Notes under the pieces: generated by a model
Databases searched by the model: none
Told to the model about the DNA's origin: nothing
The model's input: only the letters and a program-made list of their open reading frames with translations
Shown: piece after piece, positions 1 through 58,896 of the stretch
Layout: every line of letters starts with the position of its first letter
Position numbering within the stretch: the stretch's first letter is position 1
Assembly (NCBI GenBank): GCA_964618655.1
Contig: CAZUFG010000001.1
Coordinates: 1-58,896, forward strand
DNA length: 58,896 bases
Origin: an uncultured Candidatus Bathyarchaeia archaeon
GTDB taxonomy: Archaea; Thermoproteota; Bathyarchaeia; Bathyarchaeales; Bathyarchaeaceae
Direction: 5' to 3'
Made by a program: the position numbers and the translations under genes

Positions 1-3000
1 CACCCCTGTTTGCCTAAATGTGATTTGATATTTGGCTTGAACAGTGTAGTTACCTATCACGCTTCCTGAGCCTGTGATCGTTAGAGTTCCGTTTTGAAGA
101 GTCGACAACCCTGATGTGGAAATCCAAACGTATTGCTTGCTGGCGTTTACGACGAGTGGCGAAGAGAACGAGAAGGTATGATTAGAATCTTTGTCCCACC
201 AGAAGGAGGCTGAGAGTGCGCTAATATTGTATCCTGTCCCATCAATGGTTACGACTGTGCCTGTGAAATCTGGCTCAACTCCTGATTGAATGAAGGTGAT
301 TTTGTATTGTAGTTGATAATTGGCGGTTGCAGTCTTTGAACCATCCATAAACACGGTTGCTTGGTTACCCAAACCAGTCGGGATGGCACCTGTCCACGAT
401 CTAAAGTCATACATGGATTGACCAGCGACTTTATCGACGTTTTGAACAGCGTCCACGGTGGCTGTGTCTCCGCTATCATACCATCCTTCTCCAGAGACAG
501 CTGCTGGATTAAGGGTTAATACTTCAGCAGGGTGGGTGTTCACGGTTAGATAATATTGCGTCTTGTACTCGGCTGTGAAGTTCTTTGGCGAGTTCATGGT
601 TTCAGATGCTCTTGGATTGTTTGTGGAGGAGTCTTCGACCCATTCTACGAAGACGTACCGAGTGTCAGTCGCTCCCGAAACCGTGCTGTCAACACCAATG
701 GTTCCAGTCATGGTTCCTGAGTCGAACCATTTGGTGTAGGATGAAGCATCTGAAGCTGTGCCAACTTGCAACCCTCCAAGATAGACCTTCGTTGGATAGG
801 CTGAAGGAAGCCCGCTAGTCTTGATGGTTAAGAGGAATTGATGCGTCCACGAGGCTGTTTGAGTTATGGGGCTATTCATTGTAATATTGGCTGGGTTATC
901 CATGCCAGTGTAAGAAATTGTTCCAGTACCCGTCCATCCATTCCATACATAGCGTTCACCATTAATAGTGCTTGGAGATGTTGCATTGATCTCGACAATT
1001 GAGCCAGCCTCATACCAGTGTTCTCCAACAGATGGAGAGGTGGTTCCAAAGTTGGTAGCCATTGTTAATCGGTACTCATGCCTCCAAGCAGCCGTCTCAT
1101 TAATTGGGCTGTTCATGGTCACAGAGGCTGAATTGTCCATGCCAGTGTAAGAAATAGTTCCAGTCCCAGTCCACCCGAGCCAGACGTACCTCTCGCCATC
1201 AATCACTGATGGGGCCGTTGCTGAGATTGGTACTACTGAGTCTTCATCATACCAGTGCGAGCCCACAGACGGACTGGTTGTGCCGAAGTTCGTCGACATG
1301 GTCAATCTGTATTGAGTCTTCCATTGTGCTATCGCCGTCTTTGGTCCATTCATGGGGATTGGGTCACTTTGCGTATAGTTTGTCCCAGATGCGTCTCCAC
1401 TCCAATTGGTGAATACACGGCGTGTTCCATTCCCATTGTCGACCAAGTCTGTATTCAACGACGCGTAGGCCGTCGAACTGGCATTGTACCAGTCAGAGCC
1501 ACTGGTGACGCCGTAAGGTGAGGTTACATTCAAGTAGTACTGTGTCATCCATATAGCTATGGCTGTCTTGTTGCTATCCATGAGAATAGGGTTGCTTTGT
1601 GCATAGTTTGTTCCGGATGCGTCGCCGCTCCATTGGAGAAAAACTCTTCGAGTTCCATTTCCGTGGTCGACTATATTCGTGTTTAGAGTAGCGTAGGCTA
1701 TGCTGCCACTGGTGTACCATCCTTGGCCTCCCACGGTGCCGTAGGAGGAAGTAACAGTCAAATAATATTGTACCACCGCTGGGGGAGAGAATAAAACTGT
1801 TGAGTCTTTTTCGTGTGGGTTGTGAGTCACACGACCCTTGCCTGGAGGCGGAGGCGGAGACTCCGTGCTTCCGTAGGCATCGAAGTGCATCCTCACATCA
1901 GTAGCATTAGAGAATGTTACGGAAACTTGCGCATCTATGTAGCTCTTTGGATTTATGTTTCCAACAACGTAAGAATAATTAAACCATGTTGGATACACGT
2001 CTTTTTCCCATGATAAATCGAAGCCGTATGGTTGTGGTGTGCCGTATGTAAAGGAAGCCTTCGGTATTGTTGTGCTGTCAACCGTGAGGTTGCTAAGATA
2101 ATCATAAGAGGCATTGTTGAGGGCAATAATTAGATGTGTGTTATACGATACATAACTCGCATGTGTGTTATTTATCCTAACAGTGAAGGTTGCGGAGACA
2201 TCACTAACATTAAGAAGCCAACACTGACTTAACCAATCGTCTGGGTCGGGTCCAACATACGTGCCAGCAGGCAAAGAAACGCACAAAATAGAAGGATTCG
2301 TCACTGGCACAATCTGCGAAGTGGACCCTGTTGAACCTTCATTGTCCGTTACTGTCAAGGTTACCGTATAGTTTACTGTAGACAGAGCTGTTGTATAAAC
2401 ATGCACTATGACTGGACTGGTCACAGTTGTGATGTTTCCGTCTCCAAAATCCCAGGCATAACTGACAATACTGCCATCTGGATCATATGATGCTGAGGCG
2501 TCAAAGGTCACCAAGTCATAAATCAATGGATTGCTCGGGGAGAATGTGAAGGACGCTACGGGTGCTTGATTAGGATAGGTAAAAATTACATTCCCGATTT
2601 TAGTTTGATCGGCCAAAGGTAACGTACTATCATCAACCAGCAAACGAACCTGTTTTGAACTCTGCAGAGTTGTGACCTCAATGTAATATGCAACTTCTAA
2701 ATAGTCTGTCTGGTCAACAACTGTGTAAGCCGCCCAACCATATGTTCCTGTTAATGTTTGCCAGATATTGGTTAGGTTTATGGAAGGTGAGTTCGCAACA
2801 TTTGTTGCTAACGTTGTCCTTACTGTATTATCACTCTTCCTAATCAGTATGTCAAGATCACCGTGTGCTATAACTGATGATGCAGATGCACTTCTCATAG
2901 CTCTATATGTGACCGTCCACGTTGAGGCTGGAATTGAAACGATTCCAGTTAATGGATAGACCCATCTGCCCATCAACTTCCTGCCAGTTGATGCCGCTGA

Positions 3001-3180
3001 CGCGTACAATGTAGTTGCGGGGCCATCAGCAGACGACAATTTATGCAAGTAATAATTGACACCGCCTATTGTTGTTGTTTCTGCGTGGGCGAATAATGTA
3101 TTAGTTGAGGTGCTACTCTCAACCTGCCCTACAAAAACTGGGAGAAGTAGAGTTAATATAAAAAGAAGATAAACTATCAT
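1..3180 (-). CDS. Secreted surface protein, C-terminal end runs off the window start. It has a signal peptide, a PKD domain and at least 7 InlB-B-repeat-like ~80-aa repeats.
   Basis: Not in the ORF track because it is open at the window edge. My minus-strand translation from ATG 3180-3178 (MIVYLLFILTLLLPVFVGQVESSTSTN...) stays open for 1060 codons to position 1. The N-terminus is hydrophobic. A PKD-like segment (FDASASYDPDGSIVSYAWDFGDGN) lies at about 2330-2570. From about 1790 down to 1 there are repeats of the pattern QYxLTV..G.GWY..G....(R)(Y/V)F..W(S/T)G..NP..M...K..A.W. Confidence 0.8.
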   Translation of the reverse strand, partial: MIVYLLFILTLLLPVFVGQVESSTSTNTLFAHAETTTIGGVNYYLHKLSSADGPATTLYASAASTGRKLMGRWVYPLTGIVSIPASTWTVTYRAMRSASASSVIAHGDLDILIRKSDNTVRTTLATNVANSPSINLTNIWQTLTGTYGWAAYTVVDQTDYLEVAYYIEVTTLQSSKQVRLLVDDSTLPLADQTKIGNVIFTYPNQAPVASFTFSPSNPLIYDLVTFDASASYDPDGSIVSYAWDFGDGNITTVTSPVIVHVYTTALSTVNYTVTLTVTDNEGSTGSTSQIVPVTNPSILCVSLPAGTYVGPDPDDWLSQCWLLNVSDVSATFTVRINNTHASYVSYNTHLIIALNNASYDYLSNLTVDSTTIPKASFTYGTPQPYGFDLSWEKDVYPTWFNYSYVVGNINPKSYIDAQVSVTFSNATDVRMHFDAYGSTESPPPPPGKGRVTHNPHEKDSTVLFSPPAVVQYYLTVTSSYGTVGGQGWYTSGSIAYATLNTNIVDHGNGTRRVFLQWSGDASGTNYAQSNPILMDSNKTAIAIWMTQYYLNVTSPYGVTSGSDWYNASSTAYASLNTDLVDNGNGTRRVFTNWSGDASGTNYTQSDPIPMNGPKTAIAQWKTQYRLTMSTNFGTTSPSVGSHWYDEDSVVPISATAPSVIDGERYVWLGWTGTGTISYTGMDNSASVTMNSPINETAAWRHEYRLTMATNFGTTSPSVGEHWYEAGSIVEINATSPSTINGERYVWNGWTGTGTISYTGMDNPANITMNSPITQTASWTHQFLLTIKTSGLPSAYPTKVYLGGLQVGTASDASSYTKWFDSGTMTGTIGVDSTVSGATDTRYVFVEWVEDSSTNNPRASETMNSPKNFTAEYKTQYYLTVNTHPAEVLTLNPAAVSGEGWYDSGDTATVDAVQNVDKVAGQSMYDFRSWTGAIPTGLGNQATVFMDGSKTATANYQLQYKITFIQSGVEPDFTGTVVTIDGTGYNISALSASFWWDKDSNHTFSFSSPLVVNASKQYVWISTSGLSTLQNGTLTITGSGSVIGNYTVQAKYQITFRQTGV
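841..1314 (-). repeat. Two adjacent 237-bp coding repeat units (841-1077 and 1078-1314) inside the B-repeat region
   Basis: The encoded units are EYRLTMATNFGTTSPSVGEHWYEAGS...GERYVWNGWTGTGTISYTGMDNPANITMNSPITQTASWTH and QYRLTMSTNFGTTSPSVGSHWYDEDS...GERYVWLGWTGTGTISYTGMDNSASVTMNSPINETAAWRH. The DNA is visibly similar, for example ccatgccagtgtaagaaat(t/a)gttccagt occurs in both. Confidence 0.8.
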
Positions 3181-3245
3181 AGGTAAGCGTAGCTTCAACT
3201 CTTACTCCTTCTCCTTCAGCACTAATATTCTTGCACGTAATAAGC

Positions 3246-3272
3246 ATTTAAGGTTTCTGGAACTTACCTCTA
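3246..3272 (-). promoter_or_regulatory. Island promoter: TATA box (TTAAAT, 3246-3251) plus upstream palindromic box TAGAGGTAAGTTCCA (3258-3272)
   Basis: Read on the minus strand the order is box, 6 nt, TATA. It lies about 66 nt upstream of ATG 3180. The same layout occurs at 10 other island genes. Confidence 0.6.
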
Positions 3273-3461
3273 TCGGATGGCAAATTTATATTCGTAAATT
3301 GTATTAGAAGCAAGGTGTATACGATTTCCTGACTACCGCAGATTTTCATTCGTGACAAAACTATCGATATAAGTATTAACACTGAGAGAAAGCAGGAAAC
3401 TTGTCTTTCCAAACTTATTGGGAGGAGTTTAATAGAGAAGTAGGAGGTAGATGGGTATGGT

Positions 3462-3480
3462 AAAAGAGGGGGAGGGGAAG
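3462..3480 (-). terminator. Pyrimidine-rich/oligo-T terminator-like tract 3' of the 3486-4988 gene
   Basis: The minus strand reads CTTCCCCTCCCCCTCTTTT just after the stop. The same CCCCT..TTTT pattern follows several minus-strand genes in the island. Confidence 0.4.
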
Positions 3481-3485
3481 TTTCC

Positions 3486-4988
3486 CTATGGTTTTGCTAC
3501 TGATACTCTGCAATGAGTGAGACTTCTTCGTCTCTTAGTCCAAGCCATTTTTGAGAAAGCTACGCAAATCAAGGTTGCGGCTAAGAATAGCACTAGAACA
3601 ATAATTTCTGGCATTTCTGGGACTACCCATGTACCGATAATGTAGACTGTTGGGGTGCTGAAGTTTAAACTCAAAGACAAGATTACGTGTGTAGCGTTCT
3701 CCTCAACTATCGGAGTTGTCGTTTGTCCGCAAATAATGACAAACCATTGCCCCGGTGAAGCGTAGAGTAGGTTCCTTGGAATGGTTATGTTGACAAAGCC
3801 ACTGCCTTCGCCTGTAACGTTGAACATTAGCAACCTGTTGGGTTGAACGAGTATCATCGGAACCGGAGTAATCGATCCGTTACTTACCGTTGTAACATAG
3901 AATGTTTGGTTCTCCCAAACGATCTCATGGACGAGCGTTTCGATGAGGAATTCGTAGTAGCCGCTCTCTACATAGTGTAGAAGCAAGTTAGTGTCAGGGT
4001 CAGCAAGTATCGTGTCAAACAGTTCTAGAGTACAGACGCTTGGCGGTCCTTTAGTAGCATTGAAGGTTATTGTGGCTAGTGTTCCGTTTCCCTCAGGGAA
4101 TGTTGTCCAATTGCCTTCACCCGAACCTTGAGGAATCAATAGGATGCCGAGCAAAATGTAGTCCTCATCGATGATCGGCCCAAAATAGAAGACTTCGCCG
4201 AACTGTTCCATGAAAGTGCCATTTAACACTTCCACAACCTCTAGGAAGTTTGTGTCGTAGCGTAACTTGAACTCTAAGCCGACAAGCTTCATACTAGTGA
4301 CTACGTCGTAAATGGTAATGTTGATGTTGAAGACTTCGCCTGAGCGTGTTGGCGCATATGTTTCAGGTTCCACTTTCATTAGTGCCGGAGGTAATGGAGG
4401 TACAATATATGAGTAGCTGCCATCTTCCACACTTGTCGGAAGCGGACCCGCCTCTGGATCGCCAACTATAACATCATATAGGTCAAGGAGACAAGACGCG
4501 GGAGCCTCCTGCACAATTTTCAGGGTTATTCTTGCCAAGGTTCCATTACCAGATTTGGGAACATACCCTTTTTCTATGGCTCTGGTTATGTTGTAGTATG
4601 TAACAGCGTACTCTGCATAGCCGCCATATATCGACTTTGCGAGGACCCAGAGGTTTCCGGCGTCGCTGTCAGGCGTCATGAAATGGCCTGTTGGAAGGTC
4701 AATGCTTATACCTTCTAGAATGGTGCTGTTCCAACTAAGTTTGAATTCCACACCTCCAACGTTTGCTGCGTCTCTGATTTTCACGTCAACGGTAAATGTG
4801 TCATCTACTGCTGTTGTGTTAGAATAGAATATGCTTTCAGGAGGATCAACATAAACTGTTTGTTCTTGGGCACGCACTGGAAAGATGATTACTCCACTTG
4901 CGACACTTAATAGTAATAAAGCAGTTAAGAAAAGCCACAGCAGTTTTCCCACTTTATTATTTGAAGATATGTTTTTCATTTTTATCAC
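3486..4988 (-). CDS. Membrane-anchored scaffoldin-like protein: signal sequence, two cohesin-like modules (class A then class B), a beta-rich module and a C-terminal PEF-CTERM-like anchor
   Basis: 500-aa ORF. Class A cohesin: VDVKIRDAANVGGVEFKLSWNSTILEGISIDLPTGHFMTPDSDAGNLWVL...KSGNGTLARITLKIV. Class B cohesin: KLVGLEFKLRYDTNFLEVVEVLNGTFMEQ...GNGTLATITFNA. The C-terminus is VVPEMPEIIVLVLFLAATLICVAF followed by KMAWTKRRR. There is no dockerin. Confidence 0.7.
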   Translation of the reverse strand: MIKMKNISSNNKVGKLLWLFLTALLLLSVASGVIIFPVRAQEQTVYVDPPESIFYSNTTAVDDTFTVDVKIRDAANVGGVEFKLSWNSTILEGISIDLPTGHFMTPDSDAGNLWVLAKSIYGGYAEYAVTYYNITRAIEKGYVPKSGNGTLARITLKIVQEAPASCLLDLYDVIVGDPEAGPLPTSVEDGSYSYIVPPLPPALMKVEPETYAPTRSGEVFNINITIYDVVTSMKLVGLEFKLRYDTNFLEVVEVLNGTFMEQFGEVFYFGPIIDEDYILLGILLIPQGSGEGNWTTFPEGNGTLATITFNATKGPPSVCTLELFDTILADPDTNLLLHYVESGYYEFLIETLVHEIVWENQTFYVTTVSNGSITPVPMILVQPNRLLMFNVTGEGSGFVNITIPRNLLYASPGQWFVIICGQTTTPIVEENATHVILSLSLNFSTPTVYIIGTWVVPEMPEIIVLVLFLAATLICVAFSKMAWTKRRRSLTHCRVSVAKP

Positions 4989-5010
4989 GTTGGCTTAGTT
5001 ACGACAATTA

Positions 5011-5030
5011 CATATAAGAAATTTTCTCTA
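5011..5030 (-). promoter_or_regulatory. Variant island promoter: box TAGAGAAAATTTCTT (5016-5030) overlapping the TATA box (CTTATATG, 5011-5018)
   Basis: It has the same TAGA(A/G) half-site, but here the distal half of the box is replaced by the TATA box itself. It lies 23-30 nt upstream of ATG 4988. Confidence 0.35.
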
Positions 5031-5135
5031 ATAGAATTCGGATTCTGGGTAATCTTTTTTAAAAAACACTTTTGAAATGAAAGTGAGGAAAGAGGAAGGG
5101 GTTAAGATTTGTTGAATTTGCCTTCTTTTCAGAGT

Positions 5136-5786
5136 TTAACGTTTAGTGTTTCTTGGCAAAGTCTTCTTTGTTATGATGATAGCGACGAGTGTTGCAATCA
5201 TAAATACTGGCAATAGTAAGATTGCCGGAAACTCTGGTAATACTGTGACTTCACCATCAATTGCAACGTTGGGAAGAGGTTCTCCATCAATGTCGCCAAT
5301 TATGACATCATAAAGGTGTAGAGTTGTCTTACCCCATGTCTTGCTGACAAACGTGATTGTTGCTAAGATTCCATTACCAGATTTAGGCGCATAGCCTAAT
5401 TCAACAGCTCTGGTCGTGTTCATGAATGTGACACCATACGATGCGGTCCCTGCGTCATTGTCTACATTCAGCCAGAGAACCCAGAGGTTCCCGGTATCGC
5501 CGTCAGGCGTCATGAAATGGCCTGTTGGAAGCACCATCTCTGTAGCATTAAGAATTGTAGAGTTCCATCCGAGTACAAATTGTACGCCCTCAACACTGGC
5601 AGCGTATGCAATAGTTACATTCACTTTAAAGGTTGTGCCAATTTCTGCTTCTGGCACTACCTTTGAGGCTGGGTCTACTGTCACCGTCATTTGTTGCGCT
5701 CTCACAAGATTAATAGTGACGCTGACTACAAATAGAATGGCCAACATCATTAATAATGCTGTTTTTCCTTTCTTCAAATCATTCAC
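5136..5786 (-). CDS. Membrane-anchored single-cohesin protein with a PEF-CTERM-like sorting signal
   Basis: 216-aa ORF. Signal sequence: TALLMMLAILFVVSVTINLVRAQ. Class A cohesin: FKVNVTIAYAASVEGVQFVLGWNSTILNATEMVLPTGHFMTPDGDTGNLWVL...KSGNGILATITFV. The C-terminus is VLPEF-PAILLLPVFMIATLVAIIIT-KKTLPRNTKR, that is a PEF motif, a TM helix and a basic tail. Confidence 0.7.
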   Translation of the reverse strand: MNDLKKGKTALLMMLAILFVVSVTINLVRAQQMTVTVDPASKVVPEAEIGTTFKVNVTIAYAASVEGVQFVLGWNSTILNATEMVLPTGHFMTPDGDTGNLWVLWLNVDNDAGTASYGVTFMNTTRAVELGYAPKSGNGILATITFVSKTWGKTTLHLYDVIIGDIDGEPLPNVAIDGEVTVLPEFPAILLLPVFMIATLVAIIITKKTLPRNTKR

Positions 5787-5829
5787 CTAACATTGTATAG
5801 AGTTGACTACATTTTCTGATGGTATAGGT

Positions 5830-5844
5830 TTTTAAACTTTTCTA
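5830..5844 (-). promoter_or_regulatory. Variant island promoter: half-box TAGAA followed by TATA (TAGAAAAGTTTAAAA)
   Basis: It has the same layout as the 5011-5030 variant. It lies about 45-58 nt upstream of start 5786. Confidence 0.3.
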
Positions 5845-5932
5845 GAGTTTCAGATTTTTAAAAGGCAGAAGTGCAGCAGGTAAAGCCCAGACGATTACTT
5901 TAGGTTTTTCAGGGGCATAATTTCGTTTAGTT

Positions 5933-5952
5933 AAAAAAGAAAAGAGAGTGGG
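5933..5952 (-). terminator. Pyrimidine/oligo-T tract 3' of the 5953-7860 gene
   Basis: The minus strand reads CCCACTCTCTTTTCTTTTTT immediately after stop codon TGA (5953-5955). Confidence 0.4.
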
Positions 5953-7860
5953 TCAGCATGATTTTCCAAATCTGCCTGCGAGTATGATCATGTCTAGAAT
6001 GTTCACGGTGCCGTCCCTATTCAGGTCAGCCCATGGATTCCATCTTGGATGCCCTTCAGATGTGCCGAATGCGTCCGCGGCTATGATACAGTCCAGTATA
6101 TTAACCTTCCCGTCGCCGTTTATGTCGCCCAAGATTCTAATTTTCACTTGGCCGTCAGTGAAGATATTATCTGTCAAGTCGGTCTCGTACGGAACTTGAT
6201 CGGCTTCTGCACTTATATTGTAGTAGTGGCATGGCTGCACGCCCTTGGTAATCCATGTTATAGTAACGTTTGTCTCGTTGCCTGGAGCCAAATCATTGAC
6301 AGTAACTTCTCCAATTGCATTTCCGTCATATTTGGCAGTGACGTTGAATGTTTCTGATAGGTTTCCTTCGTTTCTGACCGTTATGGTGATGTTAACTGGC
6401 CATCCCTCGTATGTCATGTTTTGAGCTGGAACCACATTGACTACAGCCACGTCTCTTATGAGTGTCATGAAGAAGCCATCTCCCACTTCGTGAGGCATCG
6501 GATTTCCAGACGAGTCGGTAAGGCTAGTACTGTTCAAGTCCAGAACTGTCCATCCAATGGAGTCAACTTGGAATAGAATATTGACTAATGGCAATGGAGT
6601 AAATGTTGTGATTGGACTTGCTGGAGGATCTAACGTAACGTTAACCCACACGTAACCAACCTTGTCGTCAACAATGAATTTGCCACTTGGACGAATTCCA
6701 CTTAGGTCTGGGCAGATGATGGCACCCCAGCAGGTTAGGACACGCGTATCATAAGTTAGGTTAAATATGTAGTTGTATAGGCTATCAACGTCATCGACCA
6801 TTATTGTAATGTTGAAAGTTGCAGGCGGCAACATTGTTGGATCGATGATTTCTGGCGGTTCCACGTAGAGTTTCGCCATCATAATGTTGTTAAAGGAGCC
6901 GTTAGAAGTTGTGTGGGGAAGAGGCTCATCCAATTGATCGGTAAGTTCGGTTTCAGAGAGAGTTAGGGCGCTTGCTCCTAAGCCTTCAACATGGAATGTT
7001 ACAATCGCTAAAGTTCCGTTACCGCTTATAGGCGGTTCTGGTGAAGATAGAGAGGCTGAGAACGTTAAGTAGCCAGCTGTATTGTTTATTTCCTTGAGCG
7101 GCGTGACTGTGGGCGGGAAGAAGTCTCCTAATACGACGTCTGTGGCGTTTAATATGCTGGGATCAAAGCTTAGTTTAAATTGGAAACTGTAAACGTCAGT
7201 TGCATTGGCGATTGTTATGTTAACATCAAAGTTGTTGCACGGAACCAGAGCGGGGTCGAAAATTTTTGGTGGATTCACATAGATTTTAGCGGTTGGTGGC
7301 GGTGGTGAATTCTTAAAGTATCCATCGATGGCGTCGTGAGGTAACGGATTAGCCTCGATGTCTCCAATTATGCTATCTGTTAAGTCTATGATGCTGGAGC
7401 CTATGTCCTTCACTTTTAACGTGATCTTTGCTAGGGTTCCGTTGCCAGATTTGGGCGCATACCCCTTTTCTATGGCCCTCGTCAGGTTCTTGTATGTAAC
7501 AGCGTACTCTGCATAGCCGCCATATATCGACAGTGCGAGGACCCAGAGGTTTCCGGTGTCGCTGTCAGGCGTCATGAAATGGCCTGTTGGAAGCTCAATG
7601 CTTACACCTTCCAAAATGGCGCTGTCCCACTGAACCTTGAATTGTGGACCTCCAACGTTTGCTGCGTCTCTGATTTTCACGTCGACGGTAAAGTTTTGTT
7701 CCGGAAGCAGAGTTGGATCAACTATGCTTGGCGGGTCTATATAGATTTTCATTGCAGCCGGATCAGCGGAAACCGTGTTTAGTGGGAACTGAATCATGCT
7801 GAGTAGGAATAGAATCAAAACTACAGATAACATACTCTCGATTTTTTTCGTCATTGCCAC
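5953..7860 (-). CDS. Adaptor scaffoldin-like protein: signal peptide, three cohesin-like modules, a CARDB-like module and a class C dockerin
   Basis: 635-aa ORF. Cohesin 1 is class A (AANVGGPQFKVQWDSAILEGVSIELPTGHFMTPDSDTGNLWVL). After a PPPP linker come cohesin 2 (ATDVYSFQFKLSFDPSILNATDVVLGDFF...GNGTLAIVTFHV) and cohesin 3 (VDSLYNYIFNLTYDTRVLTC). The CARDB-like segment is RDVAVVNVVP...VNITITVRNEGNLSETFNVTAKYDG...TDLTDN. Confidence 0.75.
   Translation of the reverse strand: MAMTKKIESMLSVVLILFLLSMIQFPLNTVSADPAAMKIYIDPPSIVDPTLLPEQNFTVDVKIRDAANVGGPQFKVQWDSAILEGVSIELPTGHFMTPDSDTGNLWVLALSIYGGYAEYAVTYKNLTRAIEKGYAPKSGNGTLAKITLKVKDIGSSIIDLTDSIIGDIEANPLPHDAIDGYFKNSPPPPTAKIYVNPPKIFDPALVPCNNFDVNITIANATDVYSFQFKLSFDPSILNATDVVLGDFFPPTVTPLKEINNTAGYLTFSASLSSPEPPISGNGTLAIVTFHVEGLGASALTLSETELTDQLDEPLPHTTSNGSFNNIMMAKLYVEPPEIIDPTMLPPATFNITIMVDDVDSLYNYIFNLTYDTRVLTCWGAIICPDLSGIRPSGKFIVDDKVGYVWVNVTLDPPASPITTFTPLPLVNILFQVDSIGWTVLDLNSTSLTDSSGNPMPHEVGDGFFMTLIRDVAVVNVVPAQNMTYEGWPVNITITVRNEGNLSETFNVTAKYDGNAIGEVTVNDLAPGNETNVTITWITKGVQPCHYYNISAEADQVPYETDLTDNIFTDGQVKIRILGDINGDGKVNILDCIIAADAFGTSEGHPRWNPWADLNRDGTVNILDMIILAGRFGKSC
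5956..6135 (-). other. Dockerin module, class C
   Basis: ILGDINGDGKVNILDCIIAADAFGTSEGHPRWNPWADLNRDGTVNILDMIILAGRFGKSC. It has a duplicated DxNxDGxxNxxD calcium loop plus helix. Confidence 0.9.
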
Positions 7861-7907
7861 CTTCTCCTCTCTTCCTTGCTGATAAATACAATGTGAGGGT
7901 TTGGGGA

Positions 7908-7934
7908 TTATAAGGCTTCTGGAACTAACTTCTA
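7908..7934 (-). promoter_or_regulatory. Island promoter: TATA (TTATAA, 7908-7913) plus box TAGAAGTTAGTTCCA (7920-7934)
   Basis: The gap between box and TATA is 6 nt. The TATA box lies 48 nt upstream of ATG 7860. The SD-like sequence GGAGAAGGTGG precedes the ATG. Confidence 0.6.
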
Positions 7935-7975
7935 AGCCTTTTTTATGACCACGAGGCTATGTTCCCTATTTTTAG

Positions 7976-8722
7976 CTAAGTTTCGCTTTTTCCGAAGTTT
8001 TCAGCAAGTTTTATGGCGTCAAGAATGTTGACGACACTATCCTTATTGAGGTCTGCTCTGGAGTCCCAGTTCGGATCGCCTGGCTTTGAACCGAAGGCTT
8101 TCGCTAATATGATGGCATCAAGAATATTTACGGTGCCGTCTCCATTGATGTCGCCTAGCAGTGGTGGTGAATTCTTAAAGTATCCATCGATGGCGTCGTG
8201 AGGTAACGGATTACCCCCGGGGTCTCCAATTATGCTATCTATTAAGTCTATGATGTTGGAGCCTGTGCCCTTCACTTTTAACGTGATCTTTGCTAAGGTT
8301 CCGTTGCCAGATTTTGGTGCGTAGCCCTTTTCTATTGCTTTGGTCATGTTGTAGTATGTAACGGCGTAGTTTGCATAGCTGGCGTATATCGCCTTCGTGA
8401 TTATCCAGAGGTTTCCGGCGTCGCTGTCAGGAGTCATGAAATGGCCTGTTGGAAGCTCAATGCTTACACCTTCCAAAATGGCGTTGTTCCAACTAAGCCT
8501 GAATTCCACACCTCCAACGTTAGCTGCATCTCTGATTTTCACGTCGATGGTAAAGTTTTTTTCCGGAAGCAGAGTTGGATCAATTATGCTTGGCGGGTCT
8601 ATGTAGATTTTCATTGCAGCCGGATCAGCGGAAACCATGTTGGGTAGGAACGGGATCATGCTGACTAGCAATAAAATCAAAACTACATAGGACATGCTCA
8701 TGATTTTTTTCGTCATTGCCAC
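7976..8722 (-). CDS. Minimal cohesin-dockerin protein: signal peptide, class A cohesin and class A dockerin
   Basis: 248-aa ORF. Its N-terminal 190 aa are near-identical to those of the 5953-7860 product (MAMTKKI.SM...DPAAMKIYIDPPSI.DPTLLPE.NFT.DVKIRDAANVGG...). The dockerin follows directly after NSPPLL. Confidence 0.8.
   Translation of the reverse strand: MAMTKKIMSMSYVVLILLLVSMIPFLPNMVSADPAAMKIYIDPPSIIDPTLLPEKNFTIDVKIRDAANVGGVEFRLSWNNAILEGVSIELPTGHFMTPDSDAGNLWIITKAIYASYANYAVTYYNMTKAIEKGYAPKSGNGTLAKITLKVKGTGSNIIDLIDSIIGDPGGNPLPHDAIDGYFKNSPPLLGDINGDGTVNILDAIILAKAFGSKPGDPNWDSRADLNKDSVVNILDAIKLAENFGKSET
7979..8161 (-). other. Dockerin module, class A
   Basis: LLGDINGDGTVNILDAIILAKAFGSKPGDPNWDSRADLNKDSVVNILDAIKLAENFGKSET. 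Confidence 0.9.
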
Positions 8723-8768
8723 CTTCTCCTCTCTTCCTTGCCCGTAAATATATTAGGGGGTTTGAGGA

Positions 8769-8796
8769 TTAATAAAGCTTCTAGAAGTAAGTTCTA
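8769..8796 (-). promoter_or_regulatory. Island promoter: TATA-like TTTATTAA (8769-8776) plus box TAGAACTTACTTCTA (8782-8796)
   Basis: The box is a perfect TAGAA-N5-TTCTA inverted repeat. It lies within the duplicated intergenic unit, 47 nt upstream of ATG 8722. Confidence 0.55.
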
Positions 8797-8838
8797 AGCC
8801 TTTTTTTACTGACTACTAGGCTATGTTCTTCTTTTTGG

Positions 8839-9687
8839 CTAAGTTTCTCTTTTTCCGAAGTTTGCAGCAAGTTTTATGGCGTCAAGAATGTTGACGGCGT
8901 TATCTTTGTTGAGGTCTGCTCTCGGGTCCCAGTTTGGAGATCCCTGCTTTGAACCGAAGGCTTTCGCTAATATGATGGCATCAAGAATATTTACGGTGCC
9001 GTCTCCATTGATGTCGCCTAGCACTGGTGTAGTCGTTGAGACTCTTATGGTATAGGTTTTGTTGCTCTGCAGTCCGAGGCTGTCGGTGACGGTTAGGGTC
9101 ACGGTGTAGTTTGCTTCTGTAGTGTAAACATGTAGTATGGTTGCATTACTTACAGTTGTGATGTTGCCGTCGCCGAAATCCCACTTATAACTTACAATTG
9201 GAAGAATGTGCGTCCCGTTCCAGCCGGGTGATGACCTAGAAGCATTAAAGATAACGGTTTCATTTGGATAGGGTCTGGATGGGTACCATACGAAGTCAGC
9301 TGTGGGTCCCGTGGGCGGTATGACATCTATTGGTTTAGATTTGGTGCACCATAACCCTTCACTGTCTGTTATGTTTAGGGTAACGGTGTATGTTCCCGTT
9401 TTTGTGTAGATGTGAGTTGCTATGGGTTGCGTTTCGTTGATTTTGGCCGTGTCGTCGCCGAAGTCCCATTCGTAACTAATGATAGTCCCTCCGTCAGGTG
9501 TTGAGGATGAAGCGTTAAAGGTTACTGTTGTGTTGACGTAGGGCTGGAGTGGCGAATAGGTGAAGGAGGCTTGTGGTGTGGATTCAGCATAAACTAGGAC
9601 TTTATCATTGAGAAGTCTTGTTGCAGTTGCTGTGCATCCAAATACGAATAATGCTGTAAGAATAATGCATCTCATTTTCATTTGCAT
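8839..9687 (-). CDS. Secreted protein with two PKD domains and a class A dockerin
   Basis: 282-aa ORF. Signal peptide: MRCIILTALFVFGCTATA. PKD signatures: FNASSSTPDGGTIISYEWDFGDD...YTVTLNITDSEG and FNASRSSPG...VSYKWDFGDGN...YTVTLTVTDSLG. Confidence 0.8.
   Translation of the reverse strand: MQMKMRCIILTALFVFGCTATATRLLNDKVLVYAESTPQASFTYSPLQPYVNTTVTFNASSSTPDGGTIISYEWDFGDDTAKINETQPIATHIYTKTGTYTVTLNITDSEGLWCTKSKPIDVIPPTGPTADFVWYPSRPYPNETVIFNASRSSPGWNGTHILPIVSYKWDFGDGNITTVSNATILHVYTTEANYTVTLTVTDSLGLQSNKTYTIRVSTTTPVLGDINGDGTVNILDAIILAKAFGSKQGSPNWDPRADLNKDNAVNILDAIKLAANFGKRET
8842..9024 (-). other. Dockerin module, class A
   Basis: VLGDINGDGTVNILDAIILAKAFGSKQGSPNWDPRADLNKDNAVNILDAIKLAANFGKRET. Confidence 0.9.
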
Positions 9688-9734
9688 GTGGGTTCTTCCT
9701 TCACCAGCTTTAACACTTTATTCAAGCGTGGATC

Positions 9735-9766
9735 TTTTATTTTAAGCATTGTGACGCTCATTTCCA
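9735..9766 (-). promoter_or_regulatory. Probable island promoter with a degenerate box TGGAAATGAGCGTCA (9752-9766) and an A/T-rich TATA region (9735-9746)
   Basis: The spacing of 5 nt from box to TATA is the same as at the other promoters, but the half-sites are weaker. Confidence 0.35.
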
Positions 9767-9792
9767 TTATTTTTAAATGCTAACAGATGTTT

Positions 9793-11070
9793 TCAACCAG
9801 TCTTTTTTCCAAAGTTTGCTGCAAGTATTATGGCGTCGAGGACGTTGACGACGTTATCTTTGTTGAGGTCTGCTCTCGGGTCCCAGTTCGGATCGCCTGG
9901 CTTTGAACCGAAGGCTTTCGCCAGTAAGATGGCGTCGAGGACGTTGATGATGCCGTCGCCGTTAATGTCGCCTAGAAGAAAAATTGTGAATGTTGTGCTA
10001 TTGGTAGCTACTGGTCGGTTTAAATATCGGGAAGTTGAGTATGCTGTATACTGGCCTGATGGTGCACGATAACCCTCGGTGCTTGGTAGTTTAAACAATA
10101 GGCTGTAGGTTCCCTCTGTAGACGTAAAGTAAACTATTTTGCTTGTAGATGTTGTCGTGGTCGATGCACCTCCACCTCCGACAGAAATCGTGAAGGTCGC
10201 AGATTTCTCCGGGCAGTATGGTGTTCCCCCATTCTTCGGCAGTTTGTCAAAGAGGCTGGCGTACACCGTTGCGTTACCGAGGGTGGCCAAATCTGGAATG
10301 AGTACCTCCGTAGACGCCCAGCTAGTTGAACCTGGTGAAACCTCCATTACGACTAGAATAGTGGCGAAGAAGGGAACAGTTTTCACGTCATATATATTGA
10401 TTGTAGCCATCACAGTTCTCGAATCATTGTCATTGTTTTTGAATGTTACTTTAAAATACGCTAGTTTTCCCCTTTCGAAGACGTATTTGGGATTCAGATA
10501 TGAATCGCATGGCAGCACCTCCAGAATCTCTACCAACGGGTTGCTGGGAGGCGTAGCACCTGTGGGCAGGGTTCTGAGGATGAATTCTTCATTCAATGGA
10601 TTGTTTGTCTGCAAACCTACTAGGCCATCTGGGACGGGTGACTGGCCTAATGTTAAGTTTCCAGAAACTCGGACGCTTTGTCCTGGGTTGTAGATGGTTT
10701 TATCTGCTGTCACAGTAACTTTAAGTAGTCCGAGAATGTTTATCGGTTTTGTTGTGGTACACCATAACCCTTCATTGTCTGTTACATTGAGTGTAACAAT
10801 GTATGTTCCGGACAGCGTGAAACTATGTGTTGTTATTGGATCCGTTTCTACAATTTCAGGTGTGCCGTCGCTGAAATTCCATTTATACGAGATGATGTAT
10901 CCGTCGGGATCGTAGCTTTCTGAGGCATTGAATGTGACCGTCGTGCTTTGAAAGGGTTCAAGTGGTGAGTAAGTAAAGTAGGCCTCAGGAGGTTGTATCG
11001 AAAAGCATGTTTGGGCTCCTGCCAAGAACAGTAAGGAAATTAAAAATGTAAAAATTACTTTCTTAAGCAT
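9793..11070 (-). CDS. Secreted protein: PKD domain, two beta-sandwich-like modules of unknown family, a G/T-rich linker and a class A dockerin
   Basis: 425-aa ORF. Signal peptide: FTFLISLLFLAGAQTCFS. PKD signature: FNASESYDPDGYIISYKWNFSDG...YIVTLNVTDNEG. Linker: GGGGASTTTTSTS. Confidence 0.75.
   Translation of the reverse strand: MLKKVIFTFLISLLFLAGAQTCFSIQPPEAYFTYSPLEPFQSTTVTFNASESYDPDGYIISYKWNFSDGTPEIVETDPITTHSFTLSGTYIVTLNVTDNEGLWCTTTKPINILGLLKVTVTADKTIYNPGQSVRVSGNLTLGQSPVPDGLVGLQTNNPLNEEFILRTLPTGATPPSNPLVEILEVLPCDSYLNPKYVFERGKLAYFKVTFKNNDNDSRTVMATINIYDVKTVPFFATILVVMEVSPGSTSWASTEVLIPDLATLGNATVYASLFDKLPKNGGTPYCPEKSATFTISVGGGGASTTTTSTSKIVYFTSTEGTYSLLFKLPSTEGYRAPSGQYTAYSTSRYLNRPVATNSTTFTIFLLGDINGDGIINVLDAILLAKAFGSKPGDPNWDPRADLNKDNVVNVLDAIILAANFGKKTG
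9796..9978 (-). other. Dockerin module, class A
   Basis: LLGDINGDGIINVLDAILLAKAFGSKPGDPNWDPRADLNKDNVVNVLDAIILAANFGKKTG. Confidence 0.9.
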
Positions 11071-11113
11071 GCTTATCTATCTTCCTTCTCTTGTAGATTG
11101 AGAGAGACTTACA

Positions 11114-11141
11114 TTACTAAAGCTTTTGGAACTAATTTCTA
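11114..11141 (-). promoter_or_regulatory. Island promoter: TATA-like TTTAGTAA (11114-11121) plus box TAGAAATTAGTTCCA (11127-11141)
   Basis: The gap is 5 nt. The TATA box lies 44 nt upstream of ATG 11070. Confidence 0.55.
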
Positions 11142-11198
11142 TTTGTTGGGAATCGGTCATCAGGTAATTCAAAACATTCTCTGCCGCTTAAATAGGGC

Positions 11199-11219
11199 AT
11201 AAAAAAAAGGGAAAAGGGG
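11199..11219 (-). terminator. C-rich tract plus T8 terminator-like element 3' of the 11235-13124 gene
   Basis: The minus strand reads CCCCTTTTCCCTTTTTTTTAT, starting 16 nt after the stop. Confidence 0.5.
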
Positions 11220-11234
11220 TTGATGGATTCCCTA

Positions 11235-13124
11235 CTACGCCCATGCAGCTAATATGGAGACTGTTGGTGGTTCTCCGGTAGATGTGTCTACGTATTCTGG
11301 GGTCCATGCGGCTCCGCAGAACCACGGTAGTTCGCTTAGGGCGTTGACGTGTATGGTTGCGGTGCCTGCACGTACGTGCTTATGCACATGTACTTTTACA
11401 CTGACCGTGTAGTTCGCGTAGTGACACCATTCTGCTCCGCCCACTTCTGTGCGGATGATCTTCATGCCGAATGGATATTGTAGTTCGTCCTTGAGCACTA
11501 TTGTGATGACTACTGGGTAGGTTAGTATTGCCTTGCTCTTGAAATTAACTGTGATGTTTATGTATTCGCAGTGTTTGTATTCCGCTTTGTCTGTGGTTAC
11601 GCTCACCCATCTTACGACCCAGTCGTAGTGGAACCAGAGCCAGTCTTTCACTGTTTGGGATGCTATGTCTACGCTAGCGACGACTGTGAAGACTCCGCAT
11701 AGTGCCCATCTATATTCTGGCCACGGTATTCTGAAGTCGACGAAGGCTGTACCGTTCTCGTCTGTCTCGGCTGATAGTATGATGACGAGTTCTCCTTGTG
11801 GGTCGCGTACCTCAAAGGTAACAACTTTCTGTTGTTCTGGCCATTCATTGTATGAAACGTTTGCCCATAGCCATATCTTCTTTTGTGGATACACCAAGTC
11901 AGCGGTCTCGTTTAGGCCTTGTCCACCGTACGGGTCTGGGTATGGTGTTGGTGGGTAGTCTACGTATCCGTCTGATCCCATGTATACGTCGATCATGCGT
12001 CCCAGCACTTTGGCCTTTATCTCATACCAGGCGTCACGTGCTGGAGTTGTGACAGGGATCGATTCACCTGTCTCGTCGCCGGCCATGTTGAAGGCATCGT
12101 CAAGGTCTAACCAGTCGCCTAAAACTACTGGGAACATGCCTTGCAGTATAGCCTTGAACTTGATCGTGGCTATTACCCCTTCGCCAGATGGGAATGGCGG
12201 ATACCATGTGGGCGGGAAGGTGGTGCTGTTTGGAAGAATCATTCCTCCGACCATCACGTAATCGTCTTCCACAATCTTTATGTAGAATACGCCTTCGTTT
12301 GGTGGTCCCGCGTAGGCTTCTAGGAATGTTCCGTTCTTCACTTCAAGGACTTCTAGTAGGGTTGTATTGTAGTGTAGCTTGAATTGGAAGCCGACAAGAT
12401 GCCAAGCTGCATCCACATCTTGGAGCTTTATGTCGATTTCGAATTCCTCGTTTAGAAGCTTGGCAACATACTTTGTTGGGTCTATCTGTCTCGTGTCCAC
12501 TTTGAAGTGTACCGGACCTGGTGGACCCCACTCATTCTTGTAGTAGCCATCATCTAGAGTTTGGGGCATTTTCACGCCGTCTGAGTCACCAAAAATGGTT
12601 TCCTCGGGTACAAAGGTTATGTTCGTGTCTACAAAGCCTTTCCATGGGGCTGGAGCGACGACCTCGAACAGGACTCTGAGGACGGTTCCACTTTCGTTTT
12701 TGGGCAAGTAGCCTTTTTCTTTTGCTCTGGTTAGGTTATAGACTGTGACAGCTACGGAGGCGTAGTCGTCACCAGCAGTTGGGGGTCCGATGAGGTTGAT
12801 GTTTCCTTCTTCGCCAGCCGGCGGCGCAAACCAGTAGCCTGCTGGAAGTGATGCGCTCTTTCCTTTTATGACCGAAGAGTTCCAAGTTATCTTGAGTTGG
12901 TAACCGCAGCATCCGTCGGTTGCGTTTCCTACGTCTTTTACTTTCACGTCAAGGTAGAATGTGGTGGTTGGAGCCCCGTTTACTAGAACTTTTGGATCAG
13001 GATCTATATACAGTGTTCCGCCTGAGGGTACATATGCGTGCGCTGGTGGAAGTACTGCTCCCATGCTTGCTAAGAGCATTGCCACTAGAACCATGATAGA
13101 TGCTTTTGTCTCTGTTCTATTCAT
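11235..13124 (-). CDS. Secreted scaffoldin-like protein: class A-like cohesin, class B cohesin and a C-terminal ~260-aa beta-rich region. No dockerin or anchor was recognised.
   Basis: 629-aa ORF. Signal peptide: ASIMVLVAMLLASMGAVLPPAHA. Cohesin 1: FYLDVKVKDVGNATDGCCGYQLKITWNSSVIKGKSASLPAGYWF...ESGTVLRVLFEVV. Cohesin 2: WHLVGFQFKLHYNTTLLEVLEVKNGTFLEA...GEGVIATIKFKA. Confidence 0.65.
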   Translation of the reverse strand: MNRTETKASIMVLVAMLLASMGAVLPPAHAYVPSGGTLYIDPDPKVLVNGAPTTTFYLDVKVKDVGNATDGCCGYQLKITWNSSVIKGKSASLPAGYWFAPPAGEEGNINLIGPPTAGDDYASVAVTVYNLTRAKEKGYLPKNESGTVLRVLFEVVAPAPWKGFVDTNITFVPEETIFGDSDGVKMPQTLDDGYYKNEWGPPGPVHFKVDTRQIDPTKYVAKLLNEEFEIDIKLQDVDAAWHLVGFQFKLHYNTTLLEVLEVKNGTFLEAYAGPPNEGVFYIKIVEDDYVMVGGMILPNSTTFPPTWYPPFPSGEGVIATIKFKAILQGMFPVVLGDWLDLDDAFNMAGDETGESIPVTTPARDAWYEIKAKVLGRMIDVYMGSDGYVDYPPTPYPDPYGGQGLNETADLVYPQKKIWLWANVSYNEWPEQQKVVTFEVRDPQGELVIILSAETDENGTAFVDFRIPWPEYRWALCGVFTVVASVDIASQTVKDWLWFHYDWVVRWVSVTTDKAEYKHCEYINITVNFKSKAILTYPVVITIVLKDELQYPFGMKIIRTEVGGAEWCHYANYTVSVKVHVHKHVRAGTATIHVNALSELPWFCGAAWTPEYVDTSTGEPPTVSILAAWA

Positions 13125-13171
13125 ACTTCTCCCTTCTCTTTCAGCAAGTAAACAGTATTCGTTTATTCTGA

Positions 13172-13198
13172 ATTTAAGTGTTCCGGAATTATCTTCTA
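13172..13198 (-). promoter_or_regulatory. Island promoter: TATA (TTAAAT, 13172-13177) plus box TAGAAGATAATTCCG (13184-13198)
   Basis: The gap is 6 nt. The TATA box lies 48 nt upstream of ATG 13124. Confidence 0.55.
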
Positions 13199-13304
13199 TA
13201 TCACAATATCTCAGATGAGGTTGTTGGAAAGAGCTAAGGGAGTAATGTTAGCTTTCATGAGATATATGCGTGAAATTAAAACTTCGCGCTACTTGAGGTT
13301 TCTA

Positions 13305-13338
13305 CAAACAAAAGGGGGGGGTGGACGCTATTGCGTCC
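13305..13338 (-). terminator. Hairpin (GGACGC-TATT-GCGTCC, 13323-13338) followed on the minus strand by a C8 run and TTTTGTTTG, 3' of the solute-binding protein gene
   Basis: A perfect 6-bp stem with a 4-nt loop is read directly from the sequence. A G8 homopolymer lies at 13314-13321 on the plus strand. The element starts 16 nt after the stop at 13354-13356. Confidence 0.5.
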
Positions 13339-13353
13339 TTGGAGTTTGGCGTT

Positions 13354-16236
13354 CTACTTCCAGCCGAATTTGCCTGCTAGTTTGATGGCGTCTAGGATGT
13401 TGACTGTGTTGTCGCTGTTTATGTCGGCTCTTGCGTTCCAGAGTCTGGTTCCTATCTTGGCTCCGAAGTTTGCTGCAAGCGCGATGGCGTCTAGGATGTT
13501 GACTTGGATGTCTAGGTTCAGGTCTTCAGGTAGGGTTACCCAGAAGTGGAAGGTGACGTTTATCCATTGACATACCCATGGGTTGGGTACTAGTTCATAG
13601 TGTGCTGGTGTGCCGCCAAGGAATTCGCTCAGAGTCCACGTGTATTCCCATATTTCTGGTGGACCCTTTACGTGGACGGCTACTTTTATGTCGTAGGTGC
13701 CTTTTGGCCATGATGGCATTGAGTAGTATGGATACGGCAGATCGTACAAGTCTATATGTTCTTTGTCTGCGTAGGCGACTTCGATTAGTGGAGGATCACA
13801 GACTGGAAAACCAACATACGGAGGCACTGGGTTGATTGTTTCTACGTGGTACCATCCGTCTTTCGTCGGTTCCTCGAAGCAATGCAATAAGAGTTTGTCG
13901 CATGGGTCAAGTTTTCCGTTGCAGTTGTCTTCCCAGTCCAAAACTAGGTAATGCACTGACGCGTTCGGGCAGCCACCGATCTGTTCAAATTCGGTGGTTA
14001 CTGGATCTGACATGTTGAGGTAAGTGATGTTGTGTAGGTACGCGTTTGTGCCTGGCAGGTGAATGTTTTCCGGATAGCCTGGTAGGAGGTGTTCTCCTGA
14101 CGCGTTGCTGAAGTAGACGTATTTGTCTATCCAGAGTATGCTTCCGTGGCATTGGTTCATGAACATGTTCTGGATCTGTAGGGTGAACTTGAGGTCAGCA
14201 GCCGCCGTGCCTGGTAGGAATACTTGTAGACCCTTGTATTTCTCTGGCGCATCTATTTGAGGGTCAACGTCCATTGGGCATGAGTGGAAGAACAGCGGGT
14301 TCCTCACGAGCGTCGCATGGTCAGCTGACGCGTAGTCAACGAGCTTGTAGGACCCTGTGCCTATGTAGTTGGGGTCTGGTCCCGGTATAGTGCGTGTTAT
14401 TAAGTCGGCGTCGCCTTTTTCAAGGATGTCCTTCCATATGTGCCTTGGTATGATCGGGACGGCTATTCCAACCCACATTTTCGCCCAGGTGGATCTGTAG
14501 TTGTACAGTATGACAGCGGTGCACGGGTCAACCTTGTAGACGCTCTTGGCTGTTGGGTACACGTAGGAGCTGAACCAAGGCTCTGGTAAGCCGCGTTTCG
14601 CCAGCGTGTATGAAACGTCCATGAACGAGAACACCACGTCGTCAGCTGTTAGATCATAACCGTCTGACCACTTGATTCCAGGTCTTAGCGTGACCTTGAC
14701 TCCTGTTTTAATCTTACCATCTGCGGGGTCAGTCCATTCGAACATGTCTACTTTCTTCGCCAGCCACGGTATGAAATCAGCTTGTGTGTTGGGGTCACGC
14801 ATCAGCAAAGTGTCGTAGATATTGCCTAGAATTTCCATGTCCCAGTACCAGCTTGCGTATATGATGTTTAGTTGTTCCACGTCTGAGACTTTCCATCCGT
14901 AGTACAGGGTCATGTTTTGGCCGTCGCCTATCTCGTAGCCGGCTGGGTGAGCGTTAAGTTTCGTCCAGTAGCTGTTCTCTCCGAAGCCAAGCTCGTTAAC
15001 TATGCCCTTCCACATGAGGCCTCTATACTTGTTTTGTCCGTCATCTGGCGCGGTCATTACGCCGCCGTTGCCTCCAGTGTAGGCCCTAGAAATGGCTTTT
15101 GGAGATGCTGTTGACATGCAAGGTATGGCGCCGACGGCGGTTGGTGCTGCCCACTCTTCTTGGGCCCGCAAGCAAGCGTCTCTCATTTCTGCCGTCGTTT
15201 TGTTCCCTGGAAACTTGATTATCTCTGCGTATGGTTGGTATGCCGTGATGTTGTAGTGGCCGTAGTTATTGGGTCTACCTGGGTGCCAGTACCCTGCAAT
15301 ATGGTATAGGTCGTATAGGTAGTCTGGTTCTGGACCCATGAAGATCCAGCCGCCAGTGTACATGTCGTAGTTCTTCTCGATCATAACCTTTGCACTGCAT
15401 GTGGCTCTGTCGACCAGGTGGAGGTCGACATCAATCTTTATTGGACCTGCCCCTAATATTACACTCAGCCTAGCTGCCATGTCGTTTCGCCACGCATGAT
15501 CAGACCTTCCATAGATTACTAATTTGAACTCTTCGCCGGCATCATATTTCCCATTTTTCGGATAAGTGGTGCCGTCTGCCTTAGGCTTGCCGTCCCAATA
15601 CCTCCAAGCATACTCGCTCGCATTGTATATGAAGCCGTCATCTGTCAGTATTTCGGCTGCCATTGTCACGTTAAACGGATGCGTTAAAGACTCTAACGCC
15701 CCGCCAGGCCTTATGTCAGGATGTACCCAATAAGCCATGTAAGGCAGGATCAGGGTGTACATCGGAATTGAAAGCCCTTCGGTGACGTTAGCTACGATAT
15801 CCGCTCGGTTCACACAGTGGGCTAATGCATGTCTGAAACTCGCCTCGCTGGTAGCGCTGGGAAACGCTGGGTTCGGACTGTCATCCATCAGCTTTGGATA
15901 CGGGTTGTTGTTAATATCCCAAAGGTAGTAGCCTCTTTCGCTACCCGGCGGTGGAAATGGAATAATTTTGAGAGTCGCGTTATTTGTGCCCCACCTGTCT
16001 ATGAAGTACCGGAGTAAACTCCAGTCTACTATGTCAAACTGGCCCTTCTCCATAGCTGTGAAACAAAGAACGTCAGTGGCATACATCCTAATGATAAGCC
16101 GATCCACTCTCGGTCCAAACCTCTCAAACTTGAGGTCTTCATTGCATTCAGGGTAAACCCATGCAAATGACGGTGCCGAGCTCAAAAGCAGCAAAGCTAT
16201 ACTAAGAAGTCCAACAAACGCTATCTTCGTATTCAT
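13354..16236 (-). CDS. ABC transporter solute-binding protein, family 5 (OppA/DppA-type peptide binding), with a C-terminal extra domain and a dockerin
   Basis: 960-aa ORF. The signal peptide MNTKIAFVGLLSIALLLLSSAPSFA has no lipobox. Family-5 hallmarks include LRPGIKWSDGYDLTADDVVFSF, and the size is typical. It is divergently adjacent to the OppB/C/D/F-type genes. The C-terminal 57 aa form a dockerin. Confidence 0.8.
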   Translation of the reverse strand: MNTKIAFVGLLSIALLLLSSAPSFAWVYPECNEDLKFERFGPRVDRLIIRMYATDVLCFTAMEKGQFDIVDWSLLRYFIDRWGTNNATLKIIPFPPPGSERGYYLWDINNNPYPKLMDDSPNPAFPSATSEASFRHALAHCVNRADIVANVTEGLSIPMYTLILPYMAYWVHPDIRPGGALESLTHPFNVTMAAEILTDDGFIYNASEYAWRYWDGKPKADGTTYPKNGKYDAGEEFKLVIYGRSDHAWRNDMAARLSVILGAGPIKIDVDLHLVDRATCSAKVMIEKNYDMYTGGWIFMGPEPDYLYDLYHIAGYWHPGRPNNYGHYNITAYQPYAEIIKFPGNKTTAEMRDACLRAQEEWAAPTAVGAIPCMSTASPKAISRAYTGGNGGVMTAPDDGQNKYRGLMWKGIVNELGFGENSYWTKLNAHPAGYEIGDGQNMTLYYGWKVSDVEQLNIIYASWYWDMEILGNIYDTLLMRDPNTQADFIPWLAKKVDMFEWTDPADGKIKTGVKVTLRPGIKWSDGYDLTADDVVFSFMDVSYTLAKRGLPEPWFSSYVYPTAKSVYKVDPCTAVILYNYRSTWAKMWVGIAVPIIPRHIWKDILEKGDADLITRTIPGPDPNYIGTGSYKLVDYASADHATLVRNPLFFHSCPMDVDPQIDAPEKYKGLQVFLPGTAAADLKFTLQIQNMFMNQCHGSILWIDKYVYFSNASGEHLLPGYPENIHLPGTNAYLHNITYLNMSDPVTTEFEQIGGCPNASVHYLVLDWEDNCNGKLDPCDKLLLHCFEEPTKDGWYHVETINPVPPYVGFPVCDPPLIEVAYADKEHIDLYDLPYPYYSMPSWPKGTYDIKVAVHVKGPPEIWEYTWTLSEFLGGTPAHYELVPNPWVCQWINVTFHFWVTLPEDLNLDIQVNILDAIALAANFGAKIGTRLWNARADINSDNTVNILDAIKLAGKFGWK
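13357..13527 (-). other. Dockerin module, divergent class A
   Basis: EDLNLDIQVNILDAIALAANFGAKIGTRLWNARADINSDNTVNILDAIKLAGKFGWK. The first loop keeps positions D1, N3, D5, N9 and D12. The second loop is canonical. Confidence 0.8.
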
Positions 16237-16288
16237 TTTTTCTTCTCTCTCCTTTCTCTAACGGCACTTATATGTCAGCACAGAGAGG

Positions 16289-16316
16289 TTTAAAAGTCTT
16301 ATGGAAAAATGTTACA
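16289..16316 (-). promoter_or_regulatory. Divergent promoter region between the SBP and permease genes: TATA-like TTTTAAA (16289-16296) plus box TGTAACATTTTTCCA (16302-16316)
   Basis: The box closely resembles the 38382-38396 box (shared ATTTTTCCATAA). It sits inside the larger inverted repeat CTTATG...CATAAG (16298-16320). Further TATA-like elements lie at 16268-16275 and 16337-16344. Confidence 0.45.
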
Positions 16317-16352
16317 TAAGAAAAAACCGGGTCAAAACTTAAATACCAAATT

Positions 16353-17438
16353 GTGAACAGTAAAATTCGAGGCTTCGAAATGGGCTTAAGGGCATACATA
16401 GCGAGGAGAATAGTATATTCGGTTGTCCTCATATTCTTCGTAATCACTCTCAACTTCATTATATTCATGTTATTACCAGGAGATCCCACAGAACTCTTCG
16501 TAAACCCCCGAGCGGTATGGGGTGCAGAGCAACGTCAACGTCAAGAGCAACTACTCAGAGACCTATGGGGCATTGGAGACCCTATTCATGTACGATACGC
16601 AAAATACGTGGTTAACATGTTTACTTGGCAGTTCGGGGAATCGATGACAGTTGCGCAGGGCGTTCCTGTTAGTACCAAGATACAAGAGTACTTGCCAAAT
16701 ACGATACTTTTAATGGGCGGATCAGTAATTTTAGCAATAGTAATAGGAGTTTTTCTAGGCGTTTTGGCGGCTTATAAAAGAGGAGGATTATTTGACACCG
16801 CAAACGTAACCATTTCCATGGCCTTCAACTCACTGCCCGTATTCTGGATGGGCATGATGTTCATCCTAATATTCTTCACCACACTAGGGTGGCTGCCAAT
16901 TGGTCACGTCACGCCAGGCGGTTGGATCACAAACCCACCCAAACCACTGGCGATATCGGGTTCCCTCCCGAACACAGTTTTCTCAGTCAACCTAGGAGAA
17001 ACCCTAAGGTATTTCAGTGGACGCATAACACATTTGATCCTACCCATGGCAACCCTCACCCTCTTTCAGTATGGAGCCTTTCTCCTTCTAACCAGAGCGA
17101 CTATGTTGGAAGCCCTTACAGAAGACTACATAGTCACTGCGCGGGCAAAGGGAGTCGCTGAAAGAAATGTCTTGTATAAACATGCACTAAAGAATGCTTC
17201 CCTGCCCTTGATAACTAGCGCAGCCATAAGTCTAGGGTTCATGTTTTCAGGGGCAATAATCACCGAAACAGTCTACACATGGGCAGGACTCGGAACACTT
17301 ATTTACAAGTCAATATCTTTTTTAGACTACAATATCCTACAAGCCCTCTTCTACGTTATAGGACTGTGTGTCATCATAGCAAATTTCATAGCAGATATCC
17401 TCTATGGAATAATTGACCCCAGAATCAAGTACGGGTGA
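16353..17438 (+). CDS. Peptide ABC transporter permease (OppB/DppB-type)
   Basis: 361-aa ORF with multiple TM segments. N-terminus: YIARRIVYSVVLIFFVITLNFIIFMLLPGDP. C-terminus: IADILYGIIDPRIKYG. Both are typical of the family. The track start is GTG 16353; ATG 16380 (MGLRAY...) is the more likely start. Confidence 0.85.
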   Translation: MNSKIRGFEMGLRAYIARRIVYSVVLIFFVITLNFIIFMLLPGDPTELFVNPRAVWGAEQRQRQEQLLRDLWGIGDPIHVRYAKYVVNMFTWQFGESMTVAQGVPVSTKIQEYLPNTILLMGGSVILAIVIGVFLGVLAAYKRGGLFDTANVTISMAFNSLPVFWMGMMFILIFFTTLGWLPIGHVTPGGWITNPPKPLAISGSLPNTVFSVNLGETLRYFSGRITHLILPMATLTLFQYGAFLLLTRATMLEALTEDYIVTARAKGVAERNVLYKHALKNASLPLITSAAISLGFMFSGAIITETVYTWAGLGTLIYKSISFLDYNILQALFYVIGLCVIIANFIADILYGIIDPRIKYG

Positions 17439-19108
17439 CAAAAATGTCAGCTTCCAAAGAGAAAGCCAAATTTGCAGCTATAAGACTCAAACGGTTCCTT
17501 AATATCTTCCTACGCAACACCAAGGGAATAGCCGGATTAGCCATTCTTATCATATTCCTAGTGATGGCCGCAGGTGCCCCCTTCCTAACACCCTACGATC
17601 CCATCTTATCAGAAGGCCTAGCTGGAGGTACCGCGGCACCAACTTGGCTTAGATACTTCCCACCTGCACTAGGCGGACAACCTGATTTAAGCGAGAACAT
17701 GTGGGTTGTGAACGACCCTGGCTTCAAAAATCCTCCAGCAATTAATTCTAGCATGATCGGTGAATGGGGCTACACAAAGTCGCCAAACATTACTATTCAA
17801 TTCGACCCAAACGAAGGAGCAAGCACGCCGGGATGCCTAGATATAGCGTTTGAACGAAACGAAGTTGGAAAACTTTACGGAGATCATTCAATCTACATCT
17901 ACAAAGATTACGACTTCCCTTACTCAGGTATGCCAAAAAAATTCCAGGGGCGAATAGCATTCTTCGTGAACGGCACGGGATATCTTAGGACGCAAAGATT
18001 GTGGAACGAAACCGGATCAAATTGGTACTATGCAAATATTACCCTCTTCTATGTCCCCGTTAGGATAAACGTGATTTTTGAGCAGGTAGACACTGGACAA
18101 AAATGGACGATATGGCCAGTTCCACAAATATTTTACGTGCCAGGATTCATGGATAATCCGGAGACAGTCTCTATCGAGGTTGATGGAACGGTTTATAGGT
18201 ATATCGGATACTGGTGGATCGTGAGTAGCGATCTAGACAGCTTTAACGCTCCAATCTGTCAAGGGTTGTTTAGGGGCGTAAATCCAGCCCAGGCAATGTT
18301 TACTAAAAAACCGGGTAAATATAGATACGGCGTAGAGATAACCTTTCAAGACGAAAAGGACAAAAACAAACCAGTTTACTCAACAATCTACATCGACGAC
18401 ATAGACTTCAAAATTCTAGGCACAAGCTGGGGACTCATGGGAACAGACACCTACGGACGAGACCTATTCACACAACTCCTATATGGAACAAGCATATCTC
18501 TCTACGTCGGCGTACTCTCAGCAGTACTCGCCATAGTGATAGGATTAATTGTAGGTCTTGTGGCAGGCTATCTCGGTGGAATAGTAGATGAAGTCCTGAT
18601 GAGATTCAACGACATGCTCCTCGTACTGCCAGGATTGCCACTTCTAATAGTATTGGTGGCAGTTCTAGGCACAAAAATTGAGAACCTCATTATATTACTA
18701 GGCTTACTTGGATGGAATGGCTTCGCCAGAGTCGTAAGATCACAGGTCCTCTCCATAAAAGAAAGACCCTTCATCGAAGCTGCCAAAGCCGTTGGAGCGG
18801 GAAAAGGATACATCATAATAAGACATATAGTGCCAAACGTGATGAGCTTGACATACGTTTCACTGGCAACTACAGTACCAGGCAACGTCATGGCAGAAGC
18901 AGCTCTAAGTTTTCTTGGCTTCTATGACCCCTACAGAATGTCCTGGGGAAGAATGCTCTATGACGTTCAGTTTAGAGCCGGAGCAATCCAAAATTGGTGG
19001 TGGGTGGTTCCACCAGGACTTTGTATAGCATTGCTCGCCATCTCTTTCGTCCTACTTGGATACGCCCTCGATGAGGTACTCAATCCAAAACTTAGAATGA
19101 GACGATGA
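17435..19108 (+). CDS. Peptide ABC transporter permease (OppC/DppC-type) with a ~270-aa extracytoplasmic insertion after TM1
   Basis: 557-aa ORF. The conserved core starts at LMGTDTYGRDLFTQLLYG. Residues ~60-330 between TM1 and the core have no counterpart in ordinary ~300-aa OppC proteins. The start overlaps the OppB stop (GTGA). An alternative start is ATG 17444. Confidence 0.8.
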   Translation: MTKMSASKEKAKFAAIRLKRFLNIFLRNTKGIAGLAILIIFLVMAAGAPFLTPYDPILSEGLAGGTAAPTWLRYFPPALGGQPDLSENMWVVNDPGFKNPPAINSSMIGEWGYTKSPNITIQFDPNEGASTPGCLDIAFERNEVGKLYGDHSIYIYKDYDFPYSGMPKKFQGRIAFFVNGTGYLRTQRLWNETGSNWYYANITLFYVPVRINVIFEQVDTGQKWTIWPVPQIFYVPGFMDNPETVSIEVDGTVYRYIGYWWIVSSDLDSFNAPICQGLFRGVNPAQAMFTKKPGKYRYGVEITFQDEKDKNKPVYSTIYIDDIDFKILGTSWGLMGTDTYGRDLFTQLLYGTSISLYVGVLSAVLAIVIGLIVGLVAGYLGGIVDEVLMRFNDMLLVLPGLPLLIVLVAVLGTKIENLIILLGLLGWNGFARVVRSQVLSIKERPFIEAAKAVGAGKGYIIIRHIVPNVMSLTYVSLATTVPGNVMAEAALSFLGFYDPYRMSWGRMLYDVQFRAGAIQNWWWVVPPGLCIALLAISFVLLGYALDEVLNPKLRMRR

Positions 19109-19127
19109 TCTCTACGCACTAATCTAT

Positions 19128-19541
19128 TCAACGTACATGTTCAGACGAATCAACGATATTGGAAACAGTCTCATCTACATAAGCCCAAAATTCTCTCTCT
19201 AATTTTTCGTAGGCTTCTCTTGACTTCAAATCTCGAAGAACAAAAACGCCTGCCCCCATGAGTGTTGCGATAGGAGCCAACAATCTGAATGCAAGCGAAG
19301 GCTGGGCAGACGCAAATTCCACTACAAATTCATCCGGATTCCCAAAAATTTTTACACGTATACTTTCACGCTTACCGTTAGAACGAATCAATACTCCTAA
19401 AACATTGTAGCCATCCGCCAATTTCTCTTTTAAGGTTTTAAAACCCTTATTTAAAAAGAAACGTTCAACTTGATCACTTAATAAATCGAGATTTATGTTC
19501 TTCCCCGTCCACTTTGTTTGCATTTGGGACCCCCATTTCAT
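19128..19541 (-). CDS. Hypothetical protein on the opposite strand, between the permease and ATPase genes
   Basis: 137-aa ORF with no motif I recognise. It has one hydrophobic segment (LAFRLLAPIATLMGAGVFVL). Confidence 0.4.
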   Translation of the reverse strand: MKWGSQMQTKWTGKNINLDLLSDQVERFFLNKGFKTLKEKLADGYNVLGVLIRSNGKRESIRVKIFGNPDEFVVEFASAQPSLAFRLLAPIATLMGAGVFVLRDLKSREAYEKLEREFWAYVDETVSNIVDSSEHVR

Positions 19542-19678
19542 GAAAAGATAATTGAAGTATCAAAAAAATATTACGGTGAACAAACTCACAAAAACTTATA
19601 TCTATCACTCCCTATCTCACAATAATAAAATCTGCAGGCTGTGTAAATGACTCAAAACGATGTAGGAAGATCCATCAA

Positions 19679-20644
19679 ATGACCCTCCTAGACGTTCAAA
19701 ATTTAAGAACCTACTTCACTATACTTAGAGGAGCCGTCAAAGCTGTAGACGGAGTTTCTTTCCAAGTAGAGACAGGAGAAGCAGTAGGACTGGCAGGAGA
19801 ATCTGGATGTGGCAAAACTACTTGCGCGCTATCAATTCTTAGAATCTTGCCATGGAACGGCAAAATAATGGAAGGAAAGATACTCTTCGAGGGCGAAGAC
19901 CTTGTTAAACTTGACGACAGTGAAATAAGAGAAAGAATCAGGTGGAAAGGAATTTCGATAGTGTTTCAAGGAGCCATGAACGCAATGAACCCTGTTTACA
20001 AAGTTGGAGACCAAATAGTCGAATCTATCACACTCCATGAGCCGGATGTTGATAAAAGAGAGGCACTAGAAAGAACAGAAAAACTATTGGAGATGGTGGG
20101 AGTTGATCCTACTAGAGCAAACAACTATCCCCACGAGTTCAGTGGAGGAATGAAACAACGCGCCATGATAGCCATGGCTTTATCATGCAGCCCAAAACTT
20201 CTAATCGCAGATGAACCCGGCACAGCTCTCGACGTAATAGTAGCAGCACAAGTATTAAAACTTCTAAAAGAGTTAAAACGCAGACTAAACTTGGGAATGA
20301 TACTAATAACCCATGACCTATCGATCATAGCTGAAACATGCGAGAGAGCCGCTATCATGTACGCTGGAAAAATTGCAGAGTATGGAGACGTCGTAACAAT
20401 TTTTAAAGAACCATTACATCCATATACGCAACGCCTTATAGGGGCTTTCCCAAGCATCAAAGCTGCTAGGATCCGTATGGTCTCCATTCCAGGAGCCCCA
20501 CCAGATCTATTAAACCCGCCGAGTGGATGTAGATTTCATGAAAGGTGTCTATATGCCATGGATATATGCAGAAAAGAAGATCCCGCATTTCTGGACGTAG
20601 GAAAAGGGCATTATGTATCGTGTCATTTAGTTCAAAAGAAATAA
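19679..20644 (+). CDS. Peptide ABC transporter ATPase (OppD/DppD-type)
   Basis: Walker A GESGCGKTT, signature FSGGMKQRAMIA, Walker B LLIADEPGTALD and H-loop ITHDL. The C-terminal oligopeptide-type extension carries four Cys (PPSGCRFHERCLYAMDICRK...VSCHL). Confidence 0.9.
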   Translation: MTLLDVQNLRTYFTILRGAVKAVDGVSFQVETGEAVGLAGESGCGKTTCALSILRILPWNGKIMEGKILFEGEDLVKLDDSEIRERIRWKGISIVFQGAMNAMNPVYKVGDQIVESITLHEPDVDKREALERTEKLLEMVGVDPTRANNYPHEFSGGMKQRAMIAMALSCSPKLLIADEPGTALDVIVAAQVLKLLKELKRRLNLGMILITHDLSIIAETCERAAIMYAGKIAEYGDVVTIFKEPLHPYTQRLIGAFPSIKAARIRMVSIPGAPPDLLNPPSGCRFHERCLYAMDICRKEDPAFLDVGKGHYVSCHLVQKK

Positions 20645-20658
20645 GGAGAGAAGTTTTC

Positions 20659-21642
20659 ATGAAAGAAACTATAATAAAAGTTGAAGATTTAAAAAAGTGG
20701 TTTCCCGTAAGATTAGGGTTTTTTGAAACCATCTTTTCAAGAAAACAATTGTTCGTAAGAGCCGTAGACCAAATCAGCTTCGACATAAAAAAAGGAGAAA
20801 TATTTGGTCTAGCAGGCGAAAGCGGCAGTGGAAAAACAACTACTGGAAGACTGTTACTTAGGTTAATCGAACCTACAAGTGGAACGATATACCTCCATGA
20901 TAAAGACATTACAAAAATTCCTGAAAAACAGTTTAAACGAATACGCAGCAAAATTCAGATAATATTCCAAGACCCGTACGAATCCCTAAACCCACGAATG
21001 ACTATCAGTGATATAGTATCAGAACCCTTGAGGGTTCAAGGATATCGCGGCGATGTAGAAAGTAGAGTAAGCAAAGTCCTCGAAGATGTGGAATTAATTC
21101 CTCCAGAAGAATTTCTTCTCAGATATCCACACGAGCTCAGCGGGGGGCAAAGGCAACGAGTCGCTGTAGCTAGAGCACTCATACTTGACCCTGAATTCAT
21201 AGTTGCAGACGAACCAGTATCTATGCTTGACGCTTCGATTAGAGCAGAGGTCTTAAACCTAATGATAGATCTAAGGGAAAAATATGACGTATCAATTTTG
21301 TATATAACTCACGATTTAGCTTTAGCCAGACACACATGCGACCGACTAGCAGTAATGTACCTAGGTAAGATAATGGAGAGAGGAGATGTAGAAGACATCG
21401 TGCAAGAACCCCTACATCCCTATACGAAAGCCTTAATGGTTGCAGTTCCGGTGCCCGATCCAACGTCAGCACGCATCGAGGTGGTAATAAAAGGAGAAAT
21501 TCCCAGCCCCATTAATCCGCCTTCCGGATGCAGATTCCACACACGTTGCCCACAATACATTGGAGATATATGCCGCACTAAGGAGCCCGCATTGATCGAA
21601 GTTGGAAAACGCCGATCTGTAGCGTGCCACTTATACTCCTGA
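20659..21642 (+). CDS. Peptide ABC transporter ATPase (OppF/DppF-type)
   Basis: Walker A GESGSGKTT, signature LSGGQRQRVAVA, Walker B FIVADEPVSMLD. C-terminus: PPSGCRFHTRCPQYIGDICR...VACHL. I place the start at ATG 20659 (MKETIIKVEDL), preceded by AGGAGAG, rather than at the track start 20545, which overlaps OppD. Confidence 0.9.
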   Translation: MKETIIKVEDLKKWFPVRLGFFETIFSRKQLFVRAVDQISFDIKKGEIFGLAGESGSGKTTTGRLLLRLIEPTSGTIYLHDKDITKIPEKQFKRIRSKIQIIFQDPYESLNPRMTISDIVSEPLRVQGYRGDVESRVSKVLEDVELIPPEEFLLRYPHELSGGQRQRVAVARALILDPEFIVADEPVSMLDASIRAEVLNLMIDLREKYDVSILYITHDLALARHTCDRLAVMYLGKIMERGDVEDIVQEPLHPYTKALMVAVPVPDPTSARIEVVIKGEIPSPINPPSGCRFHTRCPQYIGDICRTKEPALIEVGKRRSVACHLYS

Positions 21643-21680
21643 TACGTTGCAAAATCCTTATAAAGTGGACAAAAGAACTT

Positions 21681-22418
21681 ATGGAGAAAACTGGAGCCAT
21701 GTATATGAAAATTGAAAAGTGGACTCCTACAATCGTACTTATGTTGATCGCTCTTATCTTCACGATTTTAAGCGTCTACTTGCCTTGGTGGAGCATTAGG
21801 ATGTCTCCGGAGTCAGAGATGGCCATGAACGGAACCGCTAGGGCGGATTATGGACTTCTACAAGTTGTGACCGCAAGCAGAACCATAAGAAACGACACGC
21901 AACTAACATCCATGCCTATTGCCAATCTAACAAAAAGCCAAGAAGACTTGAATGCAATCGCCTCAGTGTTTAATTCCACATTCGCACTTATGGTAGCTGG
22001 TTTAGTGCTGTCACTTGTCTCACTAGTATTGGTGATAATTTCAATTCGAGGAAAGCCGATGCAACGATTTGCCACTCTGGTAACATCACTTGCAGCACTT
22101 CTACTTTTTATAACACCTCTCTACATTTCAGGTATGTTACCAACGGTCGCCACCAAACTTACTTCTGTAATCCCTTCAACATTGGTTCCTGATAACCCTC
22201 CCTCTTGGTTAAATCAAACCCTTTTGGTTAAACCAAAAGACATCACCGGTTTTTGGGGATCTACAAAAATACCAAGTTCATCAGAGTTCCCAGCATGGGC
22301 GCGCGATGGAAACTTTTGGATGTGGGGTCCAGCAAGTGGATGGTTTCTGGTCTTCACCGCTTCACTGTTTCTTTTTATAGCTGCCGCATTGATTAGTAAA
22401 ATTTTCGTTAAGGAGTAA
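21681..22418 (+). CDS. Multi-pass membrane protein of unknown function
   Basis: ORF track 21624-22418. I prefer an internal ATG (21681, 21699 or 21705) that clears the OppF stop. There are four or more hydrophobic helices. Confidence 0.5.
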   Translation: MEKTGAMYMKIEKWTPTIVLMLIALIFTILSVYLPWWSIRMSPESEMAMNGTARADYGLLQVVTASRTIRNDTQLTSMPIANLTKSQEDLNAIASVFNSTFALMVAGLVLSLVSLVLVIISIRGKPMQRFATLVTSLAALLLFITPLYISGMLPTVATKLTSVIPSTLVPDNPPSWLNQTLLVKPKDITGFWGSTKIPSSSEFPAWARDGNFWMWGPASGWFLVFTASLFLFIAAALISKIFVKE

Positions 22419-22471
22419 AGCCTTAAATATCGTCAAATTTCATAGCATACAAAACTCATGAGGAATGAGGG

Positions 22472-23656
22472 ATGAAGGAAGAAAAGCCGACTAAAGCCTT
22501 TCTCTTATCTTGTCTAGGCGCCGTCCTAATTTTAATTAATGAATTAATTATTGCACTGAATGGGGCGCCTGTGATTGTTTCTTCAGGTTCAATCGCTCCT
22601 GAACAGGTTCTGTCAAGCGAAGCCCCTCTTTGGTGGCGAATATCATTTGGGTTTCGAGGATTCGTTGAAGGAGCATTAATAATTTTATGGCTTATATTCG
22701 CTGCGATCGTTTTGTTTAGTGCTTTAATGTTCTACATAAGACCGATAAAGCGGAAAACTCTTGGAACACTAATAATAGTATTCTCTATCCTAAGCATTCC
22801 TGCCGGCGGTGGATTCATTATAGGCCTAATTCTAGCGATTTTTGGAGGTGGAATGATGTACGAATGGCCTAAACCCGCCAGACAAACCTTCCTTGGCAAA
22901 TTTGTCAGAGTTGCCAGACTGGATTCAAAAGTTTATAGTTCACTCATTGAGGAACTCAAAGCTCTAAAACAAGCGGCGTTCACTATAATTCTCGTTAACA
23001 TCCTAAGCGGGTTAGGAATAGGGTGGTACTCCTTTAACGCTGGAAAAATATTGGACGCTACAACTCCCATCAGCACATCCATGAGAATTACACTATTTGG
23101 CGACATACTCTGGGATCAGCAAATACTCGTACTCCCAATAACATTTGTTGGCATCGCAGTGATTAAATGGATCATTCTTTCAGGAATAATGTATATCATT
23201 GGCGTGAAGATTATTGGCTCTAAAAGTGAATTCGAAAAAATAGGCCGGGTGATCGCCTTCGCCTACGTGCCCATTTCGCTGCAATTTTTTATGCCATTCA
23301 TGTTTACAAGTAAGCCTAATCTAGCGGGTTGGCCTCTTGTCCTATTTTCGGTAACGAATCTTTGGATGATTCTGGCACTGGTGATAGGCCTCAAACAGTG
23401 TTTAGATGTTTCTCTAGGCAAGTCTCTCGGAGCCGTATTCATAGGAGGGTCTATCTACTGGCTGACAAACCAGCTTGTTTTTGTAAAAGCGTTTGGAACG
23501 CCAAGCGGCACATCATCATCGGCGTTACCGATCTTCCCTGTTCCTCAGCTACCAGGCGCCATTCAATTTTCAATAGAGCCGCCGGAGCTAGTATTCATGT
23601 TCATATCTGTCATAATCATTTTTGCAGTCTTGCTTGGAGTATTTACGAAACACTAG
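22472..23656 (+). CDS. Multi-pass membrane protein of unknown function (the C-terminal half is weakly Yip1-like)
   Basis: 394-aa ORF with at least 8 hydrophobic segments. The family assignment is not secure. Confidence 0.5.
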   Translation: MKEEKPTKAFLLSCLGAVLILINELIIALNGAPVIVSSGSIAPEQVLSSEAPLWWRISFGFRGFVEGALIILWLIFAAIVLFSALMFYIRPIKRKTLGTLIIVFSILSIPAGGGFIIGLILAIFGGGMMYEWPKPARQTFLGKFVRVARLDSKVYSSLIEELKALKQAAFTIILVNILSGLGIGWYSFNAGKILDATTPISTSMRITLFGDILWDQQILVLPITFVGIAVIKWIILSGIMYIIGVKIIGSKSEFEKIGRVIAFAYVPISLQFFMPFMFTSKPNLAGWPLVLFSVTNLWMILALVIGLKQCLDVSLGKSLGAVFIGGSIYWLTNQLVFVKAFGTPSGTSSSALPIFPVPQLPGAIQFSIEPPELVFMFISVIIIFAVLLGVFTKH

Positions 23657-23678
23657 CCTAAGATAACCGTCAGGTTAG

Positions 23679-23915
23679 TTAGCCCTGTTCTCTCTTCTGT
23701 TTCTCCTCTTTACGCTTGTGGACAACCCAGTCTCTATAGCCCGCGGCGACTCCCCAACCAACGATTAGCAGGATTGTGGCTACGAGTTTTAGTTCGGGTG
23801 GGAAATACGTAATCATCCATATCACCACCAACGGCATGACCAGTATCAAGATTAAAGCAAGTATTATATACCATAGCCACTTTTCCTTGAGGATCGAGGC
23901 CAACTTCTTTCCCAA
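23679..23915 (-). CDS. Small two-TM membrane protein
   Basis: 78-aa ORF with two hydrophobic helices and a basic C-terminal tail (HKRKEEKQKREQG). Confidence 0.4.
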   Translation of the reverse strand: MGKKLASILKEKWLWYIILALILILVMPLVVIWMITYFPPELKLVATILLIVGWGVAAGYRDWVVHKRKEEKQKREQG

Positions 23916-24534
23916 TCAATTACTCCAAAAATCAGTATAAAATTCTTTTGGATGTTATTTCTGTCTGCATACTACTGTCATCTTTATACATCTAGTTATT
24001 TTTATTACGAAAACAGCGATAAAGGAGACACAAAACTATTGCACAAACGTTGAAATATAACCGCGATACTCAGTCTTCAATAACCATTGACTTAGTCGCA
24101 GAATGGAGAACAATTTAAATGATTCAAGTTTAAAAATCCCTGAGAATGAGACCGAAGAATCACCTCTCCAAAATTCATAGAAAAGAAACCGTCTCATCAT
24201 CTCATCTATCGGACATAGCAGTGACAAGCGGAATCATTGGTTAGATCAACATTTAGCTTTTAGGTGTAAGCAAAGGATAGTTGCCCTGTTATTGAGATTA
24301 AGGATTTACTATTTTCGATTTCAGGATTTTTAATCATGCATGTAGAAGGGGCATACAGTTAACATTGCTACCATTAATATTGGAGCATAATCAGCAAGAG
24401 GGTTGTGAAAGCCTTTTTTTATTAGACCCAATGTGAACCGCCAGCTTTTGGTACATGTGTACAGAAAACCTGAATGCGTGTTTTTAGTTTCTAAAGGTTT
24501 ATAGGAAACGCCAGTTTTATTCATATGAAGAAAA

Positions 24535-25185
24535 ATGAAGAAGTGGGTATTTGCCTTCGGACTGATTCTCATACTTGTAGGGATTATTATGGTGTCCCGC
24601 TATAACATAAACAACAAGAGAATCGTTCCAACTCAGGTTAAAGTTAAAGGTGTTAACGATCAACCAAGCGTCTCGAGCGAGTTTATAGCGGGAGATACAA
24701 TATTTCTGGAGATCAGAGTAGGCCGTGATTGGCCGTTCGGGTATTTTGAAGATCCCGGCATTTTATACGTATTTATTGACTTCGTTGACCCAAGGGGTAA
24801 CGTAACAAAATTCGATATGGAATACGGGCTGACTGAGACAGAGGGGAATATATATGAGTGGTTTCTTAATGTCACGCAAAACGAAGGTGGTTTGCTCGTG
24901 CCAACTCCATTTCTTGAAGAGAGAGTGATAGGTGGAGTTGTTCTATTTAACGGCACATACACCGCAACCGTAAAGGTAGAGGATATTTGGCCCCCAAGAG
25001 AAGACCCGCCAAGTTCTCTCACACTTTATAAAACTGAAATAAAAATAATAACGGAGTATCCTTACATTGCTCTTCTTCCCATAGGAGTTAGTCTAATAGT
25101 GGTCGGAGGAGCTGTATCACTGTTTGGGCTGAAGAGCGGAAAGAGTAAAAAGCTAGTTAAGAAAAGGGTTCATGTGTTATCTTAG
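24535..25185 (+). CDS. Bitopic membrane protein with an extracytoplasmic beta-rich domain
   Basis: 216-aa ORF. N-terminal TM: WVFAFGLILILVGIIMV. C-terminal TM plus basic tail: IALLPIGVSLIVVGGAVSLFGL then KSGKSKKLVKKR. A TATA-like GGTTTATAGG lies about 30 nt upstream. Confidence 0.5.
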   Translation: MKKWVFAFGLILILVGIIMVSRYNINNKRIVPTQVKVKGVNDQPSVSSEFIAGDTIFLEIRVGRDWPFGYFEDPGILYVFIDFVDPRGNVTKFDMEYGLTETEGNIYEWFLNVTQNEGGLLVPTPFLEERVIGGVVLFNGTYTATVKVEDIWPPREDPPSSLTLYKTEIKIITEYPYIALLPIGVSLIVVGGAVSLFGLKSGKSKKLVKKRVHVLS

Positions 25186-25339
25186 AAAAGCGCAGAAGCT
25201 TTACTTCCGGCGTAGAAAATACTCAAGATATTTAACCTAATAAATTTTTTAAGCTCTGTCTAATTTTATGTTAAGAAATCGGGACAACACTTATTCTCAA
25301 ACTATTGTCGGTATTTGATTGACTTTTACTCCTCTCTAT

Positions 25340-25358
25340 AAAAAGGGGAAAGGAGGGG
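25340..25358 (-). terminator. Pyrimidine/oligo-T tract 3' of the S8 protease gene
   Basis: The minus strand reads CCCCTCCTTTCCCCTTTTT immediately after stop codon TAG (25359-25361). Confidence 0.45.
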
Positions 25359-28300
25359 CTAGTACTTATTTCCGAAGTTGTTTGCGATTAGGATGAAGTC
25401 AAGAATGTTTATTTTGTTGTCTCTGTTGATATCGGCTAGTGAATTCCATTTTGGATGGCTTGGGTAAGAGCCGAAAGCAGATGAGGCTAAAATACAGTCT
25501 AATATGTTAACGGTTTTGTCATTGTTCACATCGCCTACCATTTTGAGTTTAACATAACCATCAATGAAGACATTATTATCTTGATCAGTTTCTCCAGGAA
25601 CAACGCTGGCTTCAGCCCACATTGTGTAATTGACGTAAAGTTGCAGACCTGTAGTGTTCCAACAGAATGTTAAAGTCATCTCTTCGCCAGTATGTAGATC
25701 AAAAACGGTTTTTGTTTCTATAGGTGTGCTCTCGTAGTAGGCGGTGACGGTGAAGGTTTCAGTTGAGTTCCCGACGTTTTTAGCCGTAACATTGATAGAA
25801 ATCATCCAGCCTGCGTAAGCTTCTGTTACGGATGGAACAACGCTAATTACCGCCACATCACGCATTAACGGAATAGTCATTGCAACCTCCGCTAAACCGT
25901 CAAGGGAACTGTGGGAAATGATCTCCCCCTCTGGATCCGCGAGTATCGTTTCACAGAGGTCTAATATGGAGTTACCTAATTCTCTAGCTTTGAATTGGAC
26001 TGTCACCAATATCCCGCTTCCAGTTTTCCCCGTTTCATTGCCTACATAATTGAACAACGAGAATGCAAAGTGTATACAACCATGTGTAGCATTGTATGCG
26101 TTGTTAGTCTCATTTATCCACACGTATATGTTGCGCGGATCAATTTCAGGCGTCAGAAAGTGTCCTGCTGGAAGCGTAACGCCACGTCCTTCTAAGATGT
26201 CGTTTTTATAAAACAGCTTGAACTCATATCCATAGAGATCTGAGACATCAGTGACTGTTATGTTTATCGTGAAGACTTCATCACGTATTACTATGCTTTG
26301 TATAGGGTCTATAGAAATGTATGTTCCTGTTACGGTGAACACCTGAACACTCATCATCACAACATTGTTTTTTGTGATAGCCTCGTCGTGAACTGGAGGT
26401 GCGTAAGCTGTCACGTTATATATGCCTTCAACTGTTGGGGTCCATAGATAGTTTAGCACATAGGAGGAATTGACTAACAATTCGGGAATCATTGCAGAGG
26501 CAACAATGCTACCATTAATTAGTAGATACAATTCTAAACCGGTTTCGTTACTTAGCCCATCGTTATAAACCGTTGCTTTAAGAATTGTCGGGGTGTTAGG
26601 CTTAAGACGTGGAGGCGCCCTCAATGAAACCACGAGCTCGTGTTCGTATCGAACGGGAGGAGGACGATATAGGATAACCCATTCGATCATATTTGTTAGA
26701 AGCTTCTCGGCTCCTATTCTGTCTTCATAGTAAAGGTGCCAGTCTGGGTCTTGTTGGGTTATTACGATCCGTCCACTGCCATATGTGGTTGCTAGCGTAA
26801 TCGGCGCTGAGATTTCTATACCCCATGCCAATGCCTTCCAAACATGGTGGACAAAGAATCCGTGGTAGGACATGCCCCAATTGCTAAGTTGAGCGTCGGT
26901 CAAACTGAACATAACAGGGTGGGTCGGGTCGAGAATCTGAACATTGTTTCCAGCAAATCCGTACGAGTTAACCCATAACGGGAGCCAATCCCACCTATTG
27001 CTCTCATAGAACTCCGAGAGGGCAACAATTCCGTTGCCAGCAGCCACCCAATCTGCTATCTCTGATGCACGGGCAAGCAACGCATCAACCACAGCGTCTC
27101 CTGGGCTCCATCCAACGAACAAAACGTTATACTGATACAGGTCAACTGTGGCAAATTCAGCTGGCGTGACTAAAGTATAGTTGTATCCCAACATGTCGAG
27201 GGCACCAGTATCCTCAGGCCAAGGCGTATCGACCACTAAGAGTCTTGGCGGATAGCGAACATGCACCATCTCGCTTACAACATTATTTGCTGTGTAGGTT
27301 TCGTTAAGTACCGAAGGTGCATATGCTGTAACATTGTATGTTCCCCCTATTGTTGGAGTCCACAGACAACTGAATGTAAAAGACTGCCCAGTTAACAAAT
27401 CTGGAACTATCACAGAGTTAAGGACGGTGCTATTAATCATCAACTGCAACTCCACGTTGGTTTCGTTGTTTAGTCCTTGGTTGTGAACAGTCGCATTAAG
27501 CATAACTGAAGTATCAGGCTCCAAGAATGCTGGAGCCTCTAGAGTCAAAGCAAGGTCATGCTGATATCGAATGTATGGTGTAGCCCATTCGATCATGTTT
27601 TTTAAAAGCTTCCCGGCTCCAAGTACATCGTTGTAGTAAAAGTGAAAGTCTGGGTCTTGATCAGTTATCACAATTCGTCCACTGCCGTACGTTGCCGCCA
27701 ACGTGATGGAGTAGCCAGCTTCTATTCCCTGAGCCAACGCCGTCCAATCTGCATGATAGCTGTAGAAGTAGCCATGATATGAGAACGACCAATAGCTAAG
27801 TTCAGCGTCGGTCAGATTGAACAGCACAGGGTGGGTTGGATCGAGAATGTGAACATTGTCTCCAGTATATCCGTACGAGTTAACCCATAACGGGAGCCAT
27901 GCCCACCTATTGCTCTCGTAGAACTCTGACAGGGCAACAATTCCGTTGCCAGCAGCCACCCAACCTGCGATTTCCGATGCGCGGGCAACCAACGCATTGA
28001 CTACATCATCTCCTGGCGTCCAACCAACGAATAGGATGTTAAACCTGTAAAGGTCGACTGTAGCGAATTCAGTTGGTGAGACTAATGTGTATTCGTATCC
28101 TAATCTATCAAGAACACCTGTGTCCTCAGGCACCGGAGTATCGATAACTAAGAGTTTTGGTGCACATCGGACACGCACCATCTGGGTTGCCACATTATTC
28201 TCCATGACCTCTTCACCAGGCACTGGAGGTGCATAGGCTGTCACGTTGTATGTTCCTTCAACAGTTGGGACCCAAAGATAGCTTAGCCTATAAGACTCTC

Positions 28301-31300
28301 CTACGAGTAGTTCGGGAATGACGACGAAATTAACAATAGTGCCATTAATCATTAATTGTAGCTCAACACTAGTCTCATTGTTCAATCCAAAGTTGCGGAC
28401 AGTTGCGTTCAGCAGCACCGAATTAATGGGCTCAAGAGAGGCTGGAGCCTTTAAAGTTACGGCGACATCATGTTCATATTTTTTGGGCATGTAGAGTAAA
28501 CTGTTTTCTAGTATTAGGCTGAGGCGGCGCTTGTAGGCCCATTCAAGCGTTTGGGACGAAGCGACTATGAAGCCTGACCCGTATCCAAATTCTAAGTATG
28601 CTGGCATTCTTGTGGAATCTTCAATTATTATGATATGAGCATCTGCGGGATAGACACTGAAGTATCCATGTACTGCATAATTCCAATTGTCAAGTTCCGC
28701 TTCGGTGATCATGTTAGGCGTGGTCAACACGGGATGCGTTGGATCCACAACAGTAACATATTGCCCATAGTAACTGGCCCACTGCAACCCTCCAGGGAGC
28801 GGACCCACCCATCGTCCACCATGCCAGCCTCCGTCTGCCGCATGAATCTCCAATATGCCACCATTATTCACGTAATCCTCAAACCACCATCGATAAGTAT
28901 CCATGCCATCGTAGAAGGCCTGATCCTGGTCCGAAGCGATGACTACTTTTGTAAAAGTGCTTAAATTAACTCTGCCAAAATCGCTTGAACTAAACACAAC
29001 ATAGGGAACGCCGTAACGGTCAAGAGCTTCCTCATTTGATGGATAGTCCCACGGGTTCCAATTCTGAAACAAAGCCACAATAAGAGTAGAAACAATGACT
29101 TTTACTGATTTGACGTTGTTTGTTATGTCATCTTCGCCATACACCGGAAAAGCATAAGCTGTTATGTTGTATATTCCTTCAATAGTTGGAGTCCAAAGAT
29201 GGCCAAGGGTGTAAGAATCTCCAGCCCATAGCTCTCGAATCGTGGTTGAGTCAACGATAGCATCGTTAATTAATAATTGGAGTTCTACATTGGTTTCGTT
29301 ACTCAATCCCATATTTGAAACGGTCGCGTTCAATAACGCAGATTGGCCTGGTTTAAGCGCTTCCGGCGCTTCCAAAGACACGCCTAGTTCATGTTGAGGC
29401 TTTTGGTAACGTGACCATGTTATGGCGTTGTATAGTAGTTGCAGGTGATGGTGATAGTAGGCTGGTATAACTTCTAGCCATGGAGAAATGTACACTAAGC
29501 CTCTGTACGTGACTATTGCGCTTTCTTGATAGTGCCCAAGTGCAAGATATTTGCCCTCCACCAATTCGTTTGAATCCCATCGCCCGTCGAAAGGAAGTGC
29601 AGTTCCGACTTGTGGAAAAACCAGCGGGTTTGGAACATTAGCGAAGATAGGATGCGTTGTGTTCACTAGATGCAAAAGATCCGTTTGCGTTGCACTCCAC
29701 GTTGCGGTTTCGTTCATCCCAAACAGTGGTGCAAGCTTGTTGTTGTTTGGAACCCAGTAATAAAGCGTTCCCGCCGTGGCTATTAGACCGTGCCCCTCAA
29801 GAACATATCGTTTGATTGCTTCGATTTCAGAGTCTATGAACTGCCACCCCATCCCAGGATCGTAGGCACACGAAATAATCAAAACATCTGCTTCTGTCGA
29901 GGCAATATCCTCGTAGGTGATAACCTCTTTGTTTAAAGTCGTATAATCAATGTAGACCATGGTGTCGCCAAACATATGCCATTCATTGTTCAGCACTTGC
30001 CAATTAGTGATTATGTTGCCTTGAATGTTGCCTGCAGAATGCAACACAACAGCCTTCAACGGAAATCCAACATAGACATATTTCCAGACTACATTGTTTT
30101 CCACACTTGTTTCGCCGGGCACTGGCACCACGTAAAGCGTAACGTTGTATAATCCTTCAACTGTTGGATTCCATGTGAGACTAACTGATGTCGAGTTCCC
30201 ACTGGCAAGGGAGCCTATCAACGTAGAGTCTACCACGGTGTCGTTTGCTAGCAGTTGCACTGATACATCGGTTTCGTCATTATCTCCGAAATTAAGTATA
30301 GTAGCGTTTACGATTGCTAAAGCACCAGGTTCCACATAGGGCGGGGTTCTCCATTCATAAGCTATCATTTCATGGGCTGCCGGAGTCTGCTCCACAGCCT
30401 TTCTCGCGTTTATTCTTCCATATCCATAGTATACGTCGAAACCAGGGTCGCCCAAGTCATTAGCGGTGTATCGTAGCCACAGCCTCACCCAATCTCGTGT
30501 CTTGTTTGGATAGCGGCTCCATACAAGGGCAGCCACGCCCGAAACATGCGGAGTAGCCATGGAAGTGCCACTCCAAGACTCATAACCCCAAGGAACCGTT
30601 GAATGTATGGAGACTCCAGGTGCGGCTAGTTCAATCCATTCACCCCAGTTTGAAAATGAAGCTTTGCTGTCATACTGATCTGTCGCAGCCACAGCGATGA
30701 CTTCGTCGTAGCCTGCTGGATACAGCTTCATGTTTGTATTGTCATTTCCTGCAGCTGCGATCACCAGCACTCCGGCGTCATAAGCATACCTAACGGCCTC
30801 ATGTACTAGTTCGCTGTCGCTATACCCTCCTAAGCTCATGCTAATTATGTCAGCTCCGCTGTCCGTCGCGTTTATGATGCCATTTGCAATCCAGTCCCAG
30901 TATCCCCCGCCAGCGTTGTTTAAAACTTTTTCAGCCATAATCCGAACTTGCGCCAGCCCAGCAATGCCTATGCCATTATTTAAAACAGCTGAAATTATGC
31001 CTGCGCAGTGAGTGCCGTGGCCGTGATCATCCCAAGGGTCAGCATCCATATTCACCCAATCGTAGCCCAGGGCGACATAGTTTGCTGCAAGGTCAGGGTG
31101 GGTGTAGTCGATGCCTGTGTCGACAACAGCTACAAGAACTGAGGGGTCGCCTACCGTTGTGTTCCATGCCCAATCCGCCTCTATCTTCTGCGGCCCCCAT
31201 TGCAGGTTCCAATATGGGTCGTTTGGAACAAATTGAGCTTGAACCTTCATGTCGGGCTCTACGTAGCTTGCTAACCCTACAGTGTGTACCTCTTCTACAA

Positions 31301-31754
31301 AAGCCGTCACCGACGCTAATAAAAGCTCGACAACCGCCGCCCTAACTTGGCCTCCAATTGAAACAGTGTTAACAATTTCAGCTTGGTGTTTAGCCGCTAT
31401 TTTCTCTAGTTCAAGGAAGCTGGTAGGTTCCTCGCTGTCGACTCCAACTATTAGTCTAGTCTTATTGCCGTCTATGTAGGCGAATTTGCTCCATTCGCTT
31501 GTGCTGTTGAAGTCCCATTTATCCCCGCTATCGCGCGAAGTCTGACTGGGGCTTTCTAAAGTCTCCTCTTGACTGGCATCTGGTTTACTTTCAAAAACAT
31601 TTCGCTGGTTTTTATCAAAACTTTCCGGAAAATCCTTACCGAGAATACCGTTTTCATCGTTTTCTGCCAATGATGGCTTTGCGGTAAATGCTATGCTTAA
31701 CGTGCTCATGAGAATTAATGTCAACATTAGAAGACTGATTATTCTCTTTTTCAT
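25359..31754 (-). CDS. Giant secreted S8 subtilisin-family protease. Domain order: I9-like propeptide, S8 domain, four (CARDB + ~200-aa alpha/beta module) units, a further CARDB, a cohesin, a CARDB and a class C dockerin.
   Basis: 2131-aa ORF with a signal peptide. The catalytic triad lies in VAVVDTGIDYTHPDL (Asp212, about nt 31119-31121), HGHGTHCAGII and SGTSMATPHVSG. The S8 domain spans about 30375-31232. CARDB-like units read LNATV.N.G.NNET.VELQL..N...V......L..G.S......W.PT.EG.YN.T.Y. Cohesin: FTINITVTDVSDLYGYEFKLFYKNDILEGRGVTLPAGHFL...GSGILVTVQFKA (about 25900-26340). Confidence 0.85.
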   Translation of the reverse strand: MKKRIISLLMLTLILMSTLSIAFTAKPSLAENDENGILGKDFPESFDKNQRNVFESKPDASQEETLESPSQTSRDSGDKWDFNSTSEWSKFAYIDGNKTRLIVGVDSEEPTSFLELEKIAAKHQAEIVNTVSIGGQVRAAVVELLLASVTAFVEEVHTVGLASYVEPDMKVQAQFVPNDPYWNLQWGPQKIEADWAWNTTVGDPSVLVAVVDTGIDYTHPDLAANYVALGYDWVNMDADPWDDHGHGTHCAGIISAVLNNGIGIAGLAQVRIMAEKVLNNAGGGYWDWIANGIINATDSGADIISMSLGGYSDSELVHEAVRYAYDAGVLVIAAAGNDNTNMKLYPAGYDEVIAVAATDQYDSKASFSNWGEWIELAAPGVSIHSTVPWGYESWSGTSMATPHVSGVAALVWSRYPNKTRDWVRLWLRYTANDLGDPGFDVYYGYGRINARKAVEQTPAAHEMIAYEWRTPPYVEPGALAIVNATILNFGDNDETDVSVQLLANDTVVDSTLIGSLASGNSTSVSLTWNPTVEGLYNVTLYVVPVPGETSVENNVVWKYVYVGFPLKAVVLHSAGNIQGNIITNWQVLNNEWHMFGDTMVYIDYTTLNKEVITYEDIASTEADVLIISCAYDPGMGWQFIDSEIEAIKRYVLEGHGLIATAGTLYYWVPNNNKLAPLFGMNETATWSATQTDLLHLVNTTHPIFANVPNPLVFPQVGTALPFDGRWDSNELVEGKYLALGHYQESAIVTYRGLVYISPWLEVIPAYYHHHLQLLYNAITWSRYQKPQHELGVSLEAPEALKPGQSALLNATVSNMGLSNETNVELQLLINDAIVDSTTIRELWAGDSYTLGHLWTPTIEGIYNITAYAFPVYGEDDITNNVKSVKVIVSTLIVALFQNWNPWDYPSNEEALDRYGVPYVVFSSSDFGRVNLSTFTKVVIASDQDQAFYDGMDTYRWWFEDYVNNGGILEIHAADGGWHGGRWVGPLPGGLQWASYYGQYVTVVDPTHPVLTTPNMITEAELDNWNYAVHGYFSVYPADAHIIIIEDSTRMPAYLEFGYGSGFIVASSQTLEWAYKRRLSLILENSLLYMPKKYEHDVAVTLKAPASLEPINSVLLNATVRNFGLNNETSVELQLMINGTIVNFVVIPELLVGESYRLSYLWVPTVEGTYNVTAYAPPVPGEEVMENNVATQMVRVRCAPKLLVIDTPVPEDTGVLDRLGYEYTLVSPTEFATVDLYRFNILFVGWTPGDDVVNALVARASEIAGWVAAGNGIVALSEFYESNRWAWLPLWVNSYGYTGDNVHILDPTHPVLFNLTDAELSYWSFSYHGYFYSYHADWTALAQGIEAGYSITLAATYGSGRIVITDQDPDFHFYYNDVLGAGKLLKNMIEWATPYIRYQHDLALTLEAPAFLEPDTSVMLNATVHNQGLNNETNVELQLMINSTVLNSVIVPDLLTGQSFTFSCLWTPTIGGTYNVTAYAPSVLNETYTANNVVSEMVHVRYPPRLLVVDTPWPEDTGALDMLGYNYTLVTPAEFATVDLYQYNVLFVGWSPGDAVVDALLARASEIADWVAAGNGIVALSEFYESNRWDWLPLWVNSYGFAGNNVQILDPTHPVMFSLTDAQLSNWGMSYHGFFVHHVWKALAWGIEISAPITLATTYGSGRIVITQQDPDWHLYYEDRIGAEKLLTNMIEWVILYRPPPVRYEHELVVSLRAPPRLKPNTPTILKATVYNDGLSNETGLELYLLINGSIVASAMIPELLVNSSYVLNYLWTPTVEGIYNVTAYAPPVHDEAITKNNVVMMSVQVFTVTGTYISIDPIQSIVIRDEVFTINITVTDVSDLYGYEFKLFYKNDILEGRGVTLPAGHFLTPEIDPRNIYVWINETNNAYNATHGCIHFAFSLFNYVGNETGKTGSGILVTVQFKARELGNSILDLCETILADPEGEIISHSSLDGLAEVAMTIPLMRDVAVISVVPSVTEAYAGWMISINVTAKNVGNSTETFTVTAYYESTPIETKTVFDLHTGEEMTLTFCWNTTGLQLYVNYTMWAEASVVPGETDQDNNVFIDGYVKLKMVGDVNNDKTVNILDCILASSAFGSYPSHPKWNSLADINRDNKINILDFILIANNFGNKY
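25362..25535 (-). other. Dockerin module, class C
   Basis: GDVNNDKTVNILDCILASSAFGSYPSHPKWNSLADINRDNKINILDFILIANNFGNKY. Confidence 0.9.
26643..28472 (-). repeat. Two tandem ~915-bp coding repeats inside the protease gene (26643-27560 and 27561-28472). More divergent copies lie at 28473-29393 and 29394-30374.
   Basis: The encoded ~305-aa units, HDLALTLEAPAFLEPDTSVMLNATVHNQGLNNETNVELQLMINST... and HDVAVTLKAPASLEPINSVLLNATVRNFGLNNETSVELQLMINGT..., are collinear. Long stretches are identical, for example AAGNGIVALSEFYESNRW.WLPLWVNSYG. Near-identical DNA runs occur at about 27025-27085 and 27930-27990. Confidence 0.85.
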
Positions 31755-31805
31755 TTTCCTTTCTCCTCTTAATCTTGGGCACAGAAGTTTATGTTATCAT
31801 TAACC

Positions 31806-31831
31806 CTTAAATTTTTTGTGACTTTCTTCTA
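31806..31831 (-). promoter_or_regulatory. Island promoter of the protease gene: TATA-like AATTTAAG (31806-31813) plus box TAGAAGAAAGTCACA (31817-31831)
   Basis: The layout is the same as at the other island promoters. The TATA box lies about 52 nt upstream of ATG 31754. SD-like sequence: GAGGAGAAAGGAAA. Confidence 0.5.
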
Positions 31832-31902
31832 TAACGTAAGTTAGTATAGTTGCGCTAAGCAGCTCTCATTTCCTTTGCGTGGACGCAACAACTTTTCAAC
31901 AT

Positions 31903-31920
31903 AATAAAGAAAGGGGGGAG
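31903..31920 (-). terminator. C-rich/T-rich tract 3' of the beta-helix/cohesin/dockerin gene fragment
   Basis: The minus strand reads CTCCCCCCTTTCTTTATT, about 25 nt after stop codon TAA (31945-31947). Confidence 0.35.
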
Positions 31921-31944
31921 TTGAGGTTGTTTCTGATGTTTTAT

Positions 31945-34569
31945 TTAAGGATCTGGCCTTACTTCTCCGAAGTGATTGGCTATCAGTATACAATCGAGGA
32001 TGTTTACGACTTTATCGTGGTTTATGTCTGCCAGTGGGTTCCAGCGTGGATGACTTGGGCGGGTTCCAAAAGCGCCAGCTAAAATAATACAATCTAGTAT
32101 GTTGGTTCTTCCATCGAAGTTCAAATCGCCCATTGAGGTTGGTACTATGTCGTAATATCCATGTTCCACGTCGTGTGAGATTGTGTTTGATTCGGTGTCG
32201 CCGAGTATGGTGTCAAACAATGTCAGGTTGCATGAGAGTATTGGATTTTCTAAGCCCATGAGTTGATATTTAACCCTGAATGTTATCGTTGCTAGGGTCC
32301 CGTTCCCGCTTGGGAATGTTGTCCAGTTGCCTATTCCTGTGCCTTGAGGAATTAGCAGGATTCCTAGTTGAACGTAGTCTTCTTCTATGATTGGGCCATA
32401 ATAGAGGGTTTCGCCGGCTTGTTCCATGAAGGTGCCGTTGGATACTTCAACGATCTCCAGAAGGGTTGTGTTATAGCGGAGCTTAAACTCTACACCAACA
32501 AGTTTCCATGCCCAACTTAGACCATTGATGGTTATGTTGATGTCGAAGGTTTCGCCTAGTTGCTTGGCGTGGTAGGTTGGAGGCTCCACTTTTAGTAGTG
32601 GGCTGGGTAGCGGCTTTGGATAATCCAGCCATGGGTCATACAGAACATAATCGCTGACATCGTCGCCTAAACCGTAATGCGGGCCATAGGGTTGTCCCAT
32701 GTAAAGCCAGCTTGTCTCATGATACGGTCCAGTTGCGTCGCCCCACCAATTGTAGCGGGCGTCAAAGGTTACATTGTTGCCAGCGTAGTCGGGGTCTTGG
32801 ATAACGCCGTATTCTCTGTTGTTGTAGATGTTGTTGTAGTTGGCGTATGAGTACGAGTTTGCGACTACTTCAATTCCGTAGTAGTTGTTATAAATGTCGT
32901 TGCAGCTCATAACAACCGTAGAAGATGGCAGATCATAGAAAGCTACCCATCCGTCAATTACTATGCCAGCAGAAGACCAAGATGGTGATGGATGCGTATT
33001 GTCGCAGTTGTATATGTCATTTCCAAGAATTTCAACATCGCATGGTTCGTTCCAAGGCTCTATTTCAATTCCATAGTTAACGTAGTCTTGATCGCTGTAG
33101 ACTTGACCTTCTATAATACAGCTGTATACTCCACCGCTACAACCGTCATAGAAGAACACTCCTATTCGCCCAAAGTTTTTGACTGTGCATTTCCCTGACG
33201 CTTACATCTGAGCCATCCCAAATTCCAATAGCGCTACCAACCATGTCGCCAATGGTATTTGGAGATATTATGCAACCTCTGATTGTTCCTATCGACTCTT
33301 CGTATATAACTCCATAATTTTTACCGGGGCCTAATCCCTGTCCTTCGATATCCAAGTGCCACAAGGTTACGACAGCATTCTCGACAAAAATCACTGCTTC
33401 TCTGGTTCCATAGTTAGTGGTGAATGAACCGCTCCCTTGGACTATAGGAAGGCTTGCGCCAATTATGGATATATTCTTGTTTATGTATAATGCTTCGTTG
33501 TATGTGCCTTCATGCACCATTACTGTGTCGCCTGGGCTTGCTTCGTCTATAGCCTCTTGAATAGTTCCAGTTGGGTTTACATGATAAGTTCTTGGAGTAG
33601 TTTCAAAGGTTGCGCCGAGCCATGGACTGTAATCAACATAGTCGCTGATGGCGTCTCCTGTGCCGCCTGGATTAGATGAATGCGTTGGACCGCTTGCGTC
33701 ACCCCACCAGTTAAAGCGAGCATCGAATATCTGACTTGAATCCCAGTTTCTGACACCTTCAGTGTTGCCATAGAGATTGTTGTAGTGTGCCGTGTTTCCA
33801 GGTCCGGGTTCATCTCCAGACCCAGTGTAGTATGGGGAGCCAGGCCCCAAGAGGTGGATTCCGTAGTAGTTGTCGTGGATTTGGTTGTATTCGATAACAT
33901 TGTAGGCGCATTCTGCTGCCCATTCTAGTTCTATGCCCTGAGAGCAGTCGTAAACTTCGTTACCGCGGACAGTGCTATAGCTGCTCGGACCTATACCAAT
34001 GTCATTGTCGTATACCTCGTTGTACTCAATTATGACCCCGTCTTTTGCTGCATACCCCATTATGCCGCAACTCAACCATGTTGTTCCCGAATATTTATTG
34101 TTGGAGACTGTGTTGTAGCTAACAGTGCCTCCAGTCTCGAAAGCGAGGACTATGCCGTTTGGAACCTGATCCGGCCCGATTGTACCTGGGCCGACGATGG
34201 TATTGTCGTGTATGTCAACGGTCAGCTGAGCTCCTCGCGCTGTGATGCCGTTCTTGTTATAATAGCTGATGCGAGAATTCTCAACCTCTACCGAAACTGA
34301 GGTGCTGACGGCGTCCAGCCACATCCCATAGGTGCGAGTGGCAATTGGTACGCTGTTCATGTTAACGACCGTCACATCGTCTATGGTGCCAGCGGTCTCG
34401 CCATATGAGATGCCTACAACATAGTTTGCTCCTCCAGGGAGCCCATCTACGTTAACTCCATCCACTTTAAGATCTTCCACTGTGACACCCGCGGTTCCCA
34501 CGTTCTCGACGCTTATGATGCTTGCGAGCTCTTGGCCATTCCAGAAAGCTCCTGCCTGAGTCCCAAGAG
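31945..34569 (-). pseudogene. 3' fragment of a split parallel beta-helix (NosD/CASH-like) - cohesin (class B) - dockerin (class C) gene, also carrying a 1-nt frameshift
   Basis: Track ORFs 33146-34501 and 31945-33159 are consecutive pieces of one protein. The frame of the upstream piece stays open beyond the assigned GTG up to 34609, with no ATG, signal peptide or promoter. Beta-helix rungs and two (A/D)R(F/Y)NWWGDA(S/T)GP motifs are present. Cohesin: WKLVGVEFKLRYNTTLLEIVEVSNGTFMEQ...GNGTLATITFRV. The frames switch at the T3C3 run 33190-33195. Deleting one nt there gives ...GIWDGSDVSVRECTVKNFGRIGVFFYDG.... Confidence 0.7.
31948..32130 (-). other. Dockerin module, class C
   Basis: GDLNFDGRTNILDCIILAGAFGTRPSHPRWNPLADINHDKVVNILDCILIANHFGEVRPDP. 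Confidence 0.9.
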
Positions 34570-34575
34570 TATAAA

Positions 34576-34838
34576 ATGAGAAAGCAGCTCTTGCCGAGCG
34601 GCGCGTTGCTTATTGATAATCGAGTCGCTTGGGCGAGAACCTACCTTGGCAAGGCTGGGCTTATTGAAGGCACCAAGAGAGGTTTCTTCTCTTCACTGCT
34701 CAGGTTGAACGCATCTGAAACGTGCTCGATGGTCTCGCGCAAGGAATGCTCTTTTTCATCCCCAAGAAACCTCAGGAAAGGAAGCATCATATGCTCGTGG
34801 CTGGGAACGGTCATAGTTGAAAATATGTCACAGTGCAC
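34576..34838. pseudogene. Two convergent remnants of an Mrr-type restriction endonuclease N-terminal (Mrr_N winged-helix) domain. The catalytic domain is absent.
   Basis: Minus strand 34814 down to about 34694 encodes MTVPSHEHMMLPFLRFLGDEKEHSLRETIEHVSDAFNLSSEE (compare E. coli Mrr MTVPTYDKFIEPVLRYLA...). Plus strand 34576 to 34689 encodes MRKQLLPSGALLIDNRVAWARTYLGKAGLIEGTKRGFF (compare E. coli ..SGQLVYKNRAGWAHDRLKRAGL...). These are the first and second halves of one domain, encoded on opposite strands and meeting at about 34690. Confidence 0.65.
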
Positions 34839-34950
34839 TTAAATGACTTTACAGTTTTCTGGCATTCGAACAATGTATAGAGACGCTCCGTTGCCACTTA
34901 TTGGAAGTCTAGGTCTTCTTCTGCTGTCCATGTTTCTTCACAGTCCGTGC

Positions 34951-35070
34951 ACAAGCCTACAGCATCCACAAAACACAAGTCACAAACCAATCCAGCCACA
35001 CTCCACACACTCACACAACCGATCAACAACTCTACCACAAACAGCACACTCACCCATCAGCAAACACCTA
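34951..35070. repeat. Strand-asymmetric low-complexity tract, C/A-rich on the plus strand and G/T-rich on the minus strand
   Basis: By my count these 120 nt contain 7 G and 12 T (101 A+C). An example stretch is cacaaaccaatccagccacactccacacactcacacaacc. It lies 3' of the 35143-35664 gene, after an oligo-T run (35096-35107 on the plus strand as a-runs). Confidence 0.7.
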
Positions 35071-35142
35071 AGACTAGGCTCTCCTCAGCGTGCCTAAAAT
35101 AAAAAAACATGATGTTGATGTGTATCGCTCGCGCAATGGCAA

Positions 35143-35664
35143 CTAAGCACCTTGTGGAGACGCTATGTATCCCACGAAATCTGCAAATATGCCGTTTGTC
35201 CCTGGATCAGCGTCCCTATACCAGTCCGTTCCCGTCATTTCAAGCTTCAACAGCAAACCCTCATAAGCAGCCGTACCATGGCCTTCAAGTTTACCCTGGA
35301 ATTGGATGTAGTTTGTGTCCTTCACCGTGAACATTCCTTCAAACGTGCCCTCAGCCCCAGAGATCGTGAACGAGCCAAAACCAACTCCTTCCCCGGTTTT
35401 CAAGCTGAAAACAGCATATAACACGATCTCTAACACTCCGGTCAAACGTGGATCCGAGCTTGCGATAGGCCCTGATGCTTCCGCACCCACTTGGCGCACC
35501 ATTCCACTCTTGAGAACATATATGTCACCTGGCCAAGTTGCAGTCATACTCATAGTTCCCGTGACCTCAGTTCGTACTGCAGGTGCAACTACAATTCCAG
35601 GCGCTGTGATCGATAGCGCTAGCAAAGCTACGATAACCATCAAAACTCTCCTCAAATCTCTCAC
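35143..35664 (-). CDS. Small secreted protein of unknown function
   Basis: 173-aa ORF. Signal peptide: MRDLRRVLMVIVALLALSITAPG. It has an island-type promoter upstream. The GTG start is overlapped by the SD-like GGGGAGGTG. Confidence 0.55.
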   Translation of the reverse strand: MRDLRRVLMVIVALLALSITAPGIVVAPAVRTEVTGTMSMTATWPGDIYVLKSGMVRQVGAEASGPIASSDPRLTGVLEIVLYAVFSLKTGEGVGFGSFTISGAEGTFEGMFTVKDTNYIQFQGKLEGHGTAAYEGLLLKLEMTGTDWYRDADPGTNGIFADFVGYIASPQGA

Positions 35665-35722
35665 CTCCCCTCTCTACTTCTCATAAACAGATAGAACCCG
35701 TGCAAAACCATGCTCTTTTTGC

Positions 35723-35750
35723 TTTAAAACACTTGTGAAACTATCTTCTA
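35723..35750 (-). promoter_or_regulatory. Island promoter: TATA-like GTTTTAAA (35723-35730) plus box TAGAAGATAGTTTCA (35736-35750)
   Basis: The gap is 5 nt. The TATA box lies about 59 nt upstream of start 35664. Confidence 0.5.
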
Positions 35751-35948
35751 GTGGCACGCACTAATACCCGGATAATTTGTGTGTTTGCGTGTGTAGCGCG
35801 CCCAAGATTACACTTTAATTGGGCTTTGACAACCTCAAAGTTCAACAAATCAAGAAGTAGGACCCGCGCGCTGCCTCTTGCCGATCACGGATGTGGCCTA
35901 AAAAAGAGGGGAGTTATGGAGATGTTGCCACTAAAACTTGGTCACTCA

Positions 35949-36878
35949 TCAGACTGCAGGGTTGAATATGTGCGGTGGAACACCATCATATGCGCGATTC
36001 TCGCCAAGATTTCTGGAGATGACGTTGTAGTTTACCAATTCTGGGGGATAGCAGAAAACGAAATCATAACTGCTTCTTCTGAGATCGTTGAAACCAATCA
36101 TGTTGCCTAACATATACGTCTGCGGAGGTAGCGTTTGATTCCATGCAGCCATTGCTATGGCGAATGTCCACCCAATCCAACCTGTCATCACAATTCTGTT
36201 GTGAACAACTTTGTTACCCGTCACCTGCCCTCCCCACGATGACAGGGCGATGCCAGCATTGATGTCGATGCTGACAGGGAAGTCCGCGGTTATTTTGTTG
36301 AAGGCAACAAGATTATCATTGGCTGGAAGATTGAGTATCCAAGATGAGACGATCCAGATTCCTAATCCTCCAGTAGTAAGATTCGTCAGTCCATTTATGT
36401 CATTATATCTTATGACCCATCTGTTGCCACACACGCATGTAACTCCCTGGAAAGGCGCATTCATAATGTTGTGCTCAACAGTCACTTCGTCAACAACTCT
36501 ACCAAAGACTGGCAGGTCCACAAAAAACGTAAATCCGCTTATGGTTGCCCCACTCGAGGTCCATGCCTCAAGAAAGAACCCTATGTTGATTGTGGAATCC
36601 AAACCGTAGGGCGGCCCATCCACGATGACTGCTCCGCCTTCTCCCATGATTTCGACAGACTTGTTCACTATTGCCCCGTAATATTCGCCAGGTCCAACAA
36701 TGATTTTGTCTCCTGGCAGTGCGGAGTTAATAGCCTCTTGAATGGTTGGATAATTATCTGGAACTTTGATTATCTTTGGTTCGGCACCTACTGACACTGT
36801 AGCTATGGTTACGGTCAGCAGAAACACGGTCATTATTGTTGCCAATGCACGTGATGCATTTCTTGTTTCTATTCTCAT
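35949..36878 (-). CDS. Secreted parallel beta-helix (NosD/CASH-like) protein
   Basis: Track ORF 35949-36902 starts at TTG. I prefer ATG 36878 (MRIETRNASRALATIMTVFLLTVTIATVSVGA), which has GAGGA 8 nt upstream. The N-cap motif YPTIQEAINSALPGDKIIVGPGEYYGAIVNKSVEIMG is typical of the family. Confidence 0.7.
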   Translation of the reverse strand: MRIETRNASRALATIMTVFLLTVTIATVSVGAEPKIIKVPDNYPTIQEAINSALPGDKIIVGPGEYYGAIVNKSVEIMGEGGAVIVDGPPYGLDSTINIGFFLEAWTSSGATISGFTFFVDLPVFGRVVDEVTVEHNIMNAPFQGVTCVCGNRWVIRYNDINGLTNLTTGGLGIWIVSSWILNLPANDNLVAFNKITADFPVSIDINAGIALSSWGGQVTGNKVVHNRIVMTGWIGWTFAIAMAAWNQTLPPQTYMLGNMIGFNDLRRSSYDFVFCYPPELVNYNVISRNLGENRAYDGVPPHIFNPAV

Positions 36879-36924
36879 TTTTAAATCCTCTTGAACATTC
36901 AAACAACTATTACGTATGCAGTAG

Positions 36925-36951
36925 TTATATGCCTACTGAAACTATTTTCTA
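36925..36951 (-). promoter_or_regulatory. Island promoter: TATA (ATATAA, 36925-36930) plus box TAGAAAATAGTTTCA (36937-36951)
   Basis: The gap is 6 nt. The TATA box lies 47 nt upstream of ATG 36878. Confidence 0.55.
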
Positions 36952-37008
36952 TAATCTTCCTCCACATCTAAAAGCGCGCGCTAGCTCACGTTACTGAAAG
37001 CGCACACT

Positions 37009-37413
37009 TCACTTCTTTCTGAGCTCGTTGTTTCTGCATGTGTAGCAGCGTAGGCCCTGAATCCAAGCTTGAGAAAGGCGACAGTAAACTTTGCCGTCGC
37101 TTGTAGCTCCGGCTAGGTGAAGCCAACACAACACCCGCATCGGACTAGCAGCAGCAGAATCCAAGTACGTAGCAATCTTCAACTGCGGATTACCCTCACC
37201 ATGACGCCGATTATACTCCTTCACAGCATTCATCAACACTTTACTAAAGCCTCTAGAACCAGCTTCACGCCTAGCGATTTCCCTAAACTGCACAAAATCC
37301 GCCACATCACAAGGCTCAACAGAAAAACTGGAAACAAAAGCCTTCGTCAAACTGGATGCTGATGCGAAAACGCTATGAAGCAAATGGAACAACAAGCGCC
37401 ATACTACAAACAA
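37009..37413 (-). CDS. Small hypothetical protein, possibly ribbon-helix-helix-like at the N-terminus with a Cys-rich C-terminus. The start is uncertain.
   Basis: The 134-aa track ORF has a TTG start and no internal ATG near the N-terminus. SSFSVE-DVADFVQFREIARRE-GFSKVLMNAVKEYNRRH fits a strand-helix-helix pattern. The C-terminus has four Cys (VLCW...VYCRLSQAWIQGLRCYTCRNN). A shorter TTG start (..TKAFVSSFSV) is plausible. Confidence 0.4.
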   Translation of the reverse strand: MFVVWRLLFHLLHSVFASASSLTKAFVSSFSVEPCDVADFVQFREIARREAGSRGFSKVLMNAVKEYNRRHGEGNPQLKIATYLDSAAASPMRVLCWLHLAGATSDGKVYCRLSQAWIQGLRCYTCRNNELRKK

Positions 37414-37541
37414 ACACTTTCAGAGAACATCCATACGAAATAAGCACTATTTTGATAGACCTTCCAGACGCTTCCATAAACATTCTTGTCAAAGGTAACA
37501 ACAAAATAGCTCAATGGCTCTGGAAGCTCATAACAGATGAC

Positions 37542-38321
37542 TTAAAGAGAGGTCAATTTGTCGGTTCCAGAAGGCTGGATGATGGTGGTGTTGCCGGTGC
37601 CTTGGAGCGTTAGGCTCGTATTGATGACTACCTGTTCGTCATAAGTTCCCTCGTAGGCGTATATTGTTTGTCCTGGGGTTGCAGCGTTTACGGCTGCTTG
37701 AATTGTGTCGAAGAAGCTGGCTGGGTCAAGTTCTGCCGTGTTCCAAATGGTTAAGTCAATCTTTACTGGCCAATCACCAACAGAGATTATGACATCGCCT
37801 GGAGTATAGCTTTGGCTAAGATCCCAATCTTCAAAGACGATTACTTCAATATCTGTTGGTCCAATGCCAGCAGGGCGGTTAACGATTGTCTTGATATAGG
37901 TAGTGCTTGAGAAGCCAGGTAGTAAGTAATAGTTGGGAGCACCAACAATCAACTCCAATTGATAGCCTGGATAAAGCGTCGGACACACGACAGGTCCAGC
38001 CGGCCACCAAGTAATGCCATCAAGTGACCACAGAAACGTTAAGTCTGCAGGAATAATTCCCGGACCGACATTTTCTCTGTAGAAAACTCCGGTAAGCCAT
38101 GGTGCTGGTGGGCTTCCACCAACGTTCGTTACAGTTCCCTTTACTGTGACTTTTGAGCCTGCAGTAGCGCCTAGTGTCGCATAAATTTGATTTGCAGCGT
38201 CGTTTACTATTAGGCTTGGCCCAGTTACGCTAGCTTCAACAGGTTTTACGTTTAGTATGAGTGGCATCGTGCTTAAGAGAAGCATTAGAAGCATTGATAT
38301 CGATACTAACTGCTTTTTCAT
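37542..38321 (-). pseudogene. 5' fragment of the split beta-helix/cohesin/dockerin gene: signal peptide, ~190-aa beta-rich domain and the first beta-helix cap, then a premature stop at the insertion boundary
   Basis: 259-aa ORF. Signal peptide: MKKQLVSISMLLMLLLSTMPLILNVKPVEA. It ends ...FFDTIQAAVNAATPGQTIYAYEGTYDEQVVINTSLTLQGTGNTTIIQPSGTDKLTSL*, that is directly after the N-cap motif that opens multi-rung beta-helices in its paralogues. Confidence 0.6.
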
Positions 38322-38370
38322 TTCTCCTTTCTCCTCATATGAGGGTGAACATAATTGTTTTCTAGTGAGA

Positions 38371-38396
38371 TATTAATTTTATGGAAAAATTTTCTA
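38371..38396 (-). promoter_or_regulatory. Island promoter: TATA-like AAATTAATA (38371-38378) plus box TAGAAAATTTTTCCA (38382-38396)
   Basis: The TATA box lies about 50 nt upstream of ATG 38321. SD-like sequence: GAGGAGAAAGGAGAA. Confidence 0.5.
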
Positions 38397-38839
38397 TAAC
38401 CAATTGTTCTAATTTTTTTTATCATTTAATACATAAAACGTGGTCAATGACGTTGCCTAATGGATTGTATCTTATCATTCGATAAATAAAATGAAGTCAT
38501 TTACAAAAAATGTTCCAAAAACTCGCACATAGAATTACATTATTAGTAAAATGACAAAGCTTTATAAATGGAAATCATACACACAGTTAAGCGGGGAAAG
38601 AGGTAGCCATAAAACCAATTGCGCCTGCGCAATAACAGTAAAACCCTTTCTCTTCTCTCCCTTCTCTTTCCCCCACCCTTCATAATCTATGGAAAAGAAT
38701 GTTCTTGTTTTTGGCGAAAATTCCAGCTGTTAAGGTTTTGAATAAACTTTTTCATACCTGTTTAATTATGTCTACTGATTGAAATTTGGCGTGGTAAGTT
38801 TTCATTAAGCTTAATCTAATACTTTGCTGTTAGTTTCAA

Positions 38840-38854
38840 AGAAACTATTTTCTG
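38840..38854. promoter_or_regulatory. Orphan copy of the island palindromic box (minus strand CAGAAAATAGTTTCT), about 50 nt upstream of the TATA box of the wHTH-TM-cohesin gene
   Basis: Its centre matches the 36937-36951 box (AGAAAATAGTTTC). No TATA box sits at the usual offset on the minus strand. This position would suit autoregulation of the divergent plus-strand gene. Confidence 0.35.
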
Positions 38855-38903
38855 AAAGGGCATTTTACACGATTTTTCTCCAACAGTTTTTTTTACACCA
38901 ACG

Positions 38904-38911
38904 TTTATAAA
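38904..38911 (+). promoter_or_regulatory. TATA box (TTTATAAA) of the wHTH-TM-cohesin gene
   Basis: It lies 36-43 nt upstream of ATG 38947. The SD-like GGGGAG lies at 38935-38940. Confidence 0.55.
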
Positions 38912-38946
38912 CACGCGAATTCCCAGCTTTATCAGGGGAGAACTGA

Positions 38947-39783
38947 ATGCCTCAAGTAAGATGTCCACATTGTGGAACAACTATGAATTTGGAGAATCGC
39001 AGAGAAACGGATTTCAGCCTTATTCTAGGGGCGTTACATAGCAGAGAGAGAAGTTTTTCGGAACTGCTTAGAATAACTGGATTGCCTAGAAAAACTCTTT
39101 ACCTCAGACTAAAGGAACTATGCAAGACAGATGCCATTATCAAAAATAAACTATACTACTTGAATGAGGCAAACCCCCATAAAGAATGGGAGAAAAAAAT
39201 AATGCCCGGAAATTCAAGACTACTTAATAACAAAAAAGCAATAGTGCTACTCTTACTCCTATGCATAGGTCTACCAGTAACTACAAACGTTATTGCCACG
39301 TTCTTCCAAAGTCCACCTCCGACGCCCTCTGAACCAGAACCTTTAGGCTACCTCACCGCAATTGTAACAGCAAATAATGTTTCAAATGTTTATGGCTGGC
39401 AAGTGGGTTTACGTTTCAACTCCACAAACCTCAAAGTTATAGACGTTAGACCTGGAGGCTTCCTTACAGAAACAGAACAAAACACCGACGTTGCTCAAAA
39501 TGAGACGTCAGGTTATGAAATTACAAAGAAGACTCTATTCTGCTATAACACGATCGACAGCGACATATTACTTATTGGTCAGACTTTGTTGGGAGAGGAC
39601 ACTTCTGAGACAAATCATAGTGGTCCTTTGGTGATCATAAAATTTGGATACTACTATGCGTATCAAGAACCTGAGCTCATCTTGAATGAAAACCTTGGAT
39701 ATTACAATACAATGCTTCTAAGAGCGGATTGCTCAGAAATCCCACTAAATGAAAACACAATAACCATACGTTGCTTGCCTTAA
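38947..39783 (+). CDS. Membrane-tethered putative transcription regulator: CPHC knuckle, winged HTH (cytoplasmic), a single TM helix, a Pro-rich linker and an extracellular cohesin-like domain
   Basis: 278-aa ORF. N-terminus: MPQVRCPHCG. The wHTH-like segment is RSFSELLRITGLPRKTLYLRLKELCKTDAIIKNKLYYL (about 39004-39172). A basic stretch NNKK precedes the TM helix AIVLLLLLCIGLPVTTNVIATFF (39238-39306). The linker is QSPPPTPSEPEP. The cohesin-like domain reads LGYLTAIVTANNVSNVYGWQVGLRFNSTNLKVIDVRPGGFL...GPLVIIKFGY (39343-39780) and has the same core pattern as the island cohesins. Confidence 0.65.
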   Translation: MPQVRCPHCGTTMNLENRRETDFSLILGALHSRERSFSELLRITGLPRKTLYLRLKELCKTDAIIKNKLYYLNEANPHKEWEKKIMPGNSRLLNNKKAIVLLLLLCIGLPVTTNVIATFFQSPPPTPSEPEPLGYLTAIVTANNVSNVYGWQVGLRFNSTNLKVIDVRPGGFLTETEQNTDVAQNETSGYEITKKTLFCYNTIDSDILLIGQTLLGEDTSETNHSGPLVIIKFGYYYAYQEPELILNENLGYYNTMLLRADCSEIPLNENTITIRCLP

Positions 39784-39846
39784 TTTTCTCCTTTTTTCTA
39801 TTAGTTTAAGATTGTCACACGCTGGAATAATAAAGGAGGAGTTCCA

Positions 39847-41607
39847 CTATTCCGCGATTTTTTTAAGTTGATTTTCATACATTTCAACGATTTCTTTTAC
39901 TGTCGTTGCATCTTCAGCCGCTTTGTCAAGCCTATAGTTGCCTGTAAATCTCGGAAATCTGATAGCCAGCCCGCTTCCTTTACGAATGGCATCAATGGCG
40001 CATGTGTGAATCGGGCTTAATGTTATTTCAGCTCCTAAAATTTCAATTACCACAACGGGTTCAAACCAGACATCCGCCTTAAGTGTGGACTGAACTCTCG
40101 GATGTCGATGAGGTATTCGATGTTTTTCCATCATTTTGGGCAGTTTCGCCAAGTCTTCGTCTGTGAAGCCTGTGCCGCATTTTGTGACTGTTTTGAAGAC
40201 ATCTTCATCTGGGTCGTAGGCGGCTAAAAGTAACGCTCCATATGTTCCCCCTCGTTTTCCCCTTCCATGAAAGGCTCCAACTACCACGAGGTCAACGGTG
40301 TCGGTCATCTCGCTTTTGTAGTCGCGCTTATACTTTATCCAGAGCCATCCTCTCGCTCCGGCTTGGTAAATTGCATCCTCGTTTATTGATTTGCAGACTA
40401 GTCCCTCGCATCCGTTTTCAACGGCTTTTTCGAAAAACCGTTCCAACTCCTCTGGGTTGTCTGTGATTATGTACTCCGCCGTTCTAACACGGTCACTTGG
40501 TTCAATAATCTTCTCAAGATATTTGTGCCTAACAGGATAGGGCTTCAAGGTTAAGTCTTTCCCATCCACGTAAAGAGTGTCAAACATGAAAAGCGAGACA
40601 GGATACTCTTCTATGGCCTTTTTAATGCCGTACTTTCGTCTCCGATGCATCAGTTCTTGAAAGGGTCGCATCTCGCCCGTGTCCGCATCAATGGCGACGC
40701 ATTCTGCCTCCAGAATGGCGTCTTTAGCTCTTACATATTTTGCGAACAATTCGCTACCGTCTGGATATTGATCACTGATATCTTCGAGTCGCCGAGAGAA
40801 GAGAGTAACAGTGTCTCCTTTCTTGTGAGCTTGTATCCTTTCGCCGTCATATTTGAACTCGGCAATGCACTTGCCTCCAAGCTTTTCAAGAATCTCTTGA
40901 GGTGAGCCTAGTCGCTCTGCCAGCATGGGTCGGATGGGCTCTCCGAGCGAAACCTCAAACTTTTTAATGCCTTCGGTTCCTTTCTCAGCCACAGTTTTGG
41001 CTACTCTGCCTAAATCAGAAGAAATGTTATACGCTCGCTCAATGTCTTCTCTGGCTTCTTTTCCGCCGCCATATGCGATGGCTAAGGCGTCGAGAACTGT
41101 CATGTCCGCAATCCCTAATCGCAGTTCTCCTGTGACTGTTCGGAGGAGGTATTTTGCCTCTTTAGGGGTGGCGCTGGTTAACAGCCCAGCTAGAAGGTTG
41201 ATTTTCTGGTCCATGGAGCCTGGACCCGTTGCCTTCGCCATTTTGTCTAGAGTTTCGTATACTTTTTGTACGGTTAGGGGCTCCTGAAAAAGCACAACTT
41301 GGGCTCTCTTTCCCAAGAATTTTTGAGCGGTCTCGCCTAGGTCTCCGCTTTTCTTCATATCTTCCTCGATTTCTTTTTCACTGTGGCCTGTTGCCTTAGC
41401 AACTGCTCGGATGGCTAGCTTCTCAGCAACTCCAATCTCGATTCCAACAAAGTCTGGGTAGAGTTTCCCTTGCGTTAGGTAAACAACTTTATCTATTAGG
41501 TCTTTTGGAGTCTGTTTAAGAAACTCGACTAGATAATCGGTCATTTCCAATCGCTTTGTTGTAGCTTCAATTTTTTCGTAGGCGTCTGCAATACGCGCGT
41601 ACCGCAA
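39847..41607 (-). CDS. lig: ATP-dependent DNA ligase (archaeal/eukaryotic Lig1 family)
   Basis: 586-aa ORF. The adenylation motif is AEFKYDGERIQAH (active-site Lys at about 40853-40855). Further family motifs are EGLVCK, WLWIKYKRDY and LRFPRF. The track start is TTG. Confidence 0.92.
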   Translation of the reverse strand: MRYARIADAYEKIEATTKRLEMTDYLVEFLKQTPKDLIDKVVYLTQGKLYPDFVGIEIGVAEKLAIRAVAKATGHSEKEIEEDMKKSGDLGETAQKFLGKRAQVVLFQEPLTVQKVYETLDKMAKATGPGSMDQKINLLAGLLTSATPKEAKYLLRTVTGELRLGIADMTVLDALAIAYGGGKEAREDIERAYNISSDLGRVAKTVAEKGTEGIKKFEVSLGEPIRPMLAERLGSPQEILEKLGGKCIAEFKYDGERIQAHKKGDTVTLFSRRLEDISDQYPDGSELFAKYVRAKDAILEAECVAIDADTGEMRPFQELMHRRRKYGIKKAIEEYPVSLFMFDTLYVDGKDLTLKPYPVRHKYLEKIIEPSDRVRTAEYIITDNPEELERFFEKAVENGCEGLVCKSINEDAIYQAGARGWLWIKYKRDYKSEMTDTVDLVVVGAFHGRGKRGGTYGALLLAAYDPDEDVFKTVTKCGTGFTDEDLAKLPKMMEKHRIPHRHPRVQSTLKADVWFEPVVVIEILGAEITLSPIHTCAIDAIRKGSGLAIRFPRFTGNYRLDKAAEDATTVKEIVEMYENQLKKIAE

Positions 41608-41660
41608 CGTGCCATAACCCGAGTTAAATAAAGTGATGGGCAGATATTAAAGTTGAATGC

Positions 41661-41969
41661 TTAGTCTTTGGCTAACAGTATTAATCCACAAATGATATTT
41701 ATTACGCCGAGAAAGCCAAGAATGCCAAAGAATAATGGTTCAGACCCCAAAAAAGGAAATTGAGTTCTAGTTAGAATAACGTAGGCGGAGAAGAAGAGGA
41801 AGAAGAAACCAACTGTCGCCATCAAGTAACTTAAAAATCGTCCCAGTCTTGTAGAAATCTTAGAGACCGTATAACTTTCCGCCCCAGTCGTGTCCTTAAG
41901 AAGTTCTTCCCTACGTTTTAGCAAGTAGGGGTCAACCAGAATCTCTTTTTTCTGTTTCTTCTTGGGCAT
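41661..41969 (-). CDS. Small membrane protein (two C-terminal TM helices)
   Basis: 102-aa ORF. The C-terminal half resembles the two small proteins at 43489-43933. Confidence 0.45.
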   Translation of the reverse strand: MPKKKQKKEILVDPYLLKRREELLKDTTGAESYTVSKISTRLGRFLSYLMATVGFFFLFFSAYVILTRTQFPFLGSEPLFFGILGFLGVINIICGLILLAKD

Positions 41970-42028
41970 CTACCACACAGAAGTAGACTGTAACATGAGC
42001 GGTTTTAAAAGTTTACCTCTCGGAGAAG

Positions 42029-43486
42029 TTAGTCGCGTGGTTTGGCGGTGACGTTTAAGACTCCTGCTATGATGGAGACTATGCCGACAATGATCAAAAT
42101 GTAGAAAAGGATGGAACCCGTTCCAATTAAATATGCTAACAAGGGTGTGAGACCCCCCATGCCAAGGCTCATTCCCCCAAGTGCGATGCGGATGCGATAG
42201 TGCCCTATCATTTTGACGTAGTAAGCCAACAAAGCCAAGACGATTAATTCTGCCCCTAACACCAACACGCCTACATCTATGAATACTAGAAGCATAAGCG
42301 AGGTGACTATCCCAGCAATAGGCGTGAAAGGATACAATGGAACTTTAAACGGCCTCTCCAAATGAGGCTTTTCCCTACGCAGTTTCATTAAAGAAAGATT
42401 AACAAAGCAAAATCCTATGATAAAACCGAAGTCAGAGGCGTAGCCGACGAAGTTTATGACCCCTGTAGCAGCGAGCGCGGCCGTAAAAATTGAACCAACA
42501 ATGACAGCCAAATGAGGAGTGCCGAAGCGCCCATGAACCTTTGACAGGACCTTTGGGAAGTATCCGTCTCTACTTAACGCATAAGTAACTCTTGACTGAG
42601 CCATAATTGACGTATTCAAAGTAGACAATGCAGCGATGGTTCCAGCGATCATAACCAATATTGCTCCAGCCGTGCCTAGTGTCTGCTCAGCTACAAACGT
42701 CAATGGCGAGGGCTTATCGCCTAAGACGCTTGGAGAGACAGCGCTAACAGTAACGTATGCGATAAGCGTGTAGAAGATGATTAAAAACACTGCTGACAAC
42801 ATTATGGCTCTCGGAATGGTTTTGCCAGGATTCTTAACTTCAGCCTGTGCTACGGCTATGGCTTCGGCTCCCAAGTAAACGACAAAAATGTATGCTGTTG
42901 CTTCAACTAGTCCACGCAAATCTGGAACAGATAGTTGAAATCCGCCTGTTTGTGGAATGTTTAAGGAAACGCTTCCAATGTATATTATTAACATCGCTAT
43001 CAAGACGACCATCATCGCGACTTCAACTGTTCCCGCTTCTTTCACGCCTCGAATGTTAATCACCGTAAAGATGATGATCGTCAAAATGGCAATTAGGGGT
43101 ATGTTGATTGCTGGTAAAAAGTATGAAACCATGTAAGCAAAGCCCACGGCTGACAGTGCCGCGAAAAACATGTTGCTGATCCATTCAAACCACCCGGTGA
43201 GGAACGAAACGAATCCTCCGTAAGCTATTTTGGCAAAGGTGTATTCGCCTCCAGCGCTCGGGATGGCGGCACCCAATTCTGCGTAGCTGCACATCGTGAA
43301 CAGGTTTATTATTCCGCATAGCGGAAGCGCTATTACGATTGCGGTGCCAGCCAGAGCCGCTGCATGACCGAGCATGACGAAAACGCCTGCAGATATGGCT
43401 CCACCTATTCCTAACATTGTTGCATGTAAAAGCCCTAGTTCCCTCCTCAAGCCCGATTTATCCAAAATCTGCCTCTCCACCGACAT
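42029..43486 (-). CDS. APC-superfamily amino acid permease
   Basis: 485-aa ORF with about 12 or more TM segments. The N-terminal motif LRRELGLLHATMLGIGGAISAGVFV and the segment GAEAIAVAQAEVKNPGKTIPRAI are typical of APC transporters. Confidence 0.85.
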   Translation of the reverse strand: MSVERQILDKSGLRRELGLLHATMLGIGGAISAGVFVMLGHAAALAGTAIVIALPLCGIINLFTMCSYAELGAAIPSAGGEYTFAKIAYGGFVSFLTGWFEWISNMFFAALSAVGFAYMVSYFLPAINIPLIAILTIIIFTVINIRGVKEAGTVEVAMMVVLIAMLIIYIGSVSLNIPQTGGFQLSVPDLRGLVEATAYIFVVYLGAEAIAVAQAEVKNPGKTIPRAIMLSAVFLIIFYTLIAYVTVSAVSPSVLGDKPSPLTFVAEQTLGTAGAILVMIAGTIAALSTLNTSIMAQSRVTYALSRDGYFPKVLSKVHGRFGTPHLAVIVGSIFTAALAATGVINFVGYASDFGFIIGFCFVNLSLMKLRREKPHLERPFKVPLYPFTPIAGIVTSLMLLVFIDVGVLVLGAELIVLALLAYYVKMIGHYRIRIALGGMSLGMGGLTPLLAYLIGTGSILFYILIIVGIVSIIAGVLNVTAKPRD

Positions 43487-43488
43487 CG

Positions 43489-43704
43489 TTAGTCATAGAT
43501 GAGAAACATTCCGCTTATGATGGAAAGAAAACCGAAGATGACGAGAACTAATATGTATATGGGTAGGCTCTTTGCGGAAAAGCCCAGTGCGGTTTGCATG
43601 CCAAAGAGGTTAGAGTGAAGCCCATAGGCAAAAATAATGGTTATGGCTCCTATACTGCTTTGAACGACGCCAACTATTCTCGATATGATTCTCCTGGTGC
43701 TCAT
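43489..43704 (-). CDS. Small two-TM membrane protein
   Basis: 71-aa ORF, a paralogue-like neighbour of 43712-43933. Confidence 0.4.
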   Translation of the reverse strand: MSTRRIISRIVGVVQSSIGAITIIFAYGLHSNLFGMQTALGFSAKSLPIYILVLVIFGFLSIISGMFLIYD

Positions 43705-43711
43705 AAATAAA

Positions 43712-43933
43712 TCATCCTCGAACGAGGAGAATCGCCGAGACCACGTCTAGCACGCCTATAATCAATAACACCAGCATAAGTATGGCGGTAGACTGTGTAT
43801 CCACGAATGCGCTTACGTCGATAATTTTGAAGAGAGCCAAGGCGAATATGCCTAACAGAATCATCCCAACCATGATGAGAAAACCGCCTATGGCTGCCGC
43901 AATTCTACTAAGCCTTGGCTGATTTGAAAACAA
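43712..43933 (-). CDS. Small two-TM membrane protein
   Basis: 73-aa ORF with a basic N-terminus followed by two hydrophobic helices. Confidence 0.4.
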   Translation of the reverse strand: MFSNQPRLSRIAAAIGGFLIMVGMILLGIFALALFKIIDVSAFVDTQSTAILMLVLLIIGVLDVVSAILLVRG

Positions 43934-43951
43934 CTAGCCTCCCAGCCATAC

Positions 43952-44725
43952 CTAGCTAAGACTCATTTTGTCTAATTCAGTCAGCAGGTCTGCGAGTCGT
44001 TCAATGGCGATTTTCCAAGCCTTTTCGCCCTTCTCCTTCGAAGCCTTTGTTGGATCTCCTATCACACCTGTTTCGCTGATTTCCTTGGTTCTGAAGCCCC
44101 AGTAAACTTTTGGACCCGTTTCTTTTAACCCGATCTTCGTATATTTTGACTTAGGAAGCCTAATCGTGGGTTTTTTAATTCTCTCCTTTACTACAAGTTC
44201 TTCACGGTTTGCGAGGGTTGTGGATGTCTCAAACTCCCCAGCGTGAGCGTCATGCGGTGTTTCAACGAATTTTTCGATAAAGTCGGGTATGAGGCTTACA
44301 GTGTCAACCACTACGAAGGCGCCAGTGTCAGCCTTAATTCGCTGGGCTACTGCCTCCAAGGCTGGCGAATTCCCGCCATGTCCATTCTCGAAAACAATCT
44401 TTCTGAAACCATGCTTTATGAGGCTTACAGCAACCTCATAGGCAACTTGCTCCAACGTGTGAGGACTTAACGTTACCGTTCCAGGAAAGTCCATGTGATG
44501 AGAAGAAACACCAAAGCAGATTGGTGGCGCAACTAGGGAGCATTCAGCCTTCTCCGCCGCCTTCAGAGACAGCCACAAAGCATCGTAGGCATCTGTGTCC
44601 AAGGGCAAGTGTAGCCCATGCTGTTCGCAACTTCCAACAGGAATCACAACAACGTCATGGTTTACCAAAAATTCTTTAACGTCAGGCCATGTGAGTTCGC
44701 CCAAATAAAATCGACGTTTGTTCAC
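43952..44725 (-). CDS. Creatininase-family amidohydrolase (creatinine amidohydrolase / ArfB-like)
   Basis: 257-aa ORF. The family motifs are VIPVGSCEQHGLHLPLDTD and the ..HGGN.. segment. It overlaps the upstream nitroreductase gene by 4 nt. Confidence 0.8.
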   Translation of the reverse strand: MNKRRFYLGELTWPDVKEFLVNHDVVVIPVGSCEQHGLHLPLDTDAYDALWLSLKAAEKAECSLVAPPICFGVSSHHMDFPGTVTLSPHTLEQVAYEVAVSLIKHGFRKIVFENGHGGNSPALEAVAQRIKADTGAFVVVDTVSLIPDFIEKFVETPHDAHAGEFETSTTLANREELVVKERIKKPTIRLPKSKYTKIGLKETGPKVYWGFRTKEISETGVIGDPTKASKEKGEKAWKIAIERLADLLTELDKMSLS

Positions 44726-45258
44726 ACAGTTTTCCTCCCATAAGTCTCGTGATGGACGATTTCGCGTATTGACTTTTTCGGTGGAGCGCTTGGCTTTTCA
44801 GCTGGGTGTCCGACTGGAATTATGGCGACTGGTCTCACACCCAATGGGATTTTAAATGCCTGTCTGGCCTCTTCCTCGTGGAAGGCTCCGATCCAGCAAG
44901 TTCCAAGTCCCAGAGCGTAGGCAGCAAGCAACATGTTTTGGATGGCTGCGGCTGTGTCTTGTAGACAGTATAGAGTTAGGCCTCGGCTACCGTACCCCAT
45001 GCTTGACTGTCTCTCATCTGCACAAACAACGATCACGACTGGAGCCTCTTCAATGAATGTTTGGTCTAATGCGGCTATTACTAGCCCTCGCTTTATTTTT
45101 GCGTCTCTTACGATGATGAATCCCCATGGTTGGATGTTTCCAGCTGATGGAGCCCACCTTGCGGCATCTATGAGTCTTTTGACTTCTTCTTCAGACACTC
45201 CCTCACTTGTGAATGCTCTAACACTTCTTCTGTTTCTGATGGCTTCAAACACATCCAA
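44722..45258 (-). CDS. Nitroreductase-family protein
   Basis: 178-aa ORF. Motifs: IRNRRSVRAF, APSAGNIQPW and GLGTCWIG. Confidence 0.85.
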   Translation of the reverse strand: MDVFEAIRNRRSVRAFTSEGVSEEEVKRLIDAARWAPSAGNIQPWGFIIVRDAKIKRGLVIAALDQTFIEEAPVVIVVCADERQSSMGYGSRGLTLYCLQDTAAAIQNMLLAAYALGLGTCWIGAFHEEEARQAFKIPLGVRPVAIIPVGHPAEKPSAPPKKSIREIVHHETYGRKTV

Positions 45259-45274
45259 GGCTCTATACCCGCCC

Positions 45275-45940
45275 TTAGGCTATTCTGACCGCTGTCTCGA
45301 TGGTTATTCCATGTTCAGCTAGGCTGAAGGGAGTCAGCCTTATCGCGTACACAGCCTTACGCATTTTCTTTATTCGCATTCGCCTGTCGATGCCTCCACC
45401 AACTTCTTGCGCGATAAACTCTATCACGCCGTCAGCCAAGTATTGCAGGGTCATTTCTGTTTGAGGACCGTGCATCCCCTGTGTAAGAAGCAAGAAGTGG
45501 ATTCCACCATATTTTCGTGTGCTGTCTAGCAACAACTCAATCAGTTTAAGAACTGACTGGTAATCCTGAACCAGAAGAAGTGACGACAAAGAGTCGAATA
45601 GTATCCAACGGTCTTCCCTGATCCTTAACGGTATTTCTTTTTCTAGAGTTTGAGAAGCCGCTGGGCTGCGAACATCCACGAAGACCCAGCGATTATCCTC
45701 TTCTAAAGATGAGATGTTCCAGCCAAAAGTTTGAAAATCTTCTCTTATGATGTCTGGTGACCTAAACGATGTGAAGTAGGCAACCTTTTCACCTTTCACC
45801 GCATGCTGGTAAAGGAGTTGTTGAGCAAAAGTGTCATATTCCGAGCCTGGCTCACCCAGCATTAATATGACGCTCTTGTCTGGAAGCCCACCTCCCAGCA
45901 TTTCATCGAACCCTTCTATCCAAGTTTTAACTAACTTCAT
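45275..45940 (-). CDS. KaiC/RecA-superfamily ATPase-like protein with a degenerate Walker A motif
   Basis: Track ORF 45275-46012. I prefer ATG 45940 (MKLVKTWIEGFDEMLGGGLPDKSVILMLGEPGSEYDTFAQQ). The family context is clear (GFDEMLGGGLP...GEPG..). GK(T/S) is replaced by EYD. Confidence 0.65.
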   Translation of the reverse strand: MKLVKTWIEGFDEMLGGGLPDKSVILMLGEPGSEYDTFAQQLLYQHAVKGEKVAYFTSFRSPDIIREDFQTFGWNISSLEEDNRWVFVDVRSPAASQTLEKEIPLRIREDRWILFDSLSSLLLVQDYQSVLKLIELLLDSTRKYGGIHFLLLTQGMHGPQTEMTLQYLADGVIEFIAQEVGGGIDRRMRIKKMRKAVYAIRLTPFSLAEHGITIETAVRIA

Positions 45941-46074
45941 ACCTTTCGACCTCGCCGAGGTCTCACGTGCCAAACAGATAATAGATTCTATTGATTCATA
46001 TGCTTTTAGCAAACACTAACCATGTGAATCTTGACTCCTCAGTAAAAGAGCCTTTAAGCACACAACTAGAATAA

Positions 46075-46866
46075 TTGTGCCTTGCCAGAGGAGGTTTAAT
46101 CATTTCCACACCCGAAAGAGTCCCAGCAACCCAACTCCTATACTATGAGGACCCGTACCTGAAAGAGTTTGACGCAAAAGTCTTGAAAATTATTAAACTC
46201 GACGACTATCACGGATTGATCTTAAACCGCACCGCCTTCTATCCGACAGGCGGAGGACAACCTCCAGACGCGGGAGTCGTTCAAGGAAAGCGGGGAGAAA
46301 TACAAGTTACAGATGTTCAGATGACAGACGCGACTGTGATACATGTTGCCGACAAAGCCGTAGAAGAAGTTTGGAAAGGAGAGACCGTGAAAGGCATAAT
46401 CGATTGGGACCGCCGAGACGCTCTGATGCGAAACCACACGACAGCCCATTTGATGGCTGAAGCCTTACGTAGGGTTATCGGTCACCCAGTTGAGATTGTT
46501 GGATCAGCCATAGACATAGACAAAGCCAGACTAGACCTCGCATATGAAGGAGGGTCGTTATTGCCATTATTTCCAGAAATTGAAAAAGCTGCAAACGCCA
46601 TTGTCAAAGAAAACAGGACAGTGGAAGCAAAAATGATGCCACGGAAAGAGGCTGAAAAATACGTGAGGAAGTTTCATGAAAGCCTGAAGACTTTACCGCC
46701 CAAAGTTGAGAACGTTCGCATTATTGAGATTAAGGATTTACATGCGTGCGCTTGCGGAGGAACCCACGTGAAGAATACTGGAGAAATCGGCACTGTTAAG
46801 CTTTTGAAGAGGGGTTCTAAGGGCAGAGGCGTCGAACGAATCGAGTTTGTGGCAAAAAAGTCTTAA
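46075..46866 (+). CDS. alaX: Alanyl-tRNA editing protein AlaX (AlaX-M type)
   Basis: The motifs are LLYYEDPYLKEFDAKV, FYPTGGGQPPD, the zinc motif HTTAHL and CACGGTHV. The start is uncertain. The track uses TTG 46075. A strong SD (AGGAGGT, 46087-46093) suggests initiation a few codons later at a non-ATG codon. Confidence 0.8.
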   Translation: MCLARGGLIISTPERVPATQLLYYEDPYLKEFDAKVLKIIKLDDYHGLILNRTAFYPTGGGQPPDAGVVQGKRGEIQVTDVQMTDATVIHVADKAVEEVWKGETVKGIIDWDRRDALMRNHTTAHLMAEALRRVIGHPVEIVGSAIDIDKARLDLAYEGGSLLPLFPEIEKAANAIVKENRTVEAKMMPRKEAEKYVRKFHESLKTLPPKVENVRIIEIKDLHACACGGTHVKNTGEIGTVKLLKRGSKGRGVERIEFVAKKS

Positions 46867-47043
46867 GTCAGAGCCTAATTGAATTCAGTTTGGATGATGA
46901 ATAAGAGAGCTAATCAGAGCCTTAAAGCGGTGATAGAAACTCTCGACGGGCGATCTGACACCTTTCCATTCTTTTTTAACACAGCCGTCACGACAAGATT
47001 TAAAGGGAAAAATGCCTCACGTCAAAAGGGCTGGAGGAATAAC

Positions 47044-48063
47044 ATGCCCTGTAGTGTGGTGGTTTGCGGATTTTTTGGAGACACGGGCAAGGGAAAAATC
47101 ATCGCTTACCTTTCACTAAAAGACAAAATTTCGATAGTCGCAAGGGCTGGAGTTGGACCCAACGCGGGTCACACCGTGGTTCATGAGGGAAAAGAATACA
47201 GGATGCGAATGTTGCCCAGCGCTTTCATCTATGACAAATGTCGCTTGCTAATAGGTCCGGGGGTTCTGGTTAATCCAGAGATTCTTCTTGAAGAAATACG
47301 ATTGACTGACTCGCAAAACAGAGTTGGCGTCGACAACCAGTGCGCAATTATCGAATCAAGACACATCGAAGCCGACAAGAAGGGCTATCTAGCTGAAAAG
47401 ATAGGGACAACTGGGACAGGAACGGGTCCATGCAACGCTGAAAGGGCGTTAAGAGCGGTTAAGGTTGCACGTGATATGCCTCAACTTAAAGAACTTTTAA
47501 CGGATGTTCCGCTAGAGGTGAACACGGCGCTTGATAGGGGAAGGAACGTTTTGATCGAAGGAACCCAGGGAACGTATCTTTCTCTTTATCACGGAACCTA
47601 CCCGTTCTGCACTTCAAAAGACGTAACAGCCTCGGCCGCGTGCTCCGACGTTGGGGTTGGACCCACAAAAGTTGACGAGGTCATCCTCGTGTTTAAGGCG
47701 TACACTACCCGAGTTGGGGAAGGCCCACTTCCAGGCGAACTGTCGTGGGAGGAAGCGGAGAAAAGGGGATGGGCTGAAATTAGCACCGTAACCAGAAGGA
47801 GAAGACGGGCAGCACCATTCAACATCGAATTGGCAAAGAGGGCAGTGATGCTGAATGGAGCCACGCAAGCAGCAATAACAAAAATCGACGTGCTGTTTCC
47901 AGAATGTAAAGGAGTTAAATCTTATGATGAACTCTCAAAAAAGGCGAAGACCTTCATTGAAAATGTTGAAAAAGAAATTCGAGTGCCCGTAACGCTGATT
48001 GGGACAGGCGCCGACACTTGGGAAATCGTGGACAGAAGACCCATAAAATCCAAACAAAAATGA
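47044..48063 (+). CDS. purA: Adenylosuccinate synthetase, short archaeal form
   Basis: P-loop GFFGDTGKGK, and motifs GPNAGHT, GTTGTGTGP and TTRVGEGP. I place the start at ATG 47044 (MPCSVVVCG.., 339 aa) rather than at the track start 46879. Confidence 0.9.
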   Translation: MPCSVVVCGFFGDTGKGKIIAYLSLKDKISIVARAGVGPNAGHTVVHEGKEYRMRMLPSAFIYDKCRLLIGPGVLVNPEILLEEIRLTDSQNRVGVDNQCAIIESRHIEADKKGYLAEKIGTTGTGTGPCNAERALRAVKVARDMPQLKELLTDVPLEVNTALDRGRNVLIEGTQGTYLSLYHGTYPFCTSKDVTASAACSDVGVGPTKVDEVILVFKAYTTRVGEGPLPGELSWEEAEKRGWAEISTVTRRRRRAAPFNIELAKRAVMLNGATQAAITKIDVLFPECKGVKSYDELSKKAKTFIENVEKEIRVPVTLIGTGADTWEIVDRRPIKSKQK

Positions 48064-48107
48064 AAACAAAACCCTAAAAAACAAGGAGAGTTCGGGGAAA
48101 AACTAGT

Positions 48108-49736
48108 TTGACTAGGTCTCTTATGAAGTTTTTTGATTCGCTCTCTTCTAAACCTATCATTCGATACTTAGTCTATTCATCTTCTGTCGTTTTCTTTTTT
48201 GCATTAATTTTGGTTCCACCAATCTTGGGAATCCTCCTTAAATGGAATTTGATGGGGCAAGTCTTTCAAGATTCTAGTTTGATGTCGAGGGCAATGAACG
48301 CTATCTATGCCTCTTTTGGAATAGCCATCTTCGTTTCAGTTATCGATCTGGTCGCTGGTTTGCCCATGGCATGGTTTATTGTAAGAGGCAAATCCAGATG
48401 GCTAAACGTCATCGACACGCTTGCCGATGTACCCTTCATAGTCCCAACCGTTACGCTTGGTTATTCCCTGCTCCTTTTTTGGAACGGCCCAGAAGGCATC
48501 TCTTCCCTTTTTGGATACGGTATCGTTTCGCAAGGTTGGCTTCTCGTGATTTTGCTTCATTTCACGTTTTCTTATCCTGCGGTAGTGAGGGTGATGGTTG
48601 GAGCACTCCTCGACTACGAGCAAACATATGAGCATGCAGCGAGAACTCTAGGCGCCCCAGCACTAACCGCAGACAGAACAGTTACACTTCCCATTCTAAA
48701 ACCAAGTCTAATAGCCTCTTTTATACTGGCATTTGCAAGGTCAATTTCTGAAACTGGAGCAACCATGATGGTTGCGGGAGTCTTTTTTGAAAACGGCCCA
48801 ATCTTCATCAAAAACGCTAAGGACATGGGAAAGGAGGGCCCACTAGTTTTTGTCAGCCTTATTTTGATACTAATTTCATGTATGATTTTTGCACTCGTCC
48901 GCATACTTGGTCCAAGATTCAAACTGCCGGTCAAGAAGATTTGGCCAAGTGTCGAACGCAAATTGAGTGGCCATGGTGTTGCGACTTTGCGAAGCAGCGT
49001 AACGCTATTGATTTTTTTGTTTTTTATTCTCATTCCTTCACTTTTCGTGGCTCTTCCAGCCGTGTATGCTCTCTCGGGTAACATGATAGGTCAGGCTTTG
49101 ACAGGGACTGGAGTCTGGCAAGGATATTGGCAAAGTCTCCTTCTATCCTATCTTGTCGGGGCTCTGGTCACCGTCATAAACGTAATAGTTGGTTTGCCCA
49201 TGGCAGTTCTTATTGCAAGAAAACGGATGGGAACGCTTCCAGCAACCATCTTAGACGTATTGGTTAATGTTCCTCTAGTGGTTCCATCCATCGCCCTCGG
49301 CGCCTCTTTAGGAATATTCTGGAAAAACTTTACGTTTATTCCAGAAATTGCGCTGATAATTTTCGCTCATATTTCAATCACGTACCCATACTTTGTAAGG
49401 TCTATGGCTGCAGCCATAGAAAGAATAAGCGTAGACTTAGAAGATGCTTCAAGGATACTTGGAGCTCGGCCGTTTACTGTCTTTAAGACTATCATCTTGC
49501 CTTTAACGAAATACTCTCTCTTCGCTGGCGCCGTCATGGTGTTTACGAGAAGTGTTGATGAAACTGGCGCCACCTTAGCAGTTGTGACTAACTTGAAAAC
49601 GGCTCCAGTCCTGTTGGTAGACTGGGTTAGGAATAAGGTGCCTCAAATCGCCCTCGGATGCGGATTCTTAATTTTGTTATCCTTCATAATACTGCTCGCT
49701 TTGAGACTTACAATAAGAGGGAGAGAACGATATTAG
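48108..49736 (+). CDS. ABC importer permease with two fused MetI-like membrane domains
   Basis: 542-aa ORF with about 12 TM segments. There are two EAA-type loops, ARSISETGATMMVAG and TRSVDETGATLAVV, which resemble the GEFGAT loop of molybdate/tungstate/sulfate-type permeases. The substrate is not resolved. An alternative start is ATG 48123. Confidence 0.75.
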   Translation: MTRSLMKFFDSLSSKPIIRYLVYSSSVVFFFALILVPPILGILLKWNLMGQVFQDSSLMSRAMNAIYASFGIAIFVSVIDLVAGLPMAWFIVRGKSRWLNVIDTLADVPFIVPTVTLGYSLLLFWNGPEGISSLFGYGIVSQGWLLVILLHFTFSYPAVVRVMVGALLDYEQTYEHAARTLGAPALTADRTVTLPILKPSLIASFILAFARSISETGATMMVAGVFFENGPIFIKNAKDMGKEGPLVFVSLILILISCMIFALVRILGPRFKLPVKKIWPSVERKLSGHGVATLRSSVTLLIFLFFILIPSLFVALPAVYALSGNMIGQALTGTGVWQGYWQSLLLSYLVGALVTVINVIVGLPMAVLIARKRMGTLPATILDVLVNVPLVVPSIALGASLGIFWKNFTFIPEIALIIFAHISITYPYFVRSMAAAIERISVDLEDASRILGARPFTVFKTIILPLTKYSLFAGAVMVFTRSVDETGATLAVVTNLKTAPVLLVDWVRNKVPQIALGCGFLILLSFIILLALRLTIRGRERY

Positions 49737-49801
49737 CATGTTAAATATATTAATTGAACTTGTATCCCTCTACCTATACGAAGCGTTTGGAGGCAACATC
49801 G

Positions 49802-50911
49802 ATGCCTGAAGTTAAGGTCATTAATGTCACAAAGAAGTTTGGCGAAGGAAAAATTATTGCAGTAGACAATGTGAGCCTCCAAATTCAGGACAAAGAATAT
49901 TTTTCTCTTCTCGGTCCAAGCGGTTGTGGAAAGACAACTCTGCTCAGGCTAATTGCTGGCTTAATCGAGCCAGACGAAGGAGAAATCTACATCGAAGGAA
50001 AACTTGTAAACAATGTTCCTCCTGAGGATAGGGGCATCGGATTTGTTTTCCAAACGTATGCATTGTTTCCTCACATGGACGTTTGGGACAACGTAACGTA
50101 TGGGCCACGAGTAAAGGCTTGGGATGAAGGAAAAAGCGAAAGAGTTGGACGAGAGATGTTGGAAATGGTTAGGCTCTACGAGCGTGCAGATGCCATCCCC
50201 AGTGAGTTGAGTGGTGGAATGATGCAAAGAGTCGCCTTAGCCAGAGCATTGGCCGCTGGCGCCAAACTACTCCTACTAGACGAACCTCTAGGCGCCCTAG
50301 ACGCCAAAATCAGACTTGAACTAAGACACGAACTAAGAAAACTTGTGAAAGACCTCGAACTAACCGCGATGCACGTTACCCATGACCAAGCAGAAGCCAT
50401 GGTAATCTCTGACAGAATAGCGGTGATGAGGAAGGGAAAAATTTTGCAGGTTGGCACGCCACAAGAGTTGTATATGCACCCCGAGCATGTTTTTGTAGCC
50501 AATTTTATTGGCGAGTCAAATTTTCTTGAAGGCCACATTGTAAAAGTGGACGCGAAAGAAACAGTTATTGAGTTGCGTGGCGGCCTAGCCGTACACGCTT
50601 TAGACAAAACGAAGAAAGAAGGCGAACGAGTCGTCTTGGCGATTAGGCCTGAAACGTTTGAAATCGAGAAGGGACGAAAAAAGAAATTTAACGCGTTGTT
50701 TGGTCAGATTGAAAGGCTTAGATTCGAGGGCACAAACATCCGGTATGAGGTTAGACTTGAAAATGAAGACAGTGTGGTTGTTATTCGTCCGGCGTTAGTT
50801 GGCGAATGGTTTAACGCGGACGAGAAGGTTACGGTTAGTTTTCCCCAAGACAAGAGTTACGTTTTCACTTATCCAGCCAGAGGGTTAAGGGAGGAACTCG
50901 CTCTTGAGTGA
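49802..50911 (+). CDS. ABC importer ATPase with a C-terminal regulatory (TOBE-like) domain
   Basis: Walker A GPSGCGKTT, signature LSGGMMQRVALA, Walker B LLLDEPLGALD and H-loop VTHDQ. I place the start at ATG 49802 (MPEVKVINV), preceded by GGAGGC. Confidence 0.9.
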   Translation: MPEVKVINVTKKFGEGKIIAVDNVSLQIQDKEYFSLLGPSGCGKTTLLRLIAGLIEPDEGEIYIEGKLVNNVPPEDRGIGFVFQTYALFPHMDVWDNVTYGPRVKAWDEGKSERVGREMLEMVRLYERADAIPSELSGGMMQRVALARALAAGAKLLLLDEPLGALDAKIRLELRHELRKLVKDLELTAMHVTHDQAEAMVISDRIAVMRKGKILQVGTPQELYMHPEHVFVANFIGESNFLEGHIVKVDAKETVIELRGGLAVHALDKTKKEGERVVLAIRPETFEIEKGRKKKFNALFGQIERLRFEGTNIRYEVRLENEDSVVVIRPALVGEWFNADEKVTVSFPQDKSYVFTYPARGLREELALE

Positions 50912-51563
50912 GTTGTTAAAATGGTTTGAGAAGAGAAGAGAGGAAAAAGCCCTAACCATGACGCAGCACCACTTGGCAACAATTGTCAGCATCGTAGAAG
51001 ACCTAGAGCGGGCAGTCAAAGCAGCGGCAAACAACGAGGAGAAGGAAATGAAACAATGCATAGACCGCGTAACCAAAGCCGAAAAAGAAGCAGACAAGCT
51101 GAGAAGAGAAATAATGGACGAGCTAGCTCGCGGAGAACTACCGCCCGCCGACAGAGAAGACCTCATGCATCTTGTGAAACGAGTTGACATGGTGGCGGAC
51201 TGGAGCCGAGAATCTACGCGTACGCTTAACGTCATGCCCATAAGGGAGGTGCCTGAAAACCTGAAAAAAGCGGGCGTAGACATGGTTGGAGGCCTCAAAG
51301 AATGCGCTTCTGCCCTCCGAAAATGTGTCAGCCGACTAGTGGACAAGCCTGAAGAAGCCTTGAAGGCGGCAGACGAGGTTGAGAGATTGGAGGAAAGAGT
51401 TGATGACCTTCACGAGAACGCTCGGCGACTGCTCGGCAGAGAATCTGCCATAAAGGCTGGGGTTGCGGTCTTAGTGAACGAACTCTTTGAAGCCATTGAG
51501 ATGGCGTCTGACTGGTGCGAAGACGCCTGCGACCAAGTGAGAATAATCATAGTCCGAAGATAG
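50904..51563 (+). CDS. DUF47 / PhoU-like helical protein
   Basis: 219-aa ORF, all-helical and charged, with a two-repeat layout. The segments ..EKEADKLRREIMDEL..G.LPP.DREDL..L..R.D.VAD and ..VERLEERVDDLHENARRLL fit the DUF47 pattern (TIGR00153 type). The TTG start overlaps the ATPase stop by 8 nt. Confidence 0.6.
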   Translation: MSELLKWFEKRREEKALTMTQHHLATIVSIVEDLERAVKAAANNEEKEMKQCIDRVTKAEKEADKLRREIMDELARGELPPADREDLMHLVKRVDMVADWSRESTRTLNVMPIREVPENLKKAGVDMVGGLKECASALRKCVSRLVDKPEEALKAADEVERLEERVDDLHENARRLLGRESAIKAGVAVLVNELFEAIEMASDWCEDACDQVRIIIVRR

Positions 51564-51587
51564 TCTGGGCATGGGGAGGTGAAAAAC

Positions 51588-51881
51588 ATGGCAACGATCA
51601 CGGTGGAGATATCTGAATTCCGCGGTAAGGATGGCGATGAAATGGTGAAAGAGTTAGCTGAGTTGCTGGAAAGCAAGGCAAACGCAAAAGTGAACGTCTC
51701 TAGCGGGGAGATTATTCTGAACTATGAAGAAAAGAAGAAGCCAGCTTCAAAGGCTTATGTTCGAGTGCTTCTCAGAAAATTTTTGCATAAAGCCGAACTG
51801 AAGGACAGGTTCCGTGTAATCGCTGGTAAAGAGAACGCCCTTATAATAAAAGAAAGGAAGCCAAGAGAGGAAGAAGAATAG
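51588..51881 (+). CDS. Small basic/acidic-tailed protein resembling eukaryotic ribosomal protein eL22
   Basis: ATG 51588 lies 7 nt after a perfect SD (GGAGGTGA, 51574-51581). The C-terminal half SKAYVRVLLRKFLHKAELKDRFRVIAGKENALIIKERKPREEEE aligns by eye with human RPL22 [37 protein letters not shown]..EEEE. Confidence 0.5.
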   Translation: MATITVEISEFRGKDGDEMVKELAELLESKANAKVNVSSGEIILNYEEKKKPASKAYVRVLLRKFLHKAELKDRFRVIAGKENALIIKERKPREEEE

Positions 51882-51927
51882 GTCTTACTGGGCGTCCCTC
51901 CAAAAACTGCAAACGTCTACCTCACAT

Positions 51928-52308
51928 CTACTTCTTCTTTTCGAGAGATTCCTGAACCTTTAAAAGATGATTTCTGGCCGTCCACGTTTTCTTGTATGCC
52001 TCGTGAAACTTGTTAGCCTCGATGCTGCTTCTTGCTTCTTTGAGTAGGTTTTTAGCGGAGGAAAGAGTGGGCTCGATTTCAACTTCCTTTGAGTGGGAAG
52101 ACATCTTCCATGAAGAGGTTTCGATCTCGCCTTGATGCTGGATAGATAAGAGAAACAGTGCGTATTCTAATTCAGCGACGGCTCTCCAAACAAAACCAGC
52201 CACTTGTTTCTCGTCATTTTTCTCATACGCCTCAATAGAACTCTTGAGACTGCCCATCGCAGAAATGATGGCTGTAGATATTTTTTCTTGCGTCATCTTT
52301 TTCCCCAA
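51928..52308 (-). CDS. Hypothetical helical protein
   Basis: 126-aa ORF, predicted helical, with no motif I recognise. Confidence 0.4.
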   Translation of the reverse strand: MGKKMTQEKISTAIISAMGSLKSSIEAYEKNDEKQVAGFVWRAVAELEYALFLLSIQHQGEIETSSWKMSSHSKEVEIEPTLSSAKNLLKEARSSIEANKFHEAYKKTWTARNHLLKVQESLEKKK

Positions 52309-52459
52309 GTAGTCTCAGAAGTTTTAAGTGGTGTATGTTTTAAACTTTTAGTTCAAGGGTTCTGTTGCGTAGGTGAGATTCGTGTTGCAAATTAAAGTTT
52401 GAAGATTTTCTGTTGTTGCAAACTGAGAGTTTTCGCTTGCTACAGCAGTTGCTAAAGAA

Positions 52460-52786
52460 CTACCAAAGTTTTTCTATTTTTTCAATGAGCGCTTTGTTCT
52501 TTGAGATTTTCTTTTCGTAGTCAGTTTGAAGTGAAGAATACTTTGAAATTTGATTGCGGAAATATGAATTACTATTTTTAAGAAGGGCAATCAATGCTTT
52601 CCTCAGAGCGTCTCTGTCTTCTTCGTAAGCTCTCTTGAGAACCTTAGACAATCCATATGATAGCCCTATTGTATGTCGACCAGTTAGGTCATAAAACAAG
52701 TTATCTAATTCTGTTCTCGGTAAGATTAATGGGCTATAGTCTGCTGTAGAATATGTTTCTATGATGGTCTCGATAATCGGTTCCAT
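52460..52786 (-). CDS. Hypothetical protein downstream of rad50
   Basis: 108-aa ORF with no motif I recognise. Confidence 0.4.
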   Translation of the reverse strand: MEPIIETIIETYSTADYSPLILPRTELDNLFYDLTGRHTIGLSYGLSKVLKRAYEEDRDALRKALIALLKNSNSYFRNQISKYSSLQTDYEKKISKNKALIEKIEKLW

Positions 52787-52877
52787 AACATTACAAAATG
52801 TTAGTATCTATTTCAAGTTTTCTTTATGAGACTTAACCACTTATTTTCTCCGAGACCAAGGTCTAATCCCGACAGGC

Positions 52878-54977
52878 TTACCTTTCAACAGTAGCCTTAC
52901 TCACGCCCGCCTCTTTCTCAACCCGTATGACATGCTCCGCCTTTTCCGCAAACGCCTCACTGTGGGTAACGGCGATTATCTGCTCAATAGCCTTCAAGCG
53001 AGAAATGGATTCGGCTAAGCGGTCAACTGAGCCGTCTTCCCTCCCCAAACTTTCGGTCGGCTCATCTAAGAGAAGCATAAAAAGTCCATGTCCAGTTCGG
53101 GACTGCATAATTAATTGGCCCAAGCCTATACGGTAGGCAAAGGCTAAGAGTGTTCGTTCCCCCCCTGAAAGGTTTATGACCTCTCTTTCGTAGCCTTCCT
53201 CGCTTCGAATGAGCGGCGAATAAGTCTCATCGATCTTGACGATTAGTATTGGGCCTGCCGCCCCAACGAGTCCGTCCAAGACTTGCTGAACCACACGTTC
53301 GAGGTAGGTAACGAACTCACTTCGCAGTTTAGGCTGGATGCTTCTGTAGGCGTTGCGTATGTCATCAACAACGTCCAATAACTTTTCAATCTTCTCCATT
53401 CGCTCAACTTTTTGCTGCGCATGGTCTAAGCGTTCTTTGAGGTCGTCCATCCTCAACGTTATATCTCTTTTTCGTCTTTCCGTCTCCACTAACCTAGATT
53501 TTAGAGTCGAATACTGTTCAAGGGCTGTGTCGCGAATTTTTCGAACAGATTCAAGCTCAGTAACATCAAACTTGCCTATTTCTAAACGTGTAGCGTTCAG
53601 TTGGTCCCGAACCTTTTTTTCTTGTCGTTGCTTATCGTCAAACTCTTCTGAAGTTTCGCTTAACCTAGTCTGTTCATTGGCAATTTGATCCTTTAGGTCC
53701 TCCATTCTAGGTGCAAGCAGTTGCAAGTTAGAGACGGCGAAGTTAACAACCCCACGCAACTTCTCCAACTCCTTAAGGTTATTTTGGAGTTCAGCCAGCC
53801 TTTTTTCATGTTCGGCGTTTTCTTCGTGAAGATGCTCAGTAAGACTCTTTTTGTAGTCTCCGGTTAATGGTTGGAGGCATAGTGGGCACTTGTTTTCGGC
53901 TGTGAGGCTAGAGATGCGTTTTTGAGAGGCTAAAATCTCCTTTTTGGTAGCTTCCTGATCGCCTCCGATGCTGGTCATTTGTTCTTCCAAAGAAACGAGA
54001 AATTGTTTCAGCTCTTCGAATGTTTGATTTGGGATTAGTCCAGTTTCTTGAAGCTTGTCTCGACATGCCTTTTCTTGGGTTTCTAGTGATTTTAAACGTT
54101 CCATTAGACTCTTAACTAAAACGTTCTTTCGTTCGGTTTCCTCTGCCAGTTTTGCGCAGGAATCTTCCAAGTTGACGAGGTTCGCCTGAAGTTGAGCCTC
54201 TTTTCTCCGCAACTCTTCAGTTTGTTTTCTCAGTTCCTCGAGGCTCTGAAGCCTAGAGGATGCCTCGTTTAAATTGGCCTCTGCTTGGATGATCTTTTTC
54301 CCCAAGTTTTCAAGTTCATTTTCGACCAGCGAAAATTCTTCAACTGCCTTATTATAGTCGCTTTGAAGCTTGTCCATCCCGACTACGTCTGAGTCACGTT
54401 CGTAAACGCCCTTCTCTGTTTTATAATCCCTTTGAAAATCAGCTAAATTGCCCCATGCAACCTCATAGTCTGAAAGCCCGAACAACTGATCCAGTTTTTT
54501 CTGGCGTTCTCGAGGAGTTACATCCAACAACTCTTTCAGATGTTCTTGCCGCACCCAAACAATTTCGCGGAAAAGATCTTTATCGAGACCAGTTATTGTC
54601 TTCAATTGCTCGGCAACTGCCTCGCTCTTTACGCTGGCAATCAGCTTTTCGCCTTCAAAAAGTTTAAGCTGTTCCGTGTCTTGGCTTATGCCCTTTCCCC
54701 GCTTTCGGAGAGCTCGCCAAATCGTGTAGGTTTTCGTGCCGAAGGTAAACTGAACGCCCACTTTACCGATATCGGTTCCTTCTCGTAGGAGATACTCATA
54801 GCTTCTTCCAATCGGGTCTCCGAATAGTGCGAAGTCTATGGCGTAGAGGACGCTTGACTTTCCGCATCCCATGCCTCCTACGAGGCAGTTGAAGCCTCCG
54901 GCGAAAGGAACGGTTGTTTTGACATGGGACCGGATGTTTTCCAGTTCAACGGTTTTAACTCTCATGAGAGAAAACAC
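52878..54977 (-). CDS. rad50: DNA double-strand break repair ATPase Rad50
   Basis: 699-aa ORF. Walker A GGMGCGKSS. Long coiled-coil arms flank the zinc hook ENKCPLCLQP (about 53877-53888). Signature LSGGERTLLAFAYRIG, Walker B LLLDEPTESL and H-loop VTHSE. It overlaps mre11 by 23 nt. Confidence 0.9.
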   Translation of the reverse strand: MFSLMRVKTVELENIRSHVKTTVPFAGGFNCLVGGMGCGKSSVLYAIDFALFGDPIGRSYEYLLREGTDIGKVGVQFTFGTKTYTIWRALRKRGKGISQDTEQLKLFEGEKLIASVKSEAVAEQLKTITGLDKDLFREIVWVRQEHLKELLDVTPRERQKKLDQLFGLSDYEVAWGNLADFQRDYKTEKGVYERDSDVVGMDKLQSDYNKAVEEFSLVENELENLGKKIIQAEANLNEASSRLQSLEELRKQTEELRRKEAQLQANLVNLEDSCAKLAEETERKNVLVKSLMERLKSLETQEKACRDKLQETGLIPNQTFEELKQFLVSLEEQMTSIGGDQEATKKEILASQKRISSLTAENKCPLCLQPLTGDYKKSLTEHLHEENAEHEKRLAELQNNLKELEKLRGVVNFAVSNLQLLAPRMEDLKDQIANEQTRLSETSEEFDDKQRQEKKVRDQLNATRLEIGKFDVTELESVRKIRDTALEQYSTLKSRLVETERRKRDITLRMDDLKERLDHAQQKVERMEKIEKLLDVVDDIRNAYRSIQPKLRSEFVTYLERVVQQVLDGLVGAAGPILIVKIDETYSPLIRSEEGYEREVINLSGGERTLLAFAYRIGLGQLIMQSRTGHGLFMLLLDEPTESLGREDGSVDRLAESISRLKAIEQIIAVTHSEAFAEKAEHVIRVEKEAGVSKATVER

Positions 54978-56166
54978 CCTCCAGTGTCTGCTTTACTTTG
55001 GCTTCATGCTTCATTGTCAACGGTTCGATGAGGTTAACAGCAAGCCTCGCAATTTTTTCAGCCTCTTCACGACTGTAACGTTCACAAAAAATCTCGAAAA
55101 AATATTCGAAAGCTTTCGTTTTGAGGTCTTTGAGTTCACCCTCAAAAATGGAACGAATCAATTCTTCGGGAACCTCTGTTTCCCTCAGCCAGAGAAGAGG
55201 ATGCACAAGAAGCGCCTTTTCCGCAGCAGTCCTAATCTTGGTTAGGTCCACCTCGCCACGTCCAGTTTCGGCTGGCAACACCCCCTTCAGTATCGGAACA
55301 ATAACCGCGCCCTCTTCATCCGCCTTCTTCACCATCTCAACAGCCATTTCCGTGATTTTGGCGGGAGTAGACCCACTAAAATCTTGGTCTAAAACAATGA
55401 AGTGACGTGGAGTTTCAAGCTTGATACGATGAAGCTCAGCAACTCCCTTCCGGTCCACTTCTACGTGGAAAAAGCCTTTGTGAACAAGGGCGTCCTCGTA
55501 GTTTACTGTCTCGGTGCAGCCACTATAGACGAGAAGCCCATTCTTGAAAGAATCTTTATATGGCATATGAACATGACCGCCTGCATAATAATTGAACCCG
55601 TCTGGGAGCATTTCAGGCTGAGCTTCTGCTTCCATCTGTGGAGGCTTCACACGAGGAATGTCTAATGCCATATGGAAGACAAAGATATTAAATAGGGAAG
55701 GATCAGGTGTTGGCTTGTTCTGCTCTAGAAAAACAGGCAAGTCTTCCTCAGTTCTTCCACGGGTTCGGAAGTTTGGAACCCCATAAACATAGCAGCCCTC
55801 CTTTCGCCAAGAGGCACCTTCGTGACGGGGTAGATAACGAATCAAGCCAGCGCTGTCCAACGGATTCAGGATTGTACCCGTAATCACGTTCGGGGCAGAG
55901 TCGTGGGAACCGTCAACCGTTAGTACGGGTATTCCAGCGTCTCTCAGCCTCCTAAAGTGAGTTACGGCATTTTCAAGCGTGACGTTTGAGGGGCGAGCGT
56001 GCTGAAACAAATCCCCTGCGATTATCATAAAATCTGGTTTCAACTCAATGGTTTTATCTACTACTTCTCCGAATGCGGTGTTGAAGTCTTCACGTCTAGC
56101 ATCTAAGTTATACTGGACATATCCCAGATGCAGGTCAGCCACGTGGACGAAACTGAAGGGTTTCAT
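54955..56166 (-). CDS. mre11: DNA double-strand break repair nuclease Mre11
   Basis: 403-aa ORF with the calcineurin-like phosphoesterase motifs FVHVADLHLG, IIAGDLF, VDGSHD, FHM and GGHVH. Confidence 0.9.
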   Translation of the reverse strand: MKPFSFVHVADLHLGYVQYNLDARREDFNTAFGEVVDKTIELKPDFMIIAGDLFQHARPSNVTLENAVTHFRRLRDAGIPVLTVDGSHDSAPNVITGTILNPLDSAGLIRYLPRHEGASWRKEGCYVYGVPNFRTRGRTEEDLPVFLEQNKPTPDPSLFNIFVFHMALDIPRVKPPQMEAEAQPEMLPDGFNYYAGGHVHMPYKDSFKNGLLVYSGCTETVNYEDALVHKGFFHVEVDRKGVAELHRIKLETPRHFIVLDQDFSGSTPAKITEMAVEMVKKADEEGAVIVPILKGVLPAETGRGEVDLTKIRTAAEKALLVHPLLWLRETEVPEELIRSIFEGELKDLKTKAFEYFFEIFCERYSREEAEKIARLAVNLIEPLTMKHEAKVKQTLEGVFSHES

Positions 56167-56399
56167 CGTTTTCCTCCATTTTCCCCTTTTATTTACACTA
56201 GTTAACTTTTCAATTTTTATTGGGTTTGGTTGCTTTTTAAGGGTGGGTATTCGAAAATAGCTTTTCCGCTTCCATCATTGTAAACGATTTTGAATTCTGA
56301 TACTGAATTGAAAATTTAAATGAAAAGTATTTTATGCAACCTTAATAGAAATTACTTATAGAAATGAATTAGAGCGGGTTGGATTTGGTTAAGGAAACG

Positions 56400-56867
56400 A
56401 TGTTTAGGCTGTTGTTCGAGTTGACGAAGAACTCGAAGAGAAGTGATAGAGAGATTTCAAAAACTCTCCATCTTTCACAGCCAACCATCACCAGGATGAG
56501 AAAACAACTTGAAAAAATGGGATACATCCAAGAATACACCATCATACCTGACTTGGCAAAAATCGACCTAGAAATCATAGCCTTCACATTCCTGAATGTT
56601 CACAGAGAACACGAAACATACGCTCCGTGCCTCAAATGGGTGGAAGAAAACCCACACGTTTTGCTGGCGGCTGGTGGTGATGGACTGAATAGAAACTGTG
56701 TGATGATGTCCGTGCACAAGAACTACACGCAATTCTCTGAGTTTATGTCAGAGTTTAGAACGAAGTGGGGCGCCCACGTATCCGACATCGGAAGCTTCTT
56801 AATCAGCGCGAAAGGCACATTGCCAAAACGCTTTTCCTTCAAGTCCTTAGGCAACATAAAACGCTAA
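56400..56867 (+). CDS. Lrp/AsnC-like winged-helix transcription regulator
   Basis: HTH segment: RSDREISKTLHLSQPTITRMRKQLEKMGYIQEY. I place the start at ATG 56400 (the track uses TTG 56379). A TATA-like ACTTATAGA lies at 56354-56362. Confidence 0.6.
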   Translation: MFRLLFELTKNSKRSDREISKTLHLSQPTITRMRKQLEKMGYIQEYTIIPDLAKIDLEIIAFTFLNVHREHETYAPCLKWVEENPHVLLAAGGDGLNRNCVMMSVHKNYTQFSEFMSEFRTKWGAHVSDIGSFLISAKGTLPKRFSFKSLGNIKR

Positions 56868-56980
56868 CTCAGAAAACACACGAGTAGCAGTAGAAGCCCC
56901 ATGGCTCAGCCTTTCTTCCATTTGCCTTATGGAAAATCATTTTAGATTAACTAGCGTCTTAAGTGTGAGGCGGCTTAGGC

Positions 56981-57433
56981 TTGAAGCGACAATATCCTAC
57001 GCAACCCATCGTAGGCGTCGGGGCAGTCATTCTCCATGAAGGCAGGATGATTCTCGTCAGGAGAGGAGTAGAACCTGGAAAAGACCAATGGAGCATCCCA
57101 GGCGGAGCCGTAGAACTCGGAGAAAAAATTCGAGACGCAGTCCTTCGAGAGGCAAAGGAAGAGAGCGGATTAGACATAGAAATAATTGTGGATAGGCCGA
57201 TGGATGCGGTAGACAGCATCTTCAAAGACAAAAACCAACATTTAGAATATCATTATGTGCTAATGCAGTTTCTGGCTCGACCAAAGAGTGGAACCCTAAA
57301 ACATGGGGGTGACGTCTTAGACGCCAAGTGGGTTCCGCTTGAAGAAGTGGAAAAATATGATTTGACTACGAGTTTCCGTGCATTTTTCAAAAAACACAAG
57401 AACGAATTAAAAGATTTTAGTCGCCATGTGTGA
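56981..57433 (+). CDS. NUDIX hydrolase
   Basis: Nudix box GGAVELGEKIRDAVLREAKEESGL. The start is TTG. The 3' end overlaps the convergent herA gene by 17 nt. Confidence 0.85.
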   Translation: MKRQYPTQPIVGVGAVILHEGRMILVRRGVEPGKDQWSIPGGAVELGEKIRDAVLREAKEESGLDIEIIVDRPMDAVDSIFKDKNQHLEYHYVLMQFLARPKSGTLKHGGDVLDAKWVPLEEVEKYDLTTSFRAFFKKHKNELKDFSRHV

Positions 57434-58871
57434 AGAAGAGCCTCGTTTTTCCCATCGTCTGAACGTTGAGGGCCTTAACCTTAACAACCATGGGATAGTC
57501 CTTCACCGCCTTTCCGAGAATGAGACAATGATGCGGCGGAAGGTCTCTCGCGATTAGTTTCACGGATTCTGCGTCCACTTTGGCTGCGCGGGACACTGCT
57601 TCAAGGTCATGCTCGTTTGTGAAGTTGAAGAGGAAGATGTTGTCGGCTTGGCGGTAAATGTTTTCCCGTATCGTGTCAGGCTGGTTCGTCACGAAGGTGG
57701 TGAAAACCCCGAAGTGCCTCATTCTTGTCACGATGTCGTCCCAGTAGGTTTCACGAAGGTAGAGATGAGCCTCCTCCGCAAATAGAAATACAGCCTTCAC
57801 CTTGCGTTGGGTTAAGAGCTCCACGAGTTTTCCAAGAGTATACTCCACAACGACTTGTCTGTCAATGGACGACGTGTCTTGAAGGTTTATGACCAACGCC
57901 CCGCCGCTACGGATTGTTTGAAAAATTTCTTCCAGACTCGTTGCCTCTTCGGGGTTGTCAGTAAAAAACCCAGAATTTAATAGGCTGTAGTAACGAGAAA
58001 AAAGCGCGTCCCGAACATGTTGATTGCACTTCCAGTTTCGGATGGCTTCGCCCAGCCCACGCATGGTGAGGACGCCTCGCTCGTTCAGGAACCTCCATAT
58101 CTGTCGAAACTCTCGGGCAGAGGTTCCGGGCAGATTGAGTGCGTGAAAAAGAATGTTCAACATCACGCGTAGGTCCATCTGGGCAAGCGTCACTTTGAAG
58201 TTGGCGCCCGGACTGAGCATGTGAACCTTGTCGTAGTATTCGTTTTTCTCTCCGTTTGAGGCTAAGCCTAGGCTTGTGTATTCGCCGTTGAGGTCTAGAA
58301 CCACGACTGGCGCGCCGTAGTCGACGAGCCCCAAAACGAGAAGTTTAGAAAGATGAGACTTTCCAGTTTCTTTCTTTCCAGTTACGATGTTGAGCTTTCC
58401 GTCCAATGCCCGAGCGTCCATAGTTAGTATAGATGCCTCCTTGGTTTCGCCTAGTTCGATTGGAAGGTCTCGGCTGGTCTTTGTGAGAGCCAATAGGGAG
58501 GCTACTGGAAGCTTTTTTATGTTAGACTGAGAACGGGACGGAAGCCAAGAACTGTTCACGCTAAGCCCTCCGTCTTGGATGGTTCCTCGAATCTTGCAGA
58601 TCAGCAACTGTGCGTCCTGGATGTAGGTTATGTGCGAGGCTATTTCTAGAGGGTCGAAGTCCTCGCCGCAGACATGCTGCTCGTCCCCTGAGTCTCGAAG
58701 CAACTCTTCCAAGATACCTGGGATGTTGGCGAATTGAACGTCAACAACCTGCGCGATCAAGCCCTTGCCCACTTTCGGGTCTTCGATGAGCAGATAATCT
58801 CCCTTCTCTGGGTCCTCGTTTGGAAAGCTTAAGATTTGAACGGTGTTGCCCTCTTTTCTGTACAGCCGCAT
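57417..58871 (-). CDS. herA: HerA-type (DUF87) hexameric ATPase/helicase
   Basis: 484-aa ORF. It has an N-terminal barrel-like segment (GDYLLIEDPKVGKGLIAQVVDVQF), Walker A TGKKETGKSHL, Walker B-like FLFAEEAHLYL and FVTNQPDTI. Confidence 0.7.
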   Translation of the reverse strand: MRLYRKEGNTVQILSFPNEDPEKGDYLLIEDPKVGKGLIAQVVDVQFANIPGILEELLRDSGDEQHVCGEDFDPLEIASHITYIQDAQLLICKIRGTIQDGGLSVNSSWLPSRSQSNIKKLPVASLLALTKTSRDLPIELGETKEASILTMDARALDGKLNIVTGKKETGKSHLSKLLVLGLVDYGAPVVVLDLNGEYTSLGLASNGEKNEYYDKVHMLSPGANFKVTLAQMDLRVMLNILFHALNLPGTSAREFRQIWRFLNERGVLTMRGLGEAIRNWKCNQHVRDALFSRYYSLLNSGFFTDNPEEATSLEEIFQTIRSGGALVINLQDTSSIDRQVVVEYTLGKLVELLTQRKVKAVFLFAEEAHLYLRETYWDDIVTRMRHFGVFTTFVTNQPDTIRENIYRQADNIFLFNFTNEHDLEAVSRAAKVDAESVKLIARDLPPHHCLILGKAVKDYPMVVKVKALNVQTMGKTRLFFTHGD

Positions 58872-58896
58872 AGGATTATTCCTCTGGTCCTTTGCC

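What the first reader, a model, noticed from the sequence alone, without database searches (positions are those of the whole stretch)
13354..16236. ABC-transporter solute-binding protein tethered by a dockerin instead of a lipid or TM anchor
The OppA-type (family 5) binding protein has a cleavable-looking signal peptide with no lipobox and no TM anchor. It carries a ~220-aa extra domain and a C-terminal dockerin (13357-13527). In this dockerin both calcium loops keep the D1-N3-D5-N9-D12 pattern.

Archaeal and Gram-positive SBPs normally stay at the membrane through lipid or TM anchors. Here retention would depend on docking to a cohesin, plausibly the PEF-CTERM-anchored class A cohesin proteins at 3486 and 5136.

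That would place the peptide receptor in the same complex as the S8 protease and next to its OppBCDF permease.
Basis: partly seen in the sequence, partly recalled or inferred. Interest (0 to 1): 0.75.

Follow-up and report, generated by a model that had tools for sequence, protein, structure and literature searches.

The report
Permuted, dockerin-tailed transporter binding protein

Summary
ORF 13354-16236 (-) encodes a 960-aa secreted protein with an SBP_bac_5 domain (113.5 bits), no lipobox, no TM segment beyond the signal peptide, a beta-rich extra region (aa ~655-900) and a C-terminal dockerin with two intact D1-N3-D5-N9-D12 loops.

Residues 42-311 match Pfam positions 146-360 and residues 489-650 match positions 3-141. 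The AF2 model is confident (pLDDT 90).

All 208 relatives in which both halves were detected share this order. About 80-90% of relatives end in a dockerin and 7 carry a C-terminal TM anchor at the same place. Every named relative is from Bathyarchaeia.

Most paralogs are orphans. A conserved core locus, found here and in four other loci, links OppBCDF (OppC with a CBM-like ectodomain), the SBP-dockerin and a secreted two-cohesin protein (11235-13124).

Best reading: a receptor for the adjacent importer, held at the surface by cohesin-dockerin binding. The ligand (peptide or oligosaccharide), the partner cohesin and the route to the membrane are unresolved.

Dockerin-bearing OppA/NikA SBPs were already noted in ANME archaea, so that part is not new. 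The permutation appears to be new.

The parts
16162..16236 (-). Signal peptide, aa 1-25 (MNTKIAFVGLLSIALLLLSSAPSFA | WVYP). Sec type with an AxA-like site and no lipobox.
   Evidence: Sequence. It is the only hydrophobic stretch above TM level. A-W-x-Y-P after the h-region is conserved across the family.
15304..16113 (-). First SBP segment, aa 42-311. It corresponds to the C-terminal part of a canonical family-5 SBP (Pfam positions 146-360; domain Ib plus domain III).
   Evidence: 60.4 bits when scored alone, cutoff 32.4. Profile positions 105-151 and 221-369 align to residues 236-283 and 328-471 of solved SBPs.
14773..15303 (-). Connecting region, aa 312-488. It holds the canonical C-terminal end, a short and highly conserved junction (W409, N414, G419, N428) and the canonical N-terminal start.
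   Evidence: No Pfam hit. It is conserved in 120 of 120 homologs, with nearly invariant columns. pLDDT is above 90. aa 440 aligns to residue 14 of 1vr5.
14287..14772 (-). Second SBP segment, aa 489-650. It corresponds to the N-terminal part of a canonical SBP (Pfam positions 3-141; mainly domain II).
   Evidence: 59 bits when scored alone. aa 440-709 align to residues 14-262 of T. maritima 1vr5/4pft. Profile positions 478-618 align to residues 58-188 of 6i3g.
13537..14274 (-). Beta-rich, Cys-rich extra region, aa ~655-900. It lies between the SBP and the dockerin and probably acts as a spacer or stalk. It varies across the family.
   Evidence: No Pfam hit. The AF2 model shows strands throughout, with lower pLDDT at aa 730-830. 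Only 19 of 120 homologs match it by sequence.
13357..13527 (-). C-terminal dockerin, aa 904-960, with two Ca loops each followed by a helix.
   Evidence: Pfam PF00404 at 23.0 bits (whole protein) and 28.9 bits (alone) against a cutoff of 22.9. Island-dockerin HMM 1.1e-20. Model helices at 914-921 and 947-955. PDB dockerin 2y3n matches at 2e-6.
16353..17438 (+). OppB-type permease, divergently transcribed 116 bp from the SBP gene.
   Evidence: BPD_transp_1 at 1.2e-39. Orthologs lie next to permuted SBPs in L007, L012, L014, L017, L027 and L028.
17435..19108 (+). OppC-type permease, 557 aa. It has a ~270-aa extracytoplasmic beta-jelly-roll insert (aa 57-330; nt 17603-18424).
   Evidence: OppC_N plus BPD_transp_1. 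The NCBIfam core starts at aa ~320-334. The insert model has pLDDT 91. Foldseek finds CBM22/61/4/27-like folds and no cohesin.
19679..21642 (+). OppD (19679-20644) and OppF ATPases. The OppF ORF runs from 20545; its true start is probably the ATG near 20659.
   Evidence: ABC_tran plus oligo_HPY in both.
11235..13124 (-). Secreted protein with two cohesin-like modules and a conserved C-terminal beta domain, directly downstream of the SBP gene. It is the syntenic candidate partner for the SBP dockerin.
   Evidence: Cohesin at 6.1e-7. Homologs follow the permease-linked SBP, directly or within about 3 kb, in L012, L017, L027 and L028. The family has no TM anchor.
5136..5786 (-). Single-cohesin protein with a C-terminal PEF motif, hydrophobic helix and basic tail. 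It is a candidate membrane-proximal anchor.
   Evidence: 44% identical to the Pfam-validated cohesin of the 7976 protein, E 4e-45. The tail scores below cutoff for Loki-CTERM, PEFG-CTERM and PEF-CTERM.
3486..4988 (-). Two-cohesin protein with a C-terminal hydrophobic helix and a basic tail. It is a candidate anchoring scaffoldin.
   Evidence: Cohesin at 7.8e-15 in 2 stretches. Tail sequence. No sorting-domain HMM hit.
25359..31754 (-). 2131-aa S8 protease with 6 CARDB modules, a cohesin and a dockerin. It is a probable fellow component of the same cohesin-dockerin network.
   Evidence: Peptidase_S8 at 2.5e-58, CARDB x6 and Dockerin_1. Its C-terminal cohesin is 31% identical to the 7976 cohesin, E 2e-23.

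Best explanation
The gene encodes a secreted, circularly permuted OppA/DppA-type (cluster C, SBP_bac_5) solute-binding protein.

The segment that normally opens the protein (domain Ia plus domain II) has been moved behind the segment that normally closes it (domains Ib, III and Ic). The chain therefore leaves the binding protein at the end of domain II. It continues into a beta-rich spacer and a calcium-type dockerin. Both hinge crossings lie inside the first segment, so the open/close binding motion should be kept (inferred).

The protein most likely serves as the substrate receptor of the adjacent OppBCDF-type importer. It would be kept at the cell surface by non-covalent dockerin-cohesin binding rather than by a lipid or TM anchor. 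That places it in the same cohesin-dockerin network as the S8 protease, the PKD proteins and the beta-helix proteins of the island.

Other genomes carry one such permease-linked copy plus several orphan paralogs. These presumably feed the same permease with other ligands.

Shown: the architecture, the permutation, its family-wide conservation, the interchange of dockerin and TM anchor at the C-terminus, and the conserved synteny.

Inferred: cohesin binding, the identity of the partner, delivery to the permease, and the ligand class.
For: - Each SBP half passes the Pfam cutoff alone, and the two halves cover complementary, non-overlapping profile ranges: 146-360 first, then 3-141.
- The same reversed order appears against solved SBPs, by single sequence and by family profile.
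- The AF2 model has pLDDT 90 and pTM 0.87. Its best Foldseek matches are all cluster C SBPs, but with only ~330-400 aligned columns and TMt 0.33-0.49. That is expected when a sequential aligner meets a permutation.
- The permuted order is seen in 117 of 120 close homologs and in 91 of 91 informative representatives.
- 1333 representatives at 50% identity score E<=1e-30.
- A C-terminal dockerin is present in 110 of 120 homologs and 106 of 133 representatives. A C-terminal TM anchor is present in 1 and 6 of them.
- OppBCDF is adjacent here and in L007, L012, L014, L017, L027 and L028.
- L027 (permease-linked copy) and L001 (orphan tandem pair) lie on the same 826-kb contig.
- The window holds 7 dockerins and many cohesins.
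- All 20 genome hits are Bathyarchaeia MAGs.
Against: - About three quarters of the loci examined have no Opp permease within 10 kb.
- No binding, localisation or transport data exist.
- The dockerin barely passes the Pfam cutoff in the context of the whole protein.
- The syntenic cohesin protein has no recognisable membrane anchor. The putative anchored cohesins fail the sorting-signal models. The path from dockerin to membrane is therefore not closed.
- I could not get model coordinates, so no permutation-aware superposition or docking geometry was done.
- The ligand class is undetermined.
Confidence: 0.6

Rival explanations
1. The permuted SBP modules are not transport receptors. They act as ligand-capturing or targeting modules of an extracellular multi-protein complex, analogous to the carbohydrate-binding modules of cellulosomes. 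They would hold polymers or oligomers near the docked hydrolases.
For: - Most paralogs are orphans, next to dockerin-bearing peptidases or beta-helix proteins rather than permeases.
- Family members are fused to Peptidase_M14, Peptidase_C14, cohesin, CARDB and Laminin_G_3 modules.
- There are 7 or more paralogs in one MAG.
Against: - A conserved core locus couples one copy tightly to OppBCDF in at least 7 loci.
- Several SBPs sharing one Opp/Dpp permease is well known in bacteria (established knowledge; for example PMC12728205, listed).
- A minority of family members carry the classical archaeal C-terminal TM anchor of transport SBPs.
Confidence: 0.2
2. The dockerin does not tether the SBP to the cell. 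It binds the secreted, unanchored two-cohesin protein encoded next door. This would form a soluble or S-layer-associated shuttle complex. Alternatively, the SBP is what recruits other proteins.
For: - The two-cohesin protein is the most consistently syntenic cohesin gene, seen in the window, L012, L017, L027 and L028.
- None of 31 family members has a TM anchor.
Against: - TM-anchored family members show that the C-terminus is the place where membrane retention is normally provided.
- Membrane-tailed cohesin proteins exist in the island.
- The conserved C-terminal domain of the two-cohesin protein could itself bind the envelope or the OppC ectodomain. This was not tested.
Confidence: 0.15
3. 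The apparent permutation or fusion is an artefact: a mis-assembly, a frameshift-joined pair of genes, or an HMM alignment quirk.
For: None found. Tandem SBP paralogs do occur (L001), so a chimeric read-through was worth excluding.
Against: - The same 960-aa protein occurs at 99% identity on an independent contig.
- More than 200 relatives from many samples are collinear over the whole length.
- The junction region is among the most conserved parts.
- The AF2 model is confident through the junction.
Confidence: 0.02

Closest known systems
Canonical cluster C (family 5) ABC solute-binding proteins: OppA, DppA, NikA, T. maritima TM1223 (1VR5/4PFT), Vibrio chitin-oligosaccharide binding protein, T. 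kodakarensis OppA (7FI3)
   Same: Same Pfam family, and these are the best structural neighbours. The gene lies next to OppBCDF-type permease and ATPase genes carrying oligo_HPY domains.
   Different: The order of the segments is circularly permuted, with the cut at Pfam position ~141/146. From my knowledge of DppA numbering this is the boundary between domain II and domain Ib. A beta-rich region and a dockerin are appended. There is no lipid or TM anchor.
Dockerin-bearing NikA/OppA-type and TroA-type SBPs of ANME archaea (Chadwick et al. [quoted passage not shown]
   Same: They are archaeal ABC-transporter SBPs that carry a dockerin, in genomes with scaffoldin-like multi-cohesin proteins. They are known from genome annotation only.
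   Different: The lineage differs (Bathyarchaeia versus ANME). No permutation is reported there, and I could not test whether the ANME proteins are permuted. Here the architecture defines a whole large family and has a conserved locus with a permease and a two-cohesin protein.
Bacterial cellulosome (type I dockerin-cohesin, anchoring and adaptor scaffoldins)
   Same: A duplicated Ca-binding dockerin at the C-terminus of cargo proteins. Cohesin-only, cohesin-plus-dockerin and membrane-tailed cohesin proteins are encoded in one island.
   Different: The cargo here includes a transporter receptor, an S8 protease, PKD proteins and beta-helix proteins, not glycoside hydrolases. There are no SLH or sortase anchors. 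Binding specificities are untested.
Archaeal Opp-class SBPs with a C-terminal TM anchor, and the Sulfolobus bindosome (own knowledge: Albers et al.; Zolghadr et al. 2007)
   Same: The problem is the same: keeping an SBP at the surface of a cell without an outer membrane. Seven permuted family members use the classical C-terminal TM anchor.
   Different: This protein uses a dockerin. Its signal peptide is Sec/AxA-like, not the class III pilin-like type of bindosome SBPs (by eye).
Engineered circular permutants of periplasmic binding proteins (biosensor work; for example PMC6335823 and PMC9815098, listed)
   Same: They show that the PBP fold tolerates new termini.
   Different: Those are laboratory constructs of other SBP classes (maltose, ribose). 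This is a natural, ancient, family-wide permutation of the cluster C fold.

Membership tests
SBP_bac_5 / cluster C ABC solute-binding proteins | Score above the Pfam PF00496 gathering threshold | tested here: met
   113.5 bits against 32.4. Each half alone scores 60.4 and 59 bits.
SBP_bac_5 / cluster C ABC solute-binding proteins | Canonical N-to-C order of segments (Ia-II-Ib-III-Ic) | tested here: not met
   aa 42-311 match profile 146-360 and aa 489-650 match profile 3-141. The order is also reversed against the PDB chains 6i3g, 5isu and 1vr5. The protein is a permuted variant, not a canonical member.
SBP_bac_5 / cluster C ABC solute-binding proteins | Bilobed fold resembling solved cluster C SBPs | tested here: met
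   AF2 pLDDT 90. The top 50 Foldseek PDB hits are all family-5 SBPs at about E 1e-10 to 1e-12. Coverage is partial (TMt 0.33-0.49), as expected for a permutation. No permutation-aware superposition was possible.
SBP_bac_5 / cluster C ABC solute-binding proteins | Genetic linkage to Opp/Dpp-type permease and ATPase genes | tested here: met
   OppB, OppC, OppD and OppF lie at 16353-21642. The same linkage is seen in 6 other loci. Most paralogs, however, are orphans.
SBP_bac_5 / cluster C ABC solute-binding proteins | Binds a ligand and delivers it to the permease | not testable with these tools
   Needs biochemistry.
Type I dockerin (PF00404) | Score above the gathering threshold | tested here: met
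   23.0 against 22.9 in the whole protein, which is marginal. 28.9 when scored alone. Independent island-dockerin HMM 1.1e-20.
Type I dockerin (PF00404) | Two 12-residue Ca-binding loops, each followed by a helix | tested here: met
   DLNLDIQVNILD and DINSDNTVNILD. Model helices at 914-921 and 947-955.
Type I dockerin (PF00404) | Ca-dependent binding to a cognate cohesin | not testable with these tools
   Cohesins are abundant in the island, but no binding test was possible.
Lipid- or TM-anchored archaeal/Gram-positive SBPs | Lipobox cysteine after the signal peptide, or a C-terminal TM helix | tested here: not met
   No lipobox pattern. The highest hydropathy outside the signal peptide region (aa 1-29) is 1.36. 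Seven relatives do have a C-terminal TM anchor.
PEF-CTERM / archaeosortase-sorted proteins (claimed for the cohesin proteins at 3486 and 5136) | Match to a C-terminal sorting-domain model | tested here: not met
   For the 5136 tail: Loki-CTERM 16.2 against 19.9, PEFG-CTERM 14.7 against 25, PEF-CTERM 7.3 against 23. The 3486 tail has no hit. Both do have a hydrophobic helix and a basic tail by eye.
Sulfolobus-type bindosome SBPs | Class III (pilin-like) signal peptide | tested here: not met
   By eye only. The signal has a long h-region and an SFA|W site, with no [KR][GA]-hydrophobic cleavage motif near the N-terminus.

The most novel reading that the evidence does not exclude
The permease-linked locus may encode a transporter-attached docking platform.

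The secreted two-cohesin protein (11235-13124) would be held by its conserved C-terminal domain on the CBM-like ectodomain of OppC, or on the envelope. It would present cohesins that capture any of the genome's many dockerin-tailed, permuted SBP paralogs. The same cohesin-dockerin network would hold the S8 protease and the beta-helix enzymes.

The result would be a cohesin-dockerin 'bindosome' that physically couples extracellular depolymerisation to uptake. The circular permutation would have arisen to place the tether on the side of the SBP that faces away from the permease.
Probability: 0.15. Interest if true: 0.85.

Novelty: new variant of a known kind. Interest (0 to 1): 0.62.

Why it matters
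SBPs are among the best-studied protein folds. Their tethering by a lipid, a TM helix or fusion to the permease shapes how ABC importers work in cells without an outer membrane.

A large natural family combines a circular permutation of the cluster C fold with a clip-on dockerin tether. It offers three things:
1. A natural experiment on how much topology the Venus-flytrap mechanism tolerates.
2. A possible exchangeable-receptor design, in which many paralogs share one permease.
3. A concrete and testable link between extracellular hydrolases and uptake in Bathyarchaeia. These are abundant sediment archaea, and their way of feeding on detrital polymers is still argued from genomes alone.

The finding also matters for annotation. 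Pfam flagged the dockerin in only about a quarter of the family, and domain-order-blind annotation hides the permutation.

Tried and rejected
1. Idea: the ~270-aa OppC ectodomain is a cohesin that would dock the SBP directly. Rejected. The confident AF2 model matches CBM22/61/4/11/27-type jelly rolls. No cohesin appears among the top 50 PDB hits.

2. PEF-CTERM status of the 3486 and 5136 tails: below every sorting-domain cutoff.

3. Anchor on the syntenic two-cohesin protein: none in 31 homologs.

4. The search for related loci with the 93-sequence alignment failed because no stretch was conserved enough. It was repeated with 16 sequences.

I replaced it with my own HMM searches.

6. Literature:
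- No paper was found on a natural circular permutation of an OppA-type SBP.
- No paper was found on Bathyarchaeia dockerin SBPs.
- Peer et al. 2009 is not held.
- The R. albus paper was irrelevant.

7. The bacterial promoter and terminator scan found nothing above shuffles, and it does not suit an archaeon anyway.

8. No tRNA genes are in the window.

9. Ligand class: the closest solved relatives are mixed (mannoside, chitin oligosaccharide, peptide, nickel), so no call was made.

10. Model coordinates are not exposed. I therefore could not do a permutation-aware superposition or analyse where the new termini lie relative to the permease-docking face.
Full report
**1. What is at the coordinates**

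The minus-strand ORF 13354-16236 encodes 960 aa. It is not an assembly accident. A 99% identical protein lies on an independent 73-kb contig, and four relatives at 64-67% identity share its layout.

Pfam reports SBP_bac_5 (E 1.6e-32, 113.5 bits, cutoff 32.4). It reports Dockerin_1 at aa 904-953 (23.0 bits, cutoff 22.9). The dockerin call is marginal in the whole protein. Three further results make it solid:
- The isolated module scores 28.9 bits.
- An HMM that I built only from the five other Pfam-validated dockerins of the island hits it at 1.1e-20.
- A solved cellulosomal dockerin (2y3n) matches at 2e-6.

Both loops, DLNLDIQVNILD and DINSDNTVNILD, show D1-N3-D5-N9-D12. In the model each is followed by a helix.

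The N-terminus is a Sec-type signal (…SSAPSFA|WVYP). There is no lipobox pattern. No 19-residue window outside aa 1-29 exceeds Kyte-Doolittle 1.44.

**2.

Pfam matched SBP_bac_5 in two stretches, and the first lies in the C-terminal part of the profile. I scored the pieces separately. Residues 42-311 match profile positions 146-360 (60.4 bits). Residues 489-650 match positions 3-141 (59 bits). Each piece passes the cutoff alone, and the two ranges are complementary and do not overlap.

Against solved structures the same reversal appears:
- aa 440-709 align to residues 14-262 of T. maritima TM1223, while aa 132-202 align weakly to residues 282-350.
- With a family profile, positions 478-618 align to chain residues 58-188, positions 105-151 to 236-283, and positions 221-369 to 328-471.

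An AF2 model built on 93 homologs is confident (pLDDT 90, pTM 0.87), including through the junction. Its Foldseek neighbours are exclusively cluster C SBPs: YntA, NikA/NikZ, OppA, TM1223 and the chitin-oligosaccharide binding protein. Only ~330-400 columns align, with TMt 0.33-0.49. That is what a sequential aligner gives on a permuted fold.

From my knowledge of DppA domain boundaries, the cut at profile position ~141/146 coincides with the junction between domain II and domain Ib. The chain order becomes Ib-III-Ic, junction, Ia-II. Both hinge crossings remain in the first segment, so the open/close mechanism is plausibly intact. This last point is an inference.

**3. It is a family trait, not a one-off**

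- Among 120 homologs, 117 show the C-half before the N-half. The other three have the N-half at the same late position.
- An exhaustive HMMER search of 1.84 billion representatives gave 1333 proteins at E<=1e-30. Most of the top 150 are collinear over profile positions ~6-836.
- All 91 new representatives in which both halves are detectable are permuted.
- The junction between the old C-terminus and the old N-terminus contains some of the most conserved residues: W409, N414, G419 and N428.
- All 20 hits in species-representative genomes are Bathyarchaeia/Bathyarchaeota MAGs, and one MAG holds at least 7 paralogs.

**4. The dockerin sits where an anchor would be**

A C-terminal dockerin is present in 110 of 120 homologs and in 106 of 133 further representatives. 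Pfam had flagged only about a quarter of them.

Seven members (P0117 plus six) instead end in a hydrophobic helix with a basic tail. Some of these have a Pro/Thr-rich linker. This is the classical C-terminal anchor of archaeal Opp-class SBPs (the comparison with the classical anchor is from my own knowledge).

The interchange of dockerin and TM anchor at the same position is the best available evidence that the dockerin has a retention role.

**5. Genomic context**

In the window the SBP gene is divergent, 116 bp from OppB. The operon continues with OppC, OppD and OppF.

Most relatives, however, are orphans. Even the 64% identical P0002 has no permease within 10 kb. Other copies lie beside dockerin-bearing M14 peptidases or beta-helix proteins.

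Approaching from the permease side resolves this. Loci with the long OppC show the order OppF, OppD, then on the other strand OppB, OppC, a permuted SBP-dockerin and a homolog of the window's 11235-13124 two-cohesin protein. Further cohesin and dockerin genes follow (L027 and L028; also L012 and L017). L027 lies on the same 826-kb contig as the orphan tandem pair of L001.

The pattern is one permease-linked copy plus several orphan paralogs. This is familiar from bacterial Opp/Dpp systems with multiple SBPs.

**6. The partner and the path to the membrane remain open**

- The syntenic two-cohesin protein family has a signal peptide and a conserved C-terminal domain, but no TM anchor in any of 31 members.
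Their tails fall below every sorting-domain cutoff.
- I tested whether the ~270-aa OppC ectodomain is a cohesin. It is not. It is a CBM-like jelly roll.
- The island's seven dockerins are closely similar. The SBP's is the most divergent.

**7. Ligand**

The 'peptide receptor' label is not established. The closest solved relatives include mannoside-, chitin-oligosaccharide-, peptide- and nickel-binding proteins.

The context is mixed. The S8 protease, M14 peptidases and peptidase fusions point to peptides. Beta-helix/pectinesterase-like neighbours and the CBM-like OppC domain point to glycans.

**8. Comparison with what is known**

Dockerin-bearing NikA/OppA- and TroA-type SBPs have been reported, from annotation, as common dockerin proteins of ANME archaea (PMC9012536). 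The tethering idea is therefore not new in kind.

I found no report of a natural circular permutation of an OppA-type SBP, and none of this Bathyarchaeia family. The library does not cover subscription journals.

I therefore rate it a new variant of a known kind. It is a real, large, conserved family that combines a permuted cluster C fold, a dockerin tether and a dedicated locus with a long-OppC permease and a two-cohesin protein.

**9. Verdict**

- Architecture and permutation: near certain.
- Receptor of the adjacent importer, retained by cohesin-dockerin binding: about 0.6.
- Non-transport binding module: about 0.2.
- Soluble or unanchored complex: about 0.15.

Noticed in passing
window 17603-18424 (OppC aa 57-330): OppC carries a ~270-aa extracytoplasmic insert between TM1 and the permease core. 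The AF2 model (pLDDT 91) is a beta jelly roll, closest to carbohydrate-binding modules (CBM22, 61, 4, 11 and 27; Foldseek E 4e-5 to 1e-3). Long OppC proteins of 540-875 aa make up most of the 120 best hits listed, with Bathyarchaeia and Jordarchaeaceae among the few named sources.
   Followed up: yes
window 11235-13124 (-); L012 15380-17608; L017 13356-15749; L027 13441-15300; L028 14449-17028: A secreted protein with two cohesins and a C-terminal domain is conserved downstream of the permease-linked SBP, directly or within about 3 kb. Its family (31 hits, ~600-630 aa) has no membrane anchor and usually ends in a conserved ...ILAEWA-type motif. How it is held at the cell is unknown.
   Followed up: partly
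window 25359-31754 (-): A 2131-aa S8 protease has six CARDB modules, a C-terminal cohesin and a dockerin. Its middle contains near-identical long repeats (...LLV(I/V)DTP.PEDTG.LD.LGY.YTLV.P.EFATVDLY...), each preceded by a CARDB. The function of the repeated module was not examined.
   Followed up: partly
window 31945-34501 (-): Two beta-helix ORFs overlap by 14 nt: 33146-34501, and 31945-33159 which also has a cohesin and a dockerin. They could be one gene split by a frameshift or two genes. More NosD-like beta-helix ORFs lie at 35949-36902 and 37542-38321. Beta-helix or pectinesterase-like genes also neighbour SBP paralogs in L001, L025 and L029.
   Followed up: no
proteins P0022, P0005, P0014, P0019, P0070, P0104, P0098, P0007: Some family members are fused to other extracellular modules: Peptidase_M14, Peptidase_C14, cohesin, CARDB, Laminin_G_3, and a region that one source annotates as BamB-like (P0007). 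The permuted SBP is therefore also used as a building block, and even as an adaptor scaffoldin.
   Followed up: no
proteins P0117, P0321, P0330, P0355, P0358, P0360, P0363: These permuted SBPs carry a C-terminal TM helix and a basic tail instead of a dockerin. They are among the more divergent members, which may hint at the ancestral state.
   Followed up: partly
window 21624-23656 (+), 39847-41607 (-); L027, L028: The Yip1/DUF6114 membrane protein next to OppF and the ATP-dependent DNA ligase are also syntenic with the Opp locus in L027 and L028. The wider neighbourhood is therefore conserved across Bathyarchaeia genomes. A small ORF lies near the Opp genes in all three: 19128-19541 (-) here, between OppC and OppD, and ORFs of 125-162 aa between OppD and OppB in L027 and L028.
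   Followed up: no
window 48108-50911 (+) and 52878-58871 (-): A second ABC importer is present: a fused double BPD_transp_1 permease of 542 aa plus an ATPase with TOBE_2. No adjacent SBP ORF was noticed. A Rad50/Mre11/HerA-type cluster is also present.
   Followed up: no
window 5136-5786 and 3486-4988 (-): The C-terminal tails look like sorting signals: LPEFPAILLL...KK in one, and PEMPEII plus a helix and RRR in the other. They score below cutoff for the Loki-CTERM, PEFG-CTERM and PEF-CTERM models. They may represent an undescribed Bathyarchaeia variant of such signals. No archaeosortase gene turned up among the window ORFs that were scanned.
   Followed up: partly

Follow-up and report, generated by a model that had tools for sequence, protein, structure and literature searches.

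A surface-protein gene of a Bathyarchaeia-like archaeon, split by a patchwork of gene pieces

Insertion sequences and composite transposons with a 9-bp target-site duplication include, for example, those of the IS1 and IS4/IS10 types; a duplication of about 9 bp is likewise expected where cryptic ends are used by a transposase supplied in trans. The TnpB elements of the IS200/IS605 family, to our knowledge, produce no target duplication and have no terminal inverted repeats. Insertional pseudogenes and complex insertions can arise by microhomology-mediated template switching (FoSTeS/MMBIR), including short template switches and inversions of the U-turn type (e.g. PMC5453318, PMC4417113), or by end joining that captures filler DNA. 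Template switching and end joining have been described chiefly in eukaryotes and E. coli; they are not known from Bathyarchaeia, nor is biochemical evidence for them known in this lineage.

The locus described here, found in a stretch of 58,896 nucleotides ("the window"), resembles the products of template switching or end joining with filler DNA in several respects: the insert junctions show microhomologies of 2-4 nt, one contiguous piece of the donor is inverted at the insert edge, the target duplication is short, element-specific ends and a recombinase are missing, and another locus bears the signature of a further such event. It differs in that no donor locus was recovered, so that copying as opposed to ligation, and the number of events, are inferred. 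As in an IS or composite transposon, a gene is interrupted, about 9 nt of target are found on both sides and passenger genes lie inside; unlike these elements, the insert carries neither transposase nor terminal inverted repeats and ends in truncated genes, while its duplication matches at 7/9 positions only and might in part be donor sequence. The locus resembles IS200/IS605 TnpB elements in that a 99.6% identical copy of the central 1273 bp adjoins a TnpB ORF at three other loci, and in the missing terminal inverted repeats, but the window contains no TnpB, TnpA or omega-RNA-like sequence. With integron cassettes and skin/nifD elements the locus shares promoter-plus-gene or gene-sized units in varied contexts and a coding sequence that may be rejoined in frame; in contrast to them, the insert has no integrase, recombinase or attC-like sites, only one of the two boundaries of its 1273-bp unit falls in a promoter box, and the restored gene is still frameshifted.

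The two halves of the gene and the break point

On the evidence of their homologues, the segments 37542-38321 and 31945-34609 are the halves of a single former gene of about 1134 aa, split by inserted DNA (Table 1). Its product is a secreted protein, composed of a signal peptide, an N-domain, two beta-helix modules, a cohesin and a dockerin, and the gene is a member of a surface-protein regulon marked by a promoter box. The sequence-only reading had described the first segment as a 259-aa minus-strand ORF with a promoter, a signal peptide and a first cap before a stop: a signal-peptide-like N-terminus, a beta-helix cap end and an upstream box were all found. Its account of the second segment, as ORFs carrying rungs, a cohesin and a dockerin but no start or signal peptide, agrees with the domain matches (Beta_helix/NosD, Cohesin and Dockerin_1) in the startless minus-strand frames 34609->33146 and 33159->31945, which contain no signal peptide.

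Table 1. Features of the split gene and of its insert, in order of window position
Feature	Position	Strand	Description
C-fragment, part 2	31945..33201	-	remaining beta-helix module 2, cohesin, type I dockerin
Frameshift, GTCAGGGAAATGC region	33197..33205	-	divides the 451-aa from the 404-aa ORF; in all assemblies
C-fragment, part 1	33200..34571	-	remainder of beta-helix module 1 (YTLGTQAGAFWNG...), then cap with first rungs of module 2
C-side 9-mer CTCATTTTA	34572..34580	-	same 9 nt in intact L007 and L012; retained target begins here
Next 111 nt of the Mrr_N gene, inverted	34579..34689	+	RKQLLPSG...TKRGFF, profile ~38-75
5' part of Mrr-type restriction endonuclease gene	34690..34838	-	Mrr_N profile 3 to ~37, ending ...FNLSSEE
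G/T-rich tract (C/A-rich on plus)	34898..35100	-	holds a 51-aa Cys-containing ORF; GC skew -0.5
Second secreted-protein gene (165/173 aa)	35143..35750	-	own box at 35736-35750
1273-bp promoter-plus-gene unit	35742..37014	-	box 36937-36951; secreted small beta-helix protein, 309/317 aa, at 35949-36878/36902
RHH-like and 4-Cys small gene p134	37009..37413	-	conserved core, 37015 to ~37345, complete
Small-gene fragment	37356..37542	+	family P0251 (68 aa), P0252 (85 aa), 73% identity; 5' intact, 3' cut at junction
N-side 9-mer CTCTCTTTA	37543..37551	-	7/9 copy of target 9-mer; ambiguous origin: target copy or donor microhomology
N-fragment	37552..38321	-	signal peptide, lineage-specific N-domain of ~170 aa, first beta-helix cap ending ...IIQPSGTDKLT
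Promoter-type box TAGAAAATTTTTCCA, then TATA-like run	38382..38396	-	60 nt upstream of N-fragment ATG

The pieces keep their original order and orientation, as first proposed. Five intact homologue loci cross the break, and uninterrupted homologues exist both as such loci and as full-length single genes. The N-domain is fused to beta-helix modules within single genes in five intact proteins (P0009, P0010, P0048, P0056, P0066) and runs uninterrupted into such modules in a 1457-aa ORF (L008), directly downstream of which an S8 peptidase orthologue is found, as in the window; L006 likewise holds a full-length single gene, and in all relatives the domains lie within one ORF. Part 1 of the C-fragment is 84.5-89% identical, at the DNA level, to the five loci L004, L005, L007, L009 and L012. 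The frameshift in the 3' half, overlooked by the sequence-only reading, falls where homologues read ...DxSDLTVDPCIIKNFGRIGVF... through in one frame.

Alignment to the intact homologues places the break in a 9-nt zone, at codons ...T-S-L/F-Y.... The same five loci read ...TTGAC CTCATTTTA TACTCTTGGG..., unbroken at this codon; in the window, ...TTGAC CTCTCTTTA is followed by the insert, and the insert by CTCATTTTA TACTCTTGGG.... The N-side 9-mer forms, with the first insert base, a TAA stop (37544-37542); the sequence that continues the small gene in L046 matches it at 7/9 positions as well. Because the two 9-mers differ at two of nine positions, the sequences do not establish a clean target duplication; donor sequence explains the N-side 9-mer equally well.

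The corrected fusion aligns without gaps to seven intact homologues, reading ...LTS[SLF]YTLGTQ... across the break. The insert measures 2962-2971 bp, where 2975 bp had been claimed. The earlier figure was based on AAGAG, which is indeed present on the plus strand at 34565-34569 and 37545-37549, but is neither a target duplication nor an insertion scar: as indicated by the intact homologues, CTCTT occurs twice in the ancestral coding sequence (TCT CTT TAT ACT CTT GGG). AAGAG/CTCTT is found 186 times in the window. The fusion of ...LTSL to GTQ... derived from it is in frame, but loses three codons (YTL) and needs a 3-residue gap. Nor is the alignment to an internal paralogous segment gap-free, as had been stated: the BLASTP alignment has 20 gap positions over 120 columns, and one of its gaps, of 11 residues, comes directly after the junction. 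At the true insert ends no exact repeat exceeds 4 nt.

Composition of the insert and second copy of its central unit

Rather than a tidy mobile cassette, the insert is a mosaic made up of pieces of genes, with internal breakpoints. Its contents had been correctly listed: Mrr_N remnants are recognized by profile match, the C/A-rich tract is located at about 34940-35080, the 15-nt island-type box TAGAARATAGTTTCA stands before each of the two secreted-protein genes, the small gene is confirmed as RHH-like with four Cys, and a search for a recombinase and for terminal inverted repeats found neither. What internal breakpoints and truncated genes contradict is the notion of one discrete cassette. 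At least two rearrangement junctions lie inside the insert, namely a head-to-head junction at ~37345-37385 and the inverted Mrr_N piece at 34579-34689, and both insert ends fall within gene remnants. When un-inverted, Mrr_N gives one contiguous match of 85.2 bits, where the two pieces taken singly score 34.6 and 41.4 bits; GATAATCGAG (34615-34624), in the inverted piece, is the sole copy in the window. At the head-to-head junction p134, which lacks an N-terminal region of about 55 aa present in its homologues (P0247-P0250, at 55-62% identity; L047 by tblastx), faces the small-gene fragment, related to L046 (1802-1965 against window 37388-37551, 75% identity by blastn). Homologues of the 165/173-aa gene (P0241-P0246, 63-81% identity) are found in unrelated chromosomal contexts. 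Transposase remnants were detected neither in ORFs of at least 40 aa nor in the short stretches between genes, and the insert has no integrase, TnpB or terminal inverted repeats.

Seven minus-strand secreted-protein genes carry the box. It lies 56-62 nt upstream of the start in six of them (N-fragment, S8 peptidase gene, three further island genes, 309-aa gene); for the seventh, the 165-aa gene, the distance from the ATG is 95 nt. Box matches number 12, against 4.7 expected. Since the box is common to the two secreted-protein genes of the insert and to the surrounding island, a local origin, as had been suggested, or a same-regulon one fits these two genes.

The 1273-bp unit has a 99.6% identical copy (5 mismatches) in L021, L022 and L023, in a different genomic context, immediately 3' of a TnpB-like gene. 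In L021 it is flanked by a 14-bp direct repeat, GATAATCGAGAAAA, and seems to have been inserted into the TnpB element, not carried by it as cargo. One unit boundary only, 35742, lies inside a promoter box, that of the 165/173-aa gene; this box is intact in the window and truncated in L021, and the window-type arrangement is therefore taken as the donor state. The mobility of a sub-part of the insert thus gains new support; as to the 3-kb cassette to be sought at other loci, this part was found, but the block that moved is not the whole insert.

Origin of the insertion

The pseudogene probably originated by illegitimate recombination, in which 2962-2971 bp of unrelated DNA entered the ~1134-aa gene with no self-contained element. 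Either serial microhomology-guided template switching (MMBIR/FoSTeS-like) or end joining of fragments would have copied or ligated the insert into place. The donor, which was not recovered, may have been a plasmid-like region or another chromosomal locus, with the putative order RHH/4-Cys gene, 309-aa gene, 165-aa gene, small ORF, Mrr. The inverted 111-nt piece may stem from a U-turn within Mrr_N, at the short inverted repeat GAAGA/TCTTC, and re-entry into the target via CTC/AG microhomology would have left 3 to 9 nt of target sequence duplicated. The 1273-bp unit, which overlaps this part of the donor, may have been captured a second time, independently, into the TnpB locus, where junction microhomologies of 2 nt and 4 nt and a target duplication of 10-14 bp carry the same signature as in the window. 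Microhomologies of 2-4 nt are, individually, slight evidence for a mechanism, and the junction between the small gene and p134 could be older than the insertion, in which case the patchwork would reflect several events, not one.

A decayed mobile element is an unlikely source, although it has points in its favor. A DDE-type transposase, acting in trans, would have left a 9-bp target-site duplication, since mutated at two positions, and later deletions and a small inversion would account for the loss of its transposase and ends and of most of the Mrr gene. The 9 nt of the target recur on both flanks at 7/9 identity, a sub-part of the insert adjoins a TnpB gene elsewhere, and some insert genes are element-like (the Mrr stump, the RHH/Zn-ribbon gene and the small ORF, whose relatives in L046 form an array of short same-strand ORFs). 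Against it stand the lack of terminal inverted repeats and of any transposase remnant in the ORFs and intergenic stretches searched, the position of both insert ends inside gene fragments and, as far as we know, the absence of target duplications in IS200/IS605-TnpB elements; moreover, two substitutions in 9 nt fit poorly with flanking pseudogene sequence that has only one frameshift in about 2.6 kb.

Very little speaks for a programmed intervening element of the skin/nifD kind, excised under some condition, or for two naturally separate genes: the junction may be reconstructed in frame and the N-fragment retains its promoter and an open frame, but the insert has no recombinase, its true ends share no exact repeat above 4 nt, the downstream frameshift would keep the restored gene inactive, no empty-site contig (which would read ...TTGACCTCATTTTATACTCTT...) was recovered, and every relative has the domains in one ORF. 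Equally improbable is a discrete local cassette of 2975 bp, bounded by AAGAG 5-bp repeats and moved by an unknown cassette mechanism. AAGAG at both positions, the island box on two insert genes and the 1273-bp unit, moved or copied between contexts, agree with it; yet the second CTCTT is ancestral gene sequence downstream of the break, the motif is frequent in the window, fusion at the repeats deletes YTL, conserved in all homologues, the block found elsewhere is of 1273 bp only, and internal breakpoints and truncated genes are present.

Both junctions are crossed, at 99.9-100% identity, by contigs that represent at least four samples and at least three kinds of assembly, which answers the concern about assembly chimerism. 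The matching arrangement is found in JGI 3300022551, ENA ERZ27245483, ENA ERZ781360 (coverage 77) and Logan SRR5215464, with no SNPs across 31945-38321; the spanning contigs are of MEGAHIT, SPAdes, JGI and Logan type, one being 73 kb long at coverage 77. It is hardly conceivable, then, that the gene halves are truly contiguous and the 3 kb mis-joined by the assembler: the 1273-bp unit is repeated in these metagenomes and a low-coverage contig (L023, coverage 3.6) resembles a hybrid of two contexts, but neither junction falls within the repeated 1273 bp, and both are spanned identically in different samples.

The 5' piece has kept its promoter and acquired a stop codon at the junction, while the 3' piece is startless and has since gained a frameshift. 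The split gene is now a fixed pseudogene; the frameshift attests its pseudogene status, and because of it excision of the insert would not restore a working gene. The case is one of ordinary gene decay, which has left an instructive scar.

The interrupted gene and its intact relatives

When the fused sequence of both gene pieces was used as the query in a homology search, intact proteins covering both sides of the break were found. P0009, P0010, P0048, P0056 and P0066 contain the same N-terminal domain and beta-helix modules in a single ORF, and P0002-P0008 share the first beta-helix module at 60-75% identity. At the DNA level, the locus L004 aligns to window positions 37685-37549 and then directly to 34580-33684; L005, L007, L009 and L012 cross the break in the same way. 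These collinear loci bear out the sequence-only reading, according to which the pieces belong, in order, to one split gene.

In the five intact loci the sequence across the break is ...TTGAC CTCATTTTA TACTCTTGGGACTCAGG..., and the variants CTCATCGTA and CTCACTCTA also occur. In the window, foreign sequence comes after ...TTGAC CTCTCTTTA in the 5' piece and before CTCATTTTA TACTCTTGGGACTCAGG in the 3' piece. Read side by side, the intact loci and the window pieces give the ancestral protein as ...DKLTS(L/F)YTLGTQAGAFWNG...: this corrected fusion aligns without gaps to seven homologues, whereas the LTSL/GTQ fusion first proposed needs a three-residue gap.

Full-length single-ORF relatives, which the same reading had suggested looking for in related genomes or metagenomes, include one at the partly syntenic locus L008: an uninterrupted 1457-aa gene with the same N-terminal domain, directly upstream of an orthologue (75% identity) of the window S8 peptidase. 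The context of P0010 (L050) is unrelated to the window and gives no synteny information. Identity to the homologues is 75-82% on the N side versus 85-89% on the C side. A derivation of the two halves from different paralogues was rejected, since a comparison of the homologues with one another shows the same regional differences: the lower N-side similarity reflects regional conservation, not separate origins. With intact genes crossing the break, the view that the pieces are naturally separate genes is scarcely credible.

The localization of the main features is reported in the table. For the ~170-aa domain of the N-fragment no Pfam match was found; the C-terminal end of this fragment, ...GTYDEQVVINTSLTLQGTGNTTIIQPSGTDKLTSL*, is the start of the beta-helix cap, and its TAA stop (37544-37542) is created at the junction. 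The 3' part has neither a start nor a signal peptide, and is further divided into calls of 451 and 404 aa by a frameshift in GTCAGGGAAATGC (~33197-33205), a point across which homologues stay in one frame. Pfam domains scoring above the gathering threshold in the broken gene are Beta_helix (86.5 bits), Cohesin (35.3) and Dockerin_1 (24.8). Given the junction-made stop, the start loss and the frameshift, the locus is very probably one gene disrupted by insertion and now a pseudogene. The frameshift is present in every assembly, and the 3' half is annotated at present as two genes; the 259-, 451- and 404-aa calls should be annotated as fragments of one pseudogene, not as three genes.

The exact 259-, 309- and 165-aa products are found, in the same gene order, in JGI 3300022551, ENA ERZ27245483, ENA ERZ781360 (a 73-kb contig with a coverage of 77) and Logan SRR5215464. 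All match the window at 99.88-100% identity and do not differ from it at any position within 31945-38321; the frameshift, too, is present in the JGI, ENA and Logan contigs. The split-gene structure is not an assembly artefact, and a chimeric join can be set aside. A single metagenome scan returned no empty-site contig, an absence which is no proof; an empty-site allele, if present, would read TTGACCTCATTTTATACTCTTGGG, or the same with CTCTCTTTA.

Features of the broken gene, the insert and the neighbouring genes. Positions are those of the forward strand of the window.
Feature	Position	Strand	Remarks
Promoter boxes	7920-7934, 11127-11141, 13184-13198, 31817-31831, 35736-35750, 36937-36951, 38382-38396	minus	
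S8 peptidase	25359-31754	minus	2131 aa; repeated CARDB-like modules, C-terminal dockerin; immediately downstream of broken gene
C-fragment, part 2 frame	33159-31945	minus	Beta_helix, Cohesin, Dockerin_1
C-fragment, part 1 open frame	~34609 to 33146	minus	No start codon; Beta_helix (86.5 bits), NosD
(e) Next 37 Mrr_N codons, inverted	34689-34579	plus	Profile ~38-75
(d) Second box, 165/173-aa secreted protein, G/T-rich tract, 51-aa ORF, Mrr start	35741-34690	minus	
(c) Promoter box and 309/317-aa secreted small beta-helix gene	37014-35742	minus	
(b) RHH-like + 4-Cys gene (p134)	~37385/37345 to 37009	minus	Core complete; P0247-P0250, 55-62% identity
(a) Small gene	37542-37356	plus	P0251/P0252 family, 73% identity; start intact, last 8-25 codons absent
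N-fragment ORF	37542-38321	minus	259 aa; signal-peptide-like start, ~170-aa domain, beginning of beta-helix cap
278-aa protein	38947-39783	plus	Divergent from broken gene; N-terminal CxxC, one transmembrane helix

Boundaries and composition of the insert

AAGAG does occur at 34565-34569 and 37545-37549, as originally reported. It is not a target duplication, because the pairing sets CTCTT of the N-side 9-mer against ACTCTT, which in the ancestral gene already followed the break point. The pentamer is common, with 83 copies, plus 103 of its complement, in the window, and a cassette delimited by this 5-bp repeat is most improbable. The true overlap is between the 9-mers CTCTCTTTA (37551-37543) and CTCATTTTA (34580-34572), identical at 7 of 9 positions, which could represent a 9-bp target duplication, later mutated. 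A homologue of the small gene, on contig L046, continues through the N-side 9 nt, also with 7/9 matches: the N-side breakpoint is therefore no more precise than 37543-37551, and the part of the target duplication that is certain may amount to no more than CTC. The insert measures 2962-2971 bp, versus the 2975 bp first claimed. Microhomology at the junctions consists of CTC/AG at the C side and the 9-nt similarity zone at the N side, short enough to have arisen by chance.

The insert had been described as a single cassette; it proves to be a mosaic of pieces, (a) to (e), comprising truncated genes and an inverted Mrr_N piece. The GC content shows no anomaly, and tRNA and Rfam scans of the window gave no matches. 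For the plus-strand ORF 37356-37613, which contains the fragment (a), a weak match to TIGR04255 (NCBIfam, E = 0.027) was dropped: the ORF belongs to a family of small genes of 68-85 aa. In L046 (1-2539) the small gene is one of seven short ORFs packed closely on the same strand, where stops and starts overlap; the array, which has no Pfam or PHROGs matches, looks plasmid- or virus-like. The upstream region present in its homologues is missing from the p134 gene, which is placed head-to-head with the small-gene fragment, leaving no room for promoters. Viral contig scans with the small gene, p134 and two junction oligonucleotides returned nothing, nor did PHROGs.

The 309-aa protein is a member of a widespread family of ~310 aa; a genome contig scan with it gave distant relatives only (25-63% identity, partial matches) and no second copy in one genome. 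Homologues of the 165-aa protein are found in unrelated chromosomal contexts (L031-L033), which give no synteny information. The tract between the 165-aa gene and the Mrr stump (34898-35100) has a GC skew of -0.5, being C/A-rich on the plus strand; it contains short CACACTCA repeats and, on the minus strand, a 51-aa Cys-containing ORF, for which no family match was found.

The Mrr_N remnants noticed from the sequence were confirmed by two matches. The stump in (d) holds the first ~37 codons of a Mrr-type restriction enzyme gene (profile 3 to ~37, 34.6 bits), and the inverted piece (e), scoring 41.4 bits, holds the next ones; set in the same orientation, they form one contiguous match of 85.2 bits over profile 3-75. 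A contiguous donor segment is thus partly inverted, with profile 3 to ~37 on the minus strand and ~38-75 on the plus. Neither the rest of the gene nor a Mrr catalytic domain is present elsewhere in the window. The donor would hold an intact Mrr gene, its 5' end corresponding to window 34838-34690 and continuing into AGAAAGCAGCTCTTGCCGAGC... on the same strand, with the 165- and 309-aa genes before it; no such contig was recovered by the metagenome scan or the contig look-ups.

The only recurring motif of the insert is a promoter box upstream of start codons. The 15-nt consensus, TAGAAnnTAGTTyCA, with GAAA/TTTC half-sites, is followed after 4-8 nt by a TATA-like run. It lies 56-62 nt upstream of the start in six minus-strand genes (the N-fragment, the S8 peptidase, the 309-aa gene and three other secreted-protein genes, with starts at 7860, 11070 and 13124); for the 165-aa gene the distance is 95 nt from the ATG, or 71 nt from an alternative GTG. 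Twelve matches are found in the window versus 4.7 expected, a number reached by 1 of 100 shuffles. The shared box suggests one regulon for the seven boxed genes for secreted proteins of cohesin/dockerin type, and the box common to the two inserted secreted-protein genes agrees with their earlier assignment to the regulon of the island. The 278-aa protein matches a winged HTH (HTH_20/HxlR) weakly, as it does a cohesin-like domain at its C-terminus, and may be a membrane-anchored regulator of the box regulon; at 38840-38854, ~95 nt upstream of its gene, the box recurs in a near-palindromic form, CAGAAAATAGTTTCT.

A second copy of the 309-aa unit at a TnpB locus

Three contigs assembled from other samples (L021, L022, L023) encode P0121, which shares 99% identity with the 309-aa protein. 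Their DNA is 99.6% identical to the window, with 5 mismatches, exactly over 37014-35742, and shows no identity outside. On one side of the 1273-bp unit is the 3' end of a TnpB-like ORF (domains Cas12f1-like_TNB and OrfB_IS605), and on the other a repeat-rich, probably structured region; nucleotidyltransferase and ferredoxin genes are found downstream. The region following the unit is rich in ATTGCAAG repeats, possibly an omega-RNA. tblastn of the L022/L023 TnpB against the window gave a match of 12 residues only, due to read-through into the shared unit.

The unit is bordered on both sides by GATAATCGAGAAAA, a perfect direct repeat of 14 bp (L021 1044-1057 and 2325-2338; also in L022). At the L021 junctions, donor and target share 2 nt (AA) and 4 nt (GATA), again short enough to be fortuitous; because of this microhomology, the net target duplication is 10-14 bp. 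When the unit and one repeat copy are removed, the TnpB ORF gains 13 codons, and the element at L021/L022 is probably disabled. The box preceding the 165-aa gene runs unbroken over position 35742 in the window and is cut after TAGAAGATA in L021, indicating that the window-type arrangement is the donor state and the copy at the TnpB locus the derived one.

The core of the 14-bp repeat is the 10-mer GATAATCGAG, present once in the 58.9-kb window (0.09 expected), at 34615-34624 on the plus strand, within the inverted Mrr_N piece; this sequence match hints that the insertion at the TnpB locus may originally have reached this point. On L023 (3.6x coverage) the TnpB context upstream is followed by window sequence extending 46 nt past 35742, where the contig ends (L023 2307-2352). 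Either L023 represents the insertion in a longer form, or the assembler joined two contexts across the 1.27-kb repeat. A longer form would imply an insertion of ~2.3 kb, joined at a 10-nt microhomology with the junction ...CTTATTGATAATCGAGAAAACGCC..., and L021/L022 would be deletion derivatives.

Perfect palindromes at contig ends (L021 1-40, L022 1-126), most likely assembler artefacts, generate spurious Rfam microRNA matches; the Rfam matches on these contigs, all of this kind, were rejected.

Origin of the insertion and its significance

The locus behaves like other insertional pseudogenes arising from illegitimate recombination: the gene is interrupted, the insert is a mosaic with an inverted donor piece at one end and short similarity at the joins, element machinery is absent, and a related event with the same signature is found elsewhere. 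Serial template switching or end joining of fragments would produce such an insert, and is put forward tentatively, as a specific mechanism at slightly less than an even chance. A U-turn inside Mrr_N might have occurred through GAAGA...TCTTC, a short inverted repeat with one arm at each end of the inverted piece, with a return to the target via CTC. Analogous template switches and U-turns are described for other systems (PMC5453318, PMC4417113).

A decayed transposon or other mobile element, leaving a mutated 9-bp target duplication, is the strongest competitor, yet an unlikely one. The two 9-mers agree at 7 of 9 positions, and the N-side copy fits the donor homologue equally well. Unlike DDE transposons and IS, the insert has no transposase gene or remnant and no terminal inverted repeats, as the sequence-only reading had observed for recombinases and inverted repeats: Pfam, NCBIfam and PHROGs scans of its ORFs revealed no transposase, integrase or TnpB, and 146 of 500 shuffles attained the best score found on aligning its two ends. 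It differs from IS200/IS605-TnpB elements in lacking tnpB and tnpA, and from tyrosine or serine recombinase elements in having no integrase domain and no direct repeats longer than 4 exact nt at its ends. Unlike integron cassettes, it has no attC-like inverted repeats, and no integrase is found in the called genes of 27.5-48.3 kb.

Recurrent, recombinase-independent copying of promoter-plus-gene units for secreted proteins between loci, in Bathyarchaeia-like archaea, is a still less probable reading. In its favour, overlapping parts of one donor region appear to have been captured twice, independently, as the 2.96-kb insert and as the 1.27-kb unit in the TnpB element. In both cases the joins show microhomology and the target duplication is short (3-9 nt in the first, 10-14 nt in the second); one boundary falls inside a promoter box of the regulon, and the single GATAATCGAG of the window, which matches the repeat at the TnpB site, is located in the insert. 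A dedicated mechanism might involve a nuclease making staggered cuts, with subsequent fill-in and capture, or illegitimate integration of a plasmid-like donor; if true, as opposed to chance repair errors, it would give this uncultivated archaeal phylum a new way of shuffling cassettes. Finally, a programmed intervening element of the skin/nifD type deserves little consideration, as there is no recombinase and the downstream frameshift would remain after excision.

In the literature on Bathyarchaeota cohesins and dockerins nothing specific to this locus was found. The locus reveals neither a new mobile element nor a new function; a modest interest is added by the signs that, in an archaeal lineage not yet cultivated, a single donor region was captured from twice, independently. 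To our knowledge, almost nothing is known of illegitimate recombination in archaea. The locus provides a well-resolved case of inactivation, in an uncultivated archaeon, of a large modular gene for a surface protein: with breakpoints placed at base level, intact homologues for reference and a related second event, it is useful for the study of illegitimate recombination in archaea and of gene gain and loss in the cohesin/dockerin island.

Follow-up and report, generated by a model that had tools for sequence, protein, structure and literature searches.

A Bathyarchaeial membrane-tethered winged-helix protein with an extracellular cohesin domain: a candidate docking-coupled transcription regulator

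Transmembrane transcription regulators (TTRs) are defined by a predicted DNA-binding domain and at least one transmembrane (TM) region within one polypeptide, and the census of Demey et al. (2023) counted 1,384 of them in archaea, with an average of about four per archaeal genome and single-pass proteins as the commonest class (56% of all TTRs) (PMC10269533). In TTRs of the ToxR/CadC type, a cytoplasmic winged helix at the N-terminus is joined by one TM helix to an extracytoplasmic input domain at the C-terminus, and these proteins are thought to work on DNA while they sit in the membrane. Archaea, too, have established transcription factors of the membrane-bound kind: ArnR and ArnR1 of Sulfolobus acidocaldarius are reported to be oligomeric one-component factors that bind the promoters of cell-surface-structure genes (PMC6396743). 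RsgI of Clostridium thermocellum spans the membrane and couples an extracellular module of the cellulosome toolbox to the transcription of genes for an extracellular system; it binds a sigma factor rather than DNA, senses polysaccharide via a CBM, PA14 or GH module and involves autoproteolysis (PMC10328401). Cohesins and dockerins also occur outside cellulosomes, and in the non-cellulolytic archaea Archaeoglobus and ANME they are found on proteases, PKD/CARDB proteins and OppA-type proteins, with dockerin-tagged OppA/NikA-type binding proteins already noted in ANME archaea (PMC9012536).

The protein described here comes from an uncultured sediment archaeon of the Bathyarchaeia and is encoded within a 58.9-kb stretch of DNA, the whole of which was analysed and is called the window below (Table 1). 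The first-pass annotation had proposed a 278-aa reading frame transcribed divergently from a minus-strand cluster, with seven dockerins in the window, and all of this held: the frame is real and lies on the plus strand, and the seven dockerins were recovered as Dockerin_1 modules. The domain order of the product is a CPxC knuckle, a winged helix, a short basic tether, a TM helix, a Pro-rich linker and a cohesin, which places it within the TTR definition given above (PMC10269533).

Table 1. Features of the wHTH-cohesin gene, its promoter and its surroundings (positions in the window; residues of the 278-aa product).
Feature	Position	Strand	Basis or remark
OppA-type solute-binding protein with C-terminal dockerin, candidate ligand	13354..16236	-	SBP_bac_5 + Dockerin_1
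Opp permease/ATPase operon	16353-21642		adjoins dockerin-bearing OppA-type SBP gene
2131-aa S8 subtilase with 6 CARDB repeats and dockerin, candidate ligand	25359..31754	-	
Island-box copy TAGAAAATTTTTCCA	38382..38396	-	promoter of divergent neighbour 37542..38321, context only
Distal operator O1 (putative), perfect palindrome GTTTCAAAGAAAC, consensus aGTTTC-N3-GAAACt	38833..38845	.	conserved block in promoter alignment
Proximal operator O2 (putative) GTTTTTTTTACAC, family consensus GTTTCTTTTACAC	38886..38898	.	ends 5 nt upstream of TATA box
Archaeal TATA box TTTATAAA, own promoter	38904..38911	+	starts 43 nt before ATG
Shine-Dalgarno-like GGGGAG	38935..38940	+	from sequence
CDS, 278-aa membrane-tethered wHTH-cohesin protein	38947..39783	+	stop codon included
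N-terminal beta-hairpin with single CPxCG knuckle, residues 1-14 (C6, C9)	38947..38988	+	alignment and models
Winged helix-turn-helix, residues 15-72	38989..39162	+	AF2 model, Foldseek, HTH_5 matches
Single transmembrane helix, residues 96-119	39232..39303	+	K96/K97 precede; conserved C-I-G-x-P kink, A117 near-invariant
Pro/Thr/Glu-rich extracellular linker PPPTPSEPEP, residues 123-132	39313..39342	+	from translation
Extracellular cohesin domain, residues 134-278	39346..39780	+	profile vs PDB, Foldseek, model

A single Kyte-Doolittle peak (2.44, residues 98-116) was found in the product, and all 23 aligned family members likewise have one hydrophobic peak at about residues 96-119. The aligned members carry 3-6 K/R on the N-terminal flank of the helix versus 0-3 (mostly 0-1) on the C-terminal flank, and across the family the net charge is +7 to +15 in the N-terminal part versus -4 to -16 in the C-terminal part. 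N-X-S/T sequons are distributed accordingly, with 0.13 per 100 aa in the N-terminal part versus 1.30 in the C-terminal part of the family, and with four sequons C-terminal of the TM helix and none in the cytoplasmic part of the product itself. The flank, charge and sequon biases fit a single-pass protein whose N-terminus would lie inside and whose C-terminus would lie outside the cell. This agrees with the earlier reading of a basic stretch followed by one TM helix with a cytoplasmic N-terminus, and the linker that had been named was located. Conservation of the linker region is low (23%), while several columns of the TM helix are retained (C106 in 14 of 23 members, G108 and P110 each in 16 of 23, A117 in 22 of 23). 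Only a 14-residue linker separates the TM helix from the cohesin. On the cytoplasmic side the tether from the wing to the membrane is short, at about 23 residues, and the TM helix has low confidence in the structure model; we counted both against the explanation preferred below.

The CPHC knuckle noted in the first pass occupies residues 6-9, and four of the residues here (C6, P7, C9 and G10) do not vary in the family alignment of the N-terminus, with the hairpin strands modelled at residues 3-5 and 12-14. Because only two Cys are conserved, a single chain has no complete Cys4 site, and a zinc site between two chains is speculation. A zinc-ribbon N-terminus was considered and rejected, since a single CPxC knuckle is conserved and C59 occurs in only about two-thirds of members. 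In the AF2 model the knuckle is followed by helices at residues 15-32, 37-44 and 48-60 and wing strands at 64-67 and 69-72 (pLDDT about 90 across residues 21-70), so that the predicted structure has the H1-H2-H3 and beta-hairpin wing of wHTH regulators. Foldseek matches to this domain included CzrA, SmtB, ZitR, YodB, BigR, AdcR, OhrR and LmrR (E 5e-3 to 2e-2, probability about 1.0, TM 0.5-0.65), and the structural neighbours, of the ArsR/SmtB, MarR, HxlR and PadR types, are almost all DNA-binding repressors. Predicted fold and neighbours thus bear out the ArsR/MarR-like wHTH of the earlier annotation.

Sequence profiles were less specific. HTH_5 was matched at E<=0.01 by 32 of 68 relatives, and these 68 sequences weakly match several wHTH Pfam families, including ArsR, HxlR and MarR. 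The single protein stayed under the curated cutoffs (HTH_20, 17.9 bits versus 27; HxlR, 15.3 versus 20.8; HTH_5, 12.7 versus 22), and the N-terminal sequence profile gave nothing significant against the PDB, its matches being to aIF1, Rpo12 and Lrp-type proteins at E>=0.037. On account of the sub-threshold scores, the weak matches to several families and the lack of a significant PDB profile, the domain was filed as a wHTH assigned to none of the named subfamilies. The wHTH is the most conserved region of the protein, with a mean pairwise identity of 64% versus 35% for the cohesin, and the family alignment shows an invariant LPRKTL..RL in the recognition helix.

At the C-terminal end, the family profile searched against the PDB reached ScaB cohesins at E=1.5e-10 (3l8q). 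The single protein scored below the Pfam cutoff for PF00963 (19.1 bits versus 24.1, E=0.0016); at E<=0.01 this family was matched by 18 of 23 sequences in the close set of relatives and by 47 of 68 in the wider set, the best at 3.4e-10. That both domains are below Pfam threshold in the single protein, together with the N-terminal profile without a PDB match, was also counted against our preferred explanation. The AF2 model shows a nine-strand beta sandwich over residues 134-277 with pLDDT mostly 83-95, and type II cohesins make up all of the top 19 PDB matches in Foldseek (E 5e-6 to 1e-4, probability 1.0, target TM 0.30-0.60), the best being those of the anchoring/adaptor scaffoldins SdbA (2bm3), ScaB and ScaC. 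Residues 134-278 therefore combine the PF00963 sequence profile with the predicted nine-strand fold, and by profile and model the C-terminal domain is a cohesin. The first-pass annotation had identified this domain of about 145 aa as a cohesin from a core pattern shared with the neighbouring cohesins; the identification stands, and the pattern proved to be generic cohesin resemblance, as BLASTP against the other cohesins of the window gave E of about 0.005 over short stretches. The same weak matches led us to reject the domain as a recent copy of an island cohesin.

Database searches recovered a conserved family with the combination of wHTH, TM helix and cohesin, for which the first pass had suggested a search. 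We found 24 full-length homologs (E 1e-174 to 1e-24), and the N-terminal module is present in 67 clusters among 1.84 billion representatives. The family is unannotated and seen only in Bathyarchaeia. A single TM peak was present in 59 of 68 sequences examined, most of which also have a recognisable cohesin. There are two or three architectures, each ending in a cohesin, and the longer forms carry PKD spacers. One variant (L047, L062, L077) lacks the knuckle and wHTH and consists only of TM helix, linker and cohesin, with the O2+TATA promoter kept; O2 can thus persist without a cis-encoded wHTH, an observation that counts against the preferred explanation.

Two putative operators, O1 and O2, were recognised upstream of the gene. 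O1 occurs as a single exact copy in the window, where it scores 23.4 bits with its position weight matrix (PWM) versus at most 10.7 for the next best site. One exact copy was also found in each of the ortholog upstream regions L001-L007. Of all 15 loci, 13 have O1, placed -101 to -125 from the ATG, and the orthologs that it precedes belong to two subfamilies. O2 is a full palindrome in L014 and L015 and lies 5 nt from the TATA box in 14 of the 14 loci measured, with L001 (a TTTATT variant) left out of the scoring. The TTTATA block is conserved across 15 aligned promoters, and the Shine-Dalgarno position reads GGTGA or GGGGG in orthologs. O1 and O2 are 53 bp apart in this promoter and 22, 41-42, 52-53, 62-63 or 115 bp apart across the family, or about 2, 4, 5, 6 and 11 helical turns (R=0.94 over the 33 of 49 distinct family promoters with a recognisable distal site, a statistic that ignores shared ancestry). 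Spacing by whole helical turns suggests that a multimeric DNA binder acts on this phased pair and autoregulates the gene, and the conserved, phased operators in the gene's own promoter lend indirect support to a DNA-binding role of the wHTH. The conserved pair is a new finding. Another conserved factor could also bind these putative operators, and this too counts against the preferred explanation. Rfam and tRNA scans of the window returned nothing, leaving the long upstream intergenic region without a known RNA.

The first-pass annotation had placed a copy of an island promoter box, TAGAA-N5-TTCCA, upstream of this gene and proposed that the island is regulated through it. The box is real and dyad-symmetric: the window holds three exact copies versus 0.16 expected, and 16 versus 5.4 expected at one mismatch. 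Seven minus-strand island promoters carry it with its end 5-6 nt upstream of TATA, the offset also seen for O2, and the right arm of the box, TAGTTyCA, is similar to the left arm of O1, tAGTTTC(a/t). However, the copy in question has minus-strand orientation and belongs to the promoter of the neighbour 37542..38321, whose TATA-like element follows it after 5 nt; its distance from the 38947 ATG is 551 nt, and the core promoter of the wHTH-cohesin gene has no island box. The family operator (GTTTC-N3-GAAAC / GTTTCTTTTACAC) differs from the box in spacing and in the arrangement of half-sites, which are swapped (GAA..N5..TTC versus TTC..N3..GAA). A scan of the first eight related loci for exact TAGAA-N5-TTCCA or T[AG]GAA-N5-TTC[CT]A gave one match, inside a ligase gene. 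Some cohesin and dockerin promoters in other Bathyarchaeia (L006, L001) carry diverged versions, but these could be recognised only by visual inspection, and the box was therefore dropped as a cross-genome marker.

Exact matches to the O2+TATA module numbered 73 in the metagenome collection, and at least 41 of these precede family genes. The module was also found before M29 aminopeptidase genes in other Bathyarchaeia-like contigs, equally far from the start codon and in three divergent versions, and this cytoplasmic aminopeptidase is the only other recurrent gene that carries it. Within the window, a scan with the O1 PWM gave no other strong site above chance. A relaxed operator+TATA composite was found at family-gene promoters only in 320 kb (the window and related loci), and never before the adjacent cohesin, dockerin, NosD or Opp genes; with both scans empty there, a local regulon including the island or Opp genes was rejected. 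The evidence does not support direct control of the cohesin-dockerin island by this protein; a connection with peptide uptake and catabolism is likelier.

The genes nearby offer candidate docking partners, of which a dockerin-bearing OppA-type solute-binding protein (SBP) and an S8 subtilase appear the best (Table 1). L003 encodes a 2168-aa ortholog of the subtilase two genes away from its family gene, and Opp and SBP genes recur beside family genes in L003, L005, L007, L008 and L010. The recurrent neighbours (an Opp transporter, a dockerin-tagged SBP or protease, and NosD/beta-helix proteins) were observed beside family genes down to about 32-35% identity. Housekeeping genes (DNA ligase, Rad50, adenylosuccinate synthetase) are conserved nearby too, so the shared neighbourhood may be partly inherited synteny. 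At L014, the locus of a PKD form, no dockerin gene was present among the ORFs scanned within 10 kb. The possible synteny and the L014 result were likewise counted against the explanation that we prefer.

That explanation, to which we give about even odds (roughly 0.5) in its full form, is that the protein is a one-component TTR coupled to docking. The wHTH would bind O1 and O2 as a membrane-held dimer of dimers and thereby autoregulate its own gene; since O2 abuts the BRE/TATA region, its occupation would control access of TBP/TFB. The same control would extend, through the O2+TATA module, to the M29 aminopeptidase gene in related genomes. On the extracellular side, the cohesin would dock a dockerin-tagged exoprotein, anchoring it at the membrane and altering the clustering or oligomeric state of the regulator, and the conserved TM helix would relay this change to the occupancy of the operators. 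In this way peptide catabolism inside the cell would be kept in step with proteolysis outside it and with peptide uptake, rather than the island being switched on and off. We hold more tentatively the specific idea that cohesin-dockerin docking is itself the transmembrane signal, with exoprotein occupancy shifting the tethered wHTH multimer on its phased operators and thereby matching M29 catabolism and the level of the regulator-anchor to the extracellular protein-degrading assembly.

The protein may instead be an anchor, a membrane 'scaffoldin' of an archaeal cohesin-dockerin system in which the TM helix substitutes for SLH and the wHTH tunes synthesis of the protein itself with no sensing of occupancy. 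The best structural matches, type II cohesins from anchoring and adaptor scaffoldins, speak for such a role, as do the need of the dockerin-bearing SBP of the adjacent Opp transporter for a membrane-proximal cohesin, the natural variant reduced to TM helix, linker and cohesin, and the very small O-site regulon found so far. However, the most constrained part of the protein is its cytoplasmic domain and the TM helix keeps non-hydrophobic positions, which is unexpected for a passive anchor, and the O2 module at the M29 promoter argues that regulation extends beyond the anchor gene. We regard this alternative as unlikely.

Very unlikely, in our judgement, is that the protein is a membrane-parked precursor, in which binding or loss of a dockerin would trigger site-1 and then intramembrane cleavage and the freed knuckle-wHTH would act on O1/O2 and distant targets. 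Helix-destabilising residues of the G-x-P kind are common in substrates of intramembrane proteases, and 16 of 23 members retain such residues, G108-x-P110, in the half of the TM helix that lies towards the outside. Release would also explain reach to a distant gene such as that for the M29 peptidase, and autoproteolysis is used in RsgI signalling (PMC10328401). Against it, the window ORFs scanned include no gene for S2P, a rhomboid or another intramembrane protease, none is conserved in the related loci (one Rce1-like gene was found, in L001), and no autoproteolytic domain was detected between TM helix and cohesin. A membrane-held multimer, as in the preferred explanation, fits the phased double operators at least equally well.

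Winged helices also act as protein-interaction modules, and the wHTH could make cytoplasmic protein-protein contacts while an unrelated soluble regulator binds O1/O2 and governs a small regulon including the M29 peptidase. The wHTH-less variant that retains O2+TATA and the N-terminal profile without a significant match to solved regulators are consistent with this reading, to which we give only a slim chance: the N-terminal part is strongly basic, the basic recognition helix (LPRKTL..RLK) is invariant, the structural neighbours are DNA-binding repressors almost without exception, and operators almost confined to the family's own promoters are the classic pattern of an autoregulated factor. Least probable is the model of the first-pass annotation, in which the wHTH would bind the TAGAA-N5-TTCCA boxes and directly control cohesin and dockerin genes upon cohesin occupancy. 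The symmetry and enrichment of the box, its O2-like offset from TATA, its variants at cohesin and dockerin promoters of other Bathyarchaeia and the similarity of its right arm to O1 speak for this model; against it, the half-sites are swapped, the gene's own core promoter is boxless, no O1/O2-type site stands in neighbouring promoters across the 320 kb, and the recognition helix and O1/O2 are near-invariant in the family whereas the box drifts (TTCCA, TTCCT, TGCCA).

If the docking signal is true, this would be the first transcription factor with a cohesin-dockerin interaction as its input. Cohesin-dockerin pairs are known as structural glue, and a cohesin tied to a DNA-binding domain would show information crossing the membrane. 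Few archaea of anoxic sediments are as abundant as the Bathyarchaeia, for which detrital protein is believed to be part of the diet. If a regulator links their surface-displayed protease and peptide-uptake apparatus to an intracellular aminopeptidase, it would be among the first concrete regulatory circuits put forward for this group. With 278 aa and a 13-bp operator the system is compact, and its claims are testable in vitro without culturing. Given the high specificity of cohesin-dockerin pairs, such a protein might find use in synthetic biology as an orthogonal 'protein-plug' sensor.

The first-pass annotation had likened the protein to RsgI and to ToxR/CadC, and both comparisons hold as functional analogies and fail as statements of membership. 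With the ToxR/CadC-type TTRs the protein shares its layout and its presumed mode of working on DNA from the membrane. Their wHTH is of the OmpR type (Trans_reg_C), whereas here it is ArsR/MarR/HxlR-like: Trans_reg_C gave no match at E<=10 in the product and was outside the top 25 families matched by 68 relatives. An extra CPxC knuckle is present here, and the input domain is a cohesin docking module and not a small-molecule or pH sensor. ArnR and ArnR1 resemble the protein as archaeal membrane-bound one-component factors; no sequence relationship was detected. ArnR is not known to carry a cohesin or an ectodomain of any size, and its control is by phosphorylation in the cytoplasm. The likeness to RsgI lies in coupling an extracellular module of the cellulosome toolbox across the membrane to the transcription of genes for an extracellular multi-protein system. 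In contrast to RsgI, the product has no Pfam or NCBIfam match to the RsgI_N anti-sigma or periplasmic autoproteolytic domains, would sense a protein (dockerin), and has a shared operator that points to peptide catabolism; archaea, as far as we know, have no sigma factors.

The bacterial anchoring scaffoldins (SdbA, OlpB, ScaB/ScaC) are also cell-attached through the protein that bears a type II cohesin, and like them this protein would hold dockerin-bearing components. Here attachment is by a TM helix rather than SLH or sortase, neither an SLH domain nor a sortase signal being detected in the product, so the relation is one of analogy and not membership; there is a single cohesin, fused to a cytoplasmic DNA-binding-type domain that no described scaffoldin has. 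The non-cellulosomal archaeal systems share the association of cohesins and dockerins with proteases and OppA-type proteins, and the available part of their report describes no cohesin coupled to a transcription-factor domain, the combination found here (PMC9012536). The word 'cohesin' is absent from the text of the TTR census and its text supplements (PMC10269533). In agreement with the first-pass annotation, which knew of none, a full-text literature search and the census supplements yielded no described cohesin-coupled transcription factor, with a mention in Peer et al. 2009 possible. We class the protein as a new, cohesin-coupled variant of the transmembrane transcription regulators.

The product of the family gene proved to have the architecture described in the first-pass annotation, a knuckle, a winged helix-turn-helix (wHTH), a single TM helix and a cohesin, and the same order of parts was observed in all 24 full-length homologs (E 1e-174 to 1e-24), one of which carries the annotation "hypothetical protein" in a Bathyarchaeota MAG. 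The previously noted CPHC at residues 6-9 is the sole knuckle of the protein, with C6, P7, C9 and G10 invariant in the family alignment. AlphaFold2 with this alignment modelled a beta-hairpin (residues 3-14), helices (15-32, 37-44 and 48-60) and a wing (64-72), with a pLDDT of ~90 over residues 21-70. Foldseek matched the isolated N-terminal model to the ArsR/SmtB proteins CzrA, SmtB, BigR and CadC (probability ~1.0, TM 0.5-0.65) and, in the same score range, to MarR (ZitR, AdcR, OhrR), HxlR (YodB) and PadR (LmrR) repressors. Pfam matches of the single window protein were all sub-threshold, and the N-terminal sequence profile had no significant match in the PDB. The wHTH fold of the earlier ArsR/MarR-like assignment is therefore clear, but the subfamily is not.

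One hydrophobic helix at about residues 96-119 was found in 23 of 23 aligned members, with 3-6 K/R flanking it N-terminally and mostly 0-1 C-terminally. The N-terminal part carries a net charge of +7 to +15 and 0.13 N-X-S/T sequons per 100 aa, compared with -4 to -16 and 1.30 per 100 aa, a tenfold density, in the C-terminal part; these values are consistent with the proposed cytoplasmic N-terminus and extracellular C-terminus. The C-terminal cohesin was also borne out: the family profile matched A. cellulolyticus ScaB cohesins in the PDB (E=1.5e-10), PF00963 was matched individually by 47 of 68 relatives, and the top 19 Foldseek matches of the nine-stranded model were all type II cohesins. The island pattern suggested for this domain is a generic cohesin resemblance, only remote similarity to the window's other cohesins being observed (E ~0.005).

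Searched against 1.84 billion representatives, the N-terminal 95 residues gave a short match list of only 67 clusters (50% identity), and nearly all matches with E <1e-10 were of the same architecture. In most relatives CPxCG occurs around position 6, LPRKT around 46 and a single TM helix around residue 100. Three size classes were distinguished, of about 260, 360-395 and 470 aa, and in the longer proteins one or two PKD domains are inserted between the TM helix and the cohesin. GTDB representative genomes contained nine family loci, all in Bathyarchaeota/Bathyarchaeia MAGs. An 8.5-kb contig (L015, DATKLC010000059.1) is binned with a bacterial MAG, of Krumholzibacteriaceae; its family gene is typical of Bathyarchaeia and has archaeal promoter elements, and the contig is probably misbinned. 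Mean pairwise identity was 64% for the knuckle and wHTH and 35% for both the cohesin and the TM helix, so the cytoplasmic domain is the most constrained part. Despite this low identity C106, G108, P110 and A117 are kept in the TM helix, which argues that it is more than a greasy anchor.

Upstream of the family gene we found two conserved candidate operators, a distal perfect palindrome, GTTTCAAAGAAAC (O1), and a proximal site of the same motif family, GTTTTTTTTACAC (O2), which abuts the TATA box with an invariant gap of 5 nt. The window has no other exact GTTTC-N3-GAAAC than O1, which is also the sole strong match of the O1 PWM (23.4 bits, next best <=10.7). The related loci L001-L007 have one O1 copy each, always just upstream of the ortholog; across two subfamilies, 13 of 15 loci have the site at -101 to -125 relative to the ATG. 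In most relatives O2 has the sequence GTTTCTTTTACAC; at L014 and L015 it forms a second perfect palindrome, 62-63 bp from the first. In one subfamily the distal site is itself a second copy of GTTTCTTTTACAC. Scanning a metagenome collection with GTTTCTTTTACAC-N5-TTTATA gave 73 loci, at least 41 of them with a family gene directly downstream. A recognisable distal site was present in 33 of 49 distinct family promoters, at 22, 41-42, 52-53, 62-63 or 115 bp from O2, or about 2, 4, 5, 6 and 11 turns of 10.5 bp (mean resultant length 0.94; Rayleigh p ~2e-13, ignoring shared descent). Spacing that changes by whole turns only suggests that both sites are contacted from one face of the DNA by a single protein complex, and operators almost confined to the promoters of one transcription-factor gene family point to autoregulation, presumably by the family protein acting as that complex. 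The recognition helix (LPRKTL..RLK) and the half-site GTTTC are both near-invariant and conserved together. The comparative evidence for what appears to be a dedicated two-operator promoter is unusually clear. A natural variant (L047, L062, L077) has no knuckle or wHTH, starting MVKMPPSNKT and continuing with TM helix, linker and cohesin; its promoter retains O2 and TATA, with no obvious distal site.

In 320 kb (the window and 17 related loci) a relaxed composite of O-site and TATA was found solely before family genes, and never before the adjacent cohesin, dockerin, NosD/beta-helix or Opp genes. Among the metagenome matches, the exact module of O2, 5 nt and TATA was also observed before a gene for a product of about 366 aa, a Peptidase_M29 aminopeptidase (E=3.4e-24), with the customary distance of 39-40 nt to the start codon. 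It occurs on four contigs in three divergent versions (L025/L065, L034, L044) with otherwise unrelated upstream DNA, making this gene a candidate regulon member. The module was also found before a gene for a 226-aa protein without a Pfam match (L033 and L064, identical sequence).

Coordinates of features in the window and in related loci
Feature	Locus	Coordinates	Strand	Remark
Family gene	window	38947..39783	+	278 aa
O1	window	38833-38845		upstream of family gene
O2	window	38886-38898		abuts TATA box
TATA box, family gene	window	38904-38911		core promoter
ATP-dependent DNA ligase	window	39847..41607	-	one flank of family gene; syntenic in L005, L010, L014
Adenylosuccinate synthetase	window	46879-48063		syntenic in L005, L010, L014
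Rad50/Mre11	window	52878-56166		syntenic in L005, L010, L014
Cohesin/dockerin-rich cluster	window	3486-16236		
Cohesin/dockerin-rich cluster, secreted proteins	window	25359-38321	-	other flank of family gene
OppA-type solute-binding protein	window	13354..16236	-	C-terminal dockerin; divergent from adjoining Opp operon
Opp-type peptide ABC transporter operon	window	16353-21642	+	permease/ATPase
Neighbour gene	window	37542..38321	-	259 aa
Intergenic region	window	38322-38946		625 bp
Polypyrimidine tract	window	38644-38681		38 nt
Overlapping ORFs	window	31945-33159, 33146-34501	-	14-nt overlap
Box sites	window	7920-7934, 8782-8796, 11127-11141, 13184-13198, 35736-35750, 36937-36951, 38382-38396	-	
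Additional box site	window	3258-3272		
Box-type dyad	window	52747-52761		near start of ORF 52460-52786
Two-PKD family genes	L014; L015; L016	9995-11425; 6975-8369; 9980-11404		second subfamily, 464-476 aa
Module before M29 gene	L025	1174		

The two cohesin/dockerin-rich clusters together encode 7 dockerins, carried by a 2131-aa S8 subtilase with CARDB repeats, PKD proteins, cohesin-dockerin adaptor proteins and the OppA-type protein, which presumably depends on a cohesin, and not on a lipid or TM anchor, for its attachment to the cell surface. In relatives with as little as about 32-35% identity, the neighbours of family genes include Opp/Dpp-type peptide transporter operons, OppA-type binding proteins (dockerin-bearing in some cases), the giant S8-CARDB-dockerin protease, further dockerin proteins, NosD/beta-helix proteins and a Yip1-like membrane protein. 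DNA ligase and other housekeeping genes are likewise syntenic across distant Bathyarchaeia, placing the family gene in a stable core region next to variable cohesin/dockerin clusters. No dockerin was identified among the nearby ORFs scanned at the PKD-form locus L014, and together with the housekeeping synteny this indicates that inherited gene order explains part of the neighbourhood pattern. The product of the neighbour gene is similar to the N-terminal portion of an L003 CARDB-dockerin protein (32% over 186 aa), lacks a dockerin and ends inside a segment like the start of NosD/beta-helix proteins; the gene may be truncated or fused. The intergenic region is unusually long and without an Rfam match; the minus strand of its polypyrimidine tract resembles the purine-rich leaders of island genes, and the tract may represent what is left of a former gene start. 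The overlapping ORFs both contain beta-helix repeats, the downstream one also a cohesin and a dockerin, and may be a single gene split by a frameshift or assembly error.

The family protein is most likely a transmembrane transcription regulator (TTR), its theme most likely being peptide uptake and catabolism rather than control of island promoters. A membrane-held multimer would bind O1 and O2 and autoregulate, with the M29 gene possibly under the same factor. The cohesin would dock an exoprotein bearing a dockerin tag. For this role the OppA-type protein is the most attractive candidate, since OppA proteins with such tags have been described from archaea (PMC9012536) and need a membrane-proximal partner. 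Docking may then change clustering or conformation through the conserved TM helix. A competing explanation is a mainly structural membrane anchor with simple autoregulation, and another is regulated proteolytic release, at which the conserved G-x-P in the TM helix hints. A third is a wHTH that does not bind DNA, with a different factor occupying the operators.

Direct control of the island through TAGAA-N5-TTCCA, the model of the first-pass annotation, fares less well. The box itself is genuine, an imperfect dyad with 3 exact copies in the window (0.16 expected) and 16 with one mismatch (5.4 expected). As TAGAA-N5-TTC(C/T)A it ends 5-6 nt upstream of TATA in at least seven minus-strand promoters of both clusters, and more divergent copies were seen at promoters of cohesin and dockerin genes of L006 and L001; the box has the appearance of an operator serving a dedicated regulon. 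Its right arm, TAGTTyCA, resembles the O1 half-site and the 5-nt TATA offset is the same, but half-site order and spacing differ from O1/O2 and O-type sites were not found at island promoters. The copy credited to the family gene (38382-38396), 551 nt from its ATG, is oriented and placed for the neighbour gene, and the family gene's own core promoter contains no box. A perfect box-type dyad, TAGAATATGTTTCTA, outside the clusters and downstream of Rad50, may be due to chance.

TTRs are a common class in archaea (PMC10269533), and ArnR/ArnR1 is one shown experimentally (PMC6396743). The searchable literature yielded no account of a cohesin joined to a transcription-factor domain. ToxR/CadC-type regulators are like the family protein in mode of working, but their defining OmpR-type wHTH is absent from it; RsgI is a loose analogy, its defining anti-sigma domain being absent, and anchoring scaffoldins are alike in the cohesin but unlike in the anchor. 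Judged from its sequence, the family protein appears to be a TTR with a cohesin as its input domain.
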